This document shows, one piece after another, positions 1 to 64,000 of a stretch of DNA of 64,000 bases (within the stretch, counting starts at the first letter, position 1; the number at the start of each line of letters is the position of its first letter). The position numbers were made by a program, and so were the translations under genes. The stretch spans positions 76,769-140,768 of the forward strand of contig CAYRHT010000004.1 in the NCBI GenBank assembly GCA_964424195.1, given 5' to 3'. The notes beneath the pieces are model-generated. The model was not told the origin of the DNA. It did no database searches and was given only the letters and a program-made list of their open reading frames with translations. Source of the stretch: an uncultured Gammaproteobacteria bacterium (lineage in GTDB: Bacteria > Patescibacteriota > Patescibacteriia > UBA1558 > S5-K13).

Positions 1-335
1 AAACTATTGAGAGAGTAATGGAAGCTGGTGCTAAAGGTGTAAAAATAAAACTATCTGGTCGGTTAAATGGAGTTGAAATTGCTCGAAAAGAAACTTTAGG
101 ACAAGGTAGATTACCATTACATACTTTAAGAGCAAATATTGATTATTCTCGAGGAGCAGCTGCTACAACTTATGGAGCTATTGGAGTTAAAGTATGGATT
201 TATAAAGACAAAGAAAGTGAAGAAAAAGAAACAAGTAATTCAGCTAATGATAGAAAAGGTGGATATAGAGGTAATCGAAATAATAGAAATGACAGAAGAC
301 CAAATGATAAATTTGGATTTAATAATAAGAAATAA
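1..335 (+). CDS. rpsC: 30S ribosomal protein S3, C-terminal part (5' end outside window)
   Basis: Open frame from window edge; ...[22 protein letters not shown]...[12 protein letters not shown] matches S3 C-terminal domain; followed by rplP in canonical order; K/N/R-rich tail. Confidence 0.85.
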
Positions 336-337
336 AT

Positions 338-751
338 ATGTTAGCGCCTAAAAAAGAAAAACACAGAAAGCAATTTAGAGGAGACCAAATTAAAGGAGTT
401 GCCACTCAAGGAAATTCCCTTGCTTTTGGAAGTTTTGGTTTGAAAACTAAAGAAGCTTGCTGGATAACTGCTAGACAAATTGAATCAGCTCGAAGAGCAG
501 TAGTACATCATTTAAATAGAGGCGGTAAATATTGGATTAGAATCTTTCCAGATAAACCAATTACTGCTAAAGGTGGTGAAATTCCCATGGGAAGTGGTAA
601 AGGTGCTGTAGATCATCATGTAGCAGTTGTTAAACCAGGTAATATGTTATTCGAATTAGAAGGTATTGAAGAAAGTATGGCTAAAGAAGCTTTTAAATTA
701 GCAGCATATAAATTACCTGTTAAATGTAGATTTGTAACAAAACAACATTAA
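338..751 (+). CDS. rplP: 50S ribosomal protein L16
   Basis: Full-length L16 signature (ITARQIESARRA...GKYWIRIFPDKP...GKG); operon position. Confidence 0.95.
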   Translation: MLAPKKEKHRKQFRGDQIKGVATQGNSLAFGSFGLKTKEACWITARQIESARRAVVHHLNRGGKYWIRIFPDKPITAKGGEIPMGSGKGAVDHHVAVVKPGNMLFELEGIEESMAKEAFKLAAYKLPVKCRFVTKQH

Positions 752-755
752 AAAT

Positions 756-1031
756 ATGAAAATAAAAGAATTAAGACAAAAAAAAGTTGCGGACTTACAT
801 AAATTACTTAAATCTAATCGAGAAGAGTTAAGAGCTTTAAGATTTAGTATTAGTTCTGAACAAGAAAAAAATGTTAGAAAGATGCGAGATGTCAGAAAAA
901 ATATTGCTAAAATTTTAACTCTTTTAAATAATGAGAATAATAAGAAAGAAGTAATTAAAGAAGAAAAACCTGTTGAAAAGAAAGAAGAAGTTAAAAAAGA
1001 AAAGATTAAAGAAGTTAAAAAAAGTAAATAA
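756..1031 (+). CDS. rpmC: 50S ribosomal protein L29 with Lys/Glu-rich C-terminal extension
   Basis: MKIKELRQK..ADLHKLLKSNREELRALRF motif; operon position. Confidence 0.85.
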   Translation: MKIKELRQKKVADLHKLLKSNREELRALRFSISSEQEKNVRKMRDVRKNIAKILTLLNNENNKKEVIKEEKPVEKKEEVKKEKIKEVKKSK

Positions 1032-1038
1032 TTAATAT

Positions 1039-1308
1039 ATGGATAAAGAAATTAAAAAAACAGAGTCAAATAAGATTTTTAGAGAACTAAAAGGAGTTGT
1101 TGTTAGTACTAAAATGCAAAAAACTGTAGTTGTAGAAGTTAATACTAGTAAGGCTCATAAACTTTATAAAAAAAGATTTACCATCAGCAAAAGATATAAA
1201 GCTCATGATGAAAATAATGAATACAATGTTGGTGATAAAGTTTTAATTAGACAAGTTAGACCTCTTTCTAAAGATAAGAAATGGGCAGTTATTAGAAAGA
1301 TTAAATAA
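1039..1308 (+). CDS. rpsQ: 30S ribosomal protein S17
   Basis: GVVVS.KMQKTVVV...YKKRF..SKRYKAHDE...GD.V.IRQVRPLSK.K.W. Confidence 0.9.
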   Translation: MDKEIKKTESNKIFRELKGVVVSTKMQKTVVVEVNTSKAHKLYKKRFTISKRYKAHDENNEYNVGDKVLIRQVRPLSKDKKWAVIRKIK

Positions 1309-1326
1309 AGTAATCAATATATACGT

Positions 1327-1695
1327 ATGATACAGACAGAATCAATGTTAGGTGTAGCTGATAATAGTGGAGCTAAAAAGGTCCAATGTATTAAGGTACT
1401 TGGAGGTACTAGAAGACGATACGCTCGAGTTGGAGATATTATTGTAATTACTGTAAAAATAGCTCAACCTCATAGTATGGTTAAAAAGAGTGAAGTATTA
1501 AAAGCTGTTGTTGTTAGACAGAAAAAAGAAGTTCGAAGAAAGAACGGTGTTTATGTTAGATTTGATGATAATGCAGTTGTAATTTTAGAAAAAGATAAGG
1601 AGCCTAAGGGTAGTAGAATCTTTGGACCAGTTGCTCGAGAATTAAGAGTAGCAGGGTTTAATAAGATTGTTTCTTTAGCCCCAGAGGTTTTATAA
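1327..1695 (+). CDS. rplN: 50S ribosomal protein L14
   Basis: [23 protein letters not shown] start and full L14 similarity. Confidence 0.95.
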
Positions 1696-1718
1696 TTTAA
1701 TTAAAGATTTTCAATAAT

Positions 1719-2027
1719 ATGAATATTAAGAAAAATGATACAGTAAAAGTAATGGCTGGAAAAGACAAGGGTAAAACTGGAAAAGTTTCTCAAGTTTTTA
1801 AAGTTCTTAATAAAGTAGTAGTTGAAAAATTAAATAAAAGATACAAGAATCTTAGACCTAGAAAAGAAGGTGAAAAAGGTCAAAGAATTGAATTTGATGC
1901 TCCAATGGATGCTTCTAATGTAATGTTGGTATGTAAGAAATGTGCTAAGACTACTAGAGTAGGATATAAAATATCAGGAGATAAAAAGTATCGAGTTTGT
2001 AAAAAATGTAAAGAAACATTAAATTAA
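1719..2027 (+). CDS. rplX: 50S ribosomal protein L24 (KOW) with C-terminal Cys4 zinc-ribbon-like extension
   Basis: KKND.V.V.AGKDKGKTGKV KOW motif; C-terminal CKKC...17 aa...CKKC. Confidence 0.85.
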   Translation: MNIKKNDTVKVMAGKDKGKTGKVSQVFKVLNKVVVEKLNKRYKNLRPRKEGEKGQRIEFDAPMDASNVMLVCKKCAKTTRVGYKISGDKKYRVCKKCKETLN

Positions 2028-2050
2028 TATTTAAAGATTAACTTATCATA

Positions 2051-2644
2051 ATGAAAACAATTAAAGAACAATATAGAAAAGAGATAATTCCTAAGATGAA
2101 GGAAAAATTAGGCTATAAAAATGTTATGGCTATTCCTAAGATTGAAAAGGTTACTTTAAATGTTGGTTTAGGTAAATCTTTAACGAATAAAGAATATGTT
2201 AAAGTTGTCGAAAACACCTTAACTAGAATTTCTGGTCAAAAACCTGTTTTTACTGAAGCTAAGAAATCAATTTCAGCATTTAAGATTAGAGAAGGTATGG
2301 TTGTTGGTGCTAAAGTTACTTTAAGAGGAAAGAAAATGGATGACTTTTTAACAAAATTAGTTCATATTACTTTCCCAAGAATGAAAGATTTTCATGGTAT
2401 AGATGCTTTACATAATCATATTGATCAAAATGGTAATTTCTCATTTGGATTAAAAGAACATACTGTTTTCCCAGAAATTAAAAGTGATGAAGTAGAACAT
2501 GTTCATGGTTTAGAGTTAACTATTACTACTACATCAAAAAACAAAGCAGAATGTTATTTTCTATTAAAATATTTAGGATTTCCATTTATAGTTGATGAAG
2601 ATTTAGAAAAAGAACTTAAGGATAATAATTTTAAAAACAATTAA
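2051..2644 (+). CDS. rplE: 50S ribosomal protein L5
   Basis: L5 family similarity throughout; operon position. Confidence 0.95.
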
Positions 2645-2648
2645 TTTT

Positions 2649-2834
2649 ATGGCTACAAAAGCAAGAATAGCAAAATCAAATAAAACTCCAAAATTTTCTA
2701 CTAGAATTAATAGAAGATGTTGGCGTTGTGGTAGAGGACGAAGTTATATGAGAGACTTTGGACTATGCCGAATTTGTTTTAGAGAATTAGCTACCAAAGG
2801 AGAAATGCCAGGAATTAAGAAATCAAGTTGGTAA
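2649..2834 (+). CDS. rpsN: 30S ribosomal protein S14 type Z (zinc-binding, 61 aa)
   Basis: [26 protein letters not shown] Cys4 short-form S14. Confidence 0.9.
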
Positions 2835-2876
2835 TAAATTAATTAATTATAATAATCAAATAAAAAGTTTAAATAT

Positions 2877-3269
2877 ATGATGACCGATCCAATAGCGGAT
2901 ATGCTAACAAGAATAAGGAATGCTCAAGCTGTTCATAAAGAAGAGTTGGCTTTGCCATTCTCAAAAATGAAATATGAGATTGCTAAATTATTAGCTAGAG
3001 AAAGCTTTATTGAATCAACTGAGAAGATTACAAATAAATTTGATGAAATCAAGATAGTTTTAAAGTATAAAGAAGATGGTCAGCCGAGTATTGAACACAT
3101 TAAGAGAATTAGTAAACCAGGACAAAGAATTTATGTTAAAAAAGATTCGCTTCCTAAAGTTTTAAACGATTTAGGAGTTGCTGTACTTTCTACATCTGAT
3201 GGATTAATGACTAATAAGAAAGCGAGAAGAGTACAAGTAGGTGGTGAATTATTATTTGAAATATGGTAA
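2877..3269 (+). CDS. rpsH: 30S ribosomal protein S8
   Basis: DPIADMLTRIRNA start, S8 family. Confidence 0.95.
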   Translation: MMTDPIADMLTRIRNAQAVHKEELALPFSKMKYEIAKLLARESFIESTEKITNKFDEIKIVLKYKEDGQPSIEHIKRISKPGQRIYVKKDSLPKVLNDLGVAVLSTSDGLMTNKKARRVQVGGELLFEIW

Positions 3270-3289
3270 TCAGTTAAAATATAAAATAT

Positions 3290-3835
3290 ATGTCAAGAAT
3301 AGGAAAACAACCAATAAATACCCCAGAAGGAGTACAAGTATCTATTAAAGATAATGTAATCGAAGTTTCTGGTCCCAAAGGTAAATTAACAGAAAATTTA
3401 GTACCTAATGTTAAGGTTGAAATAAAAGATAAAGAAGTCTTAGTTAGTGTTGAAAATCCAGAAAATAAAGAACAAAGATCAATGTGGGGTTTACAAAGAA
3501 GTTTAATTAACAATATGGTTGTTGGTCTTACTGAAGGTTTCACTAAACAATTAGAAGTTAATGGTGTTGGATACAAAGTAGTTTTACAGGGTAAAAAAAT
3601 AGTTTTAAATGTTGGTTATTCACATCCAGTTAATTATGACTTACCAGAAGGAGTTGATGCTCAAATTGAAAAGAATTTAATTACTTTAAGTAGTTTTAAT
3701 AAACAATTAGTAGGACAAGTTGCTGCTGAAATTAGATCAGTCAGAAAACCAGAACCTTATAAAGGTAAAGGAATTAAATATTTAGAAGAAGTAATTAGAA
3801 GAAAAGAAGGTAAAGTAGCTAAGTCTGGAGAATAA
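3290..3835 (+). CDS. rplF: 50S ribosomal protein L6
   Basis: MSRIGK.PI..P.GV.V tandem L6 domains. Confidence 0.95.
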   Translation: MSRIGKQPINTPEGVQVSIKDNVIEVSGPKGKLTENLVPNVKVEIKDKEVLVSVENPENKEQRSMWGLQRSLINNMVVGLTEGFTKQLEVNGVGYKVVLQGKKIVLNVGYSHPVNYDLPEGVDAQIEKNLITLSSFNKQLVGQVAAEIRSVRKPEPYKGKGIKYLEEVIRRKEGKVAKSGE

Positions 3836-3856
3836 ACTTTAATTAATTAGAATTAT

Positions 3857-4210
3857 ATGGATAAAAATAAGAAAGCAAATATTTTGAAAGCTAGAAGACA
3901 TAATCGAGTTAGATCAGTGGTTAAAGGTACTGCTGAAAGACCTAGGTTAAGTGTTAATTTTAGTTTAAAACATTCTTATGCTCAAATTATTGATGATGAA
4001 AATAGAGTAACTTTAGTTGGTGCTAGTGATAAAGAATTAAAGGCTAATGGTAAGAATATTAAGATTGCAGAAGAATTAGGAAAATTAATTGCTAAGAAAG
4101 CTAAAGATATTAAAATAGAGACAGTTGTTTTTGATAGAGGTTCTAGACAATATCATGGAAAAGTAAAAGCCTTAGCAGATAGTGCTAGAGCAGAAGGATT
4201 AAAATTTTAA
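3857..4210 (+). CDS. rplR: 50S ribosomal protein L18
   Basis: ARRH.RVR....GT.ERPRLSV..S.KH.YAQ.IDD L18 signature. Confidence 0.9.
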   Translation: MDKNKKANILKARRHNRVRSVVKGTAERPRLSVNFSLKHSYAQIIDDENRVTLVGASDKELKANGKNIKIAEELGKLIAKKAKDIKIETVVFDRGSRQYHGKVKALADSARAEGLKF

Positions 4211-4222
4211 TAATATATTTAT

Positions 4223-4762
4223 ATGAGAGACAATAATTATAAAAAAAGAGAAAAACCAGAGTTTGATCAACGATTAGTTGATATTGCTAGAGTTACTAGA
4301 GTTATGGCTGGTGGTAAGAGACTAAGATTCAGAGCCTGTGTTGTAATTGGTAATTTAAATAAAAAAATAGGTTGGGGTGTAGCTAAAGGTGCTGATGTCT
4401 CTATTGCTATTAACAAAGCTGTTGATAAAGCTAAAAAAGACATGATAGTAGTTAATGTTAAAGGTGATACTATCCCTCATGAAGTTATGCATAAATTTAA
4501 AGCAGCTAAAGTTTTTATTAAACCAGCTCCAGAAGGAAGAGGAGTAATTGCTGGTGGTGTTATTCGAGATGTCTTAGAACTAGCTGGTATTAAAGATATT
4601 ATTGCTAAAATGTATGGTTGTAAGAATAAAGTAAATAACGTTAGATGTGTTTTTGAAGCTTTAGGAAAACTTAGAAAAGTAGAAGAAGTAAAGAAAGAAG
4701 TTGCTCCATCTACTAAAGCCCCAGAAATTAAGAAAGAAATTAAAAAAGAAGATAAGAAATAA
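4223..4762 (+). CDS. rpsE: 30S ribosomal protein S5 with Lys-rich C-terminal tail
   Basis: RVTRVMAGGKRLRFRA.VV.GN..GKIGWG.AKG S5 signature; rplO follows after only 23 nt (no rpmD/L30). Confidence 0.9.
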   Translation: MRDNNYKKREKPEFDQRLVDIARVTRVMAGGKRLRFRACVVIGNLNKKIGWGVAKGADVSIAINKAVDKAKKDMIVVNVKGDTIPHEVMHKFKAAKVFIKPAPEGRGVIAGGVIRDVLELAGIKDIIAKMYGCKNKVNNVRCVFEALGKLRKVEEVKKEVAPSTKAPEIKKEIKKEDKK

Positions 4763-4785
4763 ATAAATTTAAATTAATTAAATAT

Positions 4786-5385
4786 ATGTTAACCTTAAGC
4801 AATTTACAAGTACAAAAAGGAGCAAAGAAAAAGAAAATACGTCGAGGAAGAGGTAATGCTTCTGGTTATGGTAATTATTCAGGAAGAGGAATGAAGGGTC
4901 AAAGATCTAGAAGTGGTGGTAAATCAGGTTTAAAGAGATTAGGAATGAAGAAATTAATTATTCAATTACCAAAGAAGAGAGGTTTTAACAGAACTAGTAG
5001 AAGATTCAATGTTATTAATTTAAATATTTTAGAACAAAAATTTAAAGAAGGTGAACAAATAACATTTAAAAAGTTAGCAGCACTTGGTTTAATTTCTAAA
5101 CCTAGAGATGGTGTTAAGATTCTAGCTAAAGGTGATATTAAAAAGAAGCTAACTGTTAAAGCTCATAGTTTTTCAAAATCAGCTAAAGAAGCTATAATTA
5201 AAGCAGGTGGTAAAGTTATTGAAACTCCATTTAAAAGGAGAAGCCTATTAGCTGCTAAAAAGAAAAAGGTAGAAGCTAAAGTAATTAAAAAAGAAGATAC
5301 TAAAGAAGTTAAGAAAGTAGCTCCTAAGAAAGCAAAAGCTGCTCCTAAAAAAGTAGTTAAGAAAACAACTAAAACAAAGAAATAA
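4786..5385 (+). CDS. rplO: 50S ribosomal protein L15 with Lys/Ala-rich C-terminal extension
   Basis: RRGRG.ASG.G..SGRG.KGQ.SRSG L15 N-terminal motif. Confidence 0.9.
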   Translation: MLTLSNLQVQKGAKKKKIRRGRGNASGYGNYSGRGMKGQRSRSGGKSGLKRLGMKKLIIQLPKKRGFNRTSRRFNVINLNILEQKFKEGEQITFKKLAALGLISKPRDGVKILAKGDIKKKLTVKAHSFSKSAKEAIIKAGGKVIETPFKRRSLLAAKKKKVEAKVIKKEDTKEVKKVAPKKAKAAPKKVVKKTTKTKK

Positions 5386-5393
5386 ACCTTATA

Positions 5394-6677
5394 ATGCTTA
5401 TCGAAAGACTAAAACAAATTTTCAAGATTAAAGAGTTAAGAAACGCTATTCTTTTTGTTTTTGCAATGTTAGTTATTAGTAGAATAGCTGCTCATATTCC
5501 TATTCCTGGAGTAGATGTTTCTGGTTTAAAAGATTTCTTTGAATCAAACCAATTACTTGGATTATTAAATATGTTTTCTGGTGGTGGGATGAAGAACTTT
5601 TCTATTGTGATGCTTGGTATTGGACCATATATTACTGCTTCAATTATTATTCAGCTTTTAACAATGGTTATCCCAGCTTTAGAGAATTTATCTAAAGAGG
5701 GTGAAGCTGGAAGAACTAAGATAAACTTATATACAAAATACTTAACTATTCCTTTAGCTTTTGTTCAAGGTTATAGTTTTATTACATTATTACAAAGACA
5801 ATCATCATATCAAATGATTGGACATTTAGATATTATTCAATATGCTATAGCTTTAATTACAATCTGTGCTGGAACAATGTTCCTAGTATGGTTAGGTGAA
5901 CTTATCACACAGAAGAATATTGGTAATGGTATTTCATTATTAATCTTTGCTGGTATAGTTTCTGGATGGCTTACTTCATTACAAAGAGCAATCGCTGTCT
6001 ATGACCCATCAAAGATATTTTCTTTGTTAGTATTTTTAGTAATTGCTCTAGCAACTATAGTTGTAGTAGTAATAATTAATGAAGGACAAAGAAACATTCC
6101 AGTATCCTATGCTCGAAGAGTAAGAGGTAACAAGATGTATGGTGGAGTAAATACTCATTTACCTTTGAAGGTAAATCAATCTGGTGTTATTCCAATCATC
6201 TTTGCTATTTCTTTAGTATTGTTTCCATCAATGGTAGCTAAATTCTTTGCTTCAGCTGGTAATCCAAATGTAGCAGCTTTTGCTAATTGGGTTTTAGATT
6301 TATTCCAAAATCAAGTTTTCTATGGATTTATATACTTTACTTTAGTAGTTGCTTTCACATATTTCTATACAGCAATTGTTTTCCATCCTGATCAAATATC
6401 AGAAAATCTACAGAAACAAGGTGGATTTATTCCTGGAATTAGACCAGGAAATCATACAGCTAGTTATCTCCAAAAGATTGTTACTAGAATTAACTTAGCT
6501 GGTGCATTATTCTTAGGTTGTGTAGCTGTTCTACCAGTTTTAACTCAATCATTTACTCAAGGTATTGGTTCTATGGTTGTTGGTGGAACAAGTATTTTAA
6601 TTGTAGTAGCAGTAGTTATTGAAACAGTTAAATCAATGAATTCTCAATTAACAATGAGAAATTACGAAGAGCTTTAA
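5394..6677 (+). CDS. secY: Preprotein translocase subunit SecY
   Basis: 10-TM protein with SecY family similarity; position after rplO. Confidence 0.95.
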   Translation: MLIERLKQIFKIKELRNAILFVFAMLVISRIAAHIPIPGVDVSGLKDFFESNQLLGLLNMFSGGGMKNFSIVMLGIGPYITASIIIQLLTMVIPALENLSKEGEAGRTKINLYTKYLTIPLAFVQGYSFITLLQRQSSYQMIGHLDIIQYAIALITICAGTMFLVWLGELITQKNIGNGISLLIFAGIVSGWLTSLQRAIAVYDPSKIFSLLVFLVIALATIVVVVIINEGQRNIPVSYARRVRGNKMYGGVNTHLPLKVNQSGVIPIIFAISLVLFPSMVAKFFASAGNPNVAAFANWVLDLFQNQVFYGFIYFTLVVAFTYFYTAIVFHPDQISENLQKQGGFIPGIRPGNHTASYLQKIVTRINLAGALFLGCVAVLPVLTQSFTQGIGSMVVGGTSILIVVAVVIETVKSMNSQLTMRNYEEL

Positions 6678-6701
6678 TTAGTTAAGTTTTTTAGTTATTT
6701 A

Positions 6702-6726
6702 ATCGAGTATTACTCGGTTTTTTTGT
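6702..6726 (+). terminator. Rho-independent terminator after secY
   Basis: Hairpin cgagtattactcg (6704-6716) followed by T7 run. Confidence 0.7.
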
Positions 6727-6739
6727 TGTCTTTAAATGC

Positions 6740-6768
6740 TTGACAAATAACTAAATTAATGATATGAT
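6740..6768 (+). promoter_or_regulatory. Near-consensus sigma70-type promoter
   Basis: TTGACA (6740-6745), 17-nt spacer, TATGAT (6763-6768); AGGAGG RBS at 6839-6844. Confidence 0.6.
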
Positions 6769-6846
6769 AGAGAGTTATGAAAAATAAATAGGCGGTCAGC
6801 TAAAGTTAATTCAGAATGAAATGGTTGTTTAAAATTAGGAGGAGCT

Positions 6847-7752
6847 ATGAAAATGCTCAAATTCAATGCTGACAACAAGGTCGGTATTCAAGTAATTAGA
6901 GACTTAAAAGCAGAAATGTTTTTTAAAGTCAGAGTTGTTTATTGTGAATGGATTGAAACAAATGTTTTTGAAGAAGTTTCGTCAAAAACAAAAAATCCAC
7001 ATCTAGCAAAAGCTAGATTCATTATTCAGAACTATCATTGTGAAGATCGTGAAACTTTGAAGAATGCAAAAGTCGGAGATGAATTTAATTTCAAAGTAGA
7101 AAAAGTTCAGTATACTGAAGTAAAGAAAAAGTTTCAGTTAGTGAAAGTTTTCGGAAGACTTGTACCACCATATTCTAGACATGGATTCAAAGATGGACAA
7201 GAAATTGAAGTTAATTTCAAAGGTATGAAAAATGAAAAACCGGTTTTTAACTTTATGGAATCTTCGGACGAAACAAAAAGACTTTTTGTAACTTTGGACA
7301 GAGAATATCGTAAAGAAAGTATGGAGAAATTGATGTCCAGCGAAGACTACAAAGTCTGGAAAGCCAAAGTACACTTCATTGATGACGATTTCATTACTGT
7401 AGAAATTGTAGGTGAAAAACCAATCCGAGATTCTCATAAGCCGAAGATGGTTACTTTCCCCGGATGTCCTGTAGGAGAAGTAGTGGAAACAAAGGTTTTT
7501 TATTCTGATAGAGGTAGAAAAAATTTCCTTGCTCCTCATAAATTATTTGATCAAAGATTGTCCTTTGTGATAAACAGAAATCAACCAAAAGAAGATCAGG
7601 AAAAACAAGAAGCAGTTTTGCAAAATGCAAGATGTAATACAAAGATAAAGATTCAGATCATGAAGATTGTAAAATCTAAAGCTAAAGAAGATACTAAGAT
7701 AGCTTTTGTGCAGATACTGGATCCGGATGAGGCTAAAGGTGCTATAGCTTAA
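6847..7752 (+). CDS. Hypothetical protein (301 aa), inserted between secY and adk
   Basis: Long ORF with strong AGGAGG SD, own promoter and terminator; no recognised domain. Confidence 0.6.
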   Translation: MKMLKFNADNKVGIQVIRDLKAEMFFKVRVVYCEWIETNVFEEVSSKTKNPHLAKARFIIQNYHCEDRETLKNAKVGDEFNFKVEKVQYTEVKKKFQLVKVFGRLVPPYSRHGFKDGQEIEVNFKGMKNEKPVFNFMESSDETKRLFVTLDREYRKESMEKLMSSEDYKVWKAKVHFIDDDFITVEIVGEKPIRDSHKPKMVTFPGCPVGEVVETKVFYSDRGRKNFLAPHKLFDQRLSFVINRNQPKEDQEKQEAVLQNARCNTKIKIQIMKIVKSKAKEDTKIAFVQILDPDEAKGAIA

Positions 7753-7772
7753 TTCTTAAATATTATCATAAT

Positions 7773-7802
7773 GCTCATCTGAATCAGGTGAGCATTTTTT
7801 AT
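7773..7802 (+). terminator. Rho-independent terminator
   Basis: gctcatctga/tcaggtgagc stem (one G-U pair) plus T-run. Confidence 0.7.
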
Positions 7803-7864
7803 TGTTTTAAAGCTTATTTTATAGTAGTATATAGGTATTATTATAATTTAATTAGGAGGAAATT

Positions 7865-8041
7865 ATGTGTTTTGGATACACAGATGAAGAGGTAAGTGCA
7901 ATTATCAATAATTGTAAAAGAGACATTTTACCTCAAGAAGAAAAGTTATATCCGGATAAGGATTGTTTAGATGTAGTTCAAAAAGGATGTCAAAGTTTGA
8001 ATCTAGAAACTATAAAAGCTCTATTTGCTAATGGAGTATAA
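7865..8041 (+). CDS. Small hypothetical protein (58 aa, 4 Cys)
   Basis: ATG 5 nt after perfect AGGAGG (7854-7859); flanked by terminators; below ORF-track size cutoff. Confidence 0.45.
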   Translation: MCFGYTDEEVSAIINNCKRDILPQEEKLYPDKDCLDVVQKGCQSLNLETIKALFANGV

Positions 8042-8049
8042 ATTTATAA

Positions 8050-8072
8050 GGGCTTCTTCGGAGGCCTTTTTG
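8050..8072 (+). terminator. Rho-independent terminator
   Basis: ggcttc-TTCG-gaggcc hairpin with tetraloop plus TTTTT. Confidence 0.65.
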
Positions 8073-8134
8073 TTTGTTTTAAAGCCTAAAATAGAGTAAT
8101 ATAATAGTATATTACAATTAAGATAAGGATTATT

Positions 8135-8761
8135 ATGAATATTATTTTTCTAGGAATGCCCGGAAGTGGTAAAGGAACTCAGGCTGAATTATTAGCAAAG
8201 AAATTGAATATACCAATAGTTTCAACTGGTAATTGTTTTCGTAAGAATATTAAAGATGAGACAGAATTAGGGTTAAAAGTTAAAGATATTTTAGCCAAAG
8301 GTGATTTAGTCCCTGATGAAATTACTTTTGAAATGTTAAAAGGAGAGATACAAAGCGTGGATACTTCTAATGGTTTAATTTTAGATGGTTATCCTCGGAG
8401 TATAAATCAAGCTGAATTATTAAAAGAATTTTTAAACATTGATATAGTTTTGAATATAGAATTATCAGAGGATCAAGTTTTAATTAGAATTGGTGGTCGA
8501 AGAACTTGTAAATGTGGTGAAACATATCATATTAAGTTTAATCCACCAAAAGAAGAAAATACTTGTGATAAGTGTAGTAAGGAATTATATATCAGAGATG
8601 ATTCTAAAGAAGAAACTATTAAGAATAGATTAAAGGTTTACAATGAACAAACAACTCCTTTAATAGAATTCTACAAAGAAGAAATTGTAAATATAGATGG
8701 TAATCCATCAATCCCAGAAGTGACAGAGGAGATTGATAAAGCATTAAAAATAAATGATTAG
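8135..8761 (+). CDS. adk: Adenylate kinase (zinc-lid form)
   Basis: GMPGSGKGTQA P-loop; lid CKCG...CDKC. Confidence 0.95.
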   Translation: MNIIFLGMPGSGKGTQAELLAKKLNIPIVSTGNCFRKNIKDETELGLKVKDILAKGDLVPDEITFEMLKGEIQSVDTSNGLILDGYPRSINQAELLKEFLNIDIVLNIELSEDQVLIRIGGRRTCKCGETYHIKFNPPKEENTCDKCSKELYIRDDSKEETIKNRLKVYNEQTTPLIEFYKEEIVNIDGNPSIPEVTEEIDKALKIND

Positions 8762-9521
8762 TATTAAAACAAAAGAGGAGATTGAAGTACTGGCTAAAGG
8801 CGGGAAGATTTTAGCTAATATTTTAAAAAGAGTTGGTGAAACTGCTCAGATTGGAGTTAGCACTAAAGAGCTGGATGAAATGGCTGAGAAGTTAATTCTA
8901 GAAGCTGGTGGTATTCCTGCTTTTAAAGGCTATGGAGAACCAGATCCATTTCCAGCTACTCTATGTACTTCAGTTAATGAAGCTATTGTGCATTCTATTC
9001 CCAGTGATTACAAATTAAAAGATGGGGATGTTATTGGTTTAGATATTGGAATGAAATGGCCAGCTCAGGATGGATTATTTACTGACCATGCAATTACAGT
9101 TGCTATTGGTGATACTAAAGCAGAGAATCTAGAATTAATGAGAGTAACTAAAGAATGTTTGAATAAAGCTATTAGTATTTTAAAACCAGGAATGTATATT
9201 AATGATATTGGAAGAGCTATTGAAGAATATGTTAAATCTCAAGGAGATTATGGAATTATTAGAGACCTAGTTGGTCATGGAGTCGGTCATAAAGTTCATG
9301 AAGAACCAAAGATTGTTAATTTTGCTACTAAAGAAAATGGAGCAGAGATTAAAGAAGGAATGGTTTTAGCTATTGAACCAATGATTACTTTAGGAACTCA
9401 CAAGATTAAAGTTGATAGTAATGGTTGGGATATTATTACTCAAGATCGTTCTATATCAGCTCATTTTGAACATACAGTAGCGATTACTAAGACAGGAAAT
9501 AAAATTATAACTAGTATATGA
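8754..9521 (+). CDS. map: Methionine aminopeptidase type I
   Basis: MetAP metal-ligand motifs (DIGMK..., HGVGH.VHE..). Confidence 0.95.
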   Translation: MISIKTKEEIEVLAKGGKILANILKRVGETAQIGVSTKELDEMAEKLILEAGGIPAFKGYGEPDPFPATLCTSVNEAIVHSIPSDYKLKDGDVIGLDIGMKWPAQDGLFTDHAITVAIGDTKAENLELMRVTKECLNKAISILKPGMYINDIGRAIEEYVKSQGDYGIIRDLVGHGVGHKVHEEPKIVNFATKENGAEIKEGMVLAIEPMITLGTHKIKVDSNGWDIITQDRSISAHFEHTVAITKTGNKIITSI

Positions 9522-9949
9522 GATTTTTAGGAATAGATCACGGACAATCAAAGATAGGTTTAGCTTTAGGAGATAATGAAGCTAATTTTTCTTTACCTTA
9601 CAAAATAGTAAAAACAGAGGAGTTTTTTAATGTTATTCATAGTGTTTTAGAAGAAGAAAGTATTGAAGAAATAGTTTTAGGACTACCAAAGAATCTTAAT
9701 AATGAAGAAACTCAACAAACTGCAATAGTATATGATTTTCTAAAAGAATTAAAAGAAGAAGTTAAACTACCAATTCATTTAGAAGATGAAAGAATGACTT
9801 CAGTGATGGGCAAAGGAATGCAAGGTAGATACCTTAGAGAAGATTCTAGAAAAGAGAATAGAAAGGATAAAGTAAAGATTAAATCTGATGAAGATGCTTC
9901 TTCCGCAGCTTTAATATTAGAAACATTTTTAAAGAGAAATTATGAATAG
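9518..9949 (+). CDS. ruvX: Putative pre-16S rRNA nuclease / Holliday-junction resolvase-like YqgF
   Basis: LGIDHGQSKIGLALGD N-terminal RNase H-like motif. Confidence 0.85.
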   Translation: MRFLGIDHGQSKIGLALGDNEANFSLPYKIVKTEEFFNVIHSVLEEESIEEIVLGLPKNLNNEETQQTAIVYDFLKELKEEVKLPIHLEDERMTSVMGKGMQGRYLREDSRKENRKDKVKIKSDEDASSAALILETFLKRNYE

Positions 9950-11027
9950 AATTTATATATACGCTATTATTTTTATTATATCTCTTCTAATGAGTTATTT
10001 TTTAACTTTATTAGCTAAGAAATTATCTTTTAAATTTAAAATACTTGATTACCCTAATGAAGAGAGGAAGATTCATCATCAACCCATAGCTCTTTTAGGT
10101 GGTTGGGCAATCTATCTAAGTTTTTCTATTCTAACTCTATTATTCATTATTTTCTTCCCAGATTTAATCTTAACTTATAATATTAGTTTCTGGCAGGTAA
10201 TTGGAATTATTATTGCTGGTTTAATTTTAATGGTTAGCGGGACCTTTGATGACAAGTATAATTTGAATGCTGGACAACAACTATCTCTAACTATTTTAGC
10301 TTGTCTGGTTATAATTTTTAGTGGAACAACTATTAAATTTATTACTCGACCAGGAGGAGGGATTATAGATTTAGGTGGTTCTCAAATTAGTTTCTTAGGA
10401 CAAGAATTTTATTTAATTGGAACAGTTTTAACTTTCTTTTGGCTTTTAATAATTACTAACACAACTAAGCTTTTAGATGGTCTAGATGGATTAGCTAGTG
10501 GAATCACTGGTATTGGAATGATAATCCTCTTCATAGTTTCTTTATTCTGGGATGCTCCTCAGAGCGGAACTAGTATTTTAATTCTAATGCTAGCTGGTTC
10601 TATATTTGGATTTTTAATATTAAACTTTCATCCAGCTAAGATATTTCTAGGTAATGGCGGAAGTACTTTTCTAGGTTTAGCAATTGGAGTGATGGCAATT
10701 ATTAGTGGAGCTAAGATTGCTACAGCTCTATTAGTCATGGGACTTCCTTTACTTGATATGGTTTGGGTAATTATCCAAAGATTAAGAAAAGGAGAGTCTC
10801 CTTTCAAACATGCTGATCAAAAGCATTTACATTTTCGTCTATTAAGTTTAGGATTAAGTAAGAGGCAAACAGTTTTAAGTTTGTATCTAATTTCATTATT
10901 CTTTGGATTCATTGCTTTATTCCAAGGAACAATAGGGAAGTTAACTAGCTTAACAATCCTAGTTTTATTTATTATAATAATATTTAGTTTTATTTATTAC
11001 CAAAATGAAAAAATTAAAAACAATTAG
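9942..11027 (+). CDS. Glycosyltransferase family 4 polyprenyl-phosphate sugar-1-phosphate transferase (WecA/TagO-like)
   Basis: FDDKYNL, NxxNxxDGLDGL, and C-terminal block resembling WecA (PLLDMVWVIIQRLRKGESPF...H.HHRLL). Confidence 0.75.
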   Translation: MNRIYIYAIIFIISLLMSYFLTLLAKKLSFKFKILDYPNEERKIHHQPIALLGGWAIYLSFSILTLLFIIFFPDLILTYNISFWQVIGIIIAGLILMVSGTFDDKYNLNAGQQLSLTILACLVIIFSGTTIKFITRPGGGIIDLGGSQISFLGQEFYLIGTVLTFFWLLIITNTTKLLDGLDGLASGITGIGMIILFIVSLFWDAPQSGTSILILMLAGSIFGFLILNFHPAKIFLGNGGSTFLGLAIGVMAIISGAKIATALLVMGLPLLDMVWVIIQRLRKGESPFKHADQKHLHFRLLSLGLSKRQTVLSLYLISLFFGFIALFQGTIGKLTSLTILVLFIIIIFSFIYYQNEKIKNN

Positions 11028-11427
11028 TTTAATTCTTTTAATATTATTACTATCAGCTTGTACTAATGATAGTATTGATTTAAAGATTAATGGAGAGGAC
11101 TTACATGTAGATATCTCAGCAGATGCTTTGAGTAGAACTCGAGGATTATCAGGAGTAGAAAGTCTTTGTGATAATTGTGGAATGGTTTTTATATTCGGAG
11201 AAGAGTCTAAATATACTTTTTGGATGAGAGAGATGAATTTCCCATTAGATATTTTGTATATCCAAAAAGATGAAATAGTAGAGATATTTAAAGATGTTCA
11301 GATCTTAAATGACATGGGAGAAATTACAGAAATATTTCCTAATCAGAGCGCTGACAAGGTCTTAGAGCTAAATGCTGGATGGTGTGATGCTCACAATGTT
11401 CAAATAGGTGACAGGATAGAATTATAA
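11005..11427 (+). CDS. DUF192-family lipoprotein
   Basis: Lipobox LLSAC; GMVFIF...FWMREMNFPLDILYI...LELNAGW matches DUF192/COG1430 pattern. Confidence 0.6.
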   Translation: MKKLKTISLILLILLLSACTNDSIDLKINGEDLHVDISADALSRTRGLSGVESLCDNCGMVFIFGEESKYTFWMREMNFPLDILYIQKDEIVEIFKDVQILNDMGEITEIFPNQSADKVLELNAGWCDAHNVQIGDRIEL

Positions 11428-11442
11428 TTAACAGTATAAGAA

Positions 11443-12642
11443 ATGAAATTATCAGAGAGAGCAATAGCTACTCAAGAATCACCAATTAGGAAGTTGAAAC
11501 CTTTAGTAGATCAAGTTGAAGCTAAAGGAATTAAAATATACCGTCTAAATATTGGGCAACCAGATTTAGAAACTCCTAAAGAGATAGTAAAAGTCTACAA
11601 AAAATATCATGAAAAAGTTTTAAGCTATGGTCCAGCTCAAGGCTTAGATTTGTATCGAGAAAATTTAGTAAACTATTACCAAAGAAATAATATTGATATT
11701 AATAAAGATGATATTATTGTCACCACTGCTGGCTCAGAAGCTATTATTTTTGCTTTAATGACAACTTGTAATCCTGGGGATGAGATTATCATTCCTGAAC
11801 CTTTCTATACCAATTACAATGGATTTGCTAAAATGGCTGGAGTTAAAGTAGTTCCTTTAACTACTCATGCTGAGAATGGATATGGTTTACCAAGTGATGA
11901 AAAGATTAAAGAGTTAATTAATGAAAAGACTAAAGCTATTCTAATCTGTAGTCCTAATAATCCTACTGGAGCAGTTTATCCTCGTAAAGATATGGAAAGA
12001 ATTGCTAAAATAGCTCAAGAACATGATCTATTTATAATCTCTGATGAAGTTTATCGAGAATTTATTTACAATGGAGAAGAACAAGTTAGTTTTTTAAATA
12101 TCAAGGATATAGAAGATAAAGTTATCATGGTTGATAGTATCTCTAAGAGGTATAGTGCTTGTGGAGCTAGAATAGGTTGTTTAATTTCTCGGAATAAAGG
12201 AATAATGGCTGCAGCTTTGAAATTTGCTCAAGCTAGACTATGTCCACCAACAATTGATCAATTAGCTGCTAACGCTGCTATTGATATTAAGCCTAGTTAT
12301 TTCAAGAGAGTAATAAAGGAGTATGATAAACGAAGAAATATTGTCTTTAATGCTCTACAAGAGATGGAAGGAGTAATCTGTGAAAAACCAGCTGGTTCTT
12401 TCTATATCATGGCTAAACTACCAATTAAAGACGCAGAAAGCTTTATAAAATGGCTTTTAACAGACTTTGAGATAGATAATGAAACATTGGTACTAGCTCC
12501 AGGAAATGGCTTCTATGCTACTCCAAATGCTGGTAGAGACAAGGTTAGAATAGCCTATGTTTTGAATGAAAAAGACCTAAAGAAAGCAATGTATATTTTA
12601 AAGAAAGGTTTAGAAGAATACAAAAAAATAAATAATAATTAA
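11443..12642 (+). CDS. PLP-dependent class I/II aminotransferase (aspartate/aromatic type)
   Basis: SISKRYSACGARIG PLP-lysine region; fold-type I similarity. Confidence 0.85.
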   Translation: MKLSERAIATQESPIRKLKPLVDQVEAKGIKIYRLNIGQPDLETPKEIVKVYKKYHEKVLSYGPAQGLDLYRENLVNYYQRNNIDINKDDIIVTTAGSEAIIFALMTTCNPGDEIIIPEPFYTNYNGFAKMAGVKVVPLTTHAENGYGLPSDEKIKELINEKTKAILICSPNNPTGAVYPRKDMERIAKIAQEHDLFIISDEVYREFIYNGEEQVSFLNIKDIEDKVIMVDSISKRYSACGARIGCLISRNKGIMAAALKFAQARLCPPTIDQLAANAAIDIKPSYFKRVIKEYDKRRNIVFNALQEMEGVICEKPAGSFYIMAKLPIKDAESFIKWLLTDFEIDNETLVLAPGNGFYATPNAGRDKVRIAYVLNEKDLKKAMYILKKGLEEYKKINNN

Positions 12643-12651
12643 TATAAAAAT

Positions 12652-13950
12652 ATGAAAAAAGCAATTATTTTTGCAATTTGTATAGCATTTCTATGGAATT
12701 TTTCTTTGAGCTTAGTTAAAGCTGAGGAAGTAGATAACGTAGAAGAGGTAGAATCTTATCTAGAAGAAGATATCCAGGAATTTATTGGAGAGAATCAAGT
12801 AATTTTAGATGTTCAAGATATAGAAGGAGTTACTGTTAAAGAGGTTAAAAAGATGCCTAGTAAATTTGGTTTATTTTGGAGAGGAATGAGAGAAAAAGTG
12901 ACAGTAGCTTTAACCTTTAATCCTATAAAAAAGGCAGAAAAAAGATTAATGTTTGCGGGAGAAAAGATTAAATTATCAGAATATATTATAGAAAATTCTG
13001 AGAGTGAAAAAGCACAAGAATTAGCAATAAAAATGTCAGAGAAGGCTAATGAATTTATTCTAAAAATAGAAGAGAATAAAGATAAAATATTAGATAGAGC
13101 TGAAGAGAAAAGGGGAAAGATATTTGAAAATGTATTAAAACACAAGGCTAATCGAGATGCTGTACTAGATAAAATAGAGAATAAGATTCCTACTGAAAAG
13201 TTAGAGAAACTTAATTTAATAAGAGAAAATAATAAGATTGAAGATGAAAAATTAAAAGCAATCTTAAAGAGCAAAAAGCTTCCAGAAATTTACAAGAAAA
13301 AGATTCAAATCCAATATAATAATTTTTCTAATAAGCTAGAATATCATAAAGAATTTATTGAAAAAAATAAGGAATTAATAGAGAAAGCAAAAGAAGGAGA
13401 TAAAGAAGCTAAAGCAGAGTTAACAAAGATAAAAAAAGATACTAAAGAGGAATTAAAAGAGACTGTAGATGCAATTGTTGCTGAGAAGAGAGTAGAGAAA
13501 GATAAGCTATTAATAGAAATTAAAGAAAATAAGAGAGGATCTTATGAATCTTTCAAAAAATCAATGTCTGCTAAAAAGAAGTTGATGGAGAATACTGTAG
13601 GTACTAGTGAAGATGTTAGAGTTCAATTACGAAATAGTAATAAGAAGATAATAGAAGCAAAAAGAAGTGTAATTAAGAAAGAAAGAGCAATTAGATCTAG
13701 TATAGTCCCAACAGAAGTAAAAGGAGCAGAGAAGCTTCATCCTATTGTTGAAAATAATCGTAAATTTTTGGAAAAGCTAGGTGTTGATGTAAATACATGG
13801 TCTAGAAGAGTTACACCTGAATTAGAGAAATGTTTTAGAGGAAAAGTCGGTGAAAAGAGATTTAAAGAAATAGAGAAAAGTTCTTCTGGAGATCCTCAAG
13901 CTCTAAGAGTATCTGATCTTATTAAAGCTAGAAAGTGTGTTAATCAGTAA
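12652..13950 (+). CDS. Secreted Lys/Glu-rich coiled-coil protein, unknown function
   Basis: N-terminal signal peptide then low-complexity K/E-rich helix-prone sequence. Confidence 0.5.
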   Translation: MKKAIIFAICIAFLWNFSLSLVKAEEVDNVEEVESYLEEDIQEFIGENQVILDVQDIEGVTVKEVKKMPSKFGLFWRGMREKVTVALTFNPIKKAEKRLMFAGEKIKLSEYIIENSESEKAQELAIKMSEKANEFILKIEENKDKILDRAEEKRGKIFENVLKHKANRDAVLDKIENKIPTEKLEKLNLIRENNKIEDEKLKAILKSKKLPEIYKKKIQIQYNNFSNKLEYHKEFIEKNKELIEKAKEGDKEAKAELTKIKKDTKEELKETVDAIVAEKRVEKDKLLIEIKENKRGSYESFKKSMSAKKKLMENTVGTSEDVRVQLRNSNKKIIEAKRSVIKKERAIRSSIVPTEVKGAEKLHPIVENNRKFLEKLGVDVNTWSRRVTPELEKCFRGKVGEKRFKEIEKSSSGDPQALRVSDLIKARKCVNQ

Positions 13951-14028
13951 AAAGGGGCTATAGTATTGACTTTTTATCTCTATTGTAGTAAAATTCTATT
14001 ACATTATTAATATAATCTTTATAAAGAT

Positions 14029-14331
14029 ATGAAAATTGCAATAGTAAAAACTGGTGGAAAACAATATAAAGTTAAAGCTGGTGATAAATTTAAAGTAGAA
14101 AAACTAGTTAGTGAAGAAGGTAAATCTATTAAATTAGATGTTCTTTTAATGGCCGATGGAGATAAGGTTGAAGTTGGAACTCCAATGTTAAAAGATAAGG
14201 TTGAAGCTAAAGTTATTCGACAGTTTAGAGATAAAAAGATTAGAGTTGTTAAATACAAGAATAAGACTAGATATTGTAAGGTTTATGGTCACAGACAACA
14301 TTTAACTGAATTAGAAGTTACTAAAGTATAA
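14029..14331 (+). CDS. rplU: 50S ribosomal protein L21
   Basis: MKIAIVKTGGKQYKV.AGD.FKVEKL...YCKVYGHRQHLT. Confidence 0.9.
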   Translation: MKIAIVKTGGKQYKVKAGDKFKVEKLVSEEGKSIKLDVLLMADGDKVEVGTPMLKDKVEAKVIRQFRDKKIRVVKYKNKTRYCKVYGHRQHLTELEVTKV

Positions 14332-14353
14332 TATTTCTAGATAGATATAAAAA

Positions 14354-14380
14354 AGCCTCGTTTCTAACGGGGTTTTTTGG
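14354..14380. terminator. Bidirectional rho-independent terminator (rplU / nudix)
   Basis: cctcgtt-tcta-aacgggg hairpin plus TTTTTT. Confidence 0.65.
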
Positions 14381-14407
14381 TTGACCCAATTACTTTATTA
14401 TCTATTA

Positions 14408-14848
14408 TTACCATCCATACTCGCTATAAAACTTTTTGTCTTTAATTTGCTCAAAGACAAATCTAATATAATCAATAGTATTATCAGGTAGATTATCTAT
14501 TGGAAACCACGACAAATCATCACACTTATTAGGCTCCATGTTTTTGACTTCATCTTGCTGTTTATTAGTTATAAAAAAAGCATCTACCCACTCAACCTTT
14601 TCTTCTGATTTTCGATGCATAATATGTACTATATTTACATCATCTGTTTTTAATGTGATTCCTATTTCTTCTTTAACTTCCCGAATTAAAGTCTGAGTAA
14701 ATGTTTCATTTTTTTCTACATGACCAGAAGGAATGCCATATTTTCCGTCATTATAGCCCGTATTATAACGACGCTGTAATAATACTTTATTATCTTTCAT
14801 TAATATAAGATAAGAGGCGGTCATATTATGGGGTTTCTTTTTATTCAT
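14408..14848 (-). CDS. NUDIX hydrolase
   Basis: Nudix box GHVEKNETFTQTLIREVKEEIGI. Confidence 0.8.
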   Translation of the reverse strand: MNKKKPHNMTASYLILMKDNKVLLQRRYNTGYNDGKYGIPSGHVEKNETFTQTLIREVKEEIGITLKTDDVNIVHIMHRKSEEKVEWVDAFFITNKQQDEVKNMEPNKCDDLSWFPIDNLPDNTIDYIRFVFEQIKDKKFYSEYGW

Positions 14849-14858
14849 GATTTTATAT

Positions 14859-15158
14859 TTAAGTAGCTAATTTAAATTTTTTTACTTTATTTTTTAAAAT
14901 AGGACTGAGAACTCGTCTTTCTTTTTCAAGATTATAATGTAGTTGAAGATTAAGCCAGAATTCAGGAGAATTATTAAAGTATTTTGCTAATCTCAAGGCT
15001 GTATCAGCAGTAATAGCTCTTTTGTTTTTAACAATTTCACTAATTCTAATAGCAGGAACATTAATGTCCTTTGCTAAACGATACATAGTGATATTAAGGG
15101 GTTTTAAAAATTCTTCTTTTAATATTTCACCAGGATGAATTTGTTTTATTTTACTCAT
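14859..15158 (-). CDS. higA: HigA antitoxin (XRE-family HTH)
   Basis: IHPGEILKEEFL.PL.I..YRLAKDI.VPA.RISEIV..KRAITADTALRLAKYF. Confidence 0.85.
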   Translation of the reverse strand: MSKIKQIHPGEILKEEFLKPLNITMYRLAKDINVPAIRISEIVKNKRAITADTALRLAKYFNNSPEFWLNLQLHYNLEKERRVLSPILKNKVKKFKLAT

Positions 15159-15162
15159 ATAT

Positions 15163-15444
15163 TTAATGATAATCTATTATTTGGACTTGATAAGCATGAC
15201 CATTATTCCATTCAAATATTATTCGCCATTGATCGTTGATCCGAATACTATGTTTATTCTTAAATTTACCTTTCATCAGTTTAAGATGATTAGAAGGAGG
15301 AGTATGTAAATCATTTAAAGAAATAGAAGCTTCTAAAATTAATAATTTCATCAAAGCTTTCTTTTGAATTGAAGTAGGTAATTTTTTAGAATATTCATAA
15401 TTGAATATCTTTTTAGTTTCTTTACAATTAAAAGTTTTAATCAT
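15163..15444 (-). CDS. higB: HigB toxin (RelE/ParE superfamily)
   Basis: ...LKLMKGKFKNKHSIRINDQWRIIFEW..GHAYQVQIIDYH; 4 nt upstream of higA. Confidence 0.8.
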   Translation of the reverse strand: MIKTFNCKETKKIFNYEYSKKLPTSIQKKALMKLLILEASISLNDLHTPPSNHLKLMKGKFKNKHSIRINDQWRIIFEWNNGHAYQVQIIDYH

Positions 15445-15507
15445 AATCGCTTTTCTTATTTTTAATAATAACGTAAGACGATAATATTGTCAAGCGTTAT
15501 TAGTCTT

Positions 15508-15600
15508 TTATTCCAACCTCTTCCTATCCTCTAAAGCTGAAGAAAGAGTTAGTTCGTCAGTGTATTTTAAATCAGAGCCCATAGGGATCCCTTGAGATAA
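15508..15600 (-). pseudogene. Duplicated recR 3'-end fragment (encodes ...GIPMGSDLKYTDELTLSSALEDRKRLE-stop)
   Basis: About 73% nt identity to recR 3' end at 16582-16665, with a 22-nt perfect core (15545-15566 = 16604-16625); mostly synonymous differences. Confidence 0.6.
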
Positions 15601-15608
15601 ATGATTTA

Positions 15609-15956
15609 TTATTTAGTATGAGTAGGAGGTATTGAATTTACTTTAGTATTAAATTTAATTATTCCAGGGATAAGTAATGTATTCATGTATGAATTTGACC
15701 TACAATAATTATTTAAACAAAATGTTTTAGCATTACAATGACTATCACATCTTGTACCCATGCTCCATTCATTAGGTTTACAGAACTCAGTAATTCTTTC
15801 TGAAGTACAATCTAAATAGGTATCACAAGGAATATATTTTTTATTCAATTCACAGTTAATTTGATATGAATTTTTTGATAGATAATTATAATATCCATAG
15901 CCCACAAGAATGAAGAGTAATATAATTAACAAAATCCATTTAAGATATTTTTTCAT
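15609..15956 (-). CDS. Small signal-anchored Cys-rich protein (115 aa, 10 Cys)
   Basis: N-terminal hydrophobic helix then Cys-rich domain; unknown family. Confidence 0.5.
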   Translation of the reverse strand: MKKYLKWILLIILLFILVGYGYYNYLSKNSYQINCELNKKYIPCDTYLDCTSERITEFCKPNEWSMGTRCDSHCNAKTFCLNNYCRSNSYMNTLLIPGIIKFNTKVNSIPPTHTK

Positions 15957-16010
15957 ATTATTTTACTCATATATTCACAAGCTTAGCTTAATTTATTTGT
16001 GTATAATGAT

Positions 16011-16271
16011 TTATTGATAAACATCGTGATTTCCTACAGAATGAAAATATACTGTATTTTTCTTTTTACTAAATTCAAAAATTATTCGATATTTATAACC
16101 AATTGAGAATGATAAAAACTTTTTAAGTCTACCTTTTAATTTATGTGTTTTTAGTTTTGGGTTGCGCGGATTTCGACGAAATATTACTTCATGCTCCTCA
16201 GCAATTGTTTTTACAGACGAGGGTAGTTTTCGATATTCTTTGGCAAATTTTGAACTATAGATAATTTTCAT
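16011..16271 (-). CDS. RelE/StbE-family type II toxin
   Basis: ...HKLKGRLKKFLSFSIGYKYRIIFEF....VYFHSVGNH..VY; adjacent antitoxin. Confidence 0.8.
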   Translation of the reverse strand: MKIIYSSKFAKEYRKLPSSVKTIAEEHEVIFRRNPRNPKLKTHKLKGRLKKFLSFSIGYKYRIIFEFSKKKNTVYFHSVGNHDVYQ

Positions 16272-16280
16272 AGATAGTGA

Positions 16281-16496
16281 TTATCTTAAGTTTTTTAGAG
16301 ATTTTAAAGTTTTACCTTTGCCTGATATAATTTCCTGACGACTTTCATTAAGTTCGTTTAATAGTTTTCCGGCTTGCCAATCGCGTAAAAGATCACGAAA
16401 AAATTCACTAGTACTGATATATTGTTCTTTTTTTACAAAAGTTTTTACATTTTTAGCCATTTGAGATGGCATAGAAATATTAATTATTTCTCGCAT
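16281..16496 (-). CDS. Type II antitoxin (RHH, ParD/RelB-like)
   Basis: 71 aa, SEFFRDLLRDW motif; 9 nt upstream of RelE-like toxin. Confidence 0.65.
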   Translation of the reverse strand: MREIINISMPSQMAKNVKTFVKKEQYISTSEFFRDLLRDWQAGKLLNELNESRQEIISGKGKTLKSLKNLR

Positions 16497-16566
16497 AAGT
16501 TTAAATTAATTGTAATATATTGTATTACAATATTAACACACTGTAAATTTTTGTCAATGAGATATT

Positions 16567-17160
16567 CTAATTTAACTTTTTCCTATTCTCCAGAGCAGAG
16601 GAGAGAGTTAGTTCGTCAGTGTATTCTAGGTCTGAACCCATGGGAATACCTCTAGCTAAACGAGTAATAGTTATATTAGAGTTCTTAAAGATGTTTTTTA
16701 AATAAGTAGTAGTAGCTTCTCCTTGAATGTTAGCATCAAATGCTAGAATAATTTCTTTAACATTGTTGTTTTTAATTCTATTTACTAATTCTTTTATAAA
16801 TAGCTTGTCGGGAGTCATACCTGAGAGAGGATCGATAAGACCACCAAGAATATGATAAACTCCATTGAACTTACCAGTAGATTCCATAACTTCTAAGTCG
16901 CTAGTATTAGCAATAACACAAATAGTATCTTTCTGACGATTAGAACTACTACAAATAGGGCAGGGGTTAACATCAGAGAAGTTATTACATAACTGACAGA
17001 CCTTTAGTTCTTTAGTATTATGTAAAGCTCTCATAAAGTCATCTATCTTAGCTTTAGGTTTTGAAGCCAAAAAAAGAGCAAGACGCTCAGCTGATTTAGG
17101 GCCAATGCCCGGCAGAGTCATCAATTGCTCTATTAAGTTTTTTATTATATTTGGATACAT
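16567..17160 (-). CDS. recR: Recombination protein RecR
   Basis: C4 zinc finger CQLCNNFSDVNPCPIC, Toprim domain. Confidence 0.95.
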   Translation of the reverse strand: MYPNIIKNLIEQLMTLPGIGPKSAERLALFLASKPKAKIDDFMRALHNTKELKVCQLCNNFSDVNPCPICSSSNRQKDTICVIANTSDLEVMESTGKFNGVYHILGGLIDPLSGMTPDKLFIKELVNRIKNNNVKEIILAFDANIQGEATTTYLKNIFKNSNITITRLARGIPMGSDLEYTDELTLSSALENRKKLN

Positions 17161-17448
17161 TTAGAAATTGAAGTTAGGCATAGATATTTCTCCATTTTTC
17201 ATCTTCTCAGCCATCATTTTTTGAACCTTATTAGTAGCATTAGAAAATAGTTCAGGAATAATACTTTCAATTGTTGAGTTTTCCATATCTTCTGGAATAC
17301 TTAGAGAAAGTACTTTTTGATTACCATCCATTTTTAAAACAATACCTCTTTGTTCTACTTCTACATTCTCTTGAGAAAGAGTATCTTGCATACTCTTAGC
17401 TTGAGCTTTTAAATCTTTAATTTGGTTTAATTTGGAGAACATATTCAT
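17161..17448 (-). CDS. ybaB: Nucleoid-associated protein YbaB/EbfC
   Basis: YbaB similarity; conserved ybaB-recR pair. Confidence 0.9.
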   Translation of the reverse strand: MNMFSKLNQIKDLKAQAKSMQDTLSQENVEVEQRGIVLKMDGNQKVLSLSIPEDMENSTIESIIPELFSNATNKVQKMMAEKMKNGEISMPNFNF

Positions 17449-17469
17449 AATCTTATCTTTTGTTATTTA

Positions 17470-18885
17470 TTATACTTCTATTGGTTCTGGACTTGCATCT
17501 GCTCGTTTTTCTAGACTCTTGAAACTAACTGTTTCTAGATCGAAAAAGGTTTTAACCATTCCAGTTGGACCATTCCGATGTTTAGCAATATGGATTTCAG
17601 CAATTCCTTTCTCCTCAGGAGTTAGGTCTTCTAAACGATAGTTTCTATCTGCTGCTTTTCGATAGATAAACATTACTACATCAGCATCTTGTTCTATTGT
17701 ACCAGACTCTCGAAGATGAGCCAATTTAGGTATCGCAGGTTTAGTTTGTTCTACAGCACGAGAAAGCTGAGATAGGGCAATGATTGGAATATTTAATTCT
17801 CGAGCAATGTTTTTTAAACCTCTAGTGATTTCAGCAACTTCTTGAACTCGATTCTCTTTATTTCCCTTAGATTCCATCAACTGTAAATAATCAATGATTA
17901 AGAGAGAAAGGTTATGTTCTAATTTTAATCTTCGAGCTTTAGTTCTAATCTGCATGATATTTAGGGAAGCAGAGTCATCGATAAATATCTTTGCTTCAGA
18001 GAGAGTTCCCATAGCATGTCCTATTTTTGGAAAGTCATCATGTTCAGCTTTATCAGATAATCTACCAGTTCTCATTTTCCATAATGATACTCCAGCTTCA
18101 GAACAGAGGATTCTATCCACTAATTCTTCTTTACTCATTTCTAAAGAGAATAGTCCAATTGTTTCTTTACCACTTACAGCAGCATGACGAGCAATATCTA
18201 AAGCTAGAGATGTTTTACCAACAGAGGGCCGAGCCGCGATAATAATTAGGTTAGATTTTTGGAAACCAGCTAGGACATTATCTAAATCAGGAAATCCAGT
18301 TGGAACACCTCTGAGTTTACCTTTATTCTTATGCAATTCATCAATCCTATCAAAAGTATCATTTAAAACACTAGAAATTGGTATAAAGTTTTCTCGGAGG
18401 AACTTTTGGGATATTTGAAAAAGCTTTCTTTCAGAATTATCTAAAACATCATCAACTACATTAGTTTCATCATAGGCTAGACTAATGATCTCTTGAGAGG
18501 CTTTTAATAATCTTCGGAGAGTGGCTTTCTTTTGAACTATTTCAGCGTAGTATTTTACATTACCAGCAGTAACTACAGAGTTAGTTAAACTAGCTAAATA
18601 TGATTTACCACCAATGTTTTCCAATTCTTTTCTGTCTTCTAGAGAGTTAGCAACTGAGAGTAGATCAATTGGTTCTCTTTTTTCATAGAGTTCTAAACAA
18701 GATTCATATATTTTCTGATGAGCATTTCGGTAAAAATCTTCAGGATTTAAAATATCAGCAATCTTGTTAATTGCTTCATCATCAATTAAAATAGAGCCCA
18801 AGACATTAGCTTCAGCTTCTAAATTATGTGGAGGTATCTTATCAATACTTTCAGACTTATTTATAGTAGTTATTTTTTTATTCAT
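17470..18885 (-). CDS. dnaB: Replicative DNA helicase DnaB
   Basis: GFPDLD.., Walker A ARPSVGKTS, full-length DnaB similarity. Confidence 0.95.
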   Translation of the reverse strand: MNKKITTINKSESIDKIPPHNLEAEANVLGSILIDDEAINKIADILNPEDFYRNAHQKIYESCLELYEKREPIDLLSVANSLEDRKELENIGGKSYLASLTNSVVTAGNVKYYAEIVQKKATLRRLLKASQEIISLAYDETNVVDDVLDNSERKLFQISQKFLRENFIPISSVLNDTFDRIDELHKNKGKLRGVPTGFPDLDNVLAGFQKSNLIIIAARPSVGKTSLALDIARHAAVSGKETIGLFSLEMSKEELVDRILCSEAGVSLWKMRTGRLSDKAEHDDFPKIGHAMGTLSEAKIFIDDSASLNIMQIRTKARRLKLEHNLSLLIIDYLQLMESKGNKENRVQEVAEITRGLKNIARELNIPIIALSQLSRAVEQTKPAIPKLAHLRESGTIEQDADVVMFIYRKAADRNYRLEDLTPEEKGIAEIHIAKHRNGPTGMVKTFFDLETVSFKSLEKRADASPEPIEV

Positions 18886-19053
18886 AGTATGTATATTCTA
18901 ACAGAAAAGAATTTCTAGACAAGTCTTTTATATACAGTTTATGCACTTCTTTTAAACATAGAGGAAGTATTGATTTTTTGTGAGATATATGTTATATTCT
19001 ACATAGTAAAAATACAATAAATTGTATTTTTTGTTATAATACATATAGATTAT

Positions 19054-19129
19054 GCGCCGTTAGCTCAGTTGGTAGAGCAGCAGCCTTTTAAGCTGATGGT
19101 CGCAGGTTCGAATCCTGCACGGCGTACCA
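19054..19129 (+). tRNA. tRNA-Lys (anticodon UUU), CCA-encoded
   Basis: 76 nt; near-identical D- and T-arms to E. coli tRNA-Lys; anticodon loop CUUUUAA; TATAAT 14 nt upstream (19036-19041). Confidence 0.9.
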
Positions 19130-19164
19130 CTTAAATATCTAGGAATAGGTATTTTTTTGTTTGA

Positions 19165-19210
19165 ATTAAAAAACCGCGAAAAGTATGAAACTTTCCACGG
19201 TTTGTTTTTA
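19165..19210. terminator. Bidirectional terminator hairpin
   Basis: aaaccgcg...cacggttt hairpin (19170-19203) flanked by T-runs on both strands. Confidence 0.5.
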
Positions 19211-19215
19211 AAGCA

Positions 19216-19479
19216 CTATCTATTGAATGGTCCACATTCTTCGATATGACCTCTTAGTTTTGCGAAAGTATTAACTAAGATAGGAACTGTGAAATATAAT
19301 CCACACTTACTACAAACATATCTATTATAAGCTGGAGCAGTATGATATTTATGAAAGAAACCACCACAATGTTTATGTTTTGTTAAGTGACTATCTAATG
19401 GATCATTTTCGTCATTAACATCTTTGTTTATTAGAGTCTCATCAAAAGGTGTTAATACAACTTCTATACCTTTTTCCAT
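19216..19479 (-). CDS. Small Cys/His-rich (putative Zn-binding) protein, unknown function
   Basis: 87 aa; AGGAGG SD 6 nt upstream; immediately downstream of RND pump gene. Confidence 0.5.
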   Translation of the reverse strand: MEKGIEVVLTPFDETLINKDVNDENDPLDSHLTKHKHCGGFFHKYHTAPAYNRYVCSKCGLYFTVPILVNTFAKLRGHIEECGPFNR

Positions 19480-19519
19480 TTTTCCTCCTAATTTTGTATC
19501 GAGCTAAACTCGAGTGTTT

Positions 19520-22500
19520 TTATTTATTTAAATCTAATTTCAACTGTTTCTTTTTAATTATTTTCTTTACTAAGAATTTAATTAATCTAATTATTTTCTT
19601 TAAAAGTGGTTTACGTTCTTCTTTCTCACCTTCTAACATTACATAAAGAGCAGGAACAACTACTAAAGTTAAAACAGTAGCAAAGGTTAATCCAAAGATA
19701 ATTGAATAACTTAATCCAGCCCAGAAGGGATCAGCAAATGCTAAAGGTAATAATCCAATAACAGTAGTTACGGTTGTTAGAATGATTGGTTGTAATCTAG
19801 ACATGGCTGCTTCATGAATTGCGGGAATAAATTCCATCTTAGTTTTTCGAATGTTGTAATTAATTCGAGAAATTAAAACAATGGCATCATTAACCACAAT
19901 ACCTACTAAGGATATTACCCCAATAAAGGCTGAAATGCTAAAGTTTAATCGTAATATTGTTAATCCGAAGACAACTCCAATTAAAGAGAGTGGTAGAGTG
20001 AACATAATGATTAGAGGTTGCTTGAAAGAGTTGAATTGTAGAACTAAAATAGTAATAATCAAAAGTACAGCTACAATCAAAGTAGTAAACATCTCTTGAA
20101 ATGATTTTTCAATATCTTCTTGCTCTCCACCATATTCGATAAAGTAATTTTTTGGTAATTCGTAAGTTTCTAATTTAGTAGCTAGTTCTTTAAAGGTTTT
20201 AGTAGCGTTATATCCATTCTTCAAAGAAGAGGAGACTCTAATAACTCGTTCTGAATTTTGATGTTGAATTGAAGATACACTTGGTTCAAACCCTATATTT
20301 GAGATAGCTGAAAGAGATATTTGTCCTTTAGGAGAAGATATTAAAATATTCTTTACATCTTCAATATTATCAAAATTATCTTCATCATATTTAACTTGAA
20401 TTTTAATATCTTTTCCTTCTTTAGTAACTTCTGAGGCAGTAGTTCCATAGACTATTTGTCTTAAAGACATGGCTACTTGAGCTACACTTAGATTATAGTA
20501 GCTTAATTTGTTTTGATCTAAGTTGATGACAAATTGTCCAGTAGTATTTTCTAAATCTGTTTCAATATCAATAGGACCATCTATTCCTTCTAAGAATACT
20601 TGAATATCACCAGCTATCTTATTTAGTTCATTTAAATCATCACCAGTAACTCGGACTTCAATTGGAGAGCCAGCTGGAGGACCACCAGCCATTGGTGGAA
20701 TAGTAATCTTAATATCATCTTTATTATATTGTTCAAAGTAATCTCGAGCTTCTTGAGCTAATTCATTACTTGTTTTTTCTCGATCATCTGGATCAATTAA
20801 ATTAACAGTGATATTGGCTAAATGAGTTTTAGTAGAACCACTATCCCAACCCCAACCCTGAGAAGAACCAATGACCATCACATAGTTTTCACATTCTTCA
20901 ATAGATCGAACATATTCTTCAATAGGTTTCATTCTTTCTTCAGTTGTTTCAATGACTGTTCCGTTTGGTGTTTCGATGTTTACAAAAAAGTAATCAAAAT
21001 CAAACTCAGGGAACATTTCTACTTTCATTAATCCAATAATTGGAAAGAGAACAGAGATAACAAATAATCCAATGAATGACCAGATAAGAGTTCTACGATA
21101 TTTTTTACTAGGCAATAGTTTTTTTAATAATATTTCATATTTAGCCTTAACTGGAACTAAAAGTCTTTCTAAAAGAGGAACCTTTGGATTTATAATCTTC
21201 ATTAACTTAGATTTTTGATGAGGCTCATCAGCTTTATCATGTCTATTTTTCTTTCTTCTTAAAATTCGAGAAGCTAGCATCGGTAGGATTGTGAGAGAGA
21301 TGAATAAAGAAGAAGCTAGAGTAAAGAGAATTGTTAAAGGTATATATTTTAAATATTCTCCCATTATTCCAGAAATTAAAAGCATGGGAACAAAGGCAGA
21401 TATAGTAGTCATTGTTCCAGAAATTAAAGCTAATTTAAAAGTAGCTAGAGAGTGCAGAGCAGCATTAAGGGCAGTCATTCCCTTATGCTCCATAGCTTCA
21501 AATATTCCTTCCATAATTACAATGGAAGTATCAACCAGAAGTCCCAGAGATAGTACTAATGAAAAAGTGGTCATACTGTTTAAAGTAAAACCAATTACTT
21601 TCATAAAAAAGAATGATGATAGGAATGCTAGAGGAATTACAAAAACTGCTAAACTGGATTCTTTCCAACCCATAGCAATAAATATAATTAAAATGATTAA
21701 AAAGATTGTTTGAACAGCACTTTTACCTAAAGTATTTAAATCTTTTTCAACATAAACAGAGTTATCATTAGTAATCTTGATGTTTAGATCTTCTGGCACT
21801 CTTTTGTTATCTTTTAATTTATTTACTTCTTGTTTAGCACTTTCTACTATTTTTAAAATATTACCACCTGTTTTTTTATAAACTTGAATAGATATTGTAT
21901 TTTGAGGTTCACCACCAGCAACAGATAATCGAGAGATGGTAGTCTTATCTTTAAAGGTATCTTTAATCTCAGCAATATCTTTTAAATAAATAGGCTGGTC
22001 TTGATTGTAGGTAATGATTAGGTTTTTTAGAGGTTCAATTTCTGTAAAACGACCCTCAGTTCTTAAGCTATATTTATAGCCATCAATTTCAATATTACCT
22101 AAAGGCATATCAATATTTGAAGCAGCAATTATATTACTAACCATTGAGATATCTAAACCATATCCTTGTATTTTTTGTTGATCAATTGTAATTTGATATT
22201 CCTTTTTTAATTCACCAAGAATAGGAGCTTTGGATACTCCAGGGATGTTTTCCAATTTATCTTGCATTAAGTCAGCGTATTCTTGTAATTGAGAATTATT
22301 ATAGTTTCCAAATAAAGAAAAAGTAATTAGAGGAAAATCATTAGCTCTAATTTCAGTAACAATTGGATCTTCTGCTTCATCTGGTAATCTAGGTTTAGCA
22401 GTGTCAACAGCATCACGAAGATTTCGCATAGCTTCTTTCATGTCTACTTCTGGATCAAATTGAACAAAGATAGAAGAGAAGCCAATATTAGAACTAGAAG

Positions 22501-22807
22501 TCATCTCATCTAGATTTTCTAAATTATCTATTTCAGATTCTAATTTATTAGTAATTAAATATTCAATATCTTCTGGAGCAGCTCCAGTATACATTGTATT
22601 TACAACCGCAAAAGGGATTTTAACTTCTGGATCTGATTCTCGGGGTAGAGTAGCTAAACTCATTATTCCGAATAGGAAGATAGCTCCAATGATTAAATAG
22701 GAGAAACGAAAATGTTTAATAAAAAAACCAAAGAAAGAATTAGTACTTTCTAATTCATATTTCTTCTCTGCTTCATTAGAAAAATTAGGAGTGTTATTTA
22801 ATTCCAT
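19520..22807 (-). CDS. RND-superfamily efflux transporter permease (AcrB-like)
   Basis: 1095 aa, 12-TM architecture with two large loops, AcrB-family similarity. Confidence 0.9.
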   Translation of the reverse strand: MELNNTPNFSNEAEKKYELESTNSFFGFFIKHFRFSYLIIGAIFLFGIMSLATLPRESDPEVKIPFAVVNTMYTGAAPEDIEYLITNKLESEIDNLENLDEMTSSSNIGFSSIFVQFDPEVDMKEAMRNLRDAVDTAKPRLPDEAEDPIVTEIRANDFPLITFSLFGNYNNSQLQEYADLMQDKLENIPGVSKAPILGELKKEYQITIDQQKIQGYGLDISMVSNIIAASNIDMPLGNIEIDGYKYSLRTEGRFTEIEPLKNLIITYNQDQPIYLKDIAEIKDTFKDKTTISRLSVAGGEPQNTISIQVYKKTGGNILKIVESAKQEVNKLKDNKRVPEDLNIKITNDNSVYVEKDLNTLGKSAVQTIFLIILIIFIAMGWKESSLAVFVIPLAFLSSFFFMKVIGFTLNSMTTFSLVLSLGLLVDTSIVIMEGIFEAMEHKGMTALNAALHSLATFKLALISGTMTTISAFVPMLLISGIMGEYLKYIPLTILFTLASSLFISLTILPMLASRILRRKKNRHDKADEPHQKSKLMKIINPKVPLLERLLVPVKAKYEILLKKLLPSKKYRRTLIWSFIGLFVISVLFPIIGLMKVEMFPEFDFDYFFVNIETPNGTVIETTEERMKPIEEYVRSIEECENYVMVIGSSQGWGWDSGSTKTHLANITVNLIDPDDREKTSNELAQEARDYFEQYNKDDIKITIPPMAGGPPAGSPIEVRVTGDDLNELNKIAGDIQVFLEGIDGPIDIETDLENTTGQFVINLDQNKLSYYNLSVAQVAMSLRQIVYGTTASEVTKEGKDIKIQVKYDEDNFDNIEDVKNILISSPKGQISLSAISNIGFEPSVSSIQHQNSERVIRVSSSLKNGYNATKTFKELATKLETYELPKNYFIEYGGEQEDIEKSFQEMFTTLIVAVLLIITILVLQFNSFKQPLIIMFTLPLSLIGVVFGLTILRLNFSISAFIGVISLVGIVVNDAIVLISRINYNIRKTKMEFIPAIHEAAMSRLQPIILTTVTTVIGLLPLAFADPFWAGLSYSIIFGLTFATVLTLVVVPALYVMLEGEKEERKPLLKKIIRLIKFLVKKIIKKKQLKLDLNK

Positions 22808-22819
22808 TTTATATTTTTA

Positions 22820-24517
22820 TTAATAATCAGAAATTTCAACTTCTGTGCCTTCGTTTAATAATTTAGCATTTTCAATAGCTATTTGTTCACCCTCTTCTAG
22901 ACCATTACTAATAACTATTTTATCATTAATGATTTGGAGGTATTCAACTATTCTATTAACTATCTTATTATCTTCAATTATTTTTACAGTAGCTGTGTCC
23001 TGTTCTAGGTCTACTGCTTTCAAAGGAATAATATAGATGTTTTCTTGTTCAGCTAATTTACTTAAAGGAATTTGGACATCAGCAAAGGATTCTGGTATTA
23101 AATCTAAATTACTATTATTATATCCTATTTCAATAGTTACTTTTTTACTAACTGGATCAGCAATTGGATTAATTTTACTTAAAGTTCCAGGGAAAATGTT
23201 ATTAATCATTACTTCATCACCAAGAGTTAGGAAACTAACATTTTCAGCTGGAATTGATGTTTCTATTTTAACATGGTTAACAACAGATATTTCAAATAAT
23301 CCTTGGCCAGCATTTACTTCATCACCAATTTCAACCATCTTGTTGGAAATTACTCCAGTGAAAGGAGCAATAATATTTTGTCTAGATTTACTAATTCCAA
23401 CTAGATCTAAATTAGTCTGAGCAGATTGTAAAGAATTCTCTGCTCCACTGATTGCTAGAATCTTTCCTTGGTTAGCATTAGCTAGGGCTGTTTCAGCACT
23501 AGTTAATCCAATTTGAGATAATCTAAGGGCACTATTGATTTGATCTAATAGACCTCTATTAACTAATCTTATACTTTCTATTCCTTGAAGAGTTGTATTA
23601 GCATAACTTAGGTTTGTAGAAACTGTATTTTGATAACTAATAGTACTATTAGTTAAAGTAGATAAAGAAGTTTGATTAAAATCAGAAGAAATTATAGTAG
23701 AGTACATTCCTAAGAGAATTGTATCAATTAAAGATTTAGAGTCTCCTAAGAGCATAATTGTTTCACTAAGAACTTCTTCTATATTATTTTTATTAATTTC
23801 TTGATTATATATTTCTTCATAATCATTTTTCAATCTTTGATATGAAGATTTAGCTTGGTTTTTGTAGCTAAAATTCCGAGCTGAGAATACATTTTCTAAA
23901 CCACTATAAATTACTTGATGATCTACTCCTAAAATACCATCAGCAAAATCTAAAGTATTATAAACATTATTTAAATATCCTTCATTACTAATAATAGAGT
24001 TATTCAAGGTGTCATTTAATGATTTAGTAGTACTTTCAATAGTATCAGTATGAGTAGATTCAGCTAATTGTAGAGATTCTTGAGCTTGTTCTAAAGCTAA
24101 TTTAGCCTGAGTTAGAGTTTCTTCAGCACTAATTAAGCTACTATTGTAGGAATTAAGAGCTGTATTGTAGGAATTAAGAGCTGAAGAATAATTAGTTTCA
24201 GTTCTGGCATCAAAGAGGTAGGCCAATGATTGACCAATTAGTAATTCATCTCCTTGTTCAGCTAGAATGTTAGTTACTGTTCCACCAGTTAGAGCTTTAA
24301 TAACTACAGATTTTAGAGGTTTAATAGTTCCAGTAATTTCCATCATTACTGTTTCACTTTGTTTAGAAACAGTCATAACTTGGATTTTAGGTTTAATAGT
24401 TTCAATTACCTCTTTATCAGTATCCTTGTTAGAACAAGCAGTTAAAGAGAATAACAAAACTAAGGTCATTAGAATAGCGACTTGTTTTCGGTATTTATTG
24501 ATCATATATTTAATCAT
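22820..24517 (-). CDS. Efflux adaptor / membrane-fusion protein (HlyD-like) lipoprotein
   Basis: Lipobox LTAC, long coiled-coil, C-terminal beta-barrel block IIAPFTGVIS...VEIGDEV; upstream of RND gene. Confidence 0.8.
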   Translation of the reverse strand: MIKYMINKYRKQVAILMTLVLLFSLTACSNKDTDKEVIETIKPKIQVMTVSKQSETVMMEITGTIKPLKSVVIKALTGGTVTNILAEQGDELLIGQSLAYLFDARTETNYSSALNSYNTALNSYNSSLISAEETLTQAKLALEQAQESLQLAESTHTDTIESTTKSLNDTLNNSIISNEGYLNNVYNTLDFADGILGVDHQVIYSGLENVFSARNFSYKNQAKSSYQRLKNDYEEIYNQEINKNNIEEVLSETIMLLGDSKSLIDTILLGMYSTIISSDFNQTSLSTLTNSTISYQNTVSTNLSYANTTLQGIESIRLVNRGLLDQINSALRLSQIGLTSAETALANANQGKILAISGAENSLQSAQTNLDLVGISKSRQNIIAPFTGVISNKMVEIGDEVNAGQGLFEISVVNHVKIETSIPAENVSFLTLGDEVMINNIFPGTLSKINPIADPVSKKVTIEIGYNNSNLDLIPESFADVQIPLSKLAEQENIYIIPLKAVDLEQDTATVKIIEDNKIVNRIVEYLQIINDKIVISNGLEEGEQIAIENAKLLNEGTEVEISDY

Positions 24518-24595
24518 TTTAATTATAATAATTAGGTTATTTTAGCTTAAATAAGGGAAAAGTCAAGGGTTTTTAGAATTTGATTATTCAAAAAA

Positions 24596-24632
24596 GACTT
24601 TAATAAATTAAAGCCTTTTTATTAATCTTTAT
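24596..24632 (-). terminator. Probable terminator after CorC-like gene
   Basis: Minus-strand hairpin aaggctttaa/ttaaagtctt plus T-run. Confidence 0.4.
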
Positions 24633-24638
24633 AATAAT

Positions 24639-25664
24639 TTAATCATCACTTTCATCAGCAATATCACCAACTATTTCTTCTAAAATATCCTCTAGGGTTA
24701 TAAGTCCTAATATTTGACCATCTTTTCTAGTAACTAATGAGATATGGCTATTACTCTTAATCATTTTCTTGAAAGTAGAGTTTATCTTTTTGTGTTCGTC
24801 AGTATTAATTAAAGCTTGAACATATTTTTCTAAAGTGTTCTCTCTTTCATCACTATTTAGAATCTTCATAATATCTTTAATATGAACATAACCAATAATA
24901 TTGTCTTTGTTATTCTTGTAGACTGGATATCGACTATGTTGCTCGTGAGCCATATAGTAAGCAACTTGATCAACTTCAGCATCATGATTAACAGAATTAA
25001 CTTTGTAAAAAGGAGTCATTACTTCTTTGACTGTTTTGTCATTAAAGTTAAGAATATTCATAATCATTTCATGTTCTTTGAATTCAATGGTTCCACTTTC
25101 TACAGCCATTCTACTCATAGCTTTAAATTCAGTTTCTGAAACAATTTCAGCTTTACTATTGGTTAAAAGATTTAATATTTTTTCTAAGATCCAAATTATT
25201 GGATAAAGGATTATTTCTAAACTATAAACAAGGGGGGCAAATCTTAAAGCTATTTTTTCAGCATTAATTTGGAAATAGGCTTTAGGCCACATTTCACCAA
25301 AGATTAAAATTAAAAGAGTGACAACTCCAGTTGCTATTCCAATAGCAGCAGAGCCAAACCTTTCTTGAATCCAAACAGTAGTTAAGGCAGCAGTAAAAAC
25401 ATTTACTAAGTTATTACCTAATAATATTACAACTAAAAGTTTATTCTTTTTGTTTAATAATTTTTCTACTAACTTAGCATTTTTCTTTTCTTCTTCAACT
25501 AAAGCTTTAACTTTGGCAGAGGAGAGAGAAAAAAGAGCAATTTCCATTCCAGAGAACCAGGCTGAGAGAGTTAGTAAGATAACTAAATACAATAACATCA
25601 TAATTGATTTGGTTATTTTTAATCTATATATGTATATAGTATAAAAAATAGAGGGATAAGGCAA
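24639..25664 (-). CDS. CNNM/CorC-family transporter (DUF21 + CBS pair); likely start at internal Met (25601)
   Basis: DUF21 4-TM region followed by tandem CBS domains. Confidence 0.85.
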   Translation of the reverse strand: MPYPSIFYTIYIYRLKITKSIMMLLYLVILLTLSAWFSGMEIALFSLSSAKVKALVEEEKKNAKLVEKLLNKKNKLLVVILLGNNLVNVFTAALTTVWIQERFGSAAIGIATGVVTLLILIFGEMWPKAYFQINAEKIALRFAPLVYSLEIILYPIIWILEKILNLLTNSKAEIVSETEFKAMSRMAVESGTIEFKEHEMIMNILNFNDKTVKEVMTPFYKVNSVNHDAEVDQVAYYMAHEQHSRYPVYKNNKDNIIGYVHIKDIMKILNSDERENTLEKYVQALINTDEHKKINSTFKKMIKSNSHISLVTRKDGQILGLITLEDILEEIVGDIADESDD

Positions 25665-25665
25665 T

Positions 25666-28380
25666 TTGTATTTTCATGTTTTGATAATTATTTGTTATAA
25701 TTCAAACATGAAAAAGAATTATTATCATCAAACAGTAAAAGCAGTTATCTCTGAACTTAAATCAAGTACTGAAGGTTTGAGTACTAAAGAGGTGAAGAAG
25801 AAAAAGCTTAAATATGGTTTGAATAAATTAATTGAACAAAAGAAAGTTTCTAAATTCTTTATTTTCCTCAGTCAATTTCATAGCATTCTAATTTATGTTT
25901 TAATCTTAGCTTCAGGGATTTCTTTTTTATTCCATGAATATATTGATGCTGTTGTAATTATGGCAGCTGTTTTTTTAAATGCTTTAATTGGTTACTTTCA
26001 AGAGAATAAAGCTAATAGTGATTTATCTAAATTAAGAACATATATTAAAAGGGAAGTGTTTGTAAGGAGAGATGGAAAGCAATTTTTAATTGATGTTCAG
26101 AATCTAGTTCCAGGGGATATAGTTTTGTTACAAGCTGGTTCTAGAATTTCAGCTGATGCTCGAATTATTGAATCCAATGAATTAAAAGTTGATGAATCAG
26201 TTTTAACTGGAGAATCTATTGCCGTGGACAAGAGTAGTCAGAAAGTTTCTGTGGGAGCTGCTACTGGAGACCGAAGCTCTATGGTCTATATGGGAACTAC
26301 AGTAGTTAAAGGAAATGCTGTAGCTATTGTTACTGCCACAGGAATGAAGACAGAGATAGGTAAAATTGCTGGTTATGTTAGTCAAACTAAAGATGAAGAT
26401 ACTCCTTTACAAATTAGATTAAAAAAATTAGGGAAGTTAATTGGAATAGTAGCAGTTGTTATTTGTTTAATTATTTTTGTTTTAGGAATACTCTTAGGTA
26501 GATCAACTTTAGAAATGTTTTTAATTAGTGTAGCTATTGCTGTGTCTTCTATTCCAGAAGGATTACCAGTAGCAATTACAGTAGTTCTAGCTATTGGAAT
26601 GCAAAGGATATTGAAAGAGAAATCTTTAGTTCGAAGATTAGTGGCTGCTGAAACCTTGGGTTCCACAACTGTAATTTGTACTGACAAGACTGGAACTTTA
26701 ACTCTGGGGAAGATGAAAATCTCTAGTGTTATCTTAGATAATGAAATTGTTGATTTATTCTCTAGAAAGAAAGAAGTTCCTCAGAGAGTAGAAGAGATTC
26801 TGCGAACCGGTTTGTTATGCAATGATGCTTTTTTTGAAAATAATTGTGTTTCAGAAGAATGCTTAAAAGAATGGAAAGTTTCTGGTTCACCTACTGATCA
26901 AGCCTTACTTTTGTCAGGAGTAGAATTGGGATTAGATTTAGACAAAGAACAAAAGAAATATTCTAGAATAGATGAAGTTACTTTTGATTCTTCTAAGAAG
27001 TATATGATGACTTTGCATAAGTATACTAATCTTAAGAGTGATGATCGGTTAATATTATGTAAAGGAGCTCCAGAAGTTGTTTTAGAACATTGTTCCTTTA
27101 TGGAGACAGCTCAAGGAGTTAAGAAACTTACAGAAAAGAAGAGAGAAGAGTTAAAAAAGATTGAGGATAAATTGACAGCTCAAGGTTTAAGATTATTAGC
27201 TGTTGCTCAAAGGAGAATAAATTCTAAACTTTTGAAAGAAAATTTAGATGATAATTTTGAAGCTTTAACTTTCCTTGGTTTTGTAACCTTGCGGGATCCT
27301 TTGAGAGAGACCTCTCGTCAAACTATTAAGACTTGTATGCAAGCTGGTATTCGACCAATAATTATTACTGGAGATCATAAATTAACTGCTCGAGCTATTG
27401 CTAATGAAGTAGGATTGAAAGTAGCAGCTGAAAATATTTTAGTGGGAAAAGATTTGGATAGTTTAAGTGACGATGATTTAAGAGAGAAAGTTAAAAAGGT
27501 TAGTCTTTATGCTCGAGTTAGTCCTCATCACAAGTTAAGAATTATTCAAGCTCTGCAGGAGAATAATGAAGTAGTAGCTATGGCGGGAGATGGTATTAAT
27601 GATGCTCCAGCAATTCAGATGGCTGATATTGGAATAGCTTTAGGTTCAGGAACAGATATTGCTAAAGAGACAGCAGAGATTGTTTTGTTAGAGAATAATT
27701 TCTCAGTAATTGTTCAAGCTATTAAACAAGGAAGAATTATTTTTGATAATCTGAGGAAGATAATTGTCTATCTCTTGTCAGATTCTTTCTCAGGGATGCT
27801 CTTGGTTGTTTCGGCGGTTATTCTGGGAATGCCTTTACCTTTGATTCCAGCTCAGATTTTGTGGATTAATATTGTAAATGACTCTTTGCCGAACTTTGCT
27901 TTAGCTTTTGAAAAGGGGGATAAGGATATTATGAAGCGGAAGCCTTTGAAAAAGAATGAACCAATTTTGAATAAGGAGATGAAGTTTTTAATTTTTGTGA
28001 TTGGAGTTTTTACTGATATTGGTATTTTATCCCTATTCATTTATCTCTTTAAAACAGGTTTAGACATTGAGCATATTCGAACATTTATGTTTGCTGCTTT
28101 AGGAATTGATTCTCTAATTTATGTATATTCTTGTAAGAACCTAAAGAGACAGATTTGGAATTACAAGTTGTTTGATAACAAACTTTTAATTATAGGAACA
28201 TTGATTAGTTTTGCAATGCTAATGGCTGGAATCTATCTTCCTTTCTTTCAAGGAGTCTTAAGAACAGTACCTCTAGGAGCAGAGGGTTGGTTAATTATGG
28301 CGGGAGTAGCTGTATTTGAAGTATTTTCTATTGAACTTGGTAAATGGTTATTTATTCATCGCTGGAGAAAGAAGAAATAG
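25666..28380 (+). CDS. P-type cation-transporting ATPase (P2-type; likely start at Met 25708)
   Basis: ICTDKTGTLT phosphorylation site, PEGLP, MAGDGINDAPA. Confidence 0.9.
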   Translation: MYFHVLIIICYNSNMKKNYYHQTVKAVISELKSSTEGLSTKEVKKKKLKYGLNKLIEQKKVSKFFIFLSQFHSILIYVLILASGISFLFHEYIDAVVIMAAVFLNALIGYFQENKANSDLSKLRTYIKREVFVRRDGKQFLIDVQNLVPGDIVLLQAGSRISADARIIESNELKVDESVLTGESIAVDKSSQKVSVGAATGDRSSMVYMGTTVVKGNAVAIVTATGMKTEIGKIAGYVSQTKDEDTPLQIRLKKLGKLIGIVAVVICLIIFVLGILLGRSTLEMFLISVAIAVSSIPEGLPVAITVVLAIGMQRILKEKSLVRRLVAAETLGSTTVICTDKTGTLTLGKMKISSVILDNEIVDLFSRKKEVPQRVEEILRTGLLCNDAFFENNCVSEECLKEWKVSGSPTDQALLLSGVELGLDLDKEQKKYSRIDEVTFDSSKKYMMTLHKYTNLKSDDRLILCKGAPEVVLEHCSFMETAQGVKKLTEKKREELKKIEDKLTAQGLRLLAVAQRRINSKLLKENLDDNFEALTFLGFVTLRDPLRETSRQTIKTCMQAGIRPIIITGDHKLTARAIANEVGLKVAAENILVGKDLDSLSDDDLREKVKKVSLYARVSPHHKLRIIQALQENNEVVAMAGDGINDAPAIQMADIGIALGSGTDIAKETAEIVLLENNFSVIVQAIKQGRIIFDNLRKIIVYLLSDSFSGMLLVVSAVILGMPLPLIPAQILWINIVNDSLPNFALAFEKGDKDIMKRKPLKKNEPILNKEMKFLIFVIGVFTDIGILSLFIYLFKTGLDIEHIRTFMFAALGIDSLIYVYSCKNLKRQIWNYKLFDNKLLIIGTLISFAMLMAGIYLPFFQGVLRTVPLGAEGWLIMAGVAVFEVFSIELGKWLFIHRWRKKK

Positions 28381-28440
28381 TTTTCTTTGAATATAGTAAA
28401 TCTCGTTGAAAGCGGGGTTTTTTTTGTTTCTTAATATGAG

Positions 28441-28468
28441 TTGACAAATCGTACCAATATGCTATAAT
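28441..28468 (+). promoter_or_regulatory. Consensus sigma70-type promoter
   Basis: TTGACA (28441-28446), 16-nt spacer, TATAAT (28463-28468). Confidence 0.65.
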
Positions 28469-28474
28469 AATCTA

Positions 28475-28642
28475 TTCTTCAAATACCAGAAGAATTGCGT
28501 TGGAAACGTAGAGGATAACCTAAAGGTCACTGGAAGTGACTGGTTATCGCTTGGGATGTGCCGGAGGCACAAGTATATTGTTCTTCAGGAGAAGTTATCA
28601 ATATACTAGCAGTTTAAAAAAACCAAGAAAAAAGGAGGAAAG
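28475..28642 (+). ncRNA. Structured GC-enriched 5' leader / candidate cis-regulatory RNA upstream of 28643 gene
   Basis: Several strong stem-loops (GGAUAACC...GGUUAUC enclosing GUCAC/GUGAC; UGUGCC-GGA-GGCACA; UAUAUUG...CAAUAUA); alternative UUCUUC/GAAGAA pairings; ends at AAGGAGG SD. Confidence 0.4.
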
Positions 28643-29692
28643 ATGAAAATGATCTTTCAAAAAGCAGTACTGAGTTTTTTAGAAGAGAACAAGATGAAGC
28701 AAACATATCTTCTTCTCTTAAGTCTCGCGAGAGGTAAGCATGATATCGAAGAATTACATGGTTTACTTCGAGCAAATTGTCGTTTAGATAGAGAAGAGCT
28801 GTCTCTATTAAAGAGGGCTTGGAATAATCTCTATTCAGGTAATCCTCCCCAAGGAGGAATAAGACCTTCAAATGAAACTTGTCGAGAAATGTTTGAGAAA
28901 TGTTGTCCAGAGAAAGGATTAACAAAACATTATTTTAAGAAATTGATAGAGAATAGTATTTCTAGAGAGAGAAATCATCAGTATGGTAATCTTTATGCTT
29001 CTCATGTACCTGTCTATTTTTTTAAATTAACTTTCTTTCGTGAATTTATCAGTCTGAAATTATTTGATCAAAAATTCAAAGTACAATTTGATATTTTAGA
29101 TGATGAATTAGTGATTCAATTAATAATTTCTCAAGAAAAACTAACAGAGAAAGTAACTCATCAATTAATAAGTGAAATACCAGATTATTTTTGGGATCAT
29201 TACAAAATGACTTCTTCTAATACCTTTCTTAAATTTATATATTCAGTGAAATTATCTGAGCATAATAAACTTAAGAATATTATCCGCAGAGAGAAAGGGG
29301 AGGTAAAAAAAGATATTTATCTTGTCTCTGGTCATTGGGAATTTGTTTACTTCTTGCAAAATGTTTTGAAAGAAATTGGACTACCGATTACTGAAATTTT
29401 ATTTTCTTTTCCCGATACCTATACTTTTGTTAAAAAGTGTATCTTAGAGCTTGGTCCGAAAAATAATATGGAATTACCGGGTGGTAAAATTTTAGAATGC
29501 AAACAATTGGGTGCTGTGGATGGCGAACATGAAATTGATATCTATGCTCCGAAATATGAGATACCAACAAAGAAATTGAAGGAATGCATTCGTTCTTTAG
29601 TAGATGATGGTAAATCAATAGTTATTGCTTCTGGTAATGATGAAGATTATGAGGAATTGAGATGGACATTGTTAGATAAAATATCTGATTAG
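28643..29692 (+). CDS. Hypothetical protein (349 aa)
   Basis: Long ORF behind strong SD and structured leader; no recognised domain. Confidence 0.55.
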   Translation: MKMIFQKAVLSFLEENKMKQTYLLLLSLARGKHDIEELHGLLRANCRLDREELSLLKRAWNNLYSGNPPQGGIRPSNETCREMFEKCCPEKGLTKHYFKKLIENSISRERNHQYGNLYASHVPVYFFKLTFFREFISLKLFDQKFKVQFDILDDELVIQLIISQEKLTEKVTHQLISEIPDYFWDHYKMTSSNTFLKFIYSVKLSEHNKLKNIIRREKGEVKKDIYLVSGHWEFVYFLQNVLKEIGLPITEILFSFPDTYTFVKKCILELGPKNNMELPGGKILECKQLGAVDGEHEIDIYAPKYEIPTKKLKECIRSLVDDGKSIVIASGNDEDYEELRWTLLDKISD

Positions 29693-29713
29693 TGTTCAAA
29701 AGTAATTAATATT

Positions 29714-29748
29714 TGGAACCGATTAAGTTAGTCGGTTCCATTTTTTAT
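29714..29748 (+). terminator. Rho-independent terminator
   Basis: Perfect 8-bp stem ggaaccga/tcggttcc plus T-run. Confidence 0.75.
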
Positions 29749-29823
29749 TTCTTAAATTTTATTGACTAATTTACATTAATGAACTAAGTTAGGAAAAGAA
29801 TAAATAAAAAAATAGGAGGATAT

Positions 29824-30807
29824 ATGAAAACAATTATTGTTGGTGCTGTGGGAAGATGGGGATATGGCATCCTTCATCTAGTAAAGAAATTTTCTAAAAT
29901 TATCGCTGTTGATTTTAGTAAAGATGTTCAAACTTTAATGCAAGATGAAGCAGTTTTGTATTGCGTTCAGAAACTAAGCCAGCTCCAGAGAGCTAATATT
30001 GATTATAATGCGGAATTAATGATTATTGCTATTCCTGGACAATACTTTCGTAAGTTTTTAAAAGATAATATTGATTTTCTAAAAGCCTATTCAGGTATTG
30101 TAGTTTTACAGATGAAGGCTTTGGAAGTTGGAACTGGCAAGACTTTAACTGAGATTTGGGATGAAATTATTGGTACTAATCGTAGAGTTGTCTTAGTCGG
30201 ACCAGTTCATTCTGAGTACCTTGTTGAAGGTAAACCAGTTTCTATGGTTTTGTTAGCTGAAAAAGAAAATCAAGATGTTATTGATCAAGTATTAGAACTG
30301 TACAAACACCCTTCTTTAAAGTTAAGAATTCAGCATGATGTCCAAGGAGGTCAAATAGGTTCATCTTTAAAGAATCCAGTGGGAATAATGGTTGGTGTGG
30401 CAATTGGTTCAGGATATGAATCTTTAGTGGGCGACTTAATTACCCGATCTTTAAAAGAAGTTAGTGAAGTAATTGTTCTGAAAGGTGGTCAGAAAGAAAC
30501 TGCCTATGGACTTTCTCATTTAGGAGATTATGCTGCCACTGCTTTTTGTGATTTAAGTCATAATCGGAAATACGGAGAATTTTTAGCTACTGGCAGTGGT
30601 AAATGGCGAGGAGGTTTAGTAGAGGGTATTAAAACTACTGGAGCTTTTTGGTCTTCGGTGAGTGATATTGAGTCAGTTGAAAAATCAACTACTAGTAATT
30701 CTCGATTTCCATTATTTAGAGCTCTCTATGGAATCTTGTTTGAAGGATATGATATTGAAGATTCTATTAAAGCATTGCGCGCTAGAGAAATAAAAGAAGA
30801 ATTTTAA
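29824..30807 (+). CDS. Divergent NAD(P)H-dependent glycerol-3-phosphate dehydrogenase (GpsA)-like protein
   Basis: Rossmann N-terminus; GPVHSEYL...; LKNPVGIMVGVAIGSGYE...LITRSLKE aligns with GpsA KNVIAIAAG...ALITRGLAE block. Confidence 0.65.
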   Translation: MKTIIVGAVGRWGYGILHLVKKFSKIIAVDFSKDVQTLMQDEAVLYCVQKLSQLQRANIDYNAELMIIAIPGQYFRKFLKDNIDFLKAYSGIVVLQMKALEVGTGKTLTEIWDEIIGTNRRVVLVGPVHSEYLVEGKPVSMVLLAEKENQDVIDQVLELYKHPSLKLRIQHDVQGGQIGSSLKNPVGIMVGVAIGSGYESLVGDLITRSLKEVSEVIVLKGGQKETAYGLSHLGDYAATAFCDLSHNRKYGEFLATGSGKWRGGLVEGIKTTGAFWSSVSDIESVEKSTTSNSRFPLFRALYGILFEGYDIEDSIKALRAREIKEEF

Positions 30808-30813
30808 GAAAGT

Positions 30814-30847
30814 GATGGTCTCTTACTTAGGGACCATCTTTTTATTT
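30814..30847 (+). terminator. Rho-independent terminator
   Basis: gatggtc...gaccatc stem plus T-run. Confidence 0.7.
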
Positions 30848-30949
30848 GATTTTATTTAAAATATGTGTTAATATATCTATACTTTTAGCTAAAAAAGCCC
30901 ATGGAATAGGCTTGAAATAGGTATTTTTAGAACAATAATATTTAATAGA

Positions 30950-31717
30950 ATGGTAGAAGAAAAAGGTCCAAAGATTGAAGAAGAAGTAATTAAAGAAGAT
31001 TCTTTAGTATCTAAAAAAAGTTTTTGGAAATCATTTTTTGGTTTTATCACTGATGGAATAAAGGTTATCTTTTCTTTGTTTTTTATTTCTAATTCAGCAA
31101 AACCACTTACTAGTGAAGAGCTTAAGCCTTTAACACCTAAAACTAGCTTTTGGAAGTCTGCTCTTAGTTTTAGTTTAGAGATCTTAAAGACAGTTATTAT
31201 TTCTCTAGCTATTATTCTGCCAATTAGATATTTTGTAATTCAACCTTTCATGGTTGATGGAGCTTCAATGGAACCTAACTTTTACAATAAACAATACTTA
31301 GTGATTAATGAAATTTCATATCGTTTTCAAGAACCTAGTAGAGGAGAAGTAGTAGTTTTCAAGAATCCTCAAAATACAAAAGAATACTATATTAAAAGAA
31401 TTATTGCTTTACCAGGTGAAACTGTGAAAGTAGAGGGTGGAGAAATATATGTTCAAGAGATTGCTAAAGATGATTTTGTTCAAATTAAAGAGTTTGATTA
31501 TTTACCAGAAGATACTAAGACTTTTGGGAATATTCAGAATTTAGAATTGGGAAATGATGAATATTTTGTTTTAGGAGATAATCGGAAGAATTCTAAGGAT
31601 TCTAGAATATTAGGACCAATAAAGAGAGAGTTAATTACTGGTAAAGTTTGGGTGAGAGGTTTTCCTTTTAAAGAAGCTCAAATATTTAATTTTTCAGAAT
31701 ATGATTACGGATTGTAA
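30950..31717 (+). CDS. lepB: Signal peptidase I with about 100-aa N-terminal extension
   Basis: Catalytic Ser (DGASMEPN) and Lys (YIKRIIALPGE), GDNR box. Confidence 0.85.
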   Translation: MVEEKGPKIEEEVIKEDSLVSKKSFWKSFFGFITDGIKVIFSLFFISNSAKPLTSEELKPLTPKTSFWKSALSFSLEILKTVIISLAIILPIRYFVIQPFMVDGASMEPNFYNKQYLVINEISYRFQEPSRGEVVVFKNPQNTKEYYIKRIIALPGETVKVEGGEIYVQEIAKDDFVQIKEFDYLPEDTKTFGNIQNLELGNDEYFVLGDNRKNSKDSRILGPIKRELITGKVWVRGFPFKEAQIFNFSEYDYGL

Positions 31718-31738
31718 ATTTATAATTTAAATAATATT

Positions 31739-33115
31739 ATGGCCAAAAAGCCAGTTAAAAAAACAACTAAAGCTAAGCCTAAAGCAAAGAGTCCTACTAA
31801 GTCAAAGAAAAGAAAATTTTCTTTGGTTAAGGGTTTTAAAGATATCCTGCCAGTAGATCAAATGTATTGGAATTTTGTAAGAGAGAAGTTTACTAGTATT
31901 TCTCATTCTTATGGTTTTCAAAGAATAGATATTCCAATTGTTGAAGAAACAGGTTTGTTTGCTCGAGGAATTGGAGAAGAAACAGATGTAGTTTCTAAAG
32001 AAATGTTTTCTTTTAAAACTTTAGGAAAAGAAGAAGTAAGTTTAAGACCAGAAGGAACAGCTGGTGTTGTTCGAGCATATATTGAACATGGAATGTTGAA
32101 TAAGCCAAAGCCAGTGAAAGTATACTATACTGGTCCAATGTTTAGATATGATCGTCCTCAAGCTGGTCGTTATCGACAATTCTATCAATTTGGTTTAGAA
32201 GCTATTGGAGATGATGATCCAATTATTGATGCTCAGCTAATATATCTATGTAAACAAATGTATAGTGATATTGGTATTCCAGTCGAGATACAGATTAATA
32301 GTATTGGTTGTAAAAAATGTAGAAAAGCATATATTAAAGTATTAAAGAATTATTTAAAGAAAAATAGAAATAAGCTTTGTACTAATTGTAAGAATCGTTA
32401 TTTGAAAAATCCTCTACGAGTATTAGATTGTAAGGAAAAGAAATGTAAAGAAGTAGTAGTAGATGCTCCGCAGATAGTTGATCACTTATGTGAAGACTGT
32501 AATAATCATTTTGTAAAAGTCTTAGAATATTTAGAAGATGCAGAAACACCTTATGTTTTAAATCCTTTTATTGTTCGAGGTTTAGATTATTACAATAGAA
32601 CAACTTTTGAAGTATTTCCTCAGGGAGATGAAGGAAGTCAAAGTGCTTTGGCTGGAGGAGGTCGTTATGATACTCTAATCAAAACTCTTTGTGGTCAAGA
32701 AACTCCAGCAATTGGTTTGGCTATTGGAATGGAAAGAACCATTGCTAAGCTAAGAGAAAAAGAAGAAACTCCAGGAGTAAAGAAAAACAAAGAAATTGTT
32801 AAAAGTAATCGTTGTGATATTTTTGTGGCTCAGTTAGGAGAACAAGCTCGAAAGAAAGCTTTAGTTCTATTTGAAGACTTAAGAAAAGCTGGATTCAATG
32901 TTGGAGAAAGTCTTTCTAAGTCAGCATTAAAAGCTCAGCTAGAAGCTTCGAATAGAAAGAAGGCTAAGTTGAGTATTATTATTGGTCAAAAGGAAATATT
33001 GGATAAAACAATTTTAATTAGAGATATGGAAAGTGGAAATCAAGAAATTGTTCCGGAAGATCAAATATTAAAAGTATTAAAAAGAAGGTTACATAGTTTA
33101 AATATAAAAAAATAA
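31739..33115 (+). CDS. hisS: Histidine--tRNA ligase with Lys-rich N-terminal tail and Cys-rich insertion
   Basis: Class II motifs (RPEGTAGVVR, YTGPMFRYDRPQAGRYRQFYQ, GGGRYD). Confidence 0.9.
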   Translation: MAKKPVKKTTKAKPKAKSPTKSKKRKFSLVKGFKDILPVDQMYWNFVREKFTSISHSYGFQRIDIPIVEETGLFARGIGEETDVVSKEMFSFKTLGKEEVSLRPEGTAGVVRAYIEHGMLNKPKPVKVYYTGPMFRYDRPQAGRYRQFYQFGLEAIGDDDPIIDAQLIYLCKQMYSDIGIPVEIQINSIGCKKCRKAYIKVLKNYLKKNRNKLCTNCKNRYLKNPLRVLDCKEKKCKEVVVDAPQIVDHLCEDCNNHFVKVLEYLEDAETPYVLNPFIVRGLDYYNRTTFEVFPQGDEGSQSALAGGGRYDTLIKTLCGQETPAIGLAIGMERTIAKLREKEETPGVKKNKEIVKSNRCDIFVAQLGEQARKKALVLFEDLRKAGFNVGESLSKSALKAQLEASNRKKAKLSIIIGQKEILDKTILIRDMESGNQEIVPEDQILKVLKRRLHSLNIKK

Positions 33116-33147
33116 TCAAGTTTAACTTGAAAACATAAAGAAAGGAA

Positions 33148-33375
33148 GTGAATCCAATGGTAGAAGTAAAAAACAAAGGTAATGAACCATTTGAAAGATT
33201 ATTAAGAAGATTTACAAAGAAAATAATTCAAAGTGGTAAGTTGCTTCAAGCTCGAAAAGTTAGATTTAAGAAGAAAGCTAAGACTAAAAGAGAGTATAAA
33301 GAAGCATCTACATATAAAAGAAATATGCAGGATGAGAGAGATTATCTTAGAAAAATTGGTAAACTAGAAGATTAA
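33148..33375 (+). CDS. rpsU: 30S ribosomal protein S21 (GTG at 33148 or more likely ATG at 33157)
   Basis: NEPFERLLRRF..K....G.L...R...F.KK S21 pattern; yqeY-like gene follows. Confidence 0.75.
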   Translation: MNPMVEVKNKGNEPFERLLRRFTKKIIQSGKLLQARKVRFKKKAKTKREYKEASTYKRNMQDERDYLRKIGKLED

Positions 33376-33412
33376 AAACAAGTTCCTCATTTAATTATTA
33401 TAAAGCAAATAA

Positions 33413-33859
33413 ATGAGTTTAAAGGAAACAATTGATAAAGATTTAATTTCAGCACTGAAATCAAGAGATGAAAAGGTGGTGTTAGTTTTAAGGTCGCTGA
33501 AGAATTCTTTGAACAATAAAGAAAAAGAAGAAAAGAAAGATTTAAATGATCAAGAAATAATTAAAATCCTCCTATCAGAATCTAAAAAGCGGAAAGATAG
33601 TATTGAACAATTCAAAAAAGGTGGGCGAGAAGATTTAGTAGTCCAAGAAACTAAAGAAGTAGAAATTATTCAAAAGTATCTTCCAGAAATGAAGTCGGAA
33701 GAAGAGACAAAAAGCATAGTTTGTGATATAATAAAGTCAGAAGACATTGAGAAATCAATGAGTAATTTTGGGCAAGTCATGAAATCTGCTATGCAGAAAT
33801 TAGATGGTCAAGCCGAAGGAAATATAGTTTCCAAAGTTGTTAAAGAAGAATTAAATTAG
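33413..33859 (+). CDS. GatB/YqeY-domain protein
   Basis: YqeY family similarity; conserved rpsU-yqeY neighbourhood. Confidence 0.8.
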   Translation: MSLKETIDKDLISALKSRDEKVVLVLRSLKNSLNNKEKEEKKDLNDQEIIKILLSESKKRKDSIEQFKKGGREDLVVQETKEVEIIQKYLPEMKSEEETKSIVCDIIKSEDIEKSMSNFGQVMKSAMQKLDGQAEGNIVSKVVKEELN

Positions 33860-33888
33860 AGAAAACAAAAATAAATAAGTTTAAATTA

Positions 33889-35496
33889 ATGTTTTTGTCA
33901 AAAAACAATAAAGTTAATTTTAAAGTAACTGTTGCCAGTTTAGTTTTGGTATCAACAGTTATTTTTTTTATACCTTTAATTTCATCAGCTCAAATATTAG
34001 TTCCTCAAGTTGCTAATCTAGGAACAGCAGATATTAAAACAATGGCTGGAACACTTATTCAAGTATTCCTAGGTCTTTTAGGTTTAATTGCTTTAGTGAT
34101 AATTATTTATGGTGGATATGTTTGGATGACTTCTGGTGGTAATGAAGAAAAAGTTACTCAAGCTAAGAAAATATTAACATCAGCAGTGATTGGCATTATA
34201 ATTATTATGACTTCCTATGTTATAACTAGTTTTATATTAGAATCTGTTCAAAATAATTCTGGTAATAATGGTTCTAATAATCCGAATGGTAACAACATTA
34301 GTACTGGTTTAGGAAGCGGGGCTTTAGGAGGTGGTTTAATTGAATATCACTATCCAGAAAGAGATGCTGACGATGTTCCTCGAAATACTATGATTATGAT
34401 TACTTTTAAAACACCAATAGCTTTAGAGAGTGTTATTGATGGTAATTTTGGAAATGATGCTACTTGTGATCCTTATATCACAGAAGAAGGAATTGAGTGT
34501 GGAAAGTTAAGTGAAAAGATTCAAATTTTAGATAATGGATTTTTAAGAGATAATGAAATGATTATTGCTGTTTTAACTGCAGATGCTCAAAGAGTTTTAA
34601 TTAAACCAATAGAGGCTCTAGGAAATGAAGATTCAAATACTAATACTACTATTCGTTTAGCTTCTGATATGGAAAGTGTCGAAGGACAGACCTTATTTCC
34701 AGGATTAGAAAATGGTTATAGTTGGCAATTTGAAATTAGTACCTTTCTAGATTTAACTCCTCCAGAAGTTACTTTTGTTTGGCCAGCTCAAGATGATATA
34801 GTAGCTCGAAATGCAATTGTGCAAATTAATTTTTCAGAACCAATAAACATTTTAAGTGTTGATGGTAATATTCTTATTCAAGATGATGATAATTTAACAG
34901 GTGAGCTAAAAATTAGTAATCAATATCGAACTGTAGAATTTTTATCAGATGGAGACTGTGGTGGAGTAAATATCAATTCTTGTGGTGAGAAGGTTTTCTG
35001 TTTACCAGCTACTTCTTTAATTAGAGGAGTTGTTGATAATATTGGTGATGCTTCGGGAAATATTATGTCCGAAGAATATCTTTGGACTTTTAGCACTAGT
35101 AATGAAGTAAATACTACTGCTCCAGAAATTACTAATGTTTCTCCAAGTACAATTAATGTTCAAATCAATCCTAATCCTCAAATTTCAGCAATTTTTGATA
35201 AAGTTATTAGTCCGAGTTCTTTAAATACGGATAATTTTTATATCTATAATAATAGTGCTTGTGATGGAGAAGAATATGAAGATCAAGAAGGAAAGAGTCG
35301 AATCAATAATATTTGTTTGCCATCCTATTCAGTTTTTGCGAACGAAGATAATCATAGATGTAATATTAAATTGTATGCACCATACTTAGATCAATTTTCT
35401 AATTATCGTCCTCGTTTAACTTCAGAAATTAAAGATTCTTATGGAAATTGTTTTAATAGTGCTATTGGACCAGGTGGTAGTGGACAACAAAATTAG
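33889..35496 (+). CDS. Surface protein: signal peptide + two-helix pilin-like N-module, then Ig-like (Big_5-type) repeats (535 aa)
   Basis: N-terminal 115 aa about 80% identical to start of next gene; PPEVT/APEIT Big-like repeat starts. Confidence 0.6.
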   Translation: MFLSKNNKVNFKVTVASLVLVSTVIFFIPLISSAQILVPQVANLGTADIKTMAGTLIQVFLGLLGLIALVIIIYGGYVWMTSGGNEEKVTQAKKILTSAVIGIIIIMTSYVITSFILESVQNNSGNNGSNNPNGNNISTGLGSGALGGGLIEYHYPERDADDVPRNTMIMITFKTPIALESVIDGNFGNDATCDPYITEEGIECGKLSEKIQILDNGFLRDNEMIIAVLTADAQRVLIKPIEALGNEDSNTNTTIRLASDMESVEGQTLFPGLENGYSWQFEISTFLDLTPPEVTFVWPAQDDIVARNAIVQINFSEPINILSVDGNILIQDDDNLTGELKISNQYRTVEFLSDGDCGGVNINSCGEKVFCLPATSLIRGVVDNIGDASGNIMSEEYLWTFSTSNEVNTTAPEITNVSPSTINVQINPNPQISAIFDKVISPSSLNTDNFYIYNNSACDGEEYEDQEGKSRINNICLPSYSVFANEDNHRCNIKLYAPYLDQFSNYRPRLTSEIKDSYGNCFNSAIGPGGSGQQN

Positions 35497-35525
35497 ATTA
35501 ATATATATATTAAATTTTTAAATTA

Positions 35526-38500
35526 ATGATCAAGAAGAAAAAGAATATATTTAGATTATTAACCCTTTCGATGATAGGTATTTTTGCTTTACCTTTAGTT
35601 TCTTTTGCTCAAATATTAGTTCCGCAGGTTGCTGGTTTAGGAACAGCAGATATTAAAACAGTAGCTGGAACACTTATTCAAGTATTCTTAGGTCTCTTAG
35701 GTTTAATTGCTTTAGTAATTGTTTTAGTCGCTGGTTTTAAATGGATGACTTCTGGTGGTAATGAAGAAAAAGTGTCAGAAGCTAAGAAAATGTTAATAGC
35801 AGGAGTAATTGGTCTAGTAATTATTATGGCTTCTTATGTAATAACTAGTTTTATATTAGATAGTATTCAGGGAGCTATAGATGGTCCAGGAGAAGATGAT
35901 CAAACTTGTTCAGTTGGAGTCTGTTATACTTGTAATCGATGTGATTCTGATGGTGATTTAATCTACGACAATACTTGTCCGGGGTGTAATAATTCAATAG
36001 CTGATTTTAATTTTAGAACAAATTGGTATAGTCCTCAGAGCAATAATGTTTCACTTTGTTCAATGATTCAAATTAAGTTTAATGCTAATCTAGATCAAGA
36101 TTATTTTAATGATAATATTAAGCCTGGTTCAACACCAATTGGAACCAGTCAATCTCAAAGTCTCTTTCATTTTTATGAATGTTTAGAATATGCTGATAAT
36201 CAGTGTGTTAAAGTAAGCGATGATTTAGTAGAAAATAGTTCTCAATTTACAATTAATGAAAATATTTTACAATTTAGATTAGGGGAAGATTATGCGGAAG
36301 ATACTTATTATGTTGTTGATTTACCTTTGAAGGGCATTAAGCAAGAAGGAGAGAGTAAGTATTTAAGTAATAATTTAACCTGGACTTTTAAAACTGGAAA
36401 AGAAACAGATATTAATCCACCAACAGTCATTAATGTTTTTCCAGGACCAGAAGGAGAGGTTTGTTTAAATTCTTATATCGAGATTGAATTTTCTGAGGAT
36501 ATGGATTTGAATTCCTTAAAAGACCTAGAAGCTTTCCGTTTATATGAAAATATACCAGATAATTTAAGTGATATAGAGTTTTTACATAGTGTTCAGAATG
36601 ATAAGTTAATTGTTCATCCAGATCGGAATTATAATTTAAATCATAATTACTTCCCAGTATTAAATGGGGATGTTATTAAAGATACTTGTGGTAATTTACT
36701 AGATGGTGATTTTGATGGAAAATCAGAATATGCTCCAACAGATGATTATCCAACTAATGGTCCTAGTGTTGCTTGGAATTTTAAAACTGGAGAAAATGAA
36801 TATTGTCAGCCTCAGATTACTGGAGTAACTTCTGAAACATATTATGATGATGATTCACCTTTAACTATAACTGGTCATTATTTATCAGGCGGAACTACTT
36901 TGGTTTTTAATGATGATCTTGTAATTGATGAAAACAGTAATCTATGTTTAAACGATTCCTATTGGCCAGATGATTTATGTGCTGCTGGAACCTGGGAAGT
37001 CAATGAAATAAATACCTTTATTCCAGCTGATGGAGGAGATAGTTTTGGAGTAATAGCTGAGAAACCTTCTATTAAAATTCAAACAGATCAGGGTTCAACA
37101 GAGGAAAACTTTGCTTTATTAAGTCCAAGAATAGTTAAAATATCACCAGACAGAGGTGGTAAAGGACAATATATTAGTGTTCTAGGTAATAATTTTGATG
37201 AATTTCAGGATATTAATTTTGCAGAATCTAAAATCTTTTTTAGATCAGAAAGTGATGAATATTTAGAAGCTGATTTACCATGTGATAAAGAAGGATGGAA
37301 AAATAATTCTATTGTTATAACTGCACCAGAAGGACTGGAAGTTAATAGTTCTTACAGAATTCAAATTAAAAAAGTTTTAGTAAATGATGTCGAATACTGG
37401 AGTAATTTAGGAGATTATTATTATAATGAAGAAGATGCTGGTCCAGGTTTATGTTCTATTAACAAAGAGACTATTGAATATGAAGACGAGTTTATTTTAG
37501 ACGGTTTTAAATTAGGAGATTCTAATATAGAGAGAAGAGTTGTTTTAGGAGATGACTATAATTCTACTTCAGCACCAACAATTAATTGGGGAGATCCAGT
37601 AGATGGACAAGATACTAGAGTTGTAGCTCAAGCGCCTAATCTAGCTAGTGCTGATGATATTGGTGTTCGAGTAGCAGTAGAAATAGATGGTGAATTAAGA
37701 TTTAGTAATTATTTAAATGTAGATGTTCTGTCTGATTTTTCAGATCAATTTTATATAAGTTATATTTCTCCAGAAGTAGCTTCAGTAGGTGAGTATATTA
37801 CTATCTATGGTTCAGGATTTGGTAATAGTCAAGGAGATCAAACAGTTAGATTTTATAACAATACATTCACTTGGCCAGAAGGAGATTTTAATTTTCCAGA
37901 AGCTTGCTCTAGTGTTTACTGGCAGGATGATCAGATCATTGTTAAAGTACCAGAAATATTTACTACTCTTCCTTTTGAGTCTCAGATTAAAGTTGTTAAT
38001 GATCAAATTGAAACTGCTGCAGTTGCAGTAGAAATTGATGATGAAGATCCTGCTCCTTCAATTTGTAGTGTTAATCCAGAACTTGGAACTTTGGGAGATG
38101 AATTAGAAATTATTGGGGAATATTTAAATGATGTTGATTGGCTTACCTTTGCTTATGAAACAGATGATGCTTTGGATATTAGACCAAATAGTACTAATAA
38201 AGGTGTAGTTGAAGTTAGTGTTCCAGAAACTAATACTGGTTTAATCTCTGCTCATAATACTAGCGGTTATGGAAATACTTGGAATTTTGAATATCAAAAA
38301 GTAGAAGAAGGTCCAGCAGAAGAATGGGATTTCTATGGTTGGGAGTTTACTACTTGTACTCAATGTGAGAGTCCGCGAGTCAGAGTTCAATCTTGTGATG
38401 CTGAACTTAAGTTTTCACCTTCACCTGCTCCAGGGAATAAATTTGTACCTTTAGGTTCTAATGTTTATATCGAATTTGAATATCAAGATGAAGATCCTGC

Positions 38501-41500
38501 GGAAATGAATATTAGGAGTTATCAGAATAATTTTAATATTTATGAATGTTCTGATGGAGACGCACCTCTAGAGTTAGAATATTGTAATGAGCTTAAATCT
38601 TTTAATTCTGTAGAAGCGAATACTTTTTTAGAAATAAATACTTTAGATTTTCAAGCAGGATATTGGTATCGAGGAGAGTTATTAGACGAGATTAAAGATA
38701 TAGAAGGTTCTAGTTTAAATGAATATTCTTGGTATTTTAGAATAGATCCTTATGGGGCAATATGTGAACCAGATACTTTAAATATTGAACCTAATAATTT
38801 TGTAAAGACCTATGTAGCTAATGATACTCTTACTTATACAGGATTGTTAGTTGATAGTGAAAATTGTTATGTTTGTGCTAGTGATGGTTATGATTATGAT
38901 TGGGAGAGTAGTGATACAAGTTTAGCTACTATTGCTAATAATAATACTTCAGAAACTGATGTAACTTTAAATGATTATTATAATTTTGGTAATTTAGAAA
39001 TTAGAGCTACTTCTACTTTAGATACTTTAGAGTTAGCTGATGATACAAATTTATACATCGTAGCTAATTGTTCTATTTATGAAGACTCAACAACTTGTCA
39101 TGATAGTGGAGAATGTTGTTGGGATGGAGAAACTTGTGGTTCAGATATGAGTGTTTGTGATGAAGATTGTTTAGTCTATACAGAAGTAGATACTTGTGAA
39201 GCTGATACTTGTTGTTGGGCTAACGAAGAATGTCTCTTTGAAAATAATCCAGATTGTGGTTTACCAATAGATTGTTCTATTTATGAAGACTCAAAAACCT
39301 GTCATGAGAGCGGTGAGTGTTGTTGGGATAGTGGTGATATTTACTCAACTACACCTGAAGGAGGTATTTGTAGTGATGATATGACAGCTTGTGATGAAGA
39401 TTGTTTAGTATATAAAGAAGTAGAGACTTGTGAAGCTGATGCTTGTTGTTGGGCTAATGAAGAGTGTTTATTTGAGAATAATTCAGCTTGTGATTTTGAG
39501 ATAGAAGATCCGGAAGTTGATCCAGTTCTAGATGATTTAATGATCTTATCAAATTATCCAAGAAATGAATCTTCTAATATTTGTCCTAATACTTTGATTA
39601 AAGTGGAATTTGATTTACCAGTAGATGCTGATAGCTTAGAGGGTAATATTGAGTTATTAGAGAGTTCAAGTTTTGGTTCTGCGGCAAATATTGATTTTAC
39701 CTATTCTTCTTACAGAAGATATGATGGAACTTCCGTTTTAGAAATAATTCCTCAAGGGATTTTAGATTCAACAACAATATATCAAGTTAATCTATTAGAT
39801 GGTGAAAATGGTATTAAATCTAATGAGGGTGGGGGATTATCTTGTGATAGTTCTTCTAATGGTAGTATTAATAATGGAAGATGTGATTGGAGTTTTACTA
39901 CAGCTGCTAATGTTTGTGATTTAAGTTATGTGAAAATAGTTAATCCAGTAGATAATTATTATGAATTTAATACTCCAATGATTGGAGAAACCTTTATTGC
40001 TGAAGCTAGAACAATTTCTGGAGATCCAATAGTATCAGTAGCTGGAGTCTATGATTGGCAATGGAAGTGGGAATCTTTTGATGAATCATTAGTGACTTTA
40101 GCAGGAGATAATTCTGATTCTGTTTTAGTTATGCCAGCTAATAATAATGGTACAACAATAGTTGAAGTTAATGCTCTTCAAATTCCATCAGAATCAATTT
40201 GTAATGATTATAGTCAGGCAAGTTGTGAAATTAATTCTTGTTGTTGGGTAGATGGTGTTTGTAGTGCAAATCTAGAAACTTGTGAAGAAAATTTATTAAG
40301 TTTTGCTGGTAAATCTGGTTACAAGGGAATAACTTTGAGTGATGAAGTAGAAGTTGAATTATTTATGTGTGAAAATTCTTGGGCATTTGAAGATAGAAAT
40401 TTTAATTTTAAGTTTAAATATTGTCGAGATGGAGGACTACCTTATTTAGCAGATTCTTTAGAAAATGGTTTGATTATAAATGATTTTGAAGCGGTAGAGG
40501 GAGAAGATTCTTTATTAAGAGAATATATATTTAAATATATACCTGATCCTAATCAACAGGCTAATTCAGGAAATTATAATTTAGTAGATGCTAAATCAAA
40601 TAATAGTCTTATGTCAGAAGTAGGAATTTCTGGTTTAGCAGATAATCAATTAGGATTTAAATTCTTGTCTAAAATATTTAGAGGAGCTGTTTCTTATTTT
40701 TCTAATAATAGAGTTTTGGCAGCCACTCCATCAGGTCAAGGAATTTTACCAAACGATATCTTGGGTTTAAGAATATATCAGAACAAGAATCATTATTCTC
40801 CTATTGCTTGGTATTCTTCTACTAATGTAGTTAATTTTAAAGGTTCACCAAATCCTATTTCGATAAATGGTTATCAAGGTCTTAAAGATGGTCGAACCAC
40901 TTATGTTAATGCTGCTAACAAAGTAGATAATAGTATTTATACAAACATTTCCTTAATTTCTCATAATCAAGATGCTATCTTAGAAACTGTAAATATATTT
41001 AATCAGTTAGTAGATAATTGGAAGTTTAATATTAATATGCGTCCTGATTCTAAATCTCAACTAATTGAAGATGTTCAAAGATGGGAAGATTTAAGAAGAA
41101 TGGAAAGTAATTTAGATAATTATGCTGCTCAGAATAAATATTGTGCTTATGTTTCTGATCCTGTGGCTGGAGCTTGTGGTACCTATCCAATTCAATATTA
41201 TCATTTTGATTTAAATGGTAACAAGACTATTGATTCAGCAGAATGCTATAACGTTTCTGCAACAAAATCATGTAGTAGTGACTCTGAATGTCAGAATAAT
41301 GATATGGGTTATGATCAGTGTGTAGGTGTTTATCCAGAGCTTAATGAAGGAACTTATGTTCAAGGAATATCAACTTCTGCTTGGCCTTCTTGGAATTCTA
41401 CTTTGGCTAATCAAATGGGAACCTCTTTACCAATTGATCCTGTAAATGAATTTAATTCTTGTAGTGCTTCTTATGATCAGCAAACTTGTTGGGATGTTGA

Positions 41501-44500
41501 AGGACAGACATTCTCTTGTCCAAGAGATTCACATATTTATTATTATCAAGCAAGTAATAGTAATAATATAGATAAAAGAGCTTTAAGTTTTAATTTATAC
41601 AGTTTATTTAATTTTAATACTAAGAATGATAGTTATTGGAATGGTAGTGGTATAAATAGGACTTTTAATTCAGCAATTAATAGTTTTAATAGTCTTAACT
41701 TAAATAATTATGATGTTTGTAATGATCAAGTTTCAGCTACTTGTGGAAACGGTATTAAGGAATTAGGAGAAGAGTGTGAGTACGGTCAAACATTATCTTT
41801 GTGCAGTAACATTACCCATAGAGGATATTATAATCCTACTGAAGTTGGTTGTCGTTATGATTGTCAGTGGCCAGCTCATATCAATGATCCAGAAGATTGT
41901 TTAAGTTGTGGAGATGGTGTATTTAGTCCAGAATATGGAGAAGTTTGTGAACTTGGTCAATCAGAGATGTTCTGTGAAGACAGTTGGAATCCTCAAGAAG
42001 TTTCTTGTGTTGCTTGTCAGTGGCCAGATTTAGATGAATGTGAATATTGTGGAGATGGTGTTTGTGATATTGATCTTGATAATAATGGTGTTCCTTTTGA
42101 AGGAAGTGATCCAGGAGAAGATAATTTTTGTTATCAAGATTGTGAAGATGGATGTGGTGATGGTATTTGTGATCATGAGTTTGAAGATGCTTATTCTTGC
42201 TATATTGATTGTGGTGATTGTGGTGATGAAATAGTATCTGGCTGGGAGGAATGCGATTTGAATATTGGTGAAGAATGTTTAGCTGGTGATTATGGTGGAC
42301 ATTATCAATGCATAAATAGTGGAGATGATGAATGTACTTGGTCTGATGAATGTACTCCAGATGGTAATTGTGGTGACGGAGTTGTAAATGGTAATGAATT
42401 ATGTGAAATTAATGATATTGGTCCACAGTGTGAGAGAAATACGGATGCTTATTGGGGTAATCGGGAATGTATTGTTACTACTGAAACTCAACCATATAAT
42501 TCAGAAGATTGTTTTTGGCATCTTAATACAGAAGAGGATAATATTTGGTGTCCAACAGATGAATCATGTGGTGACGGAGCTATTAATGGTCTTGAAGAAT
42601 GTGACGATGGAAATAATGCAAATGAAGATGGTTGTGATTCTAATTGTTTATTAGAATGTGGTAATGGTGAGATTGAGCCTTTAGAAGAATGTGACGATGG
42701 AAATAATGTAAATGAAGATGGTTGTGATTCTAATTGTTTGTTTGAATGTGGTAATAGTCAACATGAATATTGGGAAGTTTGTGACGAAGGATCTTATAAT
42801 AACGATGATTGCTCTCCTTATTATCAATTTGAACAATCTGGACATACTTATTGTCAGACTGATTGTTTGTCTGAGTGTACGGTACAAGGTAATTATTGTG
42901 GTGATGGAATTGTTCAATCTTCTTATGAGGACTGTGATACTCCTGGTTTATTAGAAATTTATACAGAGAAGAAGATGGAGATAGTATTTATTTTTGATAT
43001 GACTTCTAGTATGGGTGATGCTGCAACTGAATTATGTGGTGCTTTAGGGTCTGTAGCGTCAGATTTATATGAAAGAAAAGAAAACAATGAAATACAAGAT
43101 TATAAAATTACAGTTATGACATTGGGTGATTTAGAAGATGGAATTTTGAATAATAATCCTAATGATAACATTATTAGGACTGATGGTAATAATCCTTTGG
43201 TGTTTAATAATTTAGTTACTAATTGTGGAGTTTATCAAAATCTTAATAATTCATCTTATCCAGAATATGATAATATATCATATGCGAGTTTTTGGGATAA
43301 TGATAATAATAATTTAAATATTAATTTACCATCAGATGATAGTGAATGGTTTAATAATCTTTGTGGCCCAAATGGTCAAGGAGATACACAAGAGCATTGG
43401 GGATATGCAGTTGAAAAAGTAGCAACAAATTATAATTGGGAAAATGATTATCAAAGAATAATTATACCAGTTAGTGATGAGGCTGCTTATTGTGGAAATG
43501 ATTTTAATGATTATGATGATTATGATGAATCGACTTCTAATGGTAATGCATTGGATGGTTGGAATTTTACGGAAATATTAGTAGATACTGTTAACGCTTG
43601 TAATAATTCTGATCAACAAATTTATTTAAATCCCGTATTAATAAATACTGAACTTGCTGGTTTGTATTATAGCGGTCATCCTAGTTATAATGTAGCACAG
43701 GCAATTGCTGATGATACCGGAGGTGTTTTTAATAATACTACAGATAATTGGGCAGAAAGTATTATAAGTCTTGTTGATCACCTTTTCTGTGATGGTAATG
43801 GTGATGGTTATATGGATTGTTTTTTTAGTGGTGATATTCAAGATGTATGTACTTCCTGGACTTATTCAGCATGGAGTGAGTGTATAAATGGTCAACAAAC
43901 AAGAAGTATTCTTTCTTCTTCTCCAGATGACTGTATTAATGGAAATTCTATTTTAACTCAAAATTGTGACGTGTGCGTTTCCTGGACTTATTCAGCATGG
44001 AGTGAGTGTATAAATGGTCAACAAACAAGAGAGGTTTTAACTTCTTATCCATATAATTGTATTGATGGAGATCCTGTTTTAACTCAAAATTGTGCCGGAG
44101 AGGACGAATGTGCAAATAACTATGTTACAAATGGTAATTTTTCATCTGGTTTTAATTGTTGGAATTCAAGTACAAATTTTGAGAATATGAATACTGATAA
44201 TAATATATTTGAAGTAAATATTATTGGTGGAGGGAGTAATAATATGTATTTTTCATATGATAATTTTCTTTTTATAGAAGGTGAAACATATAAATTATCT
44301 TTTGATTATGATACAACATCTGATCTTGTGCTTGGAGTTAGTAGTGTTTCTGGTTCTTCTATGCCTATTGGTGTAATGAGTTCTTATTGTACTGTTGATA
44401 GTTGTGAGTGGATTTTTACAGCATCTTCTCAGCAATTCCTATTTTCATTCCCACCAAATGTAAATAATCAGACAATGCATTTAGATAATATTGAGATTGT

Positions 44501-44516
44501 CCATATACCCGATTAA
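35526..44516 (+). CDS. Giant (2,996 aa) multi-domain surface protein: pilin-like N-module, Ig-like repeats, Cys-rich repeats, VWA, TSP1-like repeats, CBM-like tail
   Basis: Uninterrupted 8,991-nt ORF; CG[DN]G..EECDDGN.NEDGCDSNC repeats; MIDAS FDMTSSM; W-S-x-W-S-E-C repeats. Confidence 0.75.
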   Translation: MIKKKKNIFRLLTLSMIGIFALPLVSFAQILVPQVAGLGTADIKTVAGTLIQVFLGLLGLIALVIVLVAGFKWMTSGGNEEKVSEAKKMLIAGVIGLVIIMASYVITSFILDSIQGAIDGPGEDDQTCSVGVCYTCNRCDSDGDLIYDNTCPGCNNSIADFNFRTNWYSPQSNNVSLCSMIQIKFNANLDQDYFNDNIKPGSTPIGTSQSQSLFHFYECLEYADNQCVKVSDDLVENSSQFTINENILQFRLGEDYAEDTYYVVDLPLKGIKQEGESKYLSNNLTWTFKTGKETDINPPTVINVFPGPEGEVCLNSYIEIEFSEDMDLNSLKDLEAFRLYENIPDNLSDIEFLHSVQNDKLIVHPDRNYNLNHNYFPVLNGDVIKDTCGNLLDGDFDGKSEYAPTDDYPTNGPSVAWNFKTGENEYCQPQITGVTSETYYDDDSPLTITGHYLSGGTTLVFNDDLVIDENSNLCLNDSYWPDDLCAAGTWEVNEINTFIPADGGDSFGVIAEKPSIKIQTDQGSTEENFALLSPRIVKISPDRGGKGQYISVLGNNFDEFQDINFAESKIFFRSESDEYLEADLPCDKEGWKNNSIVITAPEGLEVNSSYRIQIKKVLVNDVEYWSNLGDYYYNEEDAGPGLCSINKETIEYEDEFILDGFKLGDSNIERRVVLGDDYNSTSAPTINWGDPVDGQDTRVVAQAPNLASADDIGVRVAVEIDGELRFSNYLNVDVLSDFSDQFYISYISPEVASVGEYITIYGSGFGNSQGDQTVRFYNNTFTWPEGDFNFPEACSSVYWQDDQIIVKVPEIFTTLPFESQIKVVNDQIETAAVAVEIDDEDPAPSICSVNPELGTLGDELEIIGEYLNDVDWLTFAYETDDALDIRPNSTNKGVVEVSVPETNTGLISAHNTSGYGNTWNFEYQKVEEGPAEEWDFYGWEFTTCTQCESPRVRVQSCDAELKFSPSPAPGNKFVPLGSNVYIEFEYQDEDPAEMNIRSYQNNFNIYECSDGDAPLELEYCNELKSFNSVEANTFLEINTLDFQAGYWYRGELLDEIKDIEGSSLNEYSWYFRIDPYGAICEPDTLNIEPNNFVKTYVANDTLTYTGLLVDSENCYVCASDGYDYDWESSDTSLATIANNNTSETDVTLNDYYNFGNLEIRATSTLDTLELADDTNLYIVANCSIYEDSTTCHDSGECCWDGETCGSDMSVCDEDCLVYTEVDTCEADTCCWANEECLFENNPDCGLPIDCSIYEDSKTCHESGECCWDSGDIYSTTPEGGICSDDMTACDEDCLVYKEVETCEADACCWANEECLFENNSACDFEIEDPEVDPVLDDLMILSNYPRNESSNICPNTLIKVEFDLPVDADSLEGNIELLESSSFGSAANIDFTYSSYRRYDGTSVLEIIPQGILDSTTIYQVNLLDGENGIKSNEGGGLSCDSSSNGSINNGRCDWSFTTAANVCDLSYVKIVNPVDNYYEFNTPMIGETFIAEARTISGDPIVSVAGVYDWQWKWESFDESLVTLAGDNSDSVLVMPANNNGTTIVEVNALQIPSESICNDYSQASCEINSCCWVDGVCSANLETCEENLLSFAGKSGYKGITLSDEVEVELFMCENSWAFEDRNFNFKFKYCRDGGLPYLADSLENGLIINDFEAVEGEDSLLREYIFKYIPDPNQQANSGNYNLVDAKSNNSLMSEVGISGLADNQLGFKFLSKIFRGAVSYFSNNRVLAATPSGQGILPNDILGLRIYQNKNHYSPIAWYSSTNVVNFKGSPNPISINGYQGLKDGRTTYVNAANKVDNSIYTNISLISHNQDAILETVNIFNQLVDNWKFNINMRPDSKSQLIEDVQRWEDLRRMESNLDNYAAQNKYCAYVSDPVAGACGTYPIQYYHFDLNGNKTIDSAECYNVSATKSCSSDSECQNNDMGYDQCVGVYPELNEGTYVQGISTSAWPSWNSTLANQMGTSLPIDPVNEFNSCSASYDQQTCWDVEGQTFSCPRDSHIYYYQASNSNNIDKRALSFNLYSLFNFNTKNDSYWNGSGINRTFNSAINSFNSLNLNNYDVCNDQVSATCGNGIKELGEECEYGQTLSLCSNITHRGYYNPTEVGCRYDCQWPAHINDPEDCLSCGDGVFSPEYGEVCELGQSEMFCEDSWNPQEVSCVACQWPDLDECEYCGDGVCDIDLDNNGVPFEGSDPGEDNFCYQDCEDGCGDGICDHEFEDAYSCYIDCGDCGDEIVSGWEECDLNIGEECLAGDYGGHYQCINSGDDECTWSDECTPDGNCGDGVVNGNELCEINDIGPQCERNTDAYWGNRECIVTTETQPYNSEDCFWHLNTEEDNIWCPTDESCGDGAINGLEECDDGNNANEDGCDSNCLLECGNGEIEPLEECDDGNNVNEDGCDSNCLFECGNSQHEYWEVCDEGSYNNDDCSPYYQFEQSGHTYCQTDCLSECTVQGNYCGDGIVQSSYEDCDTPGLLEIYTEKKMEIVFIFDMTSSMGDAATELCGALGSVASDLYERKENNEIQDYKITVMTLGDLEDGILNNNPNDNIIRTDGNNPLVFNNLVTNCGVYQNLNNSSYPEYDNISYASFWDNDNNNLNINLPSDDSEWFNNLCGPNGQGDTQEHWGYAVEKVATNYNWENDYQRIIIPVSDEAAYCGNDFNDYDDYDESTSNGNALDGWNFTEILVDTVNACNNSDQQIYLNPVLINTELAGLYYSGHPSYNVAQAIADDTGGVFNNTTDNWAESIISLVDHLFCDGNGDGYMDCFFSGDIQDVCTSWTYSAWSECINGQQTRSILSSSPDDCINGNSILTQNCDVCVSWTYSAWSECINGQQTREVLTSYPYNCIDGDPVLTQNCAGEDECANNYVTNGNFSSGFNCWNSSTNFENMNTDNNIFEVNIIGGGSNNMYFSYDNFLFIEGETYKLSFDYDTTSDLVLGVSSVSGSSMPIGVMSSYCTVDSCEWIFTASSQQFLFSFPPNVNNQTMHLDNIEIVHIPD

Positions 44517-44553
44517 TTTGAATAATAATATTTATATTCTTATTTTTTTATGT

Positions 44554-44583
44554 TATAATTAAATCACTAATCAATTAGTGATT
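44554..44583 (+). promoter_or_regulatory. Extended -10 promoter element followed by a 10-2-10 inverted repeat
   Basis: TGtTATAAT (44551-44559) then aatcactaat-ca-attagtgatt (44562-44583) overlapping the putative start. Confidence 0.4.
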
Positions 44584-45780
44584 TTTATGTTTGAAGATCA
44601 AGACTTACAAAATAAAAAAGAGGATAATACTTTGAACAATAAAGTAGTTCAAAAGGATAATCAAGCTCAGACATCTTATCAAGATAAATTACGTGATAAC
44701 AAAATTGCGGAAGATATTTTTGAAGATGCAGATAAGATACCTGCTGTTGATCAGAAGGTTATAAAGTCAGGTAATGTTCAAGATCCTAGCATCTCTCCAG
44801 TACAGCCTTTAACAGACTATCAAGATCTAGTACAAGAGAGTCAAAATTTAAAAAGTGATAAAATTAAGCCACGGTATTTTATGATTGGTTTAGCAGTTAT
44901 TTTGATTATAATTTCTTGGTTTGGATTTTGGATTTATAAACAATTCTTTACTGGAACTAGAGAAACTGGAGAGGTAATATTAAATACAGAGTCAGAAGAG
45001 ATTAATTTAGATAGCATTTCTGATGAAAATGACAAAATAATAGAAGAAGGTATTAATGTAAATTCTAGTGCTATTTCTAATGATATTGATGGAGATGGTC
45101 TAAGCAATGAAGAGGAAGAAATATTAGGAACAGATCTTAAGAGTTCAGATACAGATAATGATGGTTTATCTGATCGAGAGGAAGTAAAAATATATCATAC
45201 TGATCCGCTTAATGAAGATTCTGATTCAGATACTTATTTAGATGGAGAAGAAGTTGAGAATGGTTACAATCCTTTAGGTAGTGGTAAGTTATTTGATTTT
45301 AGTTTAATCACCGATGAATCTTCTGAAGAAATAGAAACAACTATTAAAGAATTAATAAAGCCAAATATTGATACTAGTGATTGGTCTAGTTTTGGAACAA
45401 GAGTTTTTAATTTGAGTTTTCAGTATCCATTTGATTGGAGTATTAATGAACTGGAGGATAAAGTTGTTATCAGTCCCCTGGATGATCAAATTAGTGATTA
45501 TATAGAGATTGAAGTAAGAGATAATATATTTCAACTTGATTTAGTGGACTGGTTAAGTACTCAAGAAGATTATCCAGACTTTACTCAAGATCAATTAAAA
45601 ATAAATGAAGATCTTGGCTTGGTTGTTAATAGTGATAATCCAGATTGGAAGTTTATAAGTTCAATGTTTATTAGTCGAGGAAGTAAAGTGTATAATTTTA
45701 ATCTATTTAGTGAAAATGATACTAGTGATGGTTTTAATATATTTCAAGCAGTTGTTTTATTAACTGAATTTGGAATTTAA
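44578..45780 (+). CDS. Bitopic membrane protein with TSP3-like Asp-rich repeats (start GTG 44578 or ATG 44587)
   Basis: One TM helix; DIDGDGLSNEEE / DTDNDGLSDREE / DSDSDTYLDGEE repeats. Confidence 0.55.
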   Translation: MIFMFEDQDLQNKKEDNTLNNKVVQKDNQAQTSYQDKLRDNKIAEDIFEDADKIPAVDQKVIKSGNVQDPSISPVQPLTDYQDLVQESQNLKSDKIKPRYFMIGLAVILIIISWFGFWIYKQFFTGTRETGEVILNTESEEINLDSISDENDKIIEEGINVNSSAISNDIDGDGLSNEEEEILGTDLKSSDTDNDGLSDREEVKIYHTDPLNEDSDSDTYLDGEEVENGYNPLGSGKLFDFSLITDESSEEIETTIKELIKPNIDTSDWSSFGTRVFNLSFQYPFDWSINELEDKVVISPLDDQISDYIEIEVRDNIFQLDLVDWLSTQEDYPDFTQDQLKINEDLGLVVNSDNPDWKFISSMFISRGSKVYNFNLFSENDTSDGFNIFQAVVLLTEFGI

Positions 45781-45805
45781 TAAATTTATATGAATTTTAA
45801 ATAGT

Positions 45806-47197
45806 ATGTTTAATGAAAAAGCTCCGGCAACAAATAATAATCAAGAAGGGGAAAGACTTATTGTAAATGAATCTAATGAGGTTTATGATCGAGCTTTTGA
45901 TTCTCCTAGTTCTAATCAAAAAGAACAGAAGAATGATTCTTTACAACAAGTTCCAAATACTCAAGAAGTTTCTTTAGAAAAAAGAGAATTGAAGATAAAA
46001 GATTCTGACATTCACCATATGCCAGATAAATTTCTGAAACCAGAAGGAAAACCCAAAAAAGAGAAAAATATTTTTATAATCCTAGGAATTATTTTAGGAG
46101 TGATAGTGATCGGAATAGTTGCTGCTTTTGCTTTCTTTGCTTTACAGGGAGGAGAGGTGCCCGAGAATAATGAAGTTTTAAATCTGAATGAGAATATTAC
46201 TCCTAGTGAAGAAATGGAAGCTATTGATTCTGAGGAAATGAACTTAGTGACAGCCCAGGGAAGAGATGAAAAAAGAATAAAAGATATTTTAGATATTAGA
46301 AGTGCTTTATCATTTTATTATCAAGACATTGAAAAATATCCTTACCAATTATCTAGTTTAAAAAAATATTTACCAGAAGTTCCTAAGAATCCCGAACCAA
46401 GAGGGGAAGATTATTATTACAAAGTAGATGATGACGGAAGTGTTTATTCTCTAACTTTTGTATTAGAAGAGGGGGTTGAACTTGATAATTTAGTTTTATC
46501 AAGTGGAAAATATGAATTAACTCCTAACTTTGGTATTAGTGCTTATATTGATATTTCCGAGCCAGAAGTAGAACCAGAAATAGTAGAACCAGAACCAGAG
46601 AATGATCCAGGGTCAGGACTATTACCAATACCAAAAATAGGTAATGATAATGATAATGATGGTTTAACTAATATAGAAGAGCTATTATTTGGTACAAAGT
46701 TTGGTCTACCAGATAGTGATTTTGATGGATACATAGATAGTGAAGAATTAATAGCCTTATATGATCCTTTGACAGACGGAGCTATGTTAATTGATAATAG
46801 TGAGATAGTAAGCGTTTATGATAATGAAATATTTAATTATTCTGTTTTATATCCAGCTAAATGGTTAGTTGAAGAAAAGACAGTTGATTTTAAAGAAGTT
46901 ATTTTTTATGATGATGAGAATGGAGACTTCTTCAAGATTCAAATAATTGATAATCCTCAAGGTTTATCAATTCAGGAATGGTATTCATATTTTTCTCCTG
47001 GTTCTAGTCTTAGTAATTTAGAGTATTTTGAAAATGGTAATTTAGTAGGAGTTAAAACAAAAGATGGACTTAATATTTATATATCTAGTGAAAATCAAGT
47101 TTATATAATTTCATATATTATAATTAATACTGAAGAATTAAATTATTCTAAAACTTTTGAAATGTTTAGTAATAGTTTTAAAATGATTGAGTCATGA
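45806..47197 (+). CDS. Bitopic membrane protein with GspG/type-IV-pilin-like globular signature and Asp-rich repeat; paralog of previous
   Basis: TM helix; GRDEKRIKDILDIRSALSFYYQDIEKYP...PRGEDYYYKVDDDGSVYSLTF; NDNDNDGLTNIEE. Confidence 0.55.
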   Translation: MFNEKAPATNNNQEGERLIVNESNEVYDRAFDSPSSNQKEQKNDSLQQVPNTQEVSLEKRELKIKDSDIHHMPDKFLKPEGKPKKEKNIFIILGIILGVIVIGIVAAFAFFALQGGEVPENNEVLNLNENITPSEEMEAIDSEEMNLVTAQGRDEKRIKDILDIRSALSFYYQDIEKYPYQLSSLKKYLPEVPKNPEPRGEDYYYKVDDDGSVYSLTFVLEEGVELDNLVLSSGKYELTPNFGISAYIDISEPEVEPEIVEPEPENDPGSGLLPIPKIGNDNDNDGLTNIEELLFGTKFGLPDSDFDGYIDSEELIALYDPLTDGAMLIDNSEIVSVYDNEIFNYSVLYPAKWLVEEKTVDFKEVIFYDDENGDFFKIQIIDNPQGLSIQEWYSYFSPGSSLSNLEYFENGNLVGVKTKDGLNIYISSENQVYIISYIIINTEELNYSKTFEMFSNSFKMIES

Positions 47198-47616
47198 AAA
47201 GTAATATAAATATTTTAATTAGAAGTTTTAAACTTAAAACTTGGTTTGAAAAAGTAGTTCAAAGATTAGAGAAAGTAGAGAAAATAAAATCAGATCAAAT
47301 GTCAGTAGTTATTGTAGCTGATCAGAGAATTAAAACTTTAAACAGAAAGTATCGGAAAAAGAATAAAGTTACAGATGTCTTAAGTTTTGTAGAGAGTGAT
47401 ATTAATCAGAAGTATAAATTATCAAATGATAGTTATTTAGGAGAGATATTTATTAACTTTAGACAAGCTGAGAGACAAGCCAAAGATCTGAAGACGGAAA
47501 TGTTAAATCTATTAGTACATGGATATTTACATTTACGAGGCTATACTCATGATAATGATCGAGAGATGAAAAGAATAAAAGAATTGACCGAGAAGATAAT
47601 TAAAAAGATTAAATAA
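47194..47616 (+). CDS. ybeY: rRNA maturation endoribonuclease YbeY
   Basis: HGYLHLRGYTHD zinc-binding motif. Confidence 0.85.
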   Translation: MKSNINILIRSFKLKTWFEKVVQRLEKVEKIKSDQMSVVIVADQRIKTLNRKYRKKNKVTDVLSFVESDINQKYKLSNDSYLGEIFINFRQAERQAKDLKTEMLNLLVHGYLHLRGYTHDNDREMKRIKELTEKIIKKIK

Positions 47617-47620
47617 TAAA

Positions 47621-48001
47621 ATGAATCTCTTTAGTGTTAAAAGATTTTTAAGAAGTTTGAAGTGTGCTAGTAGAGGATTAGTTTCAGTCTACAAAACAGA
47701 ACAGAATTTTCGTTTTCAAATATTAATTTCTATAGTTGTTTTGATTGCTATGTTGGGTTTTGGAGTTACTAGAAAAGAAGCAGTTTTATTAATTCTAATG
47801 ATAGCTTTTGTTTTAGTGATGGAGATTATTAATTCTGTTTTTGAAAAGATTTCAGACATGATGAAACCACGAATTCATGTTTATGCTAAGCTGATTAAAG
47901 ATATTATGTCTGGTGCAGTTTTAATTACAGCTTTAGTATCATTAGCAATTGGATTAATAATTTTCATACCTTATTTTATAAATTTATTCAATAATTTTTA
48001 A
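47621..48001 (+). CDS. dgkA: Diacylglycerol/undecaprenol kinase DgkA family
   Basis: 3-TM, ASRGL...EQNFR...E.INS.FE motifs; follows ybeY. Confidence 0.8.
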   Translation: MNLFSVKRFLRSLKCASRGLVSVYKTEQNFRFQILISIVVLIAMLGFGVTRKEAVLLILMIAFVLVMEIINSVFEKISDMMKPRIHVYAKLIKDIMSGAVLITALVSLAIGLIIFIPYFINLFNNF

Positions 48002-48072
48002 TTTAACAATTCATTGTTTTTAGGCTATAATTAAGGCAATGAAATTAATATTTTCTTAATTTTTATAATATT

Positions 48073-49311
48073 ATGAATCGTCAACAAATAATAACAGGAC
48101 TAGATATCGGCTCTAACAAGATTAGAATAGCTGTCGGGCAATATGATGGAGATAGTGGTGAATTACACATTATTGGAGCAACTGAACATCCTTCTAACGG
48201 TATTATTAATGGTAATATAGTTAGCGTAGAAGATGTAGTTAGTTCTATTTCTGCTGTTTTAGAAAAAGTAGAAAGAATTGTAGGAATGCCGGTAGAAAAA
48301 GCAGTAATTGGAATATCAGGACCTCATGTTAAATCTATTACTAGTCAAGGAGTCATAGCAGTTGCTAAAGCAGATGGAGAGATTAAAGATGAGGATTTAG
48401 ATCGAGTTCTAGAAGCAGCTCAAGCTGTAGCTACTCCTCCAAATTATGAAATTCTTCATGTTGTTCCTCGAGACTACAAAGTAGATAATCAAGAAGATGT
48501 TAAAGATCCTATTGGAATGAATGGAGTTCGTTTAGAAGTTAATGCTCAGATTATTATGGCTTTATCTTCTCAAATTAAAACTATTACTAAATGTGTTTAT
48601 CGAACTGGAGTTGATGTTCAAGATTTAGTCTTTTCAATCTTAGCTGATTCTGAATCTGTTTTAAACAAAGAGCAAAAAGAATTGGGAGTAGTATTGGTTA
48701 ATATTGGAGCTTCTACTACTGGTATTGCTGTTTTTGAAGAGGGAGAATTATTACATACTACTGTTTTACCAATAGGTAGTTCTCATATTACTAATGATTT
48801 AGCTATTGGATTAAGAACTTCAATTAAAGTAGCTGAACAAGTTAAATTAGAATATGCTTCTTGTGTGACTGATGATATTAGGAAGAGAGATGATGTTGAT
48901 TTAAATAGTATTGATCAAGAAGAAGGTAAGAGAACTATGGTTTCTAAATATGAAATTGCTAAAATAACTCAAGCTCGAGTAGAAGAAATCTTTGATATGG
49001 TTGGGAAAGAATTAAAAGAGATTGATAGGTTTGGAATGCTTCCTTCAGGGATTGTTTTAACTGGTGGAGGAGCTAAGTTAAACGGGATAGTTGAATTAGC
49101 TAAAAAACAATTACAATTACCAGCATTTTTAGCTAAACCTAAGAAGATTAGTACAGTGGTTGATAAGATATATGATTTAAGTTATAGCAATGCTTTAGGT
49201 TTAATTTTGTGGGAGAATAAGAATAAAGGTGATGCGGGATGGACTTCTTCCATGAATTTAGGTGGTTTAATGTCAAAGGTTCCGAAATGGCTTAAATCTT
49301 TAATGCCTTAA
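48073..49311 (+). CDS. ftsA: Cell division protein FtsA
   Basis: Actin-fold ATPase with FtsA similarity; upstream of ftsZ. Confidence 0.9.
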   Translation: MNRQQIITGLDIGSNKIRIAVGQYDGDSGELHIIGATEHPSNGIINGNIVSVEDVVSSISAVLEKVERIVGMPVEKAVIGISGPHVKSITSQGVIAVAKADGEIKDEDLDRVLEAAQAVATPPNYEILHVVPRDYKVDNQEDVKDPIGMNGVRLEVNAQIIMALSSQIKTITKCVYRTGVDVQDLVFSILADSESVLNKEQKELGVVLVNIGASTTGIAVFEEGELLHTTVLPIGSSHITNDLAIGLRTSIKVAEQVKLEYASCVTDDIRKRDDVDLNSIDQEEGKRTMVSKYEIAKITQARVEEIFDMVGKELKEIDRFGMLPSGIVLTGGGAKLNGIVELAKKQLQLPAFLAKPKKISTVVDKIYDLSYSNALGLILWENKNKGDAGWTSSMNLGGLMSKVPKWLKSLMP

Positions 49312-49335
49312 ATTATTAATATTAAAATTTCAAAT

Positions 49336-50508
49336 ATGAAAAAATCTAAAGAAATAAAACCAGAGATTGAAACATTTGCTAAGATAAAAGTAGTAGGTGT
49401 TGGTGGTTCAGGTGGTTCAGCTATAAATAGAATGATAGATGATAAAATTAGAGGTGTAGAATTCATAGCAGTTAATACAGATGCTCAAGCCCTGTCTTCT
49501 TCTAAAGCTAAGACTAAAGTTCAAATTGGTATTGATACTACCAAAGGTTTAGGTGCTGGAATGGATCCAGATACAGGAGCTAGATCAGCAGAAGAAAATA
49601 TTGATGATATTGAAAAATCACTTTCTGATTCAGATATGGTTTTTATAACTTGTGGATTAGGTGGTGGAACTGGTACAGGAGCTGCTCCGGTAGTTGCTGA
49701 TATTGCTAAGAATCAAGATGCTCTAACCGTAGCAGTAGTTACTAAGCCCTTTAATTTTGAAGGAGCTCAAAGAAAGAGTATTGCAGAGAGAGGTTTAGAT
49801 GAATTAGAGAGTAGAGTAGATACAATCATTACTATTCCTAATGATCGAATATTGAGTATTATAGATCGTAAGACTTCTTTGTTAGAATCTTTTAAAACAG
49901 TTGATGATATATTACATCAAGGTATTCAAGGTATTTCTGAAATAATTACCGTTCCTGGTTTAGTTAATGTAGATTTTGCTGATGTAAAAGCTATTATGGC
50001 TGATGCTGGTTCGGCTTTAATGGGAATTGGTAAAGCAGCTGGTGAAGATCGAGCTAAAAGAGCTGCTAAAGAAGCAGTAGATAGTCCATTACTAGATGTA
50101 TCAATTGCTGGTGCTAAGGGTATATTATTCACAGTTACTGGTGGTGCAGACTTAACTATGTTTGAAGTTAATGAAATAGCAGAAATTATTACTGCTTCAG
50201 CTGATGGTAATGCTAAAATTATCTTTGGAACTGTGATAGATGAATCTATGAAAGGTGATATTAAAGTTATGGTAATTGCTACTGGTTTTGAAAGTTTTGA
50301 TATTTCTCAAAAAGAAATTAAAGGATCACATTCTTCATATACTCCTAATCAATATATTTCTAAGACTAATAAAGTAGAGGATGACGAAGATGATGATAAC
50401 GCTATAGAAATTAGTGATGACGAAGATGATGACGAGTCAGTAGAAGAGGTAGCTGAAGTTGAAAATGAATTAGATATTCCGGCTTTTATTCGAAAGAAAA
50501 TGAAGTAA
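49336..50508 (+). CDS. ftsZ: Cell division protein FtsZ with acidic C-terminal tail
   Basis: GVGGSGGSAINRM tubulin signature, T7 loop. Confidence 0.95.
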   Translation: MKKSKEIKPEIETFAKIKVVGVGGSGGSAINRMIDDKIRGVEFIAVNTDAQALSSSKAKTKVQIGIDTTKGLGAGMDPDTGARSAEENIDDIEKSLSDSDMVFITCGLGGGTGTGAAPVVADIAKNQDALTVAVVTKPFNFEGAQRKSIAERGLDELESRVDTIITIPNDRILSIIDRKTSLLESFKTVDDILHQGIQGISEIITVPGLVNVDFADVKAIMADAGSALMGIGKAAGEDRAKRAAKEAVDSPLLDVSIAGAKGILFTVTGGADLTMFEVNEIAEIITASADGNAKIIFGTVIDESMKGDIKVMVIATGFESFDISQKEIKGSHSSYTPNQYISKTNKVEDDEDDDNAIEISDDEDDDESVEEVAEVENELDIPAFIRKKMK

Positions 50509-50527
50509 TATAATATAACTTAAAATT

Positions 50528-50986
50528 ATGAAATGTCCTGTTTGTGGTAATGATAATACTAGAGTCTTAGATTCAAGAGTCGCTTCTGATGGAGTTACTG
50601 TTAGAAGAAGAAGAGAATGTTCTAAGAAAAAATGTAGTTTTCGTTTTTCAACAATTGAGGAGATTGAGATTTTAGATTTTACCATAGTAAAAAGGAATGA
50701 CAAGAAAGAAACATATAATAAAGAGAAATTGAAGTCAGGAATTAAAAAAGCTTTAGAAAAAAGACCACATACTGATGAAGAAGTAGCTCAGTTAATTAGA
50801 GATATTGAGATGGACTTACAGAAGACTAAGAAGAGTGAAGTGGGGTCAGAAGTTTTAGGAGACATTGTAATGGATAATTTAAGAAAGTTTGATAAAGTAG
50901 CATATATTCGTTATGCTTCTGTCTATCGTTCATTTGAAGATGTTAAAACATTTGAAAAAGAACTTAGAGATTTAAAAAAGAAATAA
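50528..50986 (+). CDS. nrdR: Transcriptional repressor NrdR
   Basis: MKCP.CG...RV.DSR zinc ribbon + ATP-cone. Confidence 0.9.
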   Translation: MKCPVCGNDNTRVLDSRVASDGVTVRRRRECSKKKCSFRFSTIEEIEILDFTIVKRNDKKETYNKEKLKSGIKKALEKRPHTDEEVAQLIRDIEMDLQKTKKSEVGSEVLGDIVMDNLRKFDKVAYIRYASVYRSFEDVKTFEKELRDLKKK

Positions 50987-51283
50987 ATGCCAGAATTAAA
51001 ATCAAAACCAGCAGATCATTCATCTGTAGAAAGACTTCTGAAAGAGAATATAGAGTTGAATGAAAAGATCTATGAAAGTTGTCAAAAAACAGAGAAGTAT
51101 ATTCACTTTGTAAAAGCTTTTAGTATATTTAAATTTATTGTAATTTTGATTCCAGTTATTGTTGGTATTTTATATTTACTTCCAGTAGTAGGGGACTTTT
51201 TGGAGATATATAAAGGATTCTTCACTAGTGCAGGAGAAATGACTGGTGTTTTAGATGCTGTGAAAGATATTCAAGGTTTGTAA
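50987..51283 (+). CDS. Small membrane protein, unknown
   Basis: 98 aa, one TM; start abuts nrdR stop. Confidence 0.4.
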   Translation: MPELKSKPADHSSVERLLKENIELNEKIYESCQKTEKYIHFVKAFSIFKFIVILIPVIVGILYLLPVVGDFLEIYKGFFTSAGEMTGVLDAVKDIQGL

Positions 51284-51305
51284 TTAGATACTCCTAATGT
51301 TAATA

Positions 51306-51333
51306 GGACTCATTAAGAAAGTGAGTTTTTTAT
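51306..51333 (+). terminator. Rho-independent terminator
   Basis: actcat...gtgagt hairpin plus T6. Confidence 0.6.
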
Positions 51334-51354
51334 TTTACTAAAACCCTAATTTAT
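51328..51354 (+). repeat. 27-bp direct repeat copy 1 (TTTTATTTTACTAAAACCCTAATTTAT)
   Basis: Identical 27-mer at 54994-55020; both directly follow terminator hairpins. Confidence 0.85.
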
Positions 51355-51508
51355 TTAATTTAAATTCTAAATTTATCAATTATTTTTATATAAATAATAT
51401 CTTTTATATATATATGAATTAATAGATTATTAAATAGTTTTTTGATATACTTATACTAAGTAAATATATATTATTTATATAACATAAATTACATTAATTA
51501 TAAAAAAT

Positions 51509-54500
51509 ATGAAAGAAGAAAATAGAACAGGGATTACTACTCAAGTAGCTCAAAGAGTGTCAACAAAAACCAAAGTTCTGGTAGGTGTAGTAATGGGTTT
51601 AGCTATTGTTGGAATGTTTGCTTTTGTAGGAATGGCTTTTGAAAATGTTAAAAATTCAGATTATTATAAAAAATTAAATATTCAAGTTCAGTTAAAGAAA
51701 AAAGGATATTTTGTAAATCAAGATATGGATTCTTATGCTAGTTTTGATAATTTAGGTCAGGATATGATGGATAGAAGTTTCAATGATAGAGAGGAAAAGG
51801 AATTAGGTATTAAAGATATTCAAGGGGTTTTAGAGAAAAAAGGAACATTGTGGCAAGGGGTAGATAATAAAATTTTTAAATTGAATAAAGAAAAAAAAGA
51901 AAATCTTTTAGGTTTAGAAATAACAGAAGAAGAATTAAGAGAAGCTAAAGAAAGAGAAAGAAATCAAATAGTATCAAGAGATGGTGAATTACCTAATTTT
52001 TTTGATTGGAGAGATTTGCATGGTGGTTTAGATTATACGACTCCTGTTAGAGATCAGGGAAATTGTGGTTCTTGTTGGTCTTTTGCAGCTTTAGGAGCTT
52101 TTGAGGCTAATATAGAAGCTTATTATAATAATCCTAATTTAAATATTGATTTATCTGAACAGGATTTAGTTTCTTGTTATTTAGGAGATGGATGTAATGG
52201 TGCCTATACAGGCGAGATTGAATCATTATTTAATGATTATTTTCAAAATACAGGAGTTGCTAATGAGACTTGTTTTCCATATACAGAAACTGATATCGAT
52301 TGTGAAAATAAATGTTCTGATTGGCAAAATGAAGCTTGGAAAACCGTATCTTTTGTAAGTTCAGAAATGACAATTGATGACATTAAAACAGCTTTAATAG
52401 AGAACGGACCTTTAGAAGTTGGTATGGAAGTTTATGCTGATTTTCCTGCTTATGATAATGGAATATATCATCATGTTACTGGCGATCTTTTAGGTTATCA
52501 TGCAGTTTTAATAGTGGGTTATGGGGTTTATGATGGAATGGATTACTGGATTGTTAAAAATTCTTGGGGTGAAGATTGGGGTGATAATGGTTATTTTAAA
52601 ATTTTAGCGGGAGATTCATTAATAGATTCTTTATTTGCTTATGGTATAGAGCAACCAGAAAAATTAATTGAAGATAGTCCAGAAAGATTATGTGTAGATC
52701 AGGATGAAGATGGTTATTGTTATTGGGGTTTAGGTGATGTGCCAAGTACTTGCTCTTCTACTTGTATTCTAGATATTTCGGATTGTAATGATGCTAATGA
52801 AGGAATATTTGAAGATTGCGGGGAAAATACAGAGACTACTGGATTTTTAAATATTACTTCTGAACCGTCTGATGCTGAAGTTTATATTAAAGATTTAGAT
52901 TCTAACAATTGGATCTATCGAGGGAATACACCATTAGAGATTGAGTTAAATGTTGGAGAAAGAGAAGTTTTAGTTTCTAAAGAGGATTATATTGATGATG
53001 AAGAAATTGTGTTAATAAATGAAGATAGTACAGGAAATTATTTTGTTGAATTAAATTTAGCACCTAAATTGATAAGTCCAGAGAATAGAGATATACTGAG
53101 AGCAGGAGGAATTATTGAAATAATTGGTACTGTACCAGGACCAGATTTAGAGAGTTTTTCAATAGAATATGGTTTAGGTGAAAATCCAACAGAATGGTTT
53201 ACTGAAGGAATAGATTTAATAAATAATGGTCAAGTTCCAATTGTAGAAGATGTTTTAGCTACTTGGAATACTAGTTTTATTACTGAAGATAATTTTTATA
53301 CATTAAGATTGATAATAAATTTTACTAATGAAGGAGAAACTTTTTATATTGAAAATCTTTATTTAGATTCTACTTTAAAAGAAGGATGGCCTATTAAATT
53401 GGATAATAGAGAAAGTGATGTATATTGGGGTCTTTTTCAACCTTCTGTGGCTGATTTAAATAATGATGGAAATAAAGAAATTATAGTATATGAAGCAGGT
53501 AATGATAATAAATTATATGTATATGATTATGCAGGGAATATATTACCAAATTTTCCAGTAAATTTACCAAGTGATGGATTGGAAAGCATTGTTGTTCTGC
53601 CGGCAATAGGGGATATAAATAATGATGGTTTTAAGGAGATAATAATACTAGGAGGAAATATTTACACTGTTGATTGTGGAAGGGCTCCTCTAATTTTAAT
53701 TTATGATTATTATGGAAATCAATTAGATTCATTTCCTCTAGCATATCCTGATTTGCCTTATGGTTGTGATACTTTTTCCATAGATCAACCAGCAATATCT
53801 TTAGCAGATTTAAATCAAGATGGAAATTTAGAAATAATAGTATTAGGAGGCACAGCAATTACTATATTAGATAATTTTGGGAATACTTTTAATGGTTGGC
53901 CTAAATATCTTTCTGGTTGGGTAGGAGGAACTCATGAGAGTAGTCCAGCAGTTGGAAATCTAGATGATGACGATGATTTAGAAATTATAGTTTCTAAAGA
54001 TTGGGCTCCGACACAAGGTAATCCAGTTGATAATAAGGGAATGATTTATGTTTGGAATTTTAATGGAACTAATGTTCCAGGATGGCCTATTGAGACTCAT
54101 GGATATTCTCATTCTTCAGCTACCATAGGAGATATAGATAATGATGGAGAAAATGAAGTAGTTGTGGGATTTAATTATGATGAAAATCCTCCTAACGATT
54201 ATGGTATATATATTTACGATAACAATGGAAATGTTTTAGATGGTTGGCCTCAACTTTACAATAAAGAGGTATGGAGTAATCCCGTTTTAGGTGATTTTGA
54301 TAATAATAATGAATTAGAGATAATTGTTAGTAGTTTTTATCATCCATATGAAACATATATATTTGATAACAATGGAAATGTTTTAGATGGTTGGCCTCAG
54401 CAAATGTGTTATGCAGATTGGTATTCACCTATAGTTTCTGATATTACTGGGGATGGTATTTTAGATGTTATAACTAATAATAATTTTGATAGTGATTGTT

Positions 54501-54952
54501 CTATTTATGCTTGGAATTATGACGGTAGTTTAATTAATAATTTTCCTAAAATAACACAATCTTCAGTATATTCTCCAGTTGTTATTTCTGATATTGATAA
54601 TAATAATTTTTTAGAATTAATTGCTACATCTAATTCATTCAATTATGAAGATGGGATAGTTGAAAGAGTTATTTATGTTTGGGATTTAGATGCTTCTTCT
54701 AATTCTAATGAATTATCTTGGTCGCAATTTAGGCATGACAATCAAAATACTGGTAATTATAATTTTAGAAGATGTTCTAATGAAGTAGCTTATAGCGAAT
54801 GTTCTAGTGAGCAACCATTATTTTGTAGTAATGGAGAATTGATAGATGATTGTCAGGAATGTGGATGTCCAATGGATGAATCTTGTCAGGAAGACGGAAG
54901 TTGCGATTTGACTAAATCTAAAGAGACAGAAGCAACACCTAATACTCGTTAA
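51509..54952 (+). CDS. Membrane-anchored papain-like (C1) cysteine protease fused to PEGA domain and FG-GAP-type beta-propeller, Cys-rich C-terminus
   Basis: QGNCGSCWSFA (Cys), GYHAVLIVGYG (His), WIVKNSWGEDWGDNGY (Asn); PEGA-like block; at least 8 D.NNDG..E repeats. Confidence 0.8.
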   Translation: MKEENRTGITTQVAQRVSTKTKVLVGVVMGLAIVGMFAFVGMAFENVKNSDYYKKLNIQVQLKKKGYFVNQDMDSYASFDNLGQDMMDRSFNDREEKELGIKDIQGVLEKKGTLWQGVDNKIFKLNKEKKENLLGLEITEEELREAKERERNQIVSRDGELPNFFDWRDLHGGLDYTTPVRDQGNCGSCWSFAALGAFEANIEAYYNNPNLNIDLSEQDLVSCYLGDGCNGAYTGEIESLFNDYFQNTGVANETCFPYTETDIDCENKCSDWQNEAWKTVSFVSSEMTIDDIKTALIENGPLEVGMEVYADFPAYDNGIYHHVTGDLLGYHAVLIVGYGVYDGMDYWIVKNSWGEDWGDNGYFKILAGDSLIDSLFAYGIEQPEKLIEDSPERLCVDQDEDGYCYWGLGDVPSTCSSTCILDISDCNDANEGIFEDCGENTETTGFLNITSEPSDAEVYIKDLDSNNWIYRGNTPLEIELNVGEREVLVSKEDYIDDEEIVLINEDSTGNYFVELNLAPKLISPENRDILRAGGIIEIIGTVPGPDLESFSIEYGLGENPTEWFTEGIDLINNGQVPIVEDVLATWNTSFITEDNFYTLRLIINFTNEGETFYIENLYLDSTLKEGWPIKLDNRESDVYWGLFQPSVADLNNDGNKEIIVYEAGNDNKLYVYDYAGNILPNFPVNLPSDGLESIVVLPAIGDINNDGFKEIIILGGNIYTVDCGRAPLILIYDYYGNQLDSFPLAYPDLPYGCDTFSIDQPAISLADLNQDGNLEIIVLGGTAITILDNFGNTFNGWPKYLSGWVGGTHESSPAVGNLDDDDDLEIIVSKDWAPTQGNPVDNKGMIYVWNFNGTNVPGWPIETHGYSHSSATIGDIDNDGENEVVVGFNYDENPPNDYGIYIYDNNGNVLDGWPQLYNKEVWSNPVLGDFDNNNELEIIVSSFYHPYETYIFDNNGNVLDGWPQQMCYADWYSPIVSDITGDGILDVITNNNFDSDCSIYAWNYDGSLINNFPKITQSSVYSPVVISDIDNNNFLELIATSNSFNYEDGIVERVIYVWDLDASSNSNELSWSQFRHDNQNTGNYNFRRCSNEVAYSECSSEQPLFCSNGELIDDCQECGCPMDESCQEDGSCDLTKSKETEATPNTR

Positions 54953-54961
54953 TAATGCTAA

Positions 54962-54998
54962 ATCCCTCCAACTTTTAATCAAGTTGAAGGGATTTTTA
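54962..54998 (+). terminator. Rho-independent terminator
   Basis: 13-bp stem (one mismatch) atccctccaactt/aagttgaagggat plus T5. Confidence 0.65.
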
Positions 54999-55020
54999 TT
55001 TTACTAAAACCCTAATTTAT
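54994..55020 (+). repeat. 27-bp direct repeat copy 2
   Basis: Perfect match to 51328-51354. Confidence 0.85.
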
Positions 55021-55064
55021 GGGAAAATATAGATAGAAGGATTTTTTAATTCCTAATTTTAGAT

Positions 55065-55451
55065 ATGAAAATAAAGCAAACTAGTTTCAATATTTTTAAA
55101 TTAATCTTTGTAGATTTAATTTTAGAAATTATCTATTTTCCATTTTGGTGGTATTCTTCTGGTTTGTATCGAACTGGAGCTTTTTCTTTAAAACAAATAG
55201 CTCAACAATGGAATAATATGGGAATGGGTATTCATTTTAAGTTTCTATTTAAACCAATGTATGCTCAAAGGGATTTTAGTGGTCGAGTAATTAGTTTCTT
55301 TGCTCGTTTTATACAACTAATTTTTAAATTAGTTGTTTTTTTAATACTTATTTTAATATTCTTAGCACTCTTCTTGTTATGGATAATCTTACCGATTATT
55401 ATTATTTGGCAGATAAAGTTAAATTATGAATTTATAAGAAATGTTGGATAA
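55065..55451 (+). CDS. Small polytopic membrane protein, unknown; overlaps next gene by 11 nt
   Basis: 128 aa, several hydrophobic helices; likely translational coupling. Confidence 0.45.
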   Translation: MKIKQTSFNIFKLIFVDLILEIIYFPFWWYSSGLYRTGAFSLKQIAQQWNNMGMGIHFKFLFKPMYAQRDFSGRVISFFARFIQLIFKLVVFLILILIFLALFLLWIILPIIIIWQIKLNYEFIRNVG

Positions 55452-58113
55452 AAATATAATAATTAGCTGTGATAAATGTAATGGTGATGTAAAATGTCCA
55501 AATTGTTTAGGTCATCAAAATTATATTAAACTAGGTAATTTTTTAATTTATTGGGATAAAGATTATAGTGATTTAAATGTTTTAGTTGATCAAACTAGAA
55601 AGGTTATTAAAGTAGTGATGAATTTGATATTAATTATCTTTTTAGTTATGGGTTTATTTGCTTTGATTTACCATCTTTATTTATTAATGAATTCTGATAG
55701 TAATTTATTAGTTTTAGGTAATTGGCAGGGTATTTATTTGCTTATATTTTGGCTTAGTCTATTCTTCGATATGTTTTTATTCTATAGATTAAAGAAGCAT
55801 CGGTTTGAAATTGAAAAAGTAGTAAAGGTAAGTTCTTTTGATGAGGATAGGGATAAAATAATTGAGAAGAATATCTATAAATCTTTAAGTAAGGATGTAA
55901 AAAAACTTCTTTTAAGATCTTGGTTTGCATCTAAGAAAAGTAAAGCAAAAGCAATTGATCCTTTATATCTATTTTTATCATTATTAGGAAATCCAAATAT
56001 TAGTTTAATTTTTAGTCGTTTAGGAATTAATAAAGATAGTTTTAAAAAGAAGTTAGAGAGATTAATAGAAGAAAGAGGAGAAGTAAAACAAAAAGAGTTT
56101 GATTTAAATGTTATTATGTTTAACTCCTATCTAATAGCTCATCGATCTATGTCATCTCAAGTTATGGTTAGTCATATCTTAGAATCTTTAGCTCTGAGTA
56201 ATGAAAATGTATTAGAATTGTTCTTAGATTCAGGTGTGAGTGTTGATCAGATTAATAATGTTATCATGTGGGTAAAATTAGGTGAGAGTTTAAGGGATAA
56301 ATACAAGAGGTATAAAGCTCGTTCTGTATTTAAACCTAAAGGAGCTATGAATAGGTCAATGACTGCCATTGCTACACCATTGTTAGATAGATTTAGTCAG
56401 GATATGACTTATCTAGCTAAAATGGGTTATTTAGGACTAAATATAGCTCGAGGAAGTAAAATAGAAGAGATTTATCGAATTATAGAAACTGGAAGTAATG
56501 GAGTAATGTTAGTAGGTCAACCAGGAGTTGGTAAAGATAGTGTGATTGAAGGTTTAGCAAATAGAATGGCTGCTGAGGAAGTTCCTAAGCATTTACAAGA
56601 TAAAAGATTAGTTAGTCTATCTCTTTCAAGTTTAGTTTCTAAATCTTCAGTAGAGGGACAGGTAGAGAATAATCTTTTGAGAATAGTAAATGAAGTAGTT
56701 AGATCTGGTAATATAATTTTAATTATTCAAGATATTCATAATATTGTGGGAGTGACATCAGCTGGGACTGAAAATGTAGATTTGTCAGAAGTTCTAGCAG
56801 ATGTAATTGCTAAGTATAATATCATGATTATTGGAACTACAACTCCAAATGATTATACTAAATACCTAGAAAGAAATCCTTTATCTTCTAATTTATTAAA
56901 AGTAGATTTACCAGAACCTAATTTTAATGAAACAGTTCAAATCTTAGAAGCTAAAACTTTTGCTATTGAGAATAAGTATAAAGTATATTTCTCCTATCAA
57001 GCTATTGAAAAGATTGTGAAATTAACTACTAACTATATCCATGATCGTTTTCAACCTAGTAAATCTATTAAAATATTAGAAGAAGTAGCTGTGATGGTTA
57101 AAAAAGCAAAGGGTAAGAATCGTTTAGTAACCATTGAAGATGTTTCAAAGATTGTTTCTGAAAAAGTAAATATTCCTTTGGAAAGCGTTAGTGATTCAGA
57201 GAGTGATAAGCTAATGAATTTAGAGGAATTAATTCATAAAAGAGTTATTGGACAGCATGAAGCGGTGAAAATGGTTTCTTCAGCTCTTAGAAGAGCTCGA
57301 GCTGAACTAAGAGATGAGGATAAACCAATTACTAACTTATTGTTTTTAGGTCCTACTGGTGTTGGTAAAACAGAATTAGCTAAGACAGTTTCCCAAATAT
57401 TTTTTAATAGCGAAGATGATTTAATTAGATTGGATATGTCTGAATATCAAGAGAGAACTAGCTTGGGTCGTTTAATTGGTATGGAAGGAAGTACAGAAGG
57501 TGGAGTTTTAACTGAAGCTATTCGAAAGAATCCTTTTTCATTATTATTACTAGATGAGATTGAAAAAGCTCATCCAGATATATTGAATATATTTTTACAA
57601 GTTATGGATGATGGTCGTCTAACCGATTCTAGTGGACGAACTATAGATTTTTCAAATTGTATCATTATTGCTACTTCTAATGCTGCAGCTTTTTATATCC
57701 AAGATCAAGTAGCTCTAGGTACTGATTTAGAGAAAATAAAACAAGATTTATTACAGAATGAATTAAGATCTAATTTTAGACCTGAGTTTTTAAATCGTTT
57801 TAATGGTGTTGTGCTATTCAAACCTCTAACTCCTAAAGAAATAGAGCAAATTACAGTCTTAATGTTGAAGAAAGTAGCTAAGAGATTAGAAAAGAAAGGA
57901 ATTAATTTTAGGGCTTCTGAAGAAGCTATTAAAGAGTTAGCAGAAGTTGGTTTTTCTAAAGAATTTGGAGCTCGACCTTTAGCAAGAGCTATCCAACAAA
58001 GAGTAGATAATTCTCTTGCTAATTTTTTACTTACTGGTAAAATTGGAAGACGAGACAAGGTTGTTCTAGAAAAAGGAGGGGAAATTAGAATTGAAAAAGC
58101 TAAAAAGTTTTAA
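55441..58113 (+). CDS. Membrane-anchored Hsp100/Clp-family AAA+ ATPase (N-terminal Zn-ribbon + 2 TM; degenerate NBD1; canonical NBD2 motifs; no pore-loop Tyr)
   Basis: CDKC...CPNC; two TM; Clp_N-like repeats; NBD1 GQPGVGKDS / IIQDIH; NBD2 GPTGVGKT, LLLLDEIEKAHPD, ATSN, GARPL. Confidence 0.8.
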   Translation: MLDKNIIISCDKCNGDVKCPNCLGHQNYIKLGNFLIYWDKDYSDLNVLVDQTRKVIKVVMNLILIIFLVMGLFALIYHLYLLMNSDSNLLVLGNWQGIYLLIFWLSLFFDMFLFYRLKKHRFEIEKVVKVSSFDEDRDKIIEKNIYKSLSKDVKKLLLRSWFASKKSKAKAIDPLYLFLSLLGNPNISLIFSRLGINKDSFKKKLERLIEERGEVKQKEFDLNVIMFNSYLIAHRSMSSQVMVSHILESLALSNENVLELFLDSGVSVDQINNVIMWVKLGESLRDKYKRYKARSVFKPKGAMNRSMTAIATPLLDRFSQDMTYLAKMGYLGLNIARGSKIEEIYRIIETGSNGVMLVGQPGVGKDSVIEGLANRMAAEEVPKHLQDKRLVSLSLSSLVSKSSVEGQVENNLLRIVNEVVRSGNIILIIQDIHNIVGVTSAGTENVDLSEVLADVIAKYNIMIIGTTTPNDYTKYLERNPLSSNLLKVDLPEPNFNETVQILEAKTFAIENKYKVYFSYQAIEKIVKLTTNYIHDRFQPSKSIKILEEVAVMVKKAKGKNRLVTIEDVSKIVSEKVNIPLESVSDSESDKLMNLEELIHKRVIGQHEAVKMVSSALRRARAELRDEDKPITNLLFLGPTGVGKTELAKTVSQIFFNSEDDLIRLDMSEYQERTSLGRLIGMEGSTEGGVLTEAIRKNPFSLLLLDEIEKAHPDILNIFLQVMDDGRLTDSSGRTIDFSNCIIIATSNAAAFYIQDQVALGTDLEKIKQDLLQNELRSNFRPEFLNRFNGVVLFKPLTPKEIEQITVLMLKKVAKRLEKKGINFRASEEAIKELAEVGFSKEFGARPLARAIQQRVDNSLANFLLTGKIGRRDKVVLEKGGEIRIEKAKKF

Positions 58114-58124
58114 TAATAAAAAAT

Positions 58125-58613
58125 ATGAAGATTCAGATTTTTGCTACTGGTGGTACGTTTGATAAAGAGTATAACGAAGTTACAGAGAAACTCTATTTTG
58201 ATCGTACTCATTTAACAGAAATGTTAAAGACTGCTCGTTGTCAGTTAAAAGTAGACATCAAGAAATTAATGATGATTGATAGTTTAGATATGAAGAAAAA
58301 AGAACGAGAGGTAATTTTAAAGAATTGTCAGAAATCTAAGAGTAATAAGATAGTGATTACTCATGGAACTGGAACAATGGATAAGACTGCTAAGTTATTG
58401 GATAAAAATATTAAAGATAAAACTATTATAATTACTGGAGCAATGATTCCCTATCGTTTTGGTAAATCTGATGGAGTATTTAATTTGGGAAGCGCTTTAG
58501 CTTTAGTTCAAGTACTAGATCCTGGTATTTATATAGTAATGAATGGAGAATATTTTAGAGCTGGTACTTTTAAGAAGAATCAATTAAAAGGTAAATTTGA
58601 GAAAATTAAATAA
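58125..58613 (+). CDS. L-asparaginase N-terminal-domain-like protein (162 aa, single domain)
   Basis: IFATGGTFDK and ITHGTGTMDKTA motifs; lacks C-terminal domain. Confidence 0.55.
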   Translation: MKIQIFATGGTFDKEYNEVTEKLYFDRTHLTEMLKTARCQLKVDIKKLMMIDSLDMKKKEREVILKNCQKSKSNKIVITHGTGTMDKTAKLLDKNIKDKTIIITGAMIPYRFGKSDGVFNLGSALALVQVLDPGIYIVMNGEYFRAGTFKKNQLKGKFEKIK

Positions 58614-58619
58614 TATATT

Positions 58620-60002
58620 ATGTCTAAAGAAAATAATAAAATGGATCAAATAATATCTCTAGCTAAGAGAAGAGGTTTTGTTTTTCCATCTTCAGAAATT
58701 TATGGTGGATTTGCAGCTGTTTATGATTATGGTCCTTACGGAGTAGAATTGATTAATAATATTAAAGAAGCTTGGTGGAAGTATATGGTCCGAAATAGAG
58801 AGGATATTATTGGTTTAGATTCAGCAATCTTTATGAGTCCTAAAGTTTGGGAAGCTAGTGGTCATGTGGGAGGTTTCTCTGATCCTTTAGCAGAGTGTAA
58901 GAAATGTCATTCTCGAATTAGGGTAGATGCTCTTTTAGAAGATATTGGTGTTCAAGCTGATGAAAAGATGAGTGAAGAAGAGATTAACAAGCTTTTTAAA
59001 GAAAATAAAGATAAAGTTAAATGTCCCAAGTGTGGTCAGAAAGAATTTACAGAAGCTAAGAGCTTTAATCTTTTAGTTAAATCTAATCTAGGTAACTTTA
59101 CTGGAGATTGGGACCAAGAACCAGTATATTTAAGAGGAGAGACTTGTCAGGGTATATATATCAATTTTAAAAATGTTTTAGATTCAACTAGAATGAAAGT
59201 TCCCTTTGGGATTGCTCAAGTTGGGAAAGCTTTTCGAAATGAAATTACAGCTCGACAATTTATCTTTAGAACTAGAGAATTTGAACAAATGGAGATGCAA
59301 TATTTTGTTAAACCAGAAGAAGAAATGAAAGAGTATGAGAAATTAAGAGAGTATCGATGGAATTTCTATCTTCATTTAGGAATAGATAAAAAGAATTTAA
59401 AATGGCATAAACATGAGAATTTAGTTTTTTATGCTAAAGAAGCTTACGATATTGAATACAACTTTCCCTTTGGATTTAAAGAGTTAGAAGGTTTACATGC
59501 TCGAGGAGATTATGATTTAACTCAACATATTAAGCATTCTAAACAAAAATTAGATTATTTAGATCCTTATACCAATGAAAAGTATATTCCTCATATAGTA
59601 GAAGCATCAGCTGGTGTAGGTCGAACATTCTTAGCACTATTATCAGAAGCATATACGGAAGAGAAAGTAGATGGAGAAGAAAGGGTAGTTTTAAAACTTA
59701 AACCAGAAATAGCTCCAATTAAGATAGCTGTATTTCCTTTGTTAAAGAATAAGCCAGATTTAGTTGATAAGGCTAAAGAGATTTTTGATAATTTGAAGAC
59801 TAAGCATATGTGTGAGTTTGATGATAATGGTAATGTTGGTAAAAGGTATAGAAGACAAGATGAAATTGGTACTCCATATTGTATTACTGTTGATTTTGAA
59901 GGTTTAGATGATGATACAGTTACTGTGCGGGATCGAGATACTATGAAGCAAGAGAGAATAAAGGTAGAAGAGTTGGAGAGTTATTTTAGAGAGAGATTAT
60001 AA
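58620..60002 (+). CDS. glyQS: Glycine--tRNA ligase (dimeric class II type)
   Basis: FVFPSSEIYGG..., class II motifs, anticodon-binding C-terminus. Confidence 0.9.
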   Translation: MSKENNKMDQIISLAKRRGFVFPSSEIYGGFAAVYDYGPYGVELINNIKEAWWKYMVRNREDIIGLDSAIFMSPKVWEASGHVGGFSDPLAECKKCHSRIRVDALLEDIGVQADEKMSEEEINKLFKENKDKVKCPKCGQKEFTEAKSFNLLVKSNLGNFTGDWDQEPVYLRGETCQGIYINFKNVLDSTRMKVPFGIAQVGKAFRNEITARQFIFRTREFEQMEMQYFVKPEEEMKEYEKLREYRWNFYLHLGIDKKNLKWHKHENLVFYAKEAYDIEYNFPFGFKELEGLHARGDYDLTQHIKHSKQKLDYLDPYTNEKYIPHIVEASAGVGRTFLALLSEAYTEEKVDGEERVVLKLKPEIAPIKIAVFPLLKNKPDLVDKAKEIFDNLKTKHMCEFDDNGNVGKRYRRQDEIGTPYCITVDFEGLDDDTVTVRDRDTMKQERIKVEELESYFRERL

Positions 60003-60022
60003 TAATAATTTATGGTATTTTA

Positions 60023-60052
60023 AAAGCTCAACTTATTAAGTTGAGCTTTTTA
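60023..60052 (+). terminator. Rho-independent terminator after glyQS
   Basis: Perfect 11-bp stem aagctcaactt/aagttgagctt plus T-run. Confidence 0.75.
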
Positions 60053-60133
60053 GATAAAAGAAAACCCACAATTACTACATTGTGGGTTTAGCCTCATCCT
60101 AGGTAAAGGACAAGATTTCATAAACCATTTCAT
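60050..60133 (-). CDS. Candidate small ORF (27 aa, MKWFMKSCPLPRMRLNPQCSNCGFSFI)
   Basis: ATG 6 nt after perfect AAGGAGGT; contains 10-bp perfect hairpin (60063-60089); not in ORF track (too short). Confidence 0.3.
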   Translation of the reverse strand: MKWFMKSCPLPRMRLNPQCSNCGFSFI

Positions 60134-60252
60134 ATTTACCTCCTTGTGAAATAATTTATATTATTGTGCTCTCTTCGATTCTTTTTATCACCACTTCCTT
60201 TGAGCGTTGGTTAGAGCGATGGTTATCTGGAATAAGATTAAAGGAGCTTAAT

Positions 60253-60816
60253 TTATTTTTTTATATACTCTTCTATGCCCATTTTTTTTGAATAGTTATA
60301 AAAGTTCATAGTTCTTCTACAGTTTGTTCCAATAGAATAACTTTCCATCCCAATTACATCTCCATTTCTTTTTTCTTTTTTATCTGGATGAATAAATCCT
60401 ATTTGACATTTATGGTTGTGGAATTTACTTTTGTCAATTTTTTTGAAATTTACCAACCAGTTGTCTGGACATTCGTTTGCGATAATTTTTTGAATGAATT
60501 TTAATCCAATGTTGAAGTTATGAATGAATTCATTTGTAGCTTCATCAAACCGATGGAATTGTTCCTTCCCTTTTTCAATGGAAATTTCTTTTAAAGGTAC
60601 AAGAGAAAGAATATCCTTTTTATTTTTGCCCTTGCATTCATTGATTACAAATTCATGCGCATGTTCAAAAATATGGTTTCCATCAGTTACACCTTCCTTT
60701 TCATACTCTTTTTGTAGAATAATTGCTTTTGGTATTAAATCCATTTTTTCCTCCATTAGTACTATAAAGTACCGACTACAACCTGCCATTTCTGGTTCAG
60801 GATTTATCGTAGCCAT
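60253..60816 (-). CDS. Hypothetical protein (likely start at Met 60744 after GGAGGA SD), atypical codon usage
   Basis: ORF with internal SD+ATG; no recognised domain. Confidence 0.5.
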   Translation of the reverse strand: MATINPEPEMAGCSRYFIVLMEEKMDLIPKAIILQKEYEKEGVTDGNHIFEHAHEFVINECKGKNKKDILSLVPLKEISIEKGKEQFHRFDEATNEFIHNFNIGLKFIQKIIANECPDNWLVNFKKIDKSKFHNHKCQIGFIHPDKKEKRNGDVIGMESYSIGTNCRRTMNFYNYSKKMGIEEYIKK

Positions 60817-61190
60817 GATGAGTTTTTTTGACTCGTCAATCAGCTTAATCGCTTCTAATGTGTCTTTGGACGAGCACTATTTAACTCTCAATCAGCTATA
60901 TGTTGTCATAAGGACAACAAGGCGCTTCTAATGGAAGTTCATTACCTCTTCCTTTTAATAAACAAGTTAATTATTTACTAGAAAGAAGAGATAATGTATT
61001 TAGTTTTTAAAGAACTTCATTAATATTGAGAGTAGTAGAGGAGATTTAAATCTGCCGTTATATAATATATGTGCAGTAATCTCCTTCACTACTCTTAACG
61101 TTAATATTTAATTATAGCATATTATTAGAATAATGTCAAGTATTTATTTATCTAGTTTATTGATATACTGAAATAGTAAAATCTAATTAT

Positions 61191-62534
61191 ATGTCAAAAA
61201 TAAAAACAATTTATTCTTGTTCTAAATGTGGATCTCAAACTCCTAAATGGGAAGGTCGTTGTTCAGAGTGTGGAGGATGGGGAACTCTAGAAAAAGAAAC
61301 CCTTTCTGATTCTGATAAGAAAGAAAAACAAAATCAACTCCAAGATTTGAAAGTTGATTTTATTGACCTTGCTAAAGTTAAGAAGAGTGATGCTCAGAGA
61401 TTAAAAACTGGTCTAGATTCTTTTAATACAGCAATTAATGGTGGAATAGTAAGAGCTTCTCTGGTTTTAATTGGTGGTAATCCGGGAATTGGTAAATCAA
61501 CTATTATTTCTCAAATAGTTTCAGATAAGTTTAAAACTCTTTATGTTTCTGGGGAAGAAACTGCTTCTTCAGTTAAATCTAGAATGGATAGATTAGATGT
61601 AAATATTAAAGATTTAAAGTTTTTAGCTGAGAATAATTTAGAAAAGATATTAGCGGGAGCAATGAAAGCTAAACCAGATTTGTTAATCATTGATTCTATT
61701 CAAACGGTATATACTTCAGAAATAGATTCAGATGCTGGGGGAGTTTCTCAAGTCAGAGCTTGTACTGTGAAATTAATGGAAATAGCTCGGAAATTAAATA
61801 TGGCAGTTTTAATTGCTAGTCATGTTAACAAAGCGGGAGATTTAGCTGGACCAAAAGCTTTAGAGCATTTAGTTGATTGTGTGATTAATTTAGAAGGGGA
61901 CAGGTTAAATAGATACAGAATGTTGAGGGTTATTAAGAATCGTTATGGTTCTACTGATAATTCAGAAGTTCTAGAGATGACTAGTAAAGGTTTTAAAAAA
62001 GTATTGAATCCATCAAATATTTATCTTTCTAATTCTAGTATTGATAAAGGAACAGTGATAACTTCAATTATGGATGGTTCTCAAGTTTTAATGTTAGAAC
62101 TTCAAGCTTTAGTGAATAAAACTAATTTTGGTTATCCTAAAAGAACAACTTCTGGTTTTGATCAGAAGCGTTTAGAATTATTATTAGCTGTATTATCTAA
62201 AAAAGCAGGTTTAAAGTTAGGAGCTTATGATGTGTATATTAATTTAACTGGTGGTTTTAATGTTAAAGATCGTTCTCTAGATTTATCAGTTTGTTTAGCT
62301 ATTATGTCTGCCTATCATGACAAAGTAGTTAAAGAAAATACTATTGTTTTTGGAGAAGTTGGTTTAAGTGGAGAAGTTCGTTCTATTCCTAAAACTAAAG
62401 AAAGAATCAAAGAAGCTCTAGCTTTAGGGTTTAAAAATATTATTGTTCCTAAGTTTGATAAGAAGGTAGATGTGAAAGGAGTTAATTTAATTGAAGTAGA
62501 GAAGATTAAAGATTTAGAAAAGTATTTGAAATAA
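61191..62534 (+). CDS. radA: DNA repair protein RadA/Sms
   Basis: C4 zinc finger, RecA-like GGNPGIGKST, KNRYG, Lon-like C-terminal domain. Confidence 0.95.
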   Translation: MSKIKTIYSCSKCGSQTPKWEGRCSECGGWGTLEKETLSDSDKKEKQNQLQDLKVDFIDLAKVKKSDAQRLKTGLDSFNTAINGGIVRASLVLIGGNPGIGKSTIISQIVSDKFKTLYVSGEETASSVKSRMDRLDVNIKDLKFLAENNLEKILAGAMKAKPDLLIIDSIQTVYTSEIDSDAGGVSQVRACTVKLMEIARKLNMAVLIASHVNKAGDLAGPKALEHLVDCVINLEGDRLNRYRMLRVIKNRYGSTDNSEVLEMTSKGFKKVLNPSNIYLSNSSIDKGTVITSIMDGSQVLMLELQALVNKTNFGYPKRTTSGFDQKRLELLLAVLSKKAGLKLGAYDVYINLTGGFNVKDRSLDLSVCLAIMSAYHDKVVKENTIVFGEVGLSGEVRSIPKTKERIKEALALGFKNIIVPKFDKKVDVKGVNLIEVEKIKDLEKYLK

Positions 62535-62558
62535 ATATAAATAATTAAAATAAATTAT

Positions 62559-64000
62559 ATGGAAGAAGAAAAAACTACTTACGATAATGTAGGTAATGAG
62601 AATTTTAAAGGTAAATTATTAATTGGAATTATTATTTTATTAGTAGCGAGTAATCTAGGAATGTTTTATTTTTATCAGAAATCATTAAATAATATCTCTA
62701 ATGTTGTAGATGATACTCAGACTATGACACAGAATCCTCTAAATCAAGAAGTAAGTTTAGATGATGATTTAGACGCTTTAGAAGAGAAAGAGCTAGAAAT
62801 TAATGAGATTTTGGTTGATTGGAATGAAGAAGCAGTGGAAGTAGATGATATTTGGACAATAATTGATAGTAACGAAGTGGAACAAATTATGAATGATATG
62901 AAAGAGAATTCTCAAACTGCATATTTTAATTTTGAACACTTTGAAGAATACCATCAATTTTATGAAGTTGGAAAAATTGAAAACAGTGATTATTTAGGTG
63001 CTAGATTATATATTGTTAGAGTTTTAATTCCGGGAATGGGAGCATATCCAGTTTCTTTTAATGTCATTAAAATTAAAGATGATTTAATTTATCTTAGTAA
63101 AAATGCTTTTTTAAATATAGAAAAAGCAGCCTTTAAAGATGTTTATAAAAATATTTTTCAAATTGATAATGTAAGTAGAATTATTAATTTAGAATCACCA
63201 CAAAGAATTAGTATTCCAGAGTCTGATTCAAGTTTATTAAAAACGATGGTTTTTCGTGATAATTATTCTCAGATACATGGTTGGTTAAGTGAGTATATTG
63301 ATGGAGAAAAATCTTTCGAATATCAAGAAGAGAAATATGTTTACAGAAAAGGTAACTGTTTTATTGTCGGTGCTAATGATGGTACAGTAAGAGGATATCA
63401 TTTAGATCTCAATTTTGCCAAAGAAATGGAAGAAAGAAGTCATTATTTGGGTGCAATTCCATATTTGTTAGATTTTAAGTTTTCGAATGGAGAGCAAAAT
63501 CAAAACGAGTATATTTTTCAGAGCGGAGGACATTTTCATATTAACTATTGTTATAATTATGCACATTATATAAATAATGATAGTCAATTGAGTGTTATCG
63601 GTTATTTAGATTCTGGGGAGTTAGTTTATGTTCTTAAAGATATAAATACTAAAGAAAGAGTTCAAGATCAAAACAGTATTTTACAAACAATGTATGACAT
63701 GTATTATCCTGGCTACAACAGTGAAACACAAGAAAGGAAAGAAAAAGTTTCTTTTGAAGAATTTTTGGAAGAATATCCATTAATTTTTGTAAAGGATCCT
63801 TTTGGAGATTATATAGAAATGAAAAATGCTAAATATTTACCAGCTGTAGAAATGGGAAAACCAGTGATTTATCTTTATCCGGAAACTGAAATGGATATTT
63901 CTGTACAAGTAGAACCGAAAGGTGGATTTTCAATTACTGAACCAACTTATAATAATGGTTGGTTAGTAAAAGCTAATCCAAATGGAGAATTATTTAATTA
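62559..64000 (+). CDS. Hypothetical membrane-anchored protein, partial (3' end beyond window)
   Basis: ATG at 62559, frame open to window end (over 480 codons); one N-terminal TM helix. Confidence 0.55.
   Translation, partial: MEEEKTTYDNVGNENFKGKLLIGIIILLVASNLGMFYFYQKSLNNISNVVDDTQTMTQNPLNQEVSLDDDLDALEEKELEINEILVDWNEEAVEVDDIWTIIDSNEVEQIMNDMKENSQTAYFNFEHFEEYHQFYEVGKIENSDYLGARLYIVRVLIPGMGAYPVSFNVIKIKDDLIYLSKNAFLNIEKAAFKDVYKNIFQIDNVSRIINLESPQRISIPESDSSLLKTMVFRDNYSQIHGWLSEYIDGEKSFEYQEEKYVYRKGNCFIVGANDGTVRGYHLDLNFAKEMEERSHYLGAIPYLLDFKFSNGEQNQNEYIFQSGGHFHINYCYNYAHYINNDSQLSVIGYLDSGELVYVLKDINTKERVQDQNSILQTMYDMYYPGYNSETQERKEKVSFEEFLEEYPLIFVKDPFGDYIEMKNAKYLPAVEMGKPVIYLYPETEMDISVQVEPKGGFSITEPTYNNGWLVKANPNGELFN

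Follow-up and report, generated by a model that had tools for sequence, protein, structure and literature searches.

Two independent gene units probably occupy the secY–adk operon boundary of a Patescibacteria genome

Two monocistronic units, independent of each other, have probably settled at the boundary between secY and adk in the genome studied here. The first would consist of a promoter (P1), an unstructured leader of ~70 nt, an AGGAGG, a gene for a 301-aa protein (orf301) and a terminator (T2), and the second of a promoter (P2), an AGGAGG, an ORF of 58 aa (orf58) and a terminator (T3), held in the 272 nt between two diverged copies of the adk promoter. A tandem duplication of the segment with the promoter would have given rise to the second unit or accompanied its maintenance; recombination between the two repeats could remove the unit again, which would yield the arrangement of a relative denoted L091. 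The original prediction for this DNA was a single two-gene module, inserted into an ultra-conserved junction; its individual elements were confirmed, and the history it proposed was supported only in part.

Organisation of the secY–adk segment

The host belongs to the Patescibacteria (CPR), in which orphan genes are abundant, and has a small genome of ~0.95 Mb with ~30% GC. The window, meaning the whole stretch of DNA analysed, covers 64 kb of this genome. The features relevant here are as follows.

5394–6677, + strand: secY, which closes the S10-spc ribosomal-protein cluster and bounds the segment upstream (Pfam SecY, 2.7e-105)
6701–6727, + strand: T1, weak intrinsic terminator after secY from the terminator scan (hairpin 6701–6719, 8-bp stem plus U-run)
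6723–6739, + strand: degenerate copy of the post-terminator motif, TTGTTGTCTTTAAATGC, by direct reading; loosely aligned with the adk-promoter element
6740–6768, + strand: P1, putative orf301 promoter, TTGACA-17-TATGAT with an extended -10 TG
6769–6846, + strand: orf301 leader, AT-rich, with AGGAGG at 6837–6842, 4 nt upstream of the ATG at 6847
6847–7752, + strand: orf301, encoding a 301-aa orphan protein
7770–7796, + strand: T2, strong terminator of orf301 from the terminator scan (-15.8 kcal/mol, z -4.4 vs shuffles)
7792–7838, + strand: direct-repeat copy 1 with P2, adk-type and the putative orf58 promoter (TTGTTT 7802–7807, 17-nt spacer, TAGTAT 7825–7830)
7854–8041, + strand: orf58 with its Shine–Dalgarno (SD) sequence (AGGAGG 7854–7859, 5 nt before the ATG; ORF 7865–8041, 58 aa)
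8048–8069, + strand: T3, terminator after orf58 from the terminator scan (-11.7 kcal/mol, z -4.05 vs shuffles)
8064–8110, + strand: direct-repeat copy 2 with P3, the orthologous adk promoter (TTGTTT 8074–8079, 17-nt spacer, TAATAT 8097–8102)
8135–8761, + strand: adk, first gene of the adk-map-ruvX-... unit and downstream boundary of the segment (Pfam ADK, 9.1e-45, and ADK_lid)

The intervening segment (6678–8134, 1.45 kb) holds two ORFs only, and its GC content lies inside the genome range. All of the elements predicted for it, namely three terminators, a near-consensus promoter, two AGGAGG sequences, ORFs of 301 and 58 aa and a repeated motif, were found where they had been placed. Judged from the sequence, secY appears to close one transcription unit at the weak T1, and adk to open another from a conserved promoter of its own. 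Each of the two genes in between has a predicted promoter, SD and terminator, with putative sigma-70 -35 and -10 hexamers at 17-nt spacing upstream and a hairpin plus U-run downstream.

Folding of T1 gave -7.0 kcal/mol (z -3.15 vs shuffles), and its hairpin sequence GATCGAG...CTCGG is common to the relatives L092, L011 and L094. P1 matches 11/12 consensus positions, a promoter score equalled but not exceeded elsewhere in the first 12 kb; its counterparts in the same place are TTGACA-17-TATACT in L091 and TTGACA-17-TATGAT in L092. The orf301 leader can also be aligned with those of L091 and L092, GTTGTTT...AAAATTAGGAGG being conserved. No conserved secondary structure was predicted in this leader, and an Rfam scan of 6600–8200 returned sub-threshold noise and no credible match. 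The 3' arm and tail of T2, GGTGAGCATTTTTTATTGTTTTAAAGC, match GGTGAGGGATTTATTGTTTTAAAGC in the second terminator of L091 and L092. The 64 kb contain 23 copies of AGGAGG, counting both strands, of which just 5 stand ahead of an ORF of at least 58 aa. The strong promoter of its own and the perfect SD suggest high expression of orf301 beside translation genes.

The junction across relatives

The claim that secY is normally followed directly by adk holds at a distance and fails close by. Where SecY identity is below 50%, adk lies within 300 nt of secY in 96/96 informative relatives, which are titled Chloroflexota or Dehalococcoidia where listed. At 50–60% identity the genes are adjacent in 28 relatives, separated by gaps of more than 300 nt in 8, and adk is missing within 6 kb in 6. 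Among the 10 informative relatives with SecY identity of at least 60%, only 3 have the genes adjacent, 6 have gaps of more than 300 nt containing unrelated ORFs, and in the remaining one adk is missing within 6 kb. The junction is therefore broken in 7/10 close relatives and is not conserved in this clade, let alone ultra-conserved.

The slot between secY and adk is filled by unrelated genes, including membrane proteins, in neighbouring lineages. L091 has the order secY, orf301 homologue, terminator, single promoter, adk, and lacks orf58. L011, the closest species representative, and L094, a close relative added by the metagenome scan (among the matches listed), carry no orf301 but a small ORF whose promoter, SD and start resemble those of orf58. 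Both arrangements speak against a single two-gene module.

The orf301 family and its age

An exhaustive phmmer search returned two homologues of orf301, P0002 and P0003, at 39–43% identity, the only ones among ~15 billion proteins. Together with orf301 they make up a family of three clusters among 1.84e9 representatives, with no other relative in 5.8e9 clusters, and a profile search added no further homologue. A word-indexed search gave the self-match only, and there was no Pfam, NCBIfam, PHROG or PADLOC match to orf301. The homologues in L091 and L092 lie directly downstream of secY, so that all three family members sit at one locus, and they are preceded, as orf301 is, first by a terminator, then by TTGACA-17-TATxxT and then by an AGGAGG 4 nt upstream of the ATG.

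SecY is 83–87% identical in the lineages bearing these homologues (L091, L092). Within the orf301 family dN is 0.34–0.49 and dS 1.4–2.6 (saturated), with dN/dS of 0.19–0.29, and the protein thus appears to be fast-evolving yet under purifying selection. Homologues this divergent, at the same locus and with the same regulatory architecture, are at odds with a recent insertion; orf301 looks instead like an older, clade-restricted resident of the secY/adk slot. Universal presence of both genes at this position in the lineage would have spoken for an ancestral operon member, and this is also not what was found, because L011 lacks orf301. A tree of SecY, in which L094 was disregarded, joins the window, L091 and L011 in a trichotomy at 80–82% identity, and therefore does not separate gain of orf301 in a sub-clade from its loss in L011.

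Duplication of the adk promoter

The motif TTGTTTTAAAGC occurs exactly at 7802 and 8074 only in the whole window. Similarity had been predicted to continue downstream of the motif copies, and it does so well above chance: 7792–7838 and 8064–8110 form a 47-nt direct repeat with 74% identity at a spacing of 272 nt. Its local-alignment score is 30, whereas shuffles gave a mean of 14.0 (sd 2.4, max 25, n=5000), and no other place in the window aligns with the repeat at a score above 22, making it statistically unique there. The degenerate copy of the motif after the secY terminator is likewise present, at 6723–6739, but its resemblance is loose.

The duplicated element appears to be the conserved adk promoter. 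The element containing P3 is nearly identical to the adk-upstream element of L091, TTGTTTTAAAGCCTAAAATAAAGTAATATAG, and the adk-promoter element is conserved in L091, L092 and L011, where it lies ahead of adk or follows the terminator of orf301. Of the two copies in the window, the upstream one is still joined on its left to its ancestral neighbour, the T2 tail, and the downstream one on its right to adk, likewise ancestral. A palindrome found in relatives, CCCTGTTAAA, is absent from the window. A duplication of the adk promoter upon insertion of the whole segment had been suggested; the promoter segment is indeed duplicated, but the copies bracket orf58 alone, a unit of 272 nt, and not the 1.45 kb.

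orf58: small protein or leader

The product of orf58 would be an acidic protein of 6.5 kDa (pI 4.5) with 4 Cys. No homologue other than itself was found in 5.8e9 clusters, and it has no usable Pfam, NCBIfam, PHROG or PADLOC match. It is weakly similar to a 78-aa ORF of L011 (BLASTP 4e-4; 4/5000 shuffles), and its promoter, SD and start are weakly similar to those of the small ORF in L094 (7/2000 shuffles), the p values for these two likenesses being about 1e-3 to 1e-2. In comparison with both ORFs (29 codons in L094, 78 in L011) the promoter, SD and first codons are alike and the remainder is unrelated. Neither a paralogue of nor source DNA for the ~180-nt coding segment was found in the window or in the loci of relatives. 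orf58 is best described from these comparisons as a species-level orphan or leader-type ORF, and it may be a translated, very fast-evolving small ORF. As P2, the SD and the start are possibly common to L094 and L011, the orf58 unit may not be young.

It is also conceivable, although we consider it somewhat unlikely, that orf58 is functionless as a protein, being a leader, upstream or fortuitous ORF in a duplicated adk 5' region, with the tandem promoters and T3 forming a regulatory device. The T3 stem (8048) begins 7 nt past the stop codon (8039–8041), and a ribosome stopping there could modulate termination or read-through into adk. Such a reading would agree with this spacing, with the restriction of the likeness to L094 and L011 to the promoter, SD and first codons, and with the lack of homologues. 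However, in a fold of 7960–8080 T3 is part of the minimum-energy structure with no competing antiterminator predicted, which does not fit a leader-peptide attenuator, and adk, with P3 directly downstream of T3, would not need read-through for its expression. Furthermore, a genuine small protein would fit the perfect AGGAGG at 5 nt, the codon usage typical of the genome and a reading frame that stays open for 58 codons.

What orf301 may encode

The orf301 protein is basic (pI 9.25), hydrophilic (GRAVY -0.60) and presumably soluble, and inspection of its sequence revealed no obvious signal peptide or membrane segment. A first AlphaFold2 model, of low confidence (pLDDT 43.5), is beta-rich and has the order b1-b2-b3-helix-b4-b5 twice. 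The best Foldseek matches of this model are bS1, S1 D3-D4, Unr CSDs and the multi-S1 protein 3go5 (E 3.6e-5 to 3e-3), with TM-scores of 0.16–0.2 only, and in BFVD the best matches are phage S1 proteins (5.8e-6 and 3.3e-5). A second model, restricted to residues 67–200 and also of low confidence (pLDDT 50), gave no significant Foldseek match and no S1 match; its best, non-significant matches are PilZ-type and Hcp-type barrels.

Signals in the sequence itself are weak. Using hhalign, residues 165–232 align with a whole S1 domain at E 0.032 (reversed control 0.33), and three 'vGdEvxvxV' sites match E. coli S1 domains at P 0.003–0.03 (reversed controls 0.1–0.6), all of them individually non-significant; the spacing of these S1-like motifs is irregular, at about 40 and 92 residues. 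There is a weak internal repeat of residues 83–149 with 169–243 (E 0.013), and a DNA repeat within the gene (7080–7096/7206–7222). S1 (PF00575), S1_2 (PF13509), CvfB_WH, CSD and other Pfam families gave no match to orf301, P0002 or P0003 at E up to 10, in a scan where the positive control, E. coli bS1, returned six S1 stretches at 1e-103. A PDB sequence-profile search with orf301 returned nothing relevant and one chance match at E 0.3.

These signals, weak but consistent with one another, suggest that orf301 may consist of several small beta-barrels of OB/S1-like type in tandem. That it is a cytoplasmic nucleic-acid-binding, and then most likely RNA-binding, tandem S1/OB-like protein is a tentative assignment, possible rather than probable. 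A still less probable view, but one that deserves weight, is that orf301 is beta-rich and fast-evolving but of another kind: it could serve in signalling or as an adaptor, with a PilZ-like or other small barrel, or take part in episymbiont–host or phage conflict, and its position would be accidental. This is consistent with the high dN beside a well-conserved SecY, the extremely narrow phyletic range, the unrelated genes in the same slot of neighbouring lineages, the PilZ-type and Hcp-type barrels matched by the second model and the silence of the S1 Pfam families. Against it, the protein is hydrophilic and basic with no obvious signal peptide or membrane segment, PADLOC and PHROG give no support, two structure libraries independently put multi-S1 proteins first for the first model, and the weak hhalign signals all point in one direction.

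The location of orf301 where the spc cluster ends, the strength of its promoter and SD, and bS1 chains among the best Foldseek matches could also suggest that it is the clade's hyper-divergent bS1, or a bS1 replacement, relocated beside the ribosomal-protein genes. Most CPR bS1 proteins have only 3–4 S1 domains, and would by rough estimate be ~300–400 aa long, but they are recognisable as S1-domain proteins (PMC9297842), which none of the three orf301 family members is; given also that L011 lacks orf301 at this locus, that its GC content at third codon positions is opposite to that of ribosomal-protein genes and that a canonical rpsA elsewhere in the ~0.95-Mb genome, outside the 64-kb window, is the default expectation, this identity is very improbable. 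No S1-domain protein was seen among the scanned ORFs of the window.

Gene gain or mobile insertion

The third-position GC content (GC3) of orf301 is 0.26, against a gene mean of 0.17 (2 sd above) and 0.06–0.2 in ribosomal-protein genes, and is thus unlike that of a codon-optimised, highly expressed gene. GC3 is likewise raised in the orthologues of L091 and L092; as it is equally high there, it is a maintained property and not that of an un-ameliorated import. Across the region, 11 metagenome contigs from different samples are 99.97–100% identical.

No integrase, transposase or recombinase was found in 6678–8134, both ORFs being without a family match, and no inverted repeats bound this segment, the only strong direct repeat bracketing orf58 alone. 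Searches of INPHARED phages, PLSDB plasmids and IMG/VR gave no match, and PADLOC returned nothing for the proteins of the window and one marginal match for P0002 (E 0.003). A two-gene toxin–antitoxin or defence pair was considered and rejected, as L091 has the orf301 homologue without orf58 and a strong terminator separates the genes. A mobile element or genomic island was rejected as well, there being no recombinase and no flanking repeats, and the family members being all at one locus. The pattern of genes and signals points to ordinary gene gain at an operon boundary with no mobile insertion.

A recent two-gene cassette, inserted by horizontal transfer or a mobile element with duplication of the adk promoter at insertion, is accordingly highly unlikely and already largely refuted: the absence of the segment from L011 and most other bacteria, its own promoters and terminators, the promoter-bearing direct repeat and the deviating GC3 of orf301 would agree with it, but ~40% identical orthologues occupy the same locus in L091 and L092 with saturated dS and equally elevated GC3, orf301 and orf58 do not travel together, the repeat flanks orf58 only, no trace of a mobile element was detected and the metagenome contigs are near-identical throughout.

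Significance

If two independent units did colonise this boundary, the locus would be a compact, datable case of a reduced CPR genome adding lineage-specific genes, with entry at an operon boundary, a full set of strong expression signals for each gene and a junction marked by promoter duplication. orf301 represents an unannotated protein family that appears to be selectively maintained, and its members may be multi-OB RNA binders of a new and highly divergent type, encoded beside the translation genes. A more far-reaching proposal is that orf301 founds a previously unrecognised, clade-restricted tandem S1/OB-like RNA-binding family, recruited to where the ribosomal-protein cluster ends and acting as an abundant, lineage-specific factor in translation or RNA metabolism, and that the secY/adk boundary serves as a reusable landing pad where terminator-plus-promoter repeats mediate the gain and loss of orphans; taken as a whole, this is speculative and rather unlikely. 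Current understanding is not overturned, as inter-operon invasion in this cluster has already been described.

Comparison with known systems

Small genes are known to invade the inter-operon regions of this core cluster in Gammaproteobacteria and Bacilli (PMC8046335). As in those cases, novel small genes are found here exactly at the boundary of concatenated core operons (spc/secY vs adk-map), and the inserted genes have signals of their own while the core genes are intact. The present case differs in its Patescibacteria host, in the different orphan genes that occupy the slot in nearly every close relative, and in the bracketing of one occupant, orf58, by a duplicated promoter.

With multi-S1 RNA-binding proteins such as bS1 and 3go5, orf301 shares the ~300 aa size class, a basic character and, in a low-confidence model, abundant beta strands over the N-terminal two-thirds and a helix in the C-terminal part. 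The S. pneumoniae protein 3go5 is a member of the CvfB/YitL family with three S1 domains and a C-terminal winged helix. The orf301 model comes closest to bS1, S1 D3-D4, Unr CSD789 and 3go5, yet with a TM-score of 0.2 at most, and unlike bS1 and 3go5 the family has no S1, S1_2 or CvfB_WH Pfam match and comprises three known members at one locus.

New small ORFs can find a slot where a promoter region has been duplicated in tandem, a general route by which orphan or de novo genes are born. The orf58 unit resembles such a birth in that its 272 nt are bounded by 47-nt repeats of the adk promoter and enclose an ORF without homologues. It may differ from a recent event of this type in that P2, the SD and the start may be common to L094 and L011.

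Elements between secY and adk

The window has a GC content of about 30% and opens with the S10-spc ribosomal-protein cluster (...L18, S5, L15, secY). Two orphan genes, orf301 and orf58, follow secY, and beyond them lie adk, map, ruvX, a glycosyltransferase and housekeeping genes. The nearest matches of the window SecY are Patescibacteria/CPR MAGs (Komeili-, Buchanan-, Falkow- and Magasanikbacteria-type records), and the nearest species representative by SecY, locus L011, is 80% identical. The secY-map region recurs in 11 metagenome contigs from different samples at 99.97-100% identity to the window, and on a 953-kb contig both orphan genes are annotated as 'hypothetical protein'. All the elements that the original prediction placed in this segment were found:

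Features of the secY-adk segment
6701-6719, terminator T1, after secY (-7.0 kcal/mol, z -3.2)
6723-6739, degenerate copy of the motif TTGTTTTAAAGC, read from sequence
6740-6768, promoter TTGACA-17-TATGAT with TG (11/12, joint top score in the first 12 kb)
6837-6842, AGGAGG of orf301, 4 nt 5' of the ATG at 6847
6847-7752, orf301, 301 aa
7770-7796, terminator T2, after orf301 (-15.8 kcal/mol, z -4.4)
7802 and 8074, motif TTGTTTTAAAGC, exact matches at these two sites only in the window
7854-7859, AGGAGG of orf58, 5 nt 5' of the ATG at 7865
7865-8041, orf58, 58 aa with 4 Cys
8048-8069, terminator T3, after orf58 (-11.7 kcal/mol, z -4.1)

The window carries just 23 copies of AGGAGG, counting both strands, and only five of them precede an ORF of at least 58 aa. 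A start of orf301 at 6847 rather than 6853 is supported by its homologues, which also carry AGGAGG 4 nt 5' of the ATG.

The secY-adk junction in relatives

The distance from secY to adk was measured at 162 related loci.

Position of adk relative to secY (counts over informative relatives)
SecY <50% identity (titled Chloroflexota or Dehalococcoidia where listed): adk within 300 nt, 96; gap >300 nt, 0; no adk within at least 3 kb, 0
SecY 50-60% (mostly Patescibacteria by record title): 28; 8; 6
SecY at least 60% (closest relatives): 3; 6; 1

The junction, assumed to be ultra-conserved, is therefore not so among the closest relatives, and in this lineage the secY-adk junction is a variable slot. 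The ORFs in the relatives' gaps are unrelated, and comprise a 78-aa ORF (L011), a small ORF and a membrane protein with a TTGACA promoter (L094), an acidic 120-aa protein (L019), a membrane protein with a Cys-rich 78-aa ORF (L029) and, by eye, a phosphatase-like ORF (L036). The 3.8-kb gap of L026 (7266-11106) includes a 373-aa reverse-transcriptase-like ORF with a YADD motif by eye, which may be of group II intron or retron type.

Between adk and map, L011 carries two Nudix-like ORFs by eye (8860-10100), and the 5' end of map is present twice (9945-9997 and 10044-10100). Of the two, the upstream one is truncated; it matches window Map residues 2-17 at 15 of 16 amino acids and is closer to them than L011's own Map N-terminus is, which suggests that the insert came by recombination with a relative's DNA. 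Heptanucleotide tandem repeats lie directly past stop codons or ahead of starts: (TATAAGC)n after secY in L091 (1234-1440), long enough to break the assembly (N run), (AGAAGTA)5 after secY in L092 (350-385), GAATAAC-like repeats after adk in L011 (~8770-8810) and (ACTTTAT)4 ahead of adk in L091 (2747-2775); window 6678-6700 holds no comparable repeat. A palindrome of ~39 nt, CCCTGTTAAA...TTTAACAGGG, resembles a small MITE and lies near promoters in L092 (428-467), where it splits a TTGACC/TTGACA pair 5' of the orf301 homologue, and in L011 (7980-8019); it was not found in the window.

orf301 is an older occupant of the slot

orf301 matches no curated family. Apart from orf301 itself, an exhaustive phmmer search of 1.84e9 representatives returned P0002 (324 aa) and P0003 (317 aa) and nothing else; these are 41-43% identical to orf301 by phmmer (39-40% by BLASTP and tblastn) and 50% identical to each other; a profile search added none. 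Both are encoded directly 3' of secY, at L091 and L092. L091 (SecY 83% and Adk 69% identical to the window) reads secY, terminator, TTGACA-17-TATACT, leader, AGGAGG, orf301 homologue, two terminators, adk promoter, adk. L092 (SecY 87% identical over the part present) shares the upstream architecture of L091, and its contig stops past the promoter.

The three-member alignment has 82 invariant positions and every gap preserves the frame. With dN of 0.34-0.49 and dS of 1.4-2.6 (saturated), dN/dS is about 0.19-0.29; orf301 is a real, fast-evolving gene under selective maintenance, and an older occupant of the secY-adk slot. Homologues in the same slot at 39-43% identity with saturated dS contradict a recent insertion, and the two genes do not form one module, as L091 has the orf301 homologue and lacks orf58 in its secY-adk interval. 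SecY identity among the window, L091 and L011 is 80-82%, a trichotomy on which gain in a sub-clade and loss in L011 are not separable.

GC3 of the three family genes is 0.26-0.31, against 0.13-0.21 in their neighbours (window 6847-7752; L091 1603-2577; L092 573-1526). orf301 ranks second highest of the 54 window genes (mean 0.168, sd 0.044), and the ribosomal-protein genes deviate in the opposite direction (0.06-0.2). Because synonymous sites are saturated, the raised GC3 is not a residue of recent import; it is a feature that the family has kept.

Possible nature of the orf301 product

With a pI of 9.25 and a GRAVY of -0.60 the protein is basic and hydrophilic, and inspection of its sequence shows no obvious signal peptide or membrane segment. 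An AlphaFold model from the three-sequence alignment is poor (pLDDT 43.5); in it the strand order b1-b2-b3-helix-b4-b5, which is that of the OB fold, occurs twice (residues 25-106 and 119-190), and by eye the hydrophobic pattern recurs at residues 205-295. In Foldseek searches with this model multi-S1 and CSD proteins lead in the PDB (bS1 in 9tvu, 3.6e-5, and in 9gut, 6.4e-5; then S1 D3-D4 in 7a05, Unr CSD789 and the multi-S1 protein 3go5) and phage 'S1' proteins in BFVD (5.8e-6 and 3.3e-5), with TM-scores of only 0.16-0.2. The six E. coli S1 domains, combined in a profile, align end-to-end with residues 165-232 (E 0.032, against 0.33 for the reversed control), and matches to the S1 b4 motif 'vGdEvxvxV' lie around residues 77, 117 and 209 (P 0.003-0.03, against 0.1-0.6 for reversed controls). 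There is a weak internal repeat (83-149 with 169-243, E 0.013), and a 17-nt DNA repeat lies within the gene at 7080 and 7206. S1 Pfam models gave no match to orf301, P0002 or P0003 even at E up to 10, nor did a second model (residues 67-200, pLDDT 50) yield S1 matches. It is conceivable, if somewhat against the odds, that orf301 would be a tandem S1/OB-like nucleic-acid binder.

A ~300-aa multi-S1-like protein would not be odd in this phylum, since in most CPR bS1 has 3-4 S1 domains (PMC9297842), which would be in keeping with orf301 being a bS1 orthologue or its replacement. However, genuine bS1 is recognisable from sequence and orf301 is not; this reading is highly improbable.

A duplicated adk promoter around orf58

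The similarity reported beyond the motif is real. Positions 7792-7838 and 8064-8110 form a direct repeat of 47 nt (74% identity, 272-nt spacing) with a local alignment score of 30, against a mean of 14.0 (sd 2.4) and a maximum of 25 in 5000 shuffles, and 22 for its best match elsewhere in the window. The element TTTT(A/G)TTGTTTTAAAGC(C/T)TA..ATA.AGTAATATA(G) is present in three relatives: 5' of adk in L091, past the terminators of the orf301 homologue in L092, and past the small ORF, 5' of adk, in L011. From these conserved sites and its layout (-35 TTGTTT, 17-nt spacer, -10 TAATAT), it is predicted to be the adk promoter, orthologous across this clade, rather than a general motif.

P2, the upstream copy, comes after T2. 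The 3' arm and tail of T2, GGTGAGCATTTTTTATTGTTTTAAAGC, correspond to GGTGAGGGATTTATTGTTTTAAAGC in the second terminator of L091 and L092. P3 is the copy further downstream; it runs into adk and is nearly identical to the L091 promoter. With P2 next to T2 and P3 next to adk, the duplication encloses only a 272-nt unit (SD, orf58, T3); the adk-promoter region was duplicated as proposed, although not around the whole 1.45 kb.

orf58 has genome-typical codon usage, no homologue besides itself in the protein search, and no similar DNA elsewhere in the window or the relatives' loci. The promoter, SD and opening codons of orf58 (ATG TGT TTT GGA TAC A) are collinear with a 29-codon ORF after secY in L094 (ATG TTT GGA TAC A; score 28, reached by 7 of 2000 shuffles). 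Likeness to the region before the L011 78-aa ORF is weaker (32 of 2000), and the two proteins have a 24-residue stretch in common (BLASTP E 4e-4; 4 of 5000 shuffles). This likeness of upstream region and start suggests that the small-ORF unit may predate the species. The coding sequence is not conserved in relatives, and orf58 is a leader-type ORF or else a small protein that evolves very rapidly. A classical attenuator is unsupported, because no antiterminator competing with T3 is predicted and P3 lies downstream of T3.

Other features of the window

uS5 and uL15 (4223-5385, +) have long Lys-rich C-terminal tails, e.g. ...KKKKVEAKVIKKEDTKEVKKVAPKKAKAAPKKVVKKTTKTKK; CPR uL15 is reported to tend toward C-terminal shortening (PMC9297842). 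A HigB-like toxin (PF05015, 4.6e-20) and an adjacent HTH_3 protein (14859-15444, -) look like a type II toxin-antitoxin pair, and are followed by a Nudix gene (14408-14848). A full-length AcrB-type RND transporter (PF00873, 2.9e-196) with an HlyD-type membrane-fusion protein (19520-24517, -) is notable given that relatives of this bacterium are usually considered to be without an outer membrane. The protein at 33889-35496 (+) has T4SS-pilin and Big_5 domains and precedes a 2996-aa ORF (35526-44516, +) with internal Cys-rich tandem repeats of 90 and 126 nt (42594-42791 and 43853-44094), and a 1147-aa protein (51509-54952, +) has papain-like protease, FG-GAP and PEGA domains. By inference these three are large surface or secreted proteins, which are common in CPR genomes.

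Comparison with known systems

A mobile element was rejected: the segment holds no integrase or transposase, no inverted repeats bound it, phages, plasmids and IMG/VR gave no match, and its GC is inside the window's range. A defence pair was likewise rejected, with no PADLOC match and the two genes not together in L091. What exceeds the ordinary is the clean promoter duplication around orf58, and an orf301 family very narrow in range yet conserved, whose fold may be a divergent multi-OB one. The invasion of inter-operon regions of this ribosomal-protein cluster by small genes is a published pattern (PMC8046335), and the secY-adk gaps of the window's lineage agree with it. The locus is an instance of a known process, the colonisation of an operon boundary by lineage-specific orphan genes; no inviolable junction has been broken here by a recent mobile insertion.

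Follow-up and report, generated by a model that had tools for sequence, protein, structure and literature searches.

How CPR bacteria acquire accessory genes is poorly understood, since their genomes are tiny, recognisable mobile elements are few and genetics is lacking. A patescibacterial locus in the 64,000-nt stretch of DNA analysed here (the window) brings this question to a point: about 1 kb behind the intact recR gene lies a second copy of its 3' end, and the two copies bracket a toxin-antitoxin (TA) operon and a gene for a small Cys-rich protein. Is this the footprint of a single site-specific integrative element that docked at recR and rebuilt the gene tail from its own attP, as the first-pass annotation of this DNA proposed, or have genes accrued behind recR by other means?

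The conserved side of the locus, on the minus strand, comprises dnaB (17470-18885) and ybaB/ebfC (17161-17448), both conserved upstream of recR, colinear in all clade relatives and recognised as ORFs with their Pfam families, and an intact recR of 197 aa (16567-17160) with the Pfam domains RecR_HhH, RecR_ZnF, Toprim_4 and RecR_C. Behind it, on the same strand, follow a predicted promoter/operator (16497-16566), in which a promoter scan found TTGACA-16-TAATAT at 16557-16530 and then the palindromic ATTGTA-A-TACAAT, a ribbon-helix-helix (RHH) antitoxin of 71 aa (16281-16496; Pfam RHH_1, 21.5 bits at a cut-off of 20.5) and a RelE/YafQ-like toxin of 86 aa (16011-16271) with weak Pfam YafQ/HigB/ParE matches below their cut-offs. 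The toxin has 852 homologues at E<=1e-10 across Patescibacteria, the best 120 of which are 70-85% identical and, where annotated at source, named RelE/StbE or YafQ. Directly 3' of the RelE stop codon stands the vestige x (15986-16010, minus strand; ATCATTATACACAAATAAATTAAGC), 25 nt left over from an older recR-tail remnant, followed by the ORF of the Cys-rich protein (15609-15956, minus strand; 115 aa, with an N-terminal hydrophobic anchor) and, immediately 3' of its stop codon, by the recR-tail remnant X (15506-15609, minus strand), a pseudogene fragment of 31 codons and a stop at 15508-15603. The first-pass annotation had named these genes correctly, except that the anchored protein has eight cysteines and not ten; its homologues form only three clusters, all within recR-rplU arrays of this clade, at differing positions.

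Beyond X, still on the minus strand, come a predicted promoter/leader that is conserved as a 'recR-downstream' element (15445-15505; TAATAACGCTTGACA-17-TATTAT ... AAGAAAAGCGATTATG) and is the best promoter match of the region at 11/12, the HigB toxin (15163-15444; Pfam HigB-like_toxin, 72.3 bits), the HigA HTH antitoxin (14859-15158; HTH_3, 35.7 bits) and a Pfam-recognised Nudix hydrolase (14408-14848) at the distal end of the variable array, which the convergent rplU (14029-14331, plus strand, Pfam) bounds. Both HigBA and RHH-RelE are paired small genes with near-consensus promoters upstream, as would befit type II TA operons. The RHH-RelE promoter sequence recurs upstream of RHH-RelE in the relatives L013, L104, L108 and L116 (relatives and other loci are given by such numbers), and also at an unrelated CPR locus, L109. 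Several samples and assemblers independently yielded the arrangement on at least 16-24 contigs, one of them 952 kb long, and it is not an assembly artefact.

The repeat itself is real. A repeat finder delimits 104 nt, with the functional copy, the last ~100 nt of recR, at 16565-16668 and X at 15506-15609 (minus strand, spacing 1059 nt), identical at 78/104 positions (75%), close to the ~73% over slightly shorter limits first given. A recR-tail profile matches X at E = 2.8e-23, and the repeat is therefore not due to chance; it is also the sole gene-tail repeat within the 64-kb window, the remaining repeats being intragenic protein repeats, and the remnant motif was absent elsewhere in the window. 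X still reads ...GIPMGSDLKYTDELTLSSALEDRKRLE on the minus strand, its translation ending in ...HLSQGIPMGSDLKYTDELTLSSALEDRKRLE against ...RLARGIPMGSDLEYTDELTLSSALENRKKLN* at the RecR C-terminal end. As the annotation had stated, the differences are mostly synonymous (14 synonymous against 7 non-synonymous codons); several replacements in X (A>S, R>Q, E>K, N>D) strike residues invariant in 13/13 functional RecR tails compared, and X is thus a decaying pseudogene fragment. Its origin in a different recR allele is likewise borne out, in that, among functional recR tails, that of L099 comes nearest to X (87%), against ~75-76% for the window's own recR. These comparisons support X being the displaced or duplicated recR tail of a different allele and not a local paralogue.

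With a gene 3' end that recurs some 1 kb downstream at ~75% identity, the locus bears a superficial resemblance to the variable and template repeats (VR/TR) of a diversity-generating retroelement (DGR), and DGRs are common in CPR bacteria; likewise the L100 remnant, only 3 nt past the recR stop, has the look of a tandem duplication. Nevertheless, an origin of this kind, be it a DGR repeat pair, a diverged local tandem duplication or metagenome mis-assembly, is hardly credible. The mismatches are not adenine-limited (A in 9/26 in one copy and 7/26 in the other, with 18 transitions) and no reverse transcriptase lies among the neighbouring genes; X matches the functional allele of another lineage better (87%) than its own recR (76%), which speaks against local duplication; and mis-assembly is disposed of by at least 16 contigs, assembled independently from several samples with several assemblers, that share the arrangement.

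Within the repeat, the single perfect run of 22 nt (15545-15566 = 16604-16625) had been taken for the core of an att site. The same run is identical in the functional recR of L010 and L014, and a run of this length has P about 0.04 at 75% identity. It reflects a conserved YTDELTL codon block and gives no evidence of a crossover core.

Whether anything was inserted at all can be judged from relatives. In L099/L113 and L093, HigBA stands directly behind recR, as in an empty site. X, the leader and HigBA of the window are together colinear with the recR tail, promoter and HigBA of L099/L113 (88.2% over 735 nt) and of L093 (75.7% over 807 nt), and the window HigBA, formerly the first cassette after recR, is 88% identical in amino acids to the HigBA behind recR in L099/L113. 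The comparison that the first-pass annotation had proposed, a search for related genomes with an empty site, thus gave the predicted result between species, and the outcome that it named as fatal to its case, the same arrangement everywhere with the second copy a paralogue remnant, is not what L099/L113 and L093 display. Within the species, every contig compared is occupied, with neither an empty site nor polymorphism. These observations support DNA having been inserted between recR and its one-time downstream neighbour.

The inserted interval is not one integrative element: RHH-RelE tracks the core genes and has a remnant of its own, and the Cys-rich gene is placed elsewhere in other genomes. 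In L108, RHH-RelE is colinear with dnaB-ybaB-recR at 86.6%, the same identity as the core genes. The vestige x is identical at 21/25 positions to the start of a 59-nt remnant behind RelE in L104; this older remnant, 25 nt in the window, is full length in L013, L104 and L116 (with a shorter form in L116), and the junction of RelE and remnant is very similar in L013 and L104, the two genomes in which the Cys-rich gene occupies other array positions. The notion that the recR tail was rebuilt from attP fares no better. Compared in bins with its closest relatives, L090/L103, the functional recR keeps its level of identity through to the 3' end, and thus gives no sign of a tail rebuilt from a foreign attP; such uniform identity is expected if the whole recR came with the cassette instead of a short attP-borne tail.

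The cassettes have been exchanged horizontally, since their genes outmatch recR in comparison with L013 (at third codon positions, recR has an identity of 0.55 and the Cys-rich gene one of 0.70, while RHH and RelE reach 0.75-0.79) and the L013 remnant is of the allele type of the window's group, unlike L013's own recR. The sampled relatives are roughly equally distant (84-89% in nucleotides), and because all are at least 11% diverged in DNA, a recent event, its donor and recipient and any microhomology at the junctions are not readable from them.

The window is not a solitary case. Remnants of the recR tail stand at cassette boundaries in 9/17 clade genomes (the window's own, L013, L014, L093, L096, L099, L100, L104 and L116), with shorter vestiges in L011 and L115, where only the last ~10-15 nt of the tail and the leader persist. 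Remnants are 25-125 nt long, begin in every case 0-5 nt past the preceding stop codon and end about 10-65 nt, mostly 10-30 nt, upstream of the next gene's start codon. Their left ends vary (about -100, -58, -50 and -46 of recR) and do not establish a fixed att core. There are at least five junction types over the nine genomes, with at most two remnants per array, a number reached in the window and in L116. The stacking order of the two TA units, RHH-RelE and HigBA, is reversed between the window and L116, where a remnant behind HigA is followed by the RHH-RelE promoter found behind recR in the window, L108 and L013; each unit therefore entered independently next to recR. As in a displacement array, orphan 3' fragments thus lie downstream of recR in its orientation, followed in the window and in L116 by sequence that stands behind an intact recR in other genomes.

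The edges of the array stay put: dnaB-ybaB-recR and rplU are kept, with rplU as the boundary in all relatives, and the genes between differ in every species examined. The stretch from recR to rplU is thus a hypervariable array, in one patescibacterial clade, of small accessory genes: TA pairs, P-loop kinases, Nudix, GNAT and others. Among 80 RecR loci from other species, tail remnants were found only in this clade, and no rplU-tail remnants were seen at the other conserved edge. A metagenome scan with a degenerate remnant pattern returned nine matches, in chromosomal contexts only; 3/9 were discarded as chance, having no RecR or array gene, and the one inspected (L101) lay in retrotransposon-like ORFs.

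Taken together, TA genes have been inserted behind recR repeatedly in related genomes, and ordinary recombination is a more probable cause than a dedicated integrating element. The reading that we favour, at a probability of about 0.5, is serial displacement of the recR 3' tail at a recombination hot spot, by one-sided homologous and illegitimate joining, after which the tail copies would serve as portable homology. The anatomy, the colinearity, the recurrence and the horizontal exchange of cassettes are observed, whereas we infer the enzymology and the assignment of donor and recipient as follows. New DNA would enter the array at its recR-proximal end. DNA of a related strain would pair homologously with the conserved dnaB-ybaB-recR as an anchor, and its other end would be joined to the resident recR tail, within it or immediately behind it, either illegitimately or via very short homology. 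The incoming DNA would supply a complete recR together with a cassette, and the resident tail, with whatever lay behind it, would be shifted downstream as a pseudogene remnant. An equivalent route would be Campbell-type homologous insertion of a circularised fragment bearing about 100 nt of recR tail. Once present, the tail copies would be direct repeats homologous to every recR tail of the clade, through which RecA-dependent exchange could add, remove or re-order units, for example promoter-RHH-RelE-remnant and promoter-HigBA-remnant, with no need for a dedicated recombinase. Read from the outside in, the window might have begun as recR-HigBA of the L099 type, then received the Cys-rich gene, leaving X, and then RHH-RelE, leaving x; alternatively, a segment recR-RHH-RelE-x-Cys may have been laid onto a recR-HigBA genome in one event.

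The nesting of events, with RHH-RelE carrying its own remnant inside the interval bounded by X, counts for tail displacement. Against it, all remnants derive from the last ~100 nt of a 594-nt recR, whereas illegitimate joints falling at random should yield longer pieces as well, unless later deletion trims them; the lack of rplU-tail remnants at the far edge implies that the process is polar or recR-specific; and homologous recombination over 45-100 nt at 80-90% identity is inefficient. A likeness among remnant tails, taken up below, also counts against it.

A simpler account would be a one-off illegitimate insertion, in which a fragment from an L099-like strain, starting inside recR and running through the promoter to HigBA, was inserted behind the Cys-rich gene with the recR piece as a passenger, the other remnants being unrelated accidents or descendants of an ancient duplication kept for downstream expression. 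It would explain why X and HigBA form one colinear block against L099 and L093, why only a short distance (about 10-65 nt) ever separates a remnant from the start codon that follows it and why only the last ~10-15 nt and the leader are left in L011 and L115. The leader also seems to be reused for different genes from the same ATG: leaders of the HigBA type lie directly behind intact recR in L093, L099/L113 and L112 and ~250 nt downstream of recR in L116, and in L112 and L116 the same leader is placed to drive a GIY-YIG gene from the same ATG. This account is nonetheless quite unlikely. The five or more junction types over nine genomes and the opposite TA orders, with two remnants each in the window and L116, need several independent events; X precedes a predicted self-sufficient promoter, so that HigBA expression should not need it; and the SD-like AGGAAGAGG is separated from the following ATG by ~20 nt, more than a normal ribosome-binding site allows.

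The polarity and the confinement to one gene tail in one clade, with none in the RecR loci sampled outside it and no rplU-tail counterpart, are what site-specific integration would yield. Here the recR tail would be an attB (attI-like) site, the remnants would be cassette-borne attP- or attC-like sites, possibly hairpins with a CTAAC...GTTGG base, and a recombinase encoded elsewhere (integron-integrase-like, Xer-like as for IMEX, or other) would move integrase-less cassettes in trans. Units of promoter, TA pair and remnant are indeed alike in their internal junctions and can follow recR in either order; the L013 cassette stands at the same position behind a recR only 75% identical, its insert bounded by the 12-nt repeat TAAAAATAAATT; and the repertoire of TA pairs, GNAT, Nudix and small unknown proteins in one orientation resembles that of chromosomal integron arrays. 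Nevertheless, we regard such integration as unlikely. No integrase, transposase or recombinase was found by Pfam in the interval, in the neighbouring genes or in 20 further window ORFs (29 window proteins, from 64 kb of a ~950-kb genome); within this window, then, neither an integrase in cis nor IntI was found. The left ends are spread over as much as 55 nt, and two of the remnants, 98 nt and ~60 nt long, reach well beyond any hairpin into recR coding sequence. With at most two remnants each, and most gene boundaries too tight to leave room for a site, the arrays are not punctuated by attC. The phage or circular form bearing the recR-3' attP, which the first-pass annotation had suggested seeking, did not turn up: viral contigs held neither the exact 22-nt core nor the degenerate remnant pattern, nor RecR or RelE relatives, blastn against phage and plasmid collections gave no match, and no circular, viral or plasmid carrier of attP was found in the collections searched or in the metagenome pattern scan. 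The uniform occupancy within the species counts on the same side.

The remnant ends nevertheless differ in behaviour from the functional tails. Over the last 24 nt, remnants are more alike between genomes (0.886) than are the functional tails of the same hosts (0.781), and CTAAC...GTTGG, which can pair, is kept in 8/8 remnant tails compared (CTAGC in L013), L116's two remnants being outside this set of eight; functional tails drift at synonymous sites, while GTTGG is kept in all eight of those remnants. The longer remnants of L093, L096, L099 and L100 fold as long imperfect hairpins (z = -3.6 to -5.7), and the hairpin-bearing remnant arms of L093 and L113 are identical at 42/45 positions against 83% for the adjacent HigBA (P = 0.04). 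The likeness of the tails and arms weighs against tail displacement, and the persistence of CTAAC...GTTGG hints at constraint or a shared mobile origin. Taken furthest, these features would make the recR tail a docking site and the remnants cassette-borne hairpin sites, with a CTAAC...GTTGG base and a variable centre, at which a trans-acting recombinase inserts, excises and re-orders cassettes, a proposal that we consider very unlikely. The window remnant and the functional tail fold no better than shuffled sequence (z = -0.5 and -0.65), and the strong scores elsewhere stem from a GC-rich hairpin inserted into older remnants, with no clean compensatory pairs among four distinct hairpin-bearing remnant sequences. 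No Rfam family matched at the remnants. A genome-wide REP/MITE-like hairpin was considered and rejected, the CCCGT...ACGGG hairpins found elsewhere (in the dnaB-ybaB spacer) being a different, AT-looped element.

The locus keeps a legible log of genes gained again and again at a single chromosomal position, in which a displaced recR fragment labels every event; TA operons move between lineages. If driven by recombination, the '3'-end displacement' logic of polymorphic-toxin loci would extend to a housekeeping gene, and short duplicated gene tails would make neighbouring genes portable without mobile-element machinery. If a recombinase is involved, the locus would represent a new gene-capture system, and were the docking-site reading true, there would be integron- or IMEX-like capture in Patescibacteria with an attachment site inside a housekeeping coding sequence. 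In practice, cargo bounded by a duplicated gene tail does not suffice as evidence of an integrase-mediated island.

Several known systems offer parallels. The prophage e14 integrates at icd. SGI1-type islands integrate at the trmE 3' end (PMC8409611). As with such islands and prophages, direct repeats of a gene 3' end flank the insert, the gene is intact, the newest element lies beside it and relatives have an unoccupied site. Unlike them, the inserts here are tiny (0.4-1 kb) and heterogeneous, the repeat limits vary, the functional tail is without a foreign segment, and neither a cis integrase nor an excised form was found. As the annotation had supposed, the literature searched yielded no report of recR as attB.

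A second parallel is with chromosomal integrons and CALINs, which share polar insertion at one fixed site, small cassettes in the same orientation, many TA modules and, for some cassettes, an end in an imperfect hairpin repeat based on AAC...GTT with a centre of variable length. The arrays here differ from these in that there are at most two repeats per array, most junctions having none and many being shorter than 15 nt; the repeats are pieces of recR coding sequence; the TA cassettes have their own predicted promoters; and the window's own copy is without a statistically supported fold. An attC site per cassette together with IntI, as an integron or CALIN would have, was not found in the window, and no description of integrons in Patescibacterial genomes stood out among the matches listed in the literature search.

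Homology-facilitated illegitimate recombination was reportedly demonstrated in transformable bacteria by de Vries & Wackernagel (2002) and Prudhomme et al. (2002), and one-sided homology insertion is experimentally established (PMC3240628). The likeness lies in a long homologous anchor and a non-homologous or microhomologous joint that together add foreign DNA (PMC3240628); the difference is that this is an experimental mechanism in transformable bacteria, whereas the window locus is a genomic structure for which natural competence or some other route of DNA uptake would have to be assumed.

C-terminal displacement arrays of rhs and CDI loci were reportedly described by Jackson et al. (2009). 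In V. cholerae T6SS arrays and rhs loci, orphan 3' ends have been shifted to positions behind a conserved 5' gene (Kirchberger et al. 2017, PMC5361080), which has been attributed to homology-facilitated illegitimate recombination (PMC5361080). Unlike in those loci, a housekeeping gene, recR, serves here as the anchor, and its displaced tails code for the conserved RecR C-terminus and for no polymorphic toxin domain, so that displacement leaves the RecR protein unchanged; the cargo consists of ordinary accessory genes and self-contained TA operons unrelated to RecR function, the remnants are short (25-125 nt) and the hosts are Patescibacteria. As in the rhs, CDI and T6SS arrays, a variable array lies behind a conserved upstream gene, and new modules enter beside that gene; no dedicated recombinase takes part, homology-facilitated illegitimate recombination being the proposed mechanism; and old 3' ends are pushed downstream with their partner genes in the same orientation, so that the arrays log successive events.

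On its minus strand, the window carries dnaB (17470-18885), ybaB (17161-17448), recR (16567-17160), an RHH antitoxin (16281-16496), a RelE/YafQ-like toxin (16011-16271), a 115-aa membrane-anchored Cys-rich protein (15609-15956), HigB (15163-15444), HigA (14859-15158) and a Nudix hydrolase (14408-14848), a run that ends against the convergent plus-strand rplU (14029-14331) and is arranged identically in every contig of the species, the window's own being a 952-kb metagenomic contig. The final ~100 nt of recR (16565-16668) recur at 15506-15609, as the first-pass annotation had noticed, with 78/104 positions identical, one perfect 22-nt run and a match to a recR-tail profile at E = 2.8e-23; this is the sole gene-tail repeat of its kind within 64 kb. 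The copy (remnant X, translated as HLSQGIPMGSDLKYTDELTLSSALEDRKRLE and a stop) differs from the resident recR by 14 synonymous and 7 non-synonymous codons and is closer to the functional tail of the relative L099 (87%) than to the window's own (76%), bearing out its suggested origin in another allele. Several replacements fall on residues invariant across 13 functional RecR tails. Remnant X is a pseudogene fragment of a different recR allele, drifted since; a diversity-generating retroelement (DGR), tandem duplication or an artefact can be regarded as very remote origins. Two details of the annotation fell away: the 22-nt "core" is no more than the conserved block of YTDELTL codons, which recR genes of other species share unchanged (P about 0.04 for the run), and the small protein has 8 cysteines, not 10.

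The same HigBA operon directly follows recR in L099/L113 (RecR 91% identical) and L093 (79%). Thus, an empty-site-like state does exist among related genomes, rather than one universal arrangement with an independent paralog as the second copy. Remnant X, a 60-nt promoter/leader and HigBA form a single alignment block with these relatives' recR tail, leader and HigBA (88.2% identity over 735 nt in L099/L113; 75.7% over 807 nt in L093), and, set against the recR-HigBA arrangement, the window reads as a 1,059-nt insertion with a ~100-nt target duplication. The leader, TAATAACGCTTGACAATATTATCGTCTTGCGTTAATAT...AAGAAAAGCGATTATG, drives HigB in the window (15445-15505), L093 and L099, and a GIY-YIG nuclease gene beginning at the very same ATG in L112 (2296-2360) and L116 (3170-3232), a replacement of the gene exactly at its start codon. 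In L116 the ~240 nt between recR and the leader (2932-3170) are unusually GC-rich, with palindromes made of repeated CCGAAT/ATTCGG motifs.

The insert itself is composite, which disposes of the claim of a single integrative element. Colinearity of the window with L108 (RecR 94%) begins at the tRNA-Lys gene lying upstream of dnaB and extends to the RelE stop codon, at 86.6% identity, level with core genes; hence, RHH-RelE is old in this lineage. Directly after RelE lies a recR-tail remnant, of 59-61 nt with a very similar junction in L104 and L013 and of 58 nt in L116. The window retains the first 25 nt of it (vestige x, 15986-16010; 21/25 identical to L104) and, therefore, holds three generations of recR tail: functional, vestige x and remnant X. 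Homologues of the Cys-rich gene occur in this clade only, those of L013 and L104 further down the array and outside any repeat pair. Its family is confined to the clade's recR-rplU arrays, with three clusters in 5.8 billion proteins (besides the window, L013:4035-4532 and L104:1141-1506); the L013 protein is longer, with a second Cys-rich domain that L096 encodes on its own as a protein of 77 aa (431-664). Elsewhere in the window, a 2,996-aa ORF (35526-44516) has many internal Cys-rich repeats and has an N-terminal stretch of ~294 nt (33957-34250 and 35576-35869) in common, at 83% identity, with the preceding 535-aa ORF, these being paralogous N-termini on adjacent giant surface-protein-like genes.

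The clade was sampled as 17 genomes or contigs from genome and metagenome collections (RecR 71-94% identical), the nearest named relative being a Candidatus Komeilibacteria MAG, which places the window's genome in Patescibacteria (CPR). All 17 keep dnaB-ybaB-recR and rplU, and the genes between them vary: TA pairs, P-loop kinases, Nudix, GNAT, GrpB, MazG-like, GIY-YIG and histidine phosphatase genes along with unknowns, with one near-empty array of recR, a 91-aa gene and rplU. Several of these genomes bear recR-tail remnants at cassette boundaries: after RelE (L013, L104, L116, window), the Cys-rich gene (window), a P-loop kinase (L014, equivalent to L097 and L103) or HigA (L093, L099/L113, L116), 3 nt beyond the stop codon of recR (L100), and upstream of a methyltransferase gene (L096), with short vestiges in L011 and L115. 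Their left ends vary (about -100, -58, -50 and -46 from the stop codon), and the gap from the preceding stop codon to the remnant start is 0-5 nt in each case. L116 has two remnants and a TA order reversed relative to the window, with HigA proximal and RHH-RelE distal. RecR loci sampled from other species outside the clade had no such remnant, and no rplU-tail remnants were found at the array's other edge. Set beside this distribution, an unspecific one-off event or expression-related retention is rather improbable. All relatives are other species, at least 11% divergent in DNA, and among them no recent event, donor or recipient is identifiable.

Window and L013 share third-codon-position identities of 0.55 in recR, 0.75 in RHH, 0.79 in RelE and 0.70 in the Cys-rich gene, and the L013 remnant, by its ELT codons, belongs with the window-group alleles, whereas L013's own tail does not; thus, cassettes and remnant have passed from one lineage to another. 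RelE forms a conserved family with a very wide distribution in Patescibacteria, and an unrelated CPR genome has it under the same promoter/operator with recR and remnant absent. There (L109:420-487), in an operon adjoining gpsA, the RHH-RelE promoter/operator (TTGACA...TGTTAATATTGTAATACAATNTATTACAATTAATTT; window 16497-16566) is almost identical, and RelE homologues among the matches listed share 70-85% identity across Patescibacteria; the TA module appears to move readily from one CPR bacterium to another. In L013, 12 identical nt, TAAAAATAAATT, flank the acquired RHH-RelE-remnant block, one copy just behind the recR stop and one just behind that of the remnant (1790-1812, 2484-2500), which could be a crossover point or simply conserved post-stop sequence.

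The best-supported account, to which we assign a probability of about one half, is serial 3'-tail displacement where a conserved gene block meets a hypervariable array. DNA arriving from a related strain would anchor homologously in dnaB-ybaB-recR, with its far end joining illegitimately, or via very short homology, within the tail of the resident recR or immediately behind it; entry of a circularised fragment with ~100 nt of recR tail, by a single homologous crossover, would be equivalent. The product would be a complete recR, a new cassette, the former recR tail and its former neighbours, precisely the anatomy observed here. Such displacement would account for the variable left ends, the nesting, the lack of a recombinase and the unbroken functional recR. 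Later, the tail copies, which share homology with every recR tail in the clade, could mediate RecA-dependent gain, loss and re-ordering of promoter-TA-remnant units, which would explain why internal junctions are conserved, why the units stack in either order and how they reached a divergent host. T6SS effector-immunity arrays and rhs loci have been interpreted along the same lines, homology-facilitated illegitimate recombination being put forward as their mechanism (PMC5361080; PMC3240628). Displacement does not explain well the origin of all remnants in the last 100 nt, the recR polarity or the conservation of remnant tails.

A search for specialised machinery that covered the interval, the neighbouring genes and 20 other ORFs of the 64-kb window turned up no integrase or transposase. 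A circular or phage attP form was sought in viral contigs, phage genomes and plasmids, with no counterpart, and the functional recR shows no identity discontinuity at its 3' end and, hence, no trace of the proposed rebuilding from a foreign attP. A trans-acting site-specific system is unlikely, and is kept alive by the greater likeness between genomes of remnant tails (0.886) than of functional tails of the same hosts (0.781) and by structural arguments based on eight remnant sequences: GTTGG, kept in 8/8 remnant tails compared, may pair with a 5' CTAAC (CTAGC in L013) as the base of an imperfect hairpin; in L093, L096, L099 and L100, the remnants have a GC-rich hairpin inserted in the middle and, in this form, fold much better than shuffled sequence (z = -3.6 to -5.7); and in their arms L093 and L113 agree at 42/45 positions, versus 83% for the adjoining HigBA (P = 0.04). 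Against it, the window's own remnant and functional tail fold no better than chance, the hairpin remnants showed no clean compensatory changes, and Rfam gave no match for the remnants. A gene-capture system with hairpin sites and no integrase, docked within the coding sequence of recR, is improbable.

In older remnants, GC-rich hairpins, e.g., GCCTTGCCCCGTA...TACGGGGTGAAGG, have been inserted singly or in pairs between AACYCTCTCC and GGAGAATAGGAAGAGGTTGG (L100:2424-2550; L099:62-172 and L096:2888-2980, both minus strand; L093:9256-9330; L116:4045-4115), the element forming a long branched hairpin (z down to -5.7) in genomes of ~28% GC. Several relatives have a conserved hairpin, AATCCCGTTAGATAAAAATTATATCTTAATAAACGGGACTAAT, between dnaB and ybaB, with an inverted copy elsewhere in L093 (L011:7478-7510; L093:7442-7475, 3437-3470; L100:1313-1344; the spacers of L097, L102 and L103). 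The hairpin, whose pattern has no match in the window, may be a regulatory or repeat element. The L012 recR has an in-frame 30-nt GC-rich palindromic insertion adding VYPHTSKSGG (loci L012:2252-2875 and 1640-1800), and the dnaB-ybaB spacer of L012 has palindromes that are long and GC-rich. It seems that these AT-rich genomes, coding sequence included, are invaded by small palindromic elements of high GC content.

The literature searched does not report recR as an attachment site. The locus resembles islands at gene 3' ends, but without an integrase, fixed core or excised form, and parallels an integron array in polarity and cargo, but without IntI or, at most junctions, attC sites. Although the defining polymorphic displaced domains are absent, it works like the 3'-end displacement arrays.

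What the first reader, a model, noticed from the sequence alone, without database searches (positions are those of the whole stretch)
28441..28642. Consensus promoter followed by a 170-nt GC-enriched, multi-hairpin leader with alternative pairings (candidate riboswitch or RNA thermometer/attenuator)
TTGACA-16-TATAAT is one of the best promoters in the window. The transcript 5' region is clearly more GC-rich than its surroundings and folds into at least four strong helices: UUCUUC...GAAGAA; GGAUAACC-[GUCACU-GGAA-GUGAC]-GGUUAUC; UGUGCC-GGA-GGCACA; and UAUAUUG-[CUUC..GAAG]-CAAUAUA. Two UUCUUC / GAAGAA elements can pair in mutually exclusive ways. The leader ends in an A-rich tract and a perfect SD. 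It precedes an unknown 349-aa protein and a GpsA-like dehydrogenase. No known riboswitch class is obviously matched.
Basis: seen in the sequence. Interest (0 to 1): 0.6.

Follow-up and report, generated by a model that had tools for sequence, protein, structure and literature searches.

The report
Reduced member of new leader-RNA family
A strong promoter drives a 170-base folded RNA leader that is a cut-down copy of an undescribed, structurally conserved leader found in front of one uncharacterised protein family in ultra-small (Patescibacteria) and predatory (Micavibrio) bacteria. It probably controls translation of that protein by binding a protein.

Summary
A perfect TTGACA-16(TG)-TATAAT promoter at 28441-28468 is followed by a 168-nt leader with five strong hairpins (fold z = -4.2). 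Nothing in Rfam 15 matches.

The leader belongs with the 349-aa ORF only, not with gpsA. A terminator and gpsA's own promoter lie between them. Close relatives have ATPase next to gpsA with neither leader nor ORF. The 1.3-kb cassette is flanked by a 30-nt direct repeat.

The ORF has about 49 remote homologues (about 265 aa, no Pfam, no PDB fold match). Eight of ten distinct loci examined carry a conserved leader of about 280 nt, with a TTGACA -35 hexamer wherever the upstream region was read. In its 3' domain 14 of 30 pairs are compensatory, and models recover held-out members at E from 5.6e-5 to 2.5e-15.

The window's leader is a reduced, divergent version. Two independent sub-models each place their best window-wide hit in it, adjacent and in order, but weakly (E 0.015 and 0.49).

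All four GC-rich hairpins show GGA in the loop (0 of 1000 shuffles). Homologues use other loops, alike within each genome.

Best reading: a protein-binding translational leader. Rivals are a riboswitch and a CsrA target. The function is inferred, not shown.

The parts
28398..28430 (+). Intrinsic terminator of the upstream P-type ATPase gene; marks the 5' boundary of the cassette
   Evidence: Terminator scan finds a 10-bp stem plus a T run. The ATPase ORF ends at 28380. A homologous terminator is present in relatives L003 and L004.
28420..28449 (+). Left copy of a 30-nt imperfect direct repeat (77% identity; right copy at 29741-29770) that brackets the 1321-nt cassette
   Evidence: the repeat finder family D2. 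Relatives with an empty site carry one copy of the terminator-tail/TTGAC junction.
28441..28468 (+). Sigma-70 promoter: -35 TTGACA, 16-nt spacer with extended-10 TG, -10 TATAAT. Predicted start of transcription is about 28474-28476.
   Evidence: 12 of 12 match and one of two perfect matches in 64 kb. A perfect TTGACA -35 also precedes the homologous leaders in L010, L012, L017, L031, L033 and L034.
28474..28495 (+). H1 = family helix Px: AUUCUUC / GAAGAAU with loop AAAUACCA. The CU-rich 5' strand resembles an anti-SD sequence.
   Evidence: Folds alone with z = -6.1. Model R3 (Px+P2, built from 7 other leaders) has its best hit in the whole window here, 28471-28512, at 16.4 bits and E 0.015. 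Px is 100% paired, with 2 of 7 pairs compensatory, in the family.
28496..28510 (+). H2 = family helix P2: UGCGUU-GGA-AACGUA; GGA loop at 28502-28504
   Evidence: It resembles L034 P2, CACGU-AGUA-ACGUG.
28514..28548 (+). H3 = family P3 (GAUAACC 28514-28520 / GGUUAUC 28542-28548) enclosing P5 (GGUCACU 28525-28531 / AGUGACU 35-41; GGA loop 28532-28534). Family helix P4 is absent.
   Evidence: -15.9 kcal/mol, z = -4.4. R1 and R2 align the inner hairpin to P5. L034 has P3 UGCGAUC/GAUCGCA enclosing P4 and P5, followed by GGAUCGC; the window has GGUUAUCGC.
28550..28554 (+). CUUGG, predicted to pair with CCAAG at 28623-28627. This closes the 3' domain 6 nt upstream of the SD and may replace the family's P9-loop/tail pseudoknot.
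   Evidence: Present in the MFE and centroid structures. The family tails carry GACCA(A/C)(G) at the same place. The equivalence is inferred, not shown.
28554..28571 (+). GGAUG motif followed by H4 = family P7: UGUGCC-GGA-GGCACA; GGA loop at 28563-28565
   Evidence: z = -3.6. GAUG is invariant in the 7-leader alignment immediately 5' of P7. L033 has GGAUGAAUCUGCCUGGGGCAGA, with a G-C to C-G compensatory change relative to the window.
28572..28607 (+). H5 = family P8 (AGUAUAUUG / CAAUAUACU) enclosing P10, CUUC-AGGA-GAAG (28583-28594; AGGA loop 28587-28590). Family helix P9 is absent.
   Evidence: z = -4.1. The 12-mer CUUCAGGAGAAG is identical in L012, L013 and L017 and lies 40-49 nt before the start codon, as it does here. 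The P10 stem is invariant in the family.
28608..28642 (+). A-rich single-stranded tail with CCAAG (28623-28627) and SD GGAGG (28634-28638)
   Evidence: Read directly from the sequence. Unpaired in the fold apart from CCAAG. The local fold has z = -1.28.
28643..29692 (+). 349-aa ORF (alternative start at 28649, giving 347 aa). It belongs to an uncharacterised family of roughly 265-aa proteins and carries a unique C-terminal extension of about 90 aa.
   Evidence: No Pfam, PADLOC or NCBIfam hit. 49 remote homologues at E <= 1e-3. AF2 model built with the alignment has pLDDT > 90 over most of residues 11-250. No PDB fold hit at E < 0.04 and no PDB sequence hit.
29714..29740 (+). Intrinsic terminator that ends the cassette. 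gpsA follows with its own promoter (TTGACT at 29763).
   Evidence: 12-bp stem plus a T run. The gpsA promoter sequence is conserved in L003 and L006, which lack the cassette.

Best explanation
Window 28441-29740 is a self-contained cassette of about 1.3 kb. It consists of a consensus sigma-70 promoter, a 168-nt structured 5' leader, one protein gene and a terminator. It sits between the ATPase terminator and the gpsA promoter.

The leader is a reduced, divergent member of a leader-RNA family that is not in Rfam and that I could not find described. The family's full form is about 280 nt, with helices P1/Px, P2, P3[P4, P5], P6[P7] and P8[P9, P10], plus a candidate pseudoknot next to the SD. This RNA travels with the same uncharacterised protein family in Patescibacteria and Micavibrio.

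Shown here:
- the promoter and the fold;
- the family, its covariation and its tie to the gene;
- the collinear but weak match of the window's leader to the family.

Inferred mechanism. The leader is a protein-binding translational control element.
- Its short GC-rich hairpins (P2, P5, P7, P10) present the same loop motif within a genome. In this genome that motif is GGA, four times.
- I propose these loops are repeated docking sites for an oligomeric RNA-binding protein, most likely the product of the downstream gene itself (autoregulation or RNP assembly).
- Occupancy would then stabilise the closed 3' domain (CUUGG/CCAAG here; the P9-loop/tail pseudoknot overlapping the SD in long forms) and limit ribosome access.
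For: Cassette and promoter.
- Boundaries and promoter.
- Relatives with gpsA at 72% and 62% identity have ATPase directly followed by gpsA.

Family.
- 49 remote homologues of the ORF.
- Eight distinct loci (L010, L012, L013, L017, L030, L031, L033, L034) carry the long leader directly upstream. A TTGACA -35 hexamer precedes it in the six where I read it.
- The leader is more conserved than the gene. P0045 and P0068 are 58% identical in protein, yet their leaders share runs of about 40 identical nt.
- Model R1, built from 4 leaders, finds three held-out leaders at 77, 45.5 and 30 bits (E 2.5e-15, 2.2e-08 and 5.6e-05).
- R2 and R3 find held-out L034 at 63 bits (E 1.8e-11) and 22 bits (E 5.6e-5).
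- Covariation: 95.7% of cells paired and 14 of 30 pairs compensatory; 0 of 500 shuffles reach the observed value on four of five measures (2 of 500 on the fifth); slid controls give 38-58% paired.
- G-U pairs occur on the sense strand, which argues for RNA rather than DNA palindromes.

Window membership.
- The best window-wide hit of R3 is 28471-28512 (E 0.015).
- The best window-wide hit of R2 is 28517-28602.
- The two hits are adjacent, on the same strand and in the right order, upstream of a family gene.
- The window shares CUUCAGGAGAAG, GGAUG followed by a hairpin, and the P3/P5 arrangement with the family.

Protein-binding idea.
- Four hairpin loops carry GGA; 0 of 1000 dinucleotide shuffles reach four.
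- Loops differ between genomes but are alike within each: AGGN in L010, L012, L013 and L017; CAGA/AAGA in L030; CGC-type in L031; CCUGGGG three times in L033; AGUA/AGGA in L034.
- The reduced window form kept exactly these hairpins while losing P4, P6 and P9.
- The SD is free in the unbound fold.
Against: - The window's membership rests on weak scores: R2 gives 12.9 bits (E 0.49) and R3 gives E 0.015, and calibration is rough. A sequence-only HMM misses the leader entirely.
- The promoter plus the first 20 nt or so of H1 also occur in relative L004 in front of an unrelated S8-peptidase gene. Part of H1 may therefore be native to the slot rather than to the family.
- One family gene (L016) has no detectable leader.
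- No RNA-binding domain or known fold was recognised in the protein.
- The within-genome similarity of loops rests on about six independent lineages and was not tested statistically.
- The pseudoknot has only modest per-sequence support (70 to 1860 of 2000 shuffles do as well).
- Conserved junction sequences and an SD-adjacent pseudoknot in the long form are also what a riboswitch looks like.
- No binding or expression data exist.
Confidence: 0.45

Rival explanations
1. Metabolite or ion riboswitch. The multi-helix junction is an aptamer. Ligand binding stabilises or releases the pseudoknot (in the window, CUUGG/CCAAG) next to the SD and so gates translation of a protein whose function relates to the ligand.
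For: The long form has invariant junction sequences (UCAUCC, GGGCU, CCCC..GGAUGA, GGGGCAUC, AUAGUGGUGAUUCC) and a loop-tail pairing that overlaps the SD in L017 and L034. It has mutually exclusive helices P1 and Px, both with covarying pairs. No known class matches, so it would be an orphan class.
Against: The window's version lacks P1-5', P4, P6, P9 and most of the conserved junction strings, yet keeps a perfect promoter and an intact gene. That is hard to reconcile with a conserved ligand pocket. It does not explain why hairpin loops change in concert within a genome. The regulated gene has no metabolic annotation.
Confidence: 0.2
2. CsrA/Rsm-type target. In this genome the four GGA hairpin loops plus the GGA in the SD are binding sites for the global regulator CsrA, which represses translation by bridging a leader hairpin and the SD.
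For: GGA sits in 4 of 5 hairpin loops (0 of 1000 shuffles reach four), and there are 8 GGA in 172 nt (7 of 1000 shuffles reach eight). The SD is AAGGAGG. C-AGGA-G hairpins are, from my own knowledge of CsrA/RsmE sites, the classic high-affinity geometry. csrA is reported among highly expressed genes of ultra-small groundwater prokaryotes (PMC9938205).
Against: GGA is not conserved in the homologous hairpins of L030 (CAGA/AAGA), L031 (CGC, UCGAG) or L033 (UGG), and only partly in L034 (AGUA twice). No csrA was found in the 64-kb window or the fetched loci, though this covers only about 7% of the genome. CsrA targets do not normally keep stems and junctions conserved across phyla.
Confidence: 0.12
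3. Non-regulatory 5' UTR. The 5'-terminal hairpin and compact stems merely stabilise a highly expressed mRNA, or they are decaying remnants of the long-form leader with no present function.
For: The window form has lost several family elements, and covariance-model scores are weak. A 5'-terminal hairpin at the same promoter also precedes an unrelated gene in L004. The SD is unpaired, so expression would be constitutive.
Against: The retained hairpins are perfect (no mismatches), with a uniform GGA loop motif that no shuffle reproduces. A decaying remnant would accumulate mismatches. The promoter and the ORF are both intact.
Confidence: 0.12
4. RNA thermometer or transcription attenuator.
For: There are many hairpins, and duplicated UUCUUC/GAAG elements could in principle re-pair with each other or with the SD (GAGGAA).
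Against: The SD and start codon are unpaired in the MFE and centroid structures, and the local fold is not better than chance. There is no terminator with a U tract in the leader. There is no Rfam thermometer or leader match.
Confidence: 0.04
5. DNA-level element: operator palindromes or a recombination site acting on double-stranded DNA downstream of the promoter.
For: All the hairpins are perfect inverted repeats, and the antisense strand folds as well as the sense strand. The cassette is flanked by direct repeats.
Against: Family helices contain G-U pairs, which would be C-A mismatches on the other strand, and they change by compensatory substitution with variable sequence. That is unlike operators, which conserve sequence. 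Five different palindromes do not suggest one DNA-binding protein.
Confidence: 0.04

Closest known systems
Autoregulatory protein-binding mRNA leaders (ribosomal-protein leaders; phage MS2 coat-protein operator hairpin; T4 gene 32 and S15 pseudoknots)
   Same: A structured 5' UTR directly upstream of the regulated gene. Hairpin loops or a pseudoknot sit beside the SD as the control point. The RNA is conserved together with the gene.
   Different: No sequence or Rfam relationship. Here there are three or four repeated hairpins with genome-specific loops inside a junction RNA of about 280 nt. The protein has no known RNA-binding fold. Binding is untested.
CsrA/RsmA-bound leaders and CsrB/RsmZ-type sponge RNAs
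   Same: Multiple short hairpins present GGA in the loop, and there is a GGA in the SD.
   Different: GGA is not conserved in orthologous hairpins of other family members. Stems and junctions are conserved across phyla. It is tied to one gene family rather than to a regulon. csrA has not been shown in this genome.
Orphan riboswitch candidates with SD-sequestering pseudoknots (for example the architectural logic of SAM-II or preQ1)
   Same: A conserved multi-helix leader, alternative helices (P1 versus Px), and a loop-tail pairing that reaches the SD in long forms.
   Different: It matches no Rfam class. It is much larger. The window variant lacks the pseudoknot hairpin. The regulated gene has unknown function, so no ligand can be guessed.
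Type III toxin-antitoxin loci (ToxIN-like: an RNA gene immediately upstream of its protein partner)
   Same: A small, horizontally scattered two-part RNA-plus-protein cassette with its own strong promoter. Repeated RNA units possibly bind the cognate protein.
   Different: No tandem direct repeats. No terminator between the RNA and the ORF. No PADLOC hit. The protein is unlike ToxN or AbiE.

Membership tests
Long-form leader RNA family defined here (models R1-R3; 8 loci) | Lies directly upstream of, and on the same strand as, a member of the ~265-aa protein family, behind a TTGACA promoter | tested here: met
   The window ORF hits 49 family proteins. The promoter scores 12 of 12. The same layout is seen in L010, L012, L013, L017, L030, L031, L033 and L034.
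Long-form leader RNA family defined here (models R1-R3; 8 loci) | Significant covariance-model match to the 5' module (Px+P2) | tested here: inconclusive
   R3 gives 16.4 bits and E 0.015 over 64 kb on both strands. It is the top hit, at 28471-28512. True members score 54-66 bits and held-out L034 scores 22 bits. Calibration is rough.
Long-form leader RNA family defined here (models R1-R3; 8 loci) | Significant covariance-model match to the 3' domain (P5-P6/P7-P8/P9/P10) | tested here: not met
   R2 gives 12.9 bits and E 0.49. It is the top hit in the window but not significant. Held-out members score 30-77 bits.
Long-form leader RNA family defined here (models R1-R3; 8 loci) | P10 hairpin CUUC-ARGA-GAAG nested in P8, 40-50 nt before the start codon | tested here: met
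   In the window P10 is at 28583-28594, inside 28572-28607, 49 nt before the ATG. It is identical to L012, L013 and L017.
Long-form leader RNA family defined here (models R1-R3; 8 loci) | P1 5' strand, P4, P6 (CCCC/GGGG), and P9 with a GGUC loop pairing to GACC in the tail | tested here: not met
   All are absent from the window leader. They are present in the 8 long forms. The window leader is therefore filed as a reduced relative, not a canonical member.
CsrA/Rsm binding-site cluster | GGA in the loops of short hairpins plus a GGA overlapping the SD | tested here: met
   Four loops carry GGA and the SD is AAGGAGG. 0 of 1000 shuffles give four loops.
CsrA/Rsm binding-site cluster | GGA conserved in orthologous sites of related leaders | tested here: not met
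   L030 has CAGA/AAGA, L031 has CGC/UCGAG/ACGCU, L033 has UGG three times, and L034 has AGUA twice.
CsrA/Rsm binding-site cluster | csrA encoded in the same genome | not testable with these tools
   tblastn with three CsrA/RsmA proteins finds nothing in the 64-kb window or the fetched loci.
Any Rfam 15 family (riboswitches, T-box, leaders, thermometers, sRNAs) | Covariance-model score at or above the gathering threshold | tested here: not met
   The only gathering-level hit in the window is a tRNA. At E <= 10 there are only chance-level hits in 28300-28800. There is nothing on the long-form loci.
RNA thermometer (ROSE/fourU type) | SD or start codon sequestered in a meltable hairpin | tested here: not met
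   The SD is unpaired in the MFE and centroid structures. The fold of 28608-28660 has z = -1.28.
Terminator-antiterminator attenuator | Intrinsic terminator (GC stem plus U tract) in the leader | tested here: not met
   The only terminator-like call is H4, followed by AGUAUAUUGU. Homologous P7 hairpins are followed by GGGG.
Type III toxin-antitoxin RNA | Tandem direct repeats upstream of the toxin gene | tested here: not met
   Tandem Repeats Finder finds none in 28350-28700. There is no PADLOC hit for the ORF.

The most novel reading that the evidence does not exclude
The leader and the protein form a co-evolving two-part RNA-protein module. This would be a mobile promoter-RNA-gene cassette that spreads between episymbiotic and predatory bacteria (Patescibacteria, Micavibrio). 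Three or four hairpin loops would act as genome-specific address labels read by the cognate protein, which has a new fold. The result would be either a stable RNP or a self-limiting (type-III-TA-like or autoregulatory) system of a kind not yet described.
Probability: 0.25. Interest if true: 0.8.

Novelty: new variant of a known kind. Interest (0 to 1): 0.6.

Why it matters
Patescibacteria make up a large share of bacterial diversity, yet almost nothing is known about their RNA-based regulation. This work defines a large structured RNA family of about 280 nt. The family is well supported by covariation, absent from Rfam 15, and locked to an uncharacterised protein family with no recognisable fold. 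It is shared with Micavibrio, another bacterium that lives on other cells.

That gives a concrete and testable RNA-protein pair. The window's reduced version acts as a natural deletion experiment pointing to the hairpins as the essential part. If the loops are read by the cognate protein, this would be a compact system for studying how RNA-protein specificity co-evolves. If the RNA is a riboswitch, it would be a new orphan class that could reveal the function of the protein family.

Tried and rejected
- Synteny route. gpsA-anchored relatives were meant to supply homologous leaders. Instead they showed that the cassette is absent (L003, L006) or replaced by an S8 peptidase (L004/L005).
- The genome-contig scan with GpsA found nothing.
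- The word-indexed protein search found only self and three others.
- A hand-made back-translated motif scan of metagenomes gave 15 stretches, of which only 2 were real family genes.
- Viral contigs and plasmids gave no RNA or protein hits.
- CsrA as the family-wide factor was my working idea after seeing the GGA loops. I rejected it for the family once the L030, L031 and L033 loops were read.
- A sequence-only nhmmer profile does not detect the window leader. Its top hit (39326-39365) lies inside the 2996-aa ORF and is chance.
- A uORF starting at the invariant GAUG: the ORFs would be 17, 24 and 35 codons in the window, L010 and L033. They have no SD, and compensatory stem changes would scramble the peptide. 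I judged this unlikely (reading).
- The single-sequence AF2 model was useless (pLDDT 41).
- Strain comparison gave nothing, because L001 and L002 are 100% identical to the window.
Full report
**1. The observation**

- TTGACA (28441-28446), a 16-nt spacer with TG, and TATAAT (28463-28468) score 12 of 12.
- A pattern search finds only two perfect TTGACA-N16-18-TATAAT sites in the 64-kb window, against 0.18 expected.
- G+C rises to 0.38-0.45 over 28450-28599, against about 0.26-0.32 around it.
- The 175-nt transcript model folds at -50.4 kcal/mol against -32.7 +/- 4.3 for shuffles (z = -4.16).
- Each of five hairpins folds on its own with z from -2.7 to -6.1.
- The antisense strand folds equally well (z = -4.81). 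Energy alone therefore cannot assign the strand.
- Rfam 15 gives nothing at gathering thresholds and only chance-level hits at E <= 10.

**2. What the leader belongs to**

The upstream ORF is a P-type ATPase that ends at 28380 and has its own terminator. The ORF after the leader (28643-29692, 349 aa) has no Pfam, PADLOC or NCBIfam match. It is followed by a 12-bp terminator at 29714-29740. gpsA then starts at 29824 behind its own promoter.

The genome is an approximately 0.95-Mb, 30% G+C organism carrying a gene with the T4SS_pilin domain (PF18895). I take it to be Patescibacteria-like; this is an inference from genome size and gene content, not a tested assignment. The same sequence is seen in many samples.

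Relatives found through GpsA give the following picture.
- At 72% and 62% identity, ATPase is followed directly by gpsA, with the same gpsA promoter, no leader and no ORF.
- At 57% identity, a 1325-aa S8 peptidase fills the slot. It sits behind a homologous promoter and the first 20 nt or so of hairpin H1, with an otherwise short leader.
- A 30-nt, 77% identical direct repeat (28420-28449 and 29741-29770) brackets the 1321-nt unit.

The leader therefore serves the 349-aa ORF alone, inside an inserted cassette. The link to glycerol-3-phosphate falls away.

**3. The protein family**

The word-indexed search found only the protein itself. An exhaustive phmmer search found 49 proteins at E <= 1e-3. 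Most are about 265 aa and share motifs such as LHxLLPxNC(Q/R)L and LTExxTH.

Where sources name an organism, it is:
- 'Patescibacteria group bacterium' three times;
- a Desulfobulbaceae MAG, on a short contig;
- a Micavibrio sp. MAG.

With the alignment, AlphaFold2 models most of residues 11-250 with pLDDT above 90: a helical N-terminal domain followed by an alpha/beta domain. Foldseek against the PDB gives nothing better than E = 0.04 (YbjN, TM 0.15), and a profile search of PDB sequences gives nothing. The last 90 residues or so are unique to the window protein.

**4. A conserved leader RNA in front of that family**

Every family locus I could fetch with upstream DNA, except one, has a 270-290-nt untranslated region. 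In the six loci where I read the promoter region (L010, L012, L017, L031, L033, L034) it lies behind a perfect TTGACA -35 hexamer. The loci are:

| Locus | Family protein | Source |
|---|---|---|
| L010 | P0068 | Micavibrio sp. MAG |
| L012 | P0045 | JGI metagenome contig (organism not named) |
| L013 | P0069 | Logan assembly contig (organism not named) |
| L017 | P0022 | metagenome contig (organism not named) |
| L030 | P0026 | Patescibacteria MAG |
| L031 | P0025 | Patescibacteria MAG |
| L033 | P0021 | ENA metagenome contig (organism not named) |
| L034 | P0024 | Logan assembly contig (organism not named) |

These leaders are more conserved than the proteins. P0045 and P0068 are 58% identical, yet their leaders share runs of about 40 identical nucleotides.

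Their common architecture is:
- P1, a long hairpin whose CU-rich 3' strand can instead form Px with a purine-rich strand across an invariant UCAUCC loop;
- P2;
- P3 enclosing P4 and P5;
- P6 (CCCC/GGGG) enclosing GGAUGA and P7;
- P8 enclosing P9 and P10 (CUUC-ARGA-GAAG);
- a tail with GACC, then the SD.

Evidence that this is a real RNA family:
- A covariance model from four leaders recovered three held-out ones at 77, 45.5 and 30 bits.
- Later models recovered held-out L034 at 63 and 22 bits.
- On the model-based alignment of seven, 95.7% of cells pair and 14 of 30 pairs show compensatory change. On four of the five measures no shuffle of 500 reaches the observed value (2 of 500 on the fifth). 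Slid controls give 38-58% paired.
- Px is 100% paired, with two compensatory pairs.
- G-U pairs on the sense strand argue for RNA rather than DNA.
- The P9 loop (…GGUC…) is complementary to the tail (…GACC…) in all eight leaders. In L017 and L034 this extends to 8 bp and runs into the SD. Per-sequence significance is modest, however.
- Rfam has no match to any of these loci.
- Three literature searches turned up no description.

One GC-rich family locus (L016) shows no such leader.

**5. Is the window's leader a member?**

By score, only weakly.
- The 3' domain model's best hit in the whole window, on both strands, is 28517-28602, at 12.9 bits and E 0.49 (R1 behaves similarly).
- The 5' module (Px+P2) has its best hit at 28471-28512, at 16.4 bits and E 0.015.
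- A sequence-only profile misses the leader.

Yet the two independent sub-models place their top hits side by side, in the right order and on the right strand, in a 170-nt stretch of a 128-kb search space, directly upstream of a family gene. The anatomy is also collinear:

| Window element | Family element | Comparison |
|---|---|---|
| H1, AUUCUUC-AAAUACCA-GAAGAAU | Px | L017 has CUUCUUC-AUAUCAUCCA-GAAGAAG |
| H2 | P2 | L034 has CACGU-AGUA-ACGUG |
| H3 outer helix | P3 | L034 has P3 enclosing P4 and P5 |
| H3 inner hairpin | P5 | The following UGGUUAUCGC matches L034 GUGGAUCGC |
| GGAUG + H4 | GGAUGA + P7 | L033 has UCUGCC-UGG-GGCAGA, with a compensatory G-C to C-G change |
| H5 | P8 enclosing P10 | The identical 12-mer CUUCAGGAGAAG lies 49 nt before the ATG (40-47 nt in the others) |

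Missing from the window are the P1 5' strand (transcription starts at Px), P4, P6, and P9 with its pseudoknot. A CUUGG/CCAAG pairing (28550-28554 with 28623-28627) closes the 3' domain instead.

I therefore file the window leader as a reduced, divergent relative and not as a canonical member. One caveat applies: the promoter and the start of H1 also occur in L004 before an unrelated gene.

**6. Mechanism**

In 1000 dinucleotide shuffles, none gave four such loops. That is the signature of CsrA sites, and csrA is reported as highly expressed in ultra-small groundwater prokaryotes (PMC9938205).

The orthologous loops in other genomes, however, are not GGA. Within each genome the loops of P2, P5 and P7 (and often P10) resemble one another:

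| Locus | Loop motifs |
|---|---|
| L010, L012, L013, L017 | AGGN |
| L030 | CAGA / AAGA |
| L031 | CGC-type |
| L033 | CCUGGGG, three times |
| L034 | AGUA / AGGA |

A universal factor with fixed specificity does not fit that pattern. A partner that diverges with the cassette does fit, and the only such partner in view is the rapidly diverging downstream protein. The window's natural 'minimal' version kept exactly these hairpins while shedding junction elements.

My best explanation is therefore a protein-binding translational leader. Repeated hairpins would recruit an oligomeric protein, probably the gene's own product. Binding would stabilise the closed 3' domain or pseudoknot beside the SD, which is otherwise free. 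Every step of this mechanism is inference.

The rivals are:
- An orphan riboswitch, suggested by conserved junctions, the P1/Px alternative helices and an SD-adjacent pseudoknot. It is weakened by the loss of those elements in the window.
- A lineage-specific CsrA target.
- A passive stabilising or decaying UTR.
- Thermometer, attenuator, DNA-operator, uORF and type III antitoxin readings. These were tested or considered and found poor.

**7. Novelty and verdict**

The kind of element, a structured cis-acting mRNA leader, is well known. This family is not in Rfam 15 and is tied to an unannotated protein family with no fold match. It appears restricted to Patescibacteria and Micavibrio-like bacteria, and it travels as a promoter-RNA-gene cassette.

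Its interpretation is partly supported: it is a structured regulatory leader of an unknown class, but not a thermometer or attenuator, and it is not linked to gpsA.

- Confidence that the leader is a functional RNA related to the family: about 0.8.
- Confidence in the protein-binding mechanism: about 0.4-0.45.

Noticed in passing
window 61111-61139 (- strand) and downstream to about 60816: This is the only other perfect TTGACA-N17-TATAAT promoter in the window, and it shares the ATATGCTATAAT extended -10 with the leader's promoter. It is followed on the minus strand by about 295 nt without an ORF before a 187-aa gene (60816-60253). That stretch includes a long hairpin (GAGUAGUGAAGGAGAUU...AAUCUCCUCUACUACUC) and a repeated CAUUAGAAGCG. 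It may be a second structured leader or an sRNA. There is no Rfam hit at gathering threshold.
   Followed up: partly
window 28420-28449 and 29741-29770: A 30-nt direct repeat (77% identity) made of a terminator T-tail, TTTCTTAA and a TTGAC -35. It brackets the 1321-nt promoter-leader-ORF-terminator unit and looks like the scar of an insertion or duplication at the ATPase/gpsA junction.
   Followed up: partly
L004/L005 1737-1906 (relative with GpsA at 57% identity): The same slot between ATPase and gpsA holds a 1325-aa S8-peptidase/beta-helix gene. It sits behind a promoter and first hairpin homologous to the window's 28441-28487. Even the ORF start, ATGAAAATGA, is the same, although the proteins are unrelated. 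The slot is a variable-cargo site with a conserved promoter.
   Followed up: partly
L031 about 2535-2690: Immediately upstream of the long-form leader's promoter there is another promoter-like site (TTGACATATTGG...). It is followed by a GC-rich structured unit of about 130 nt that ends in a GGGUGG...CCACCCUCC-U7 terminator, with no ORF. It is sRNA-like and has no Rfam hit.
   Followed up: no
L034 about 2275-2550: Upstream of the long-form leader there is a second TTGACA promoter. It drives a structured stretch of about 250 nt with CCCCCCUGGGGGG and CCCCGGGG palindromes and a terminator. Its function is unknown.
   Followed up: no
window 35526-44516 (+): A 2996-aa ORF with Cys-rich repeats (CCW...C motifs) and T4SS_pilin/Big_5 domain hits in the homologous locus. 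It follows a 535-aa T4SS_pilin protein and is a giant surface-type protein typical of episymbiotic Patescibacteria.
   Followed up: no
L016 890-1765: A GC-rich member of the protein family has no detectable leader RNA (no R1 or R3 hit), and its upstream DNA looks like coding sequence. Either the leader is dispensable in some lineages or it has diverged beyond detection.
   Followed up: partly
P0020 (324 aa, Desulfobulbaceae-labelled MAG contig): Its N-terminal extension of about 65 aa, lying before the conserved MEPLQF start, looks like a mis-called start that translates through a leader region. This suggests the leader is present there too. The taxonomic label rests on a contig shorter than 3 kb.
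   Followed up: no
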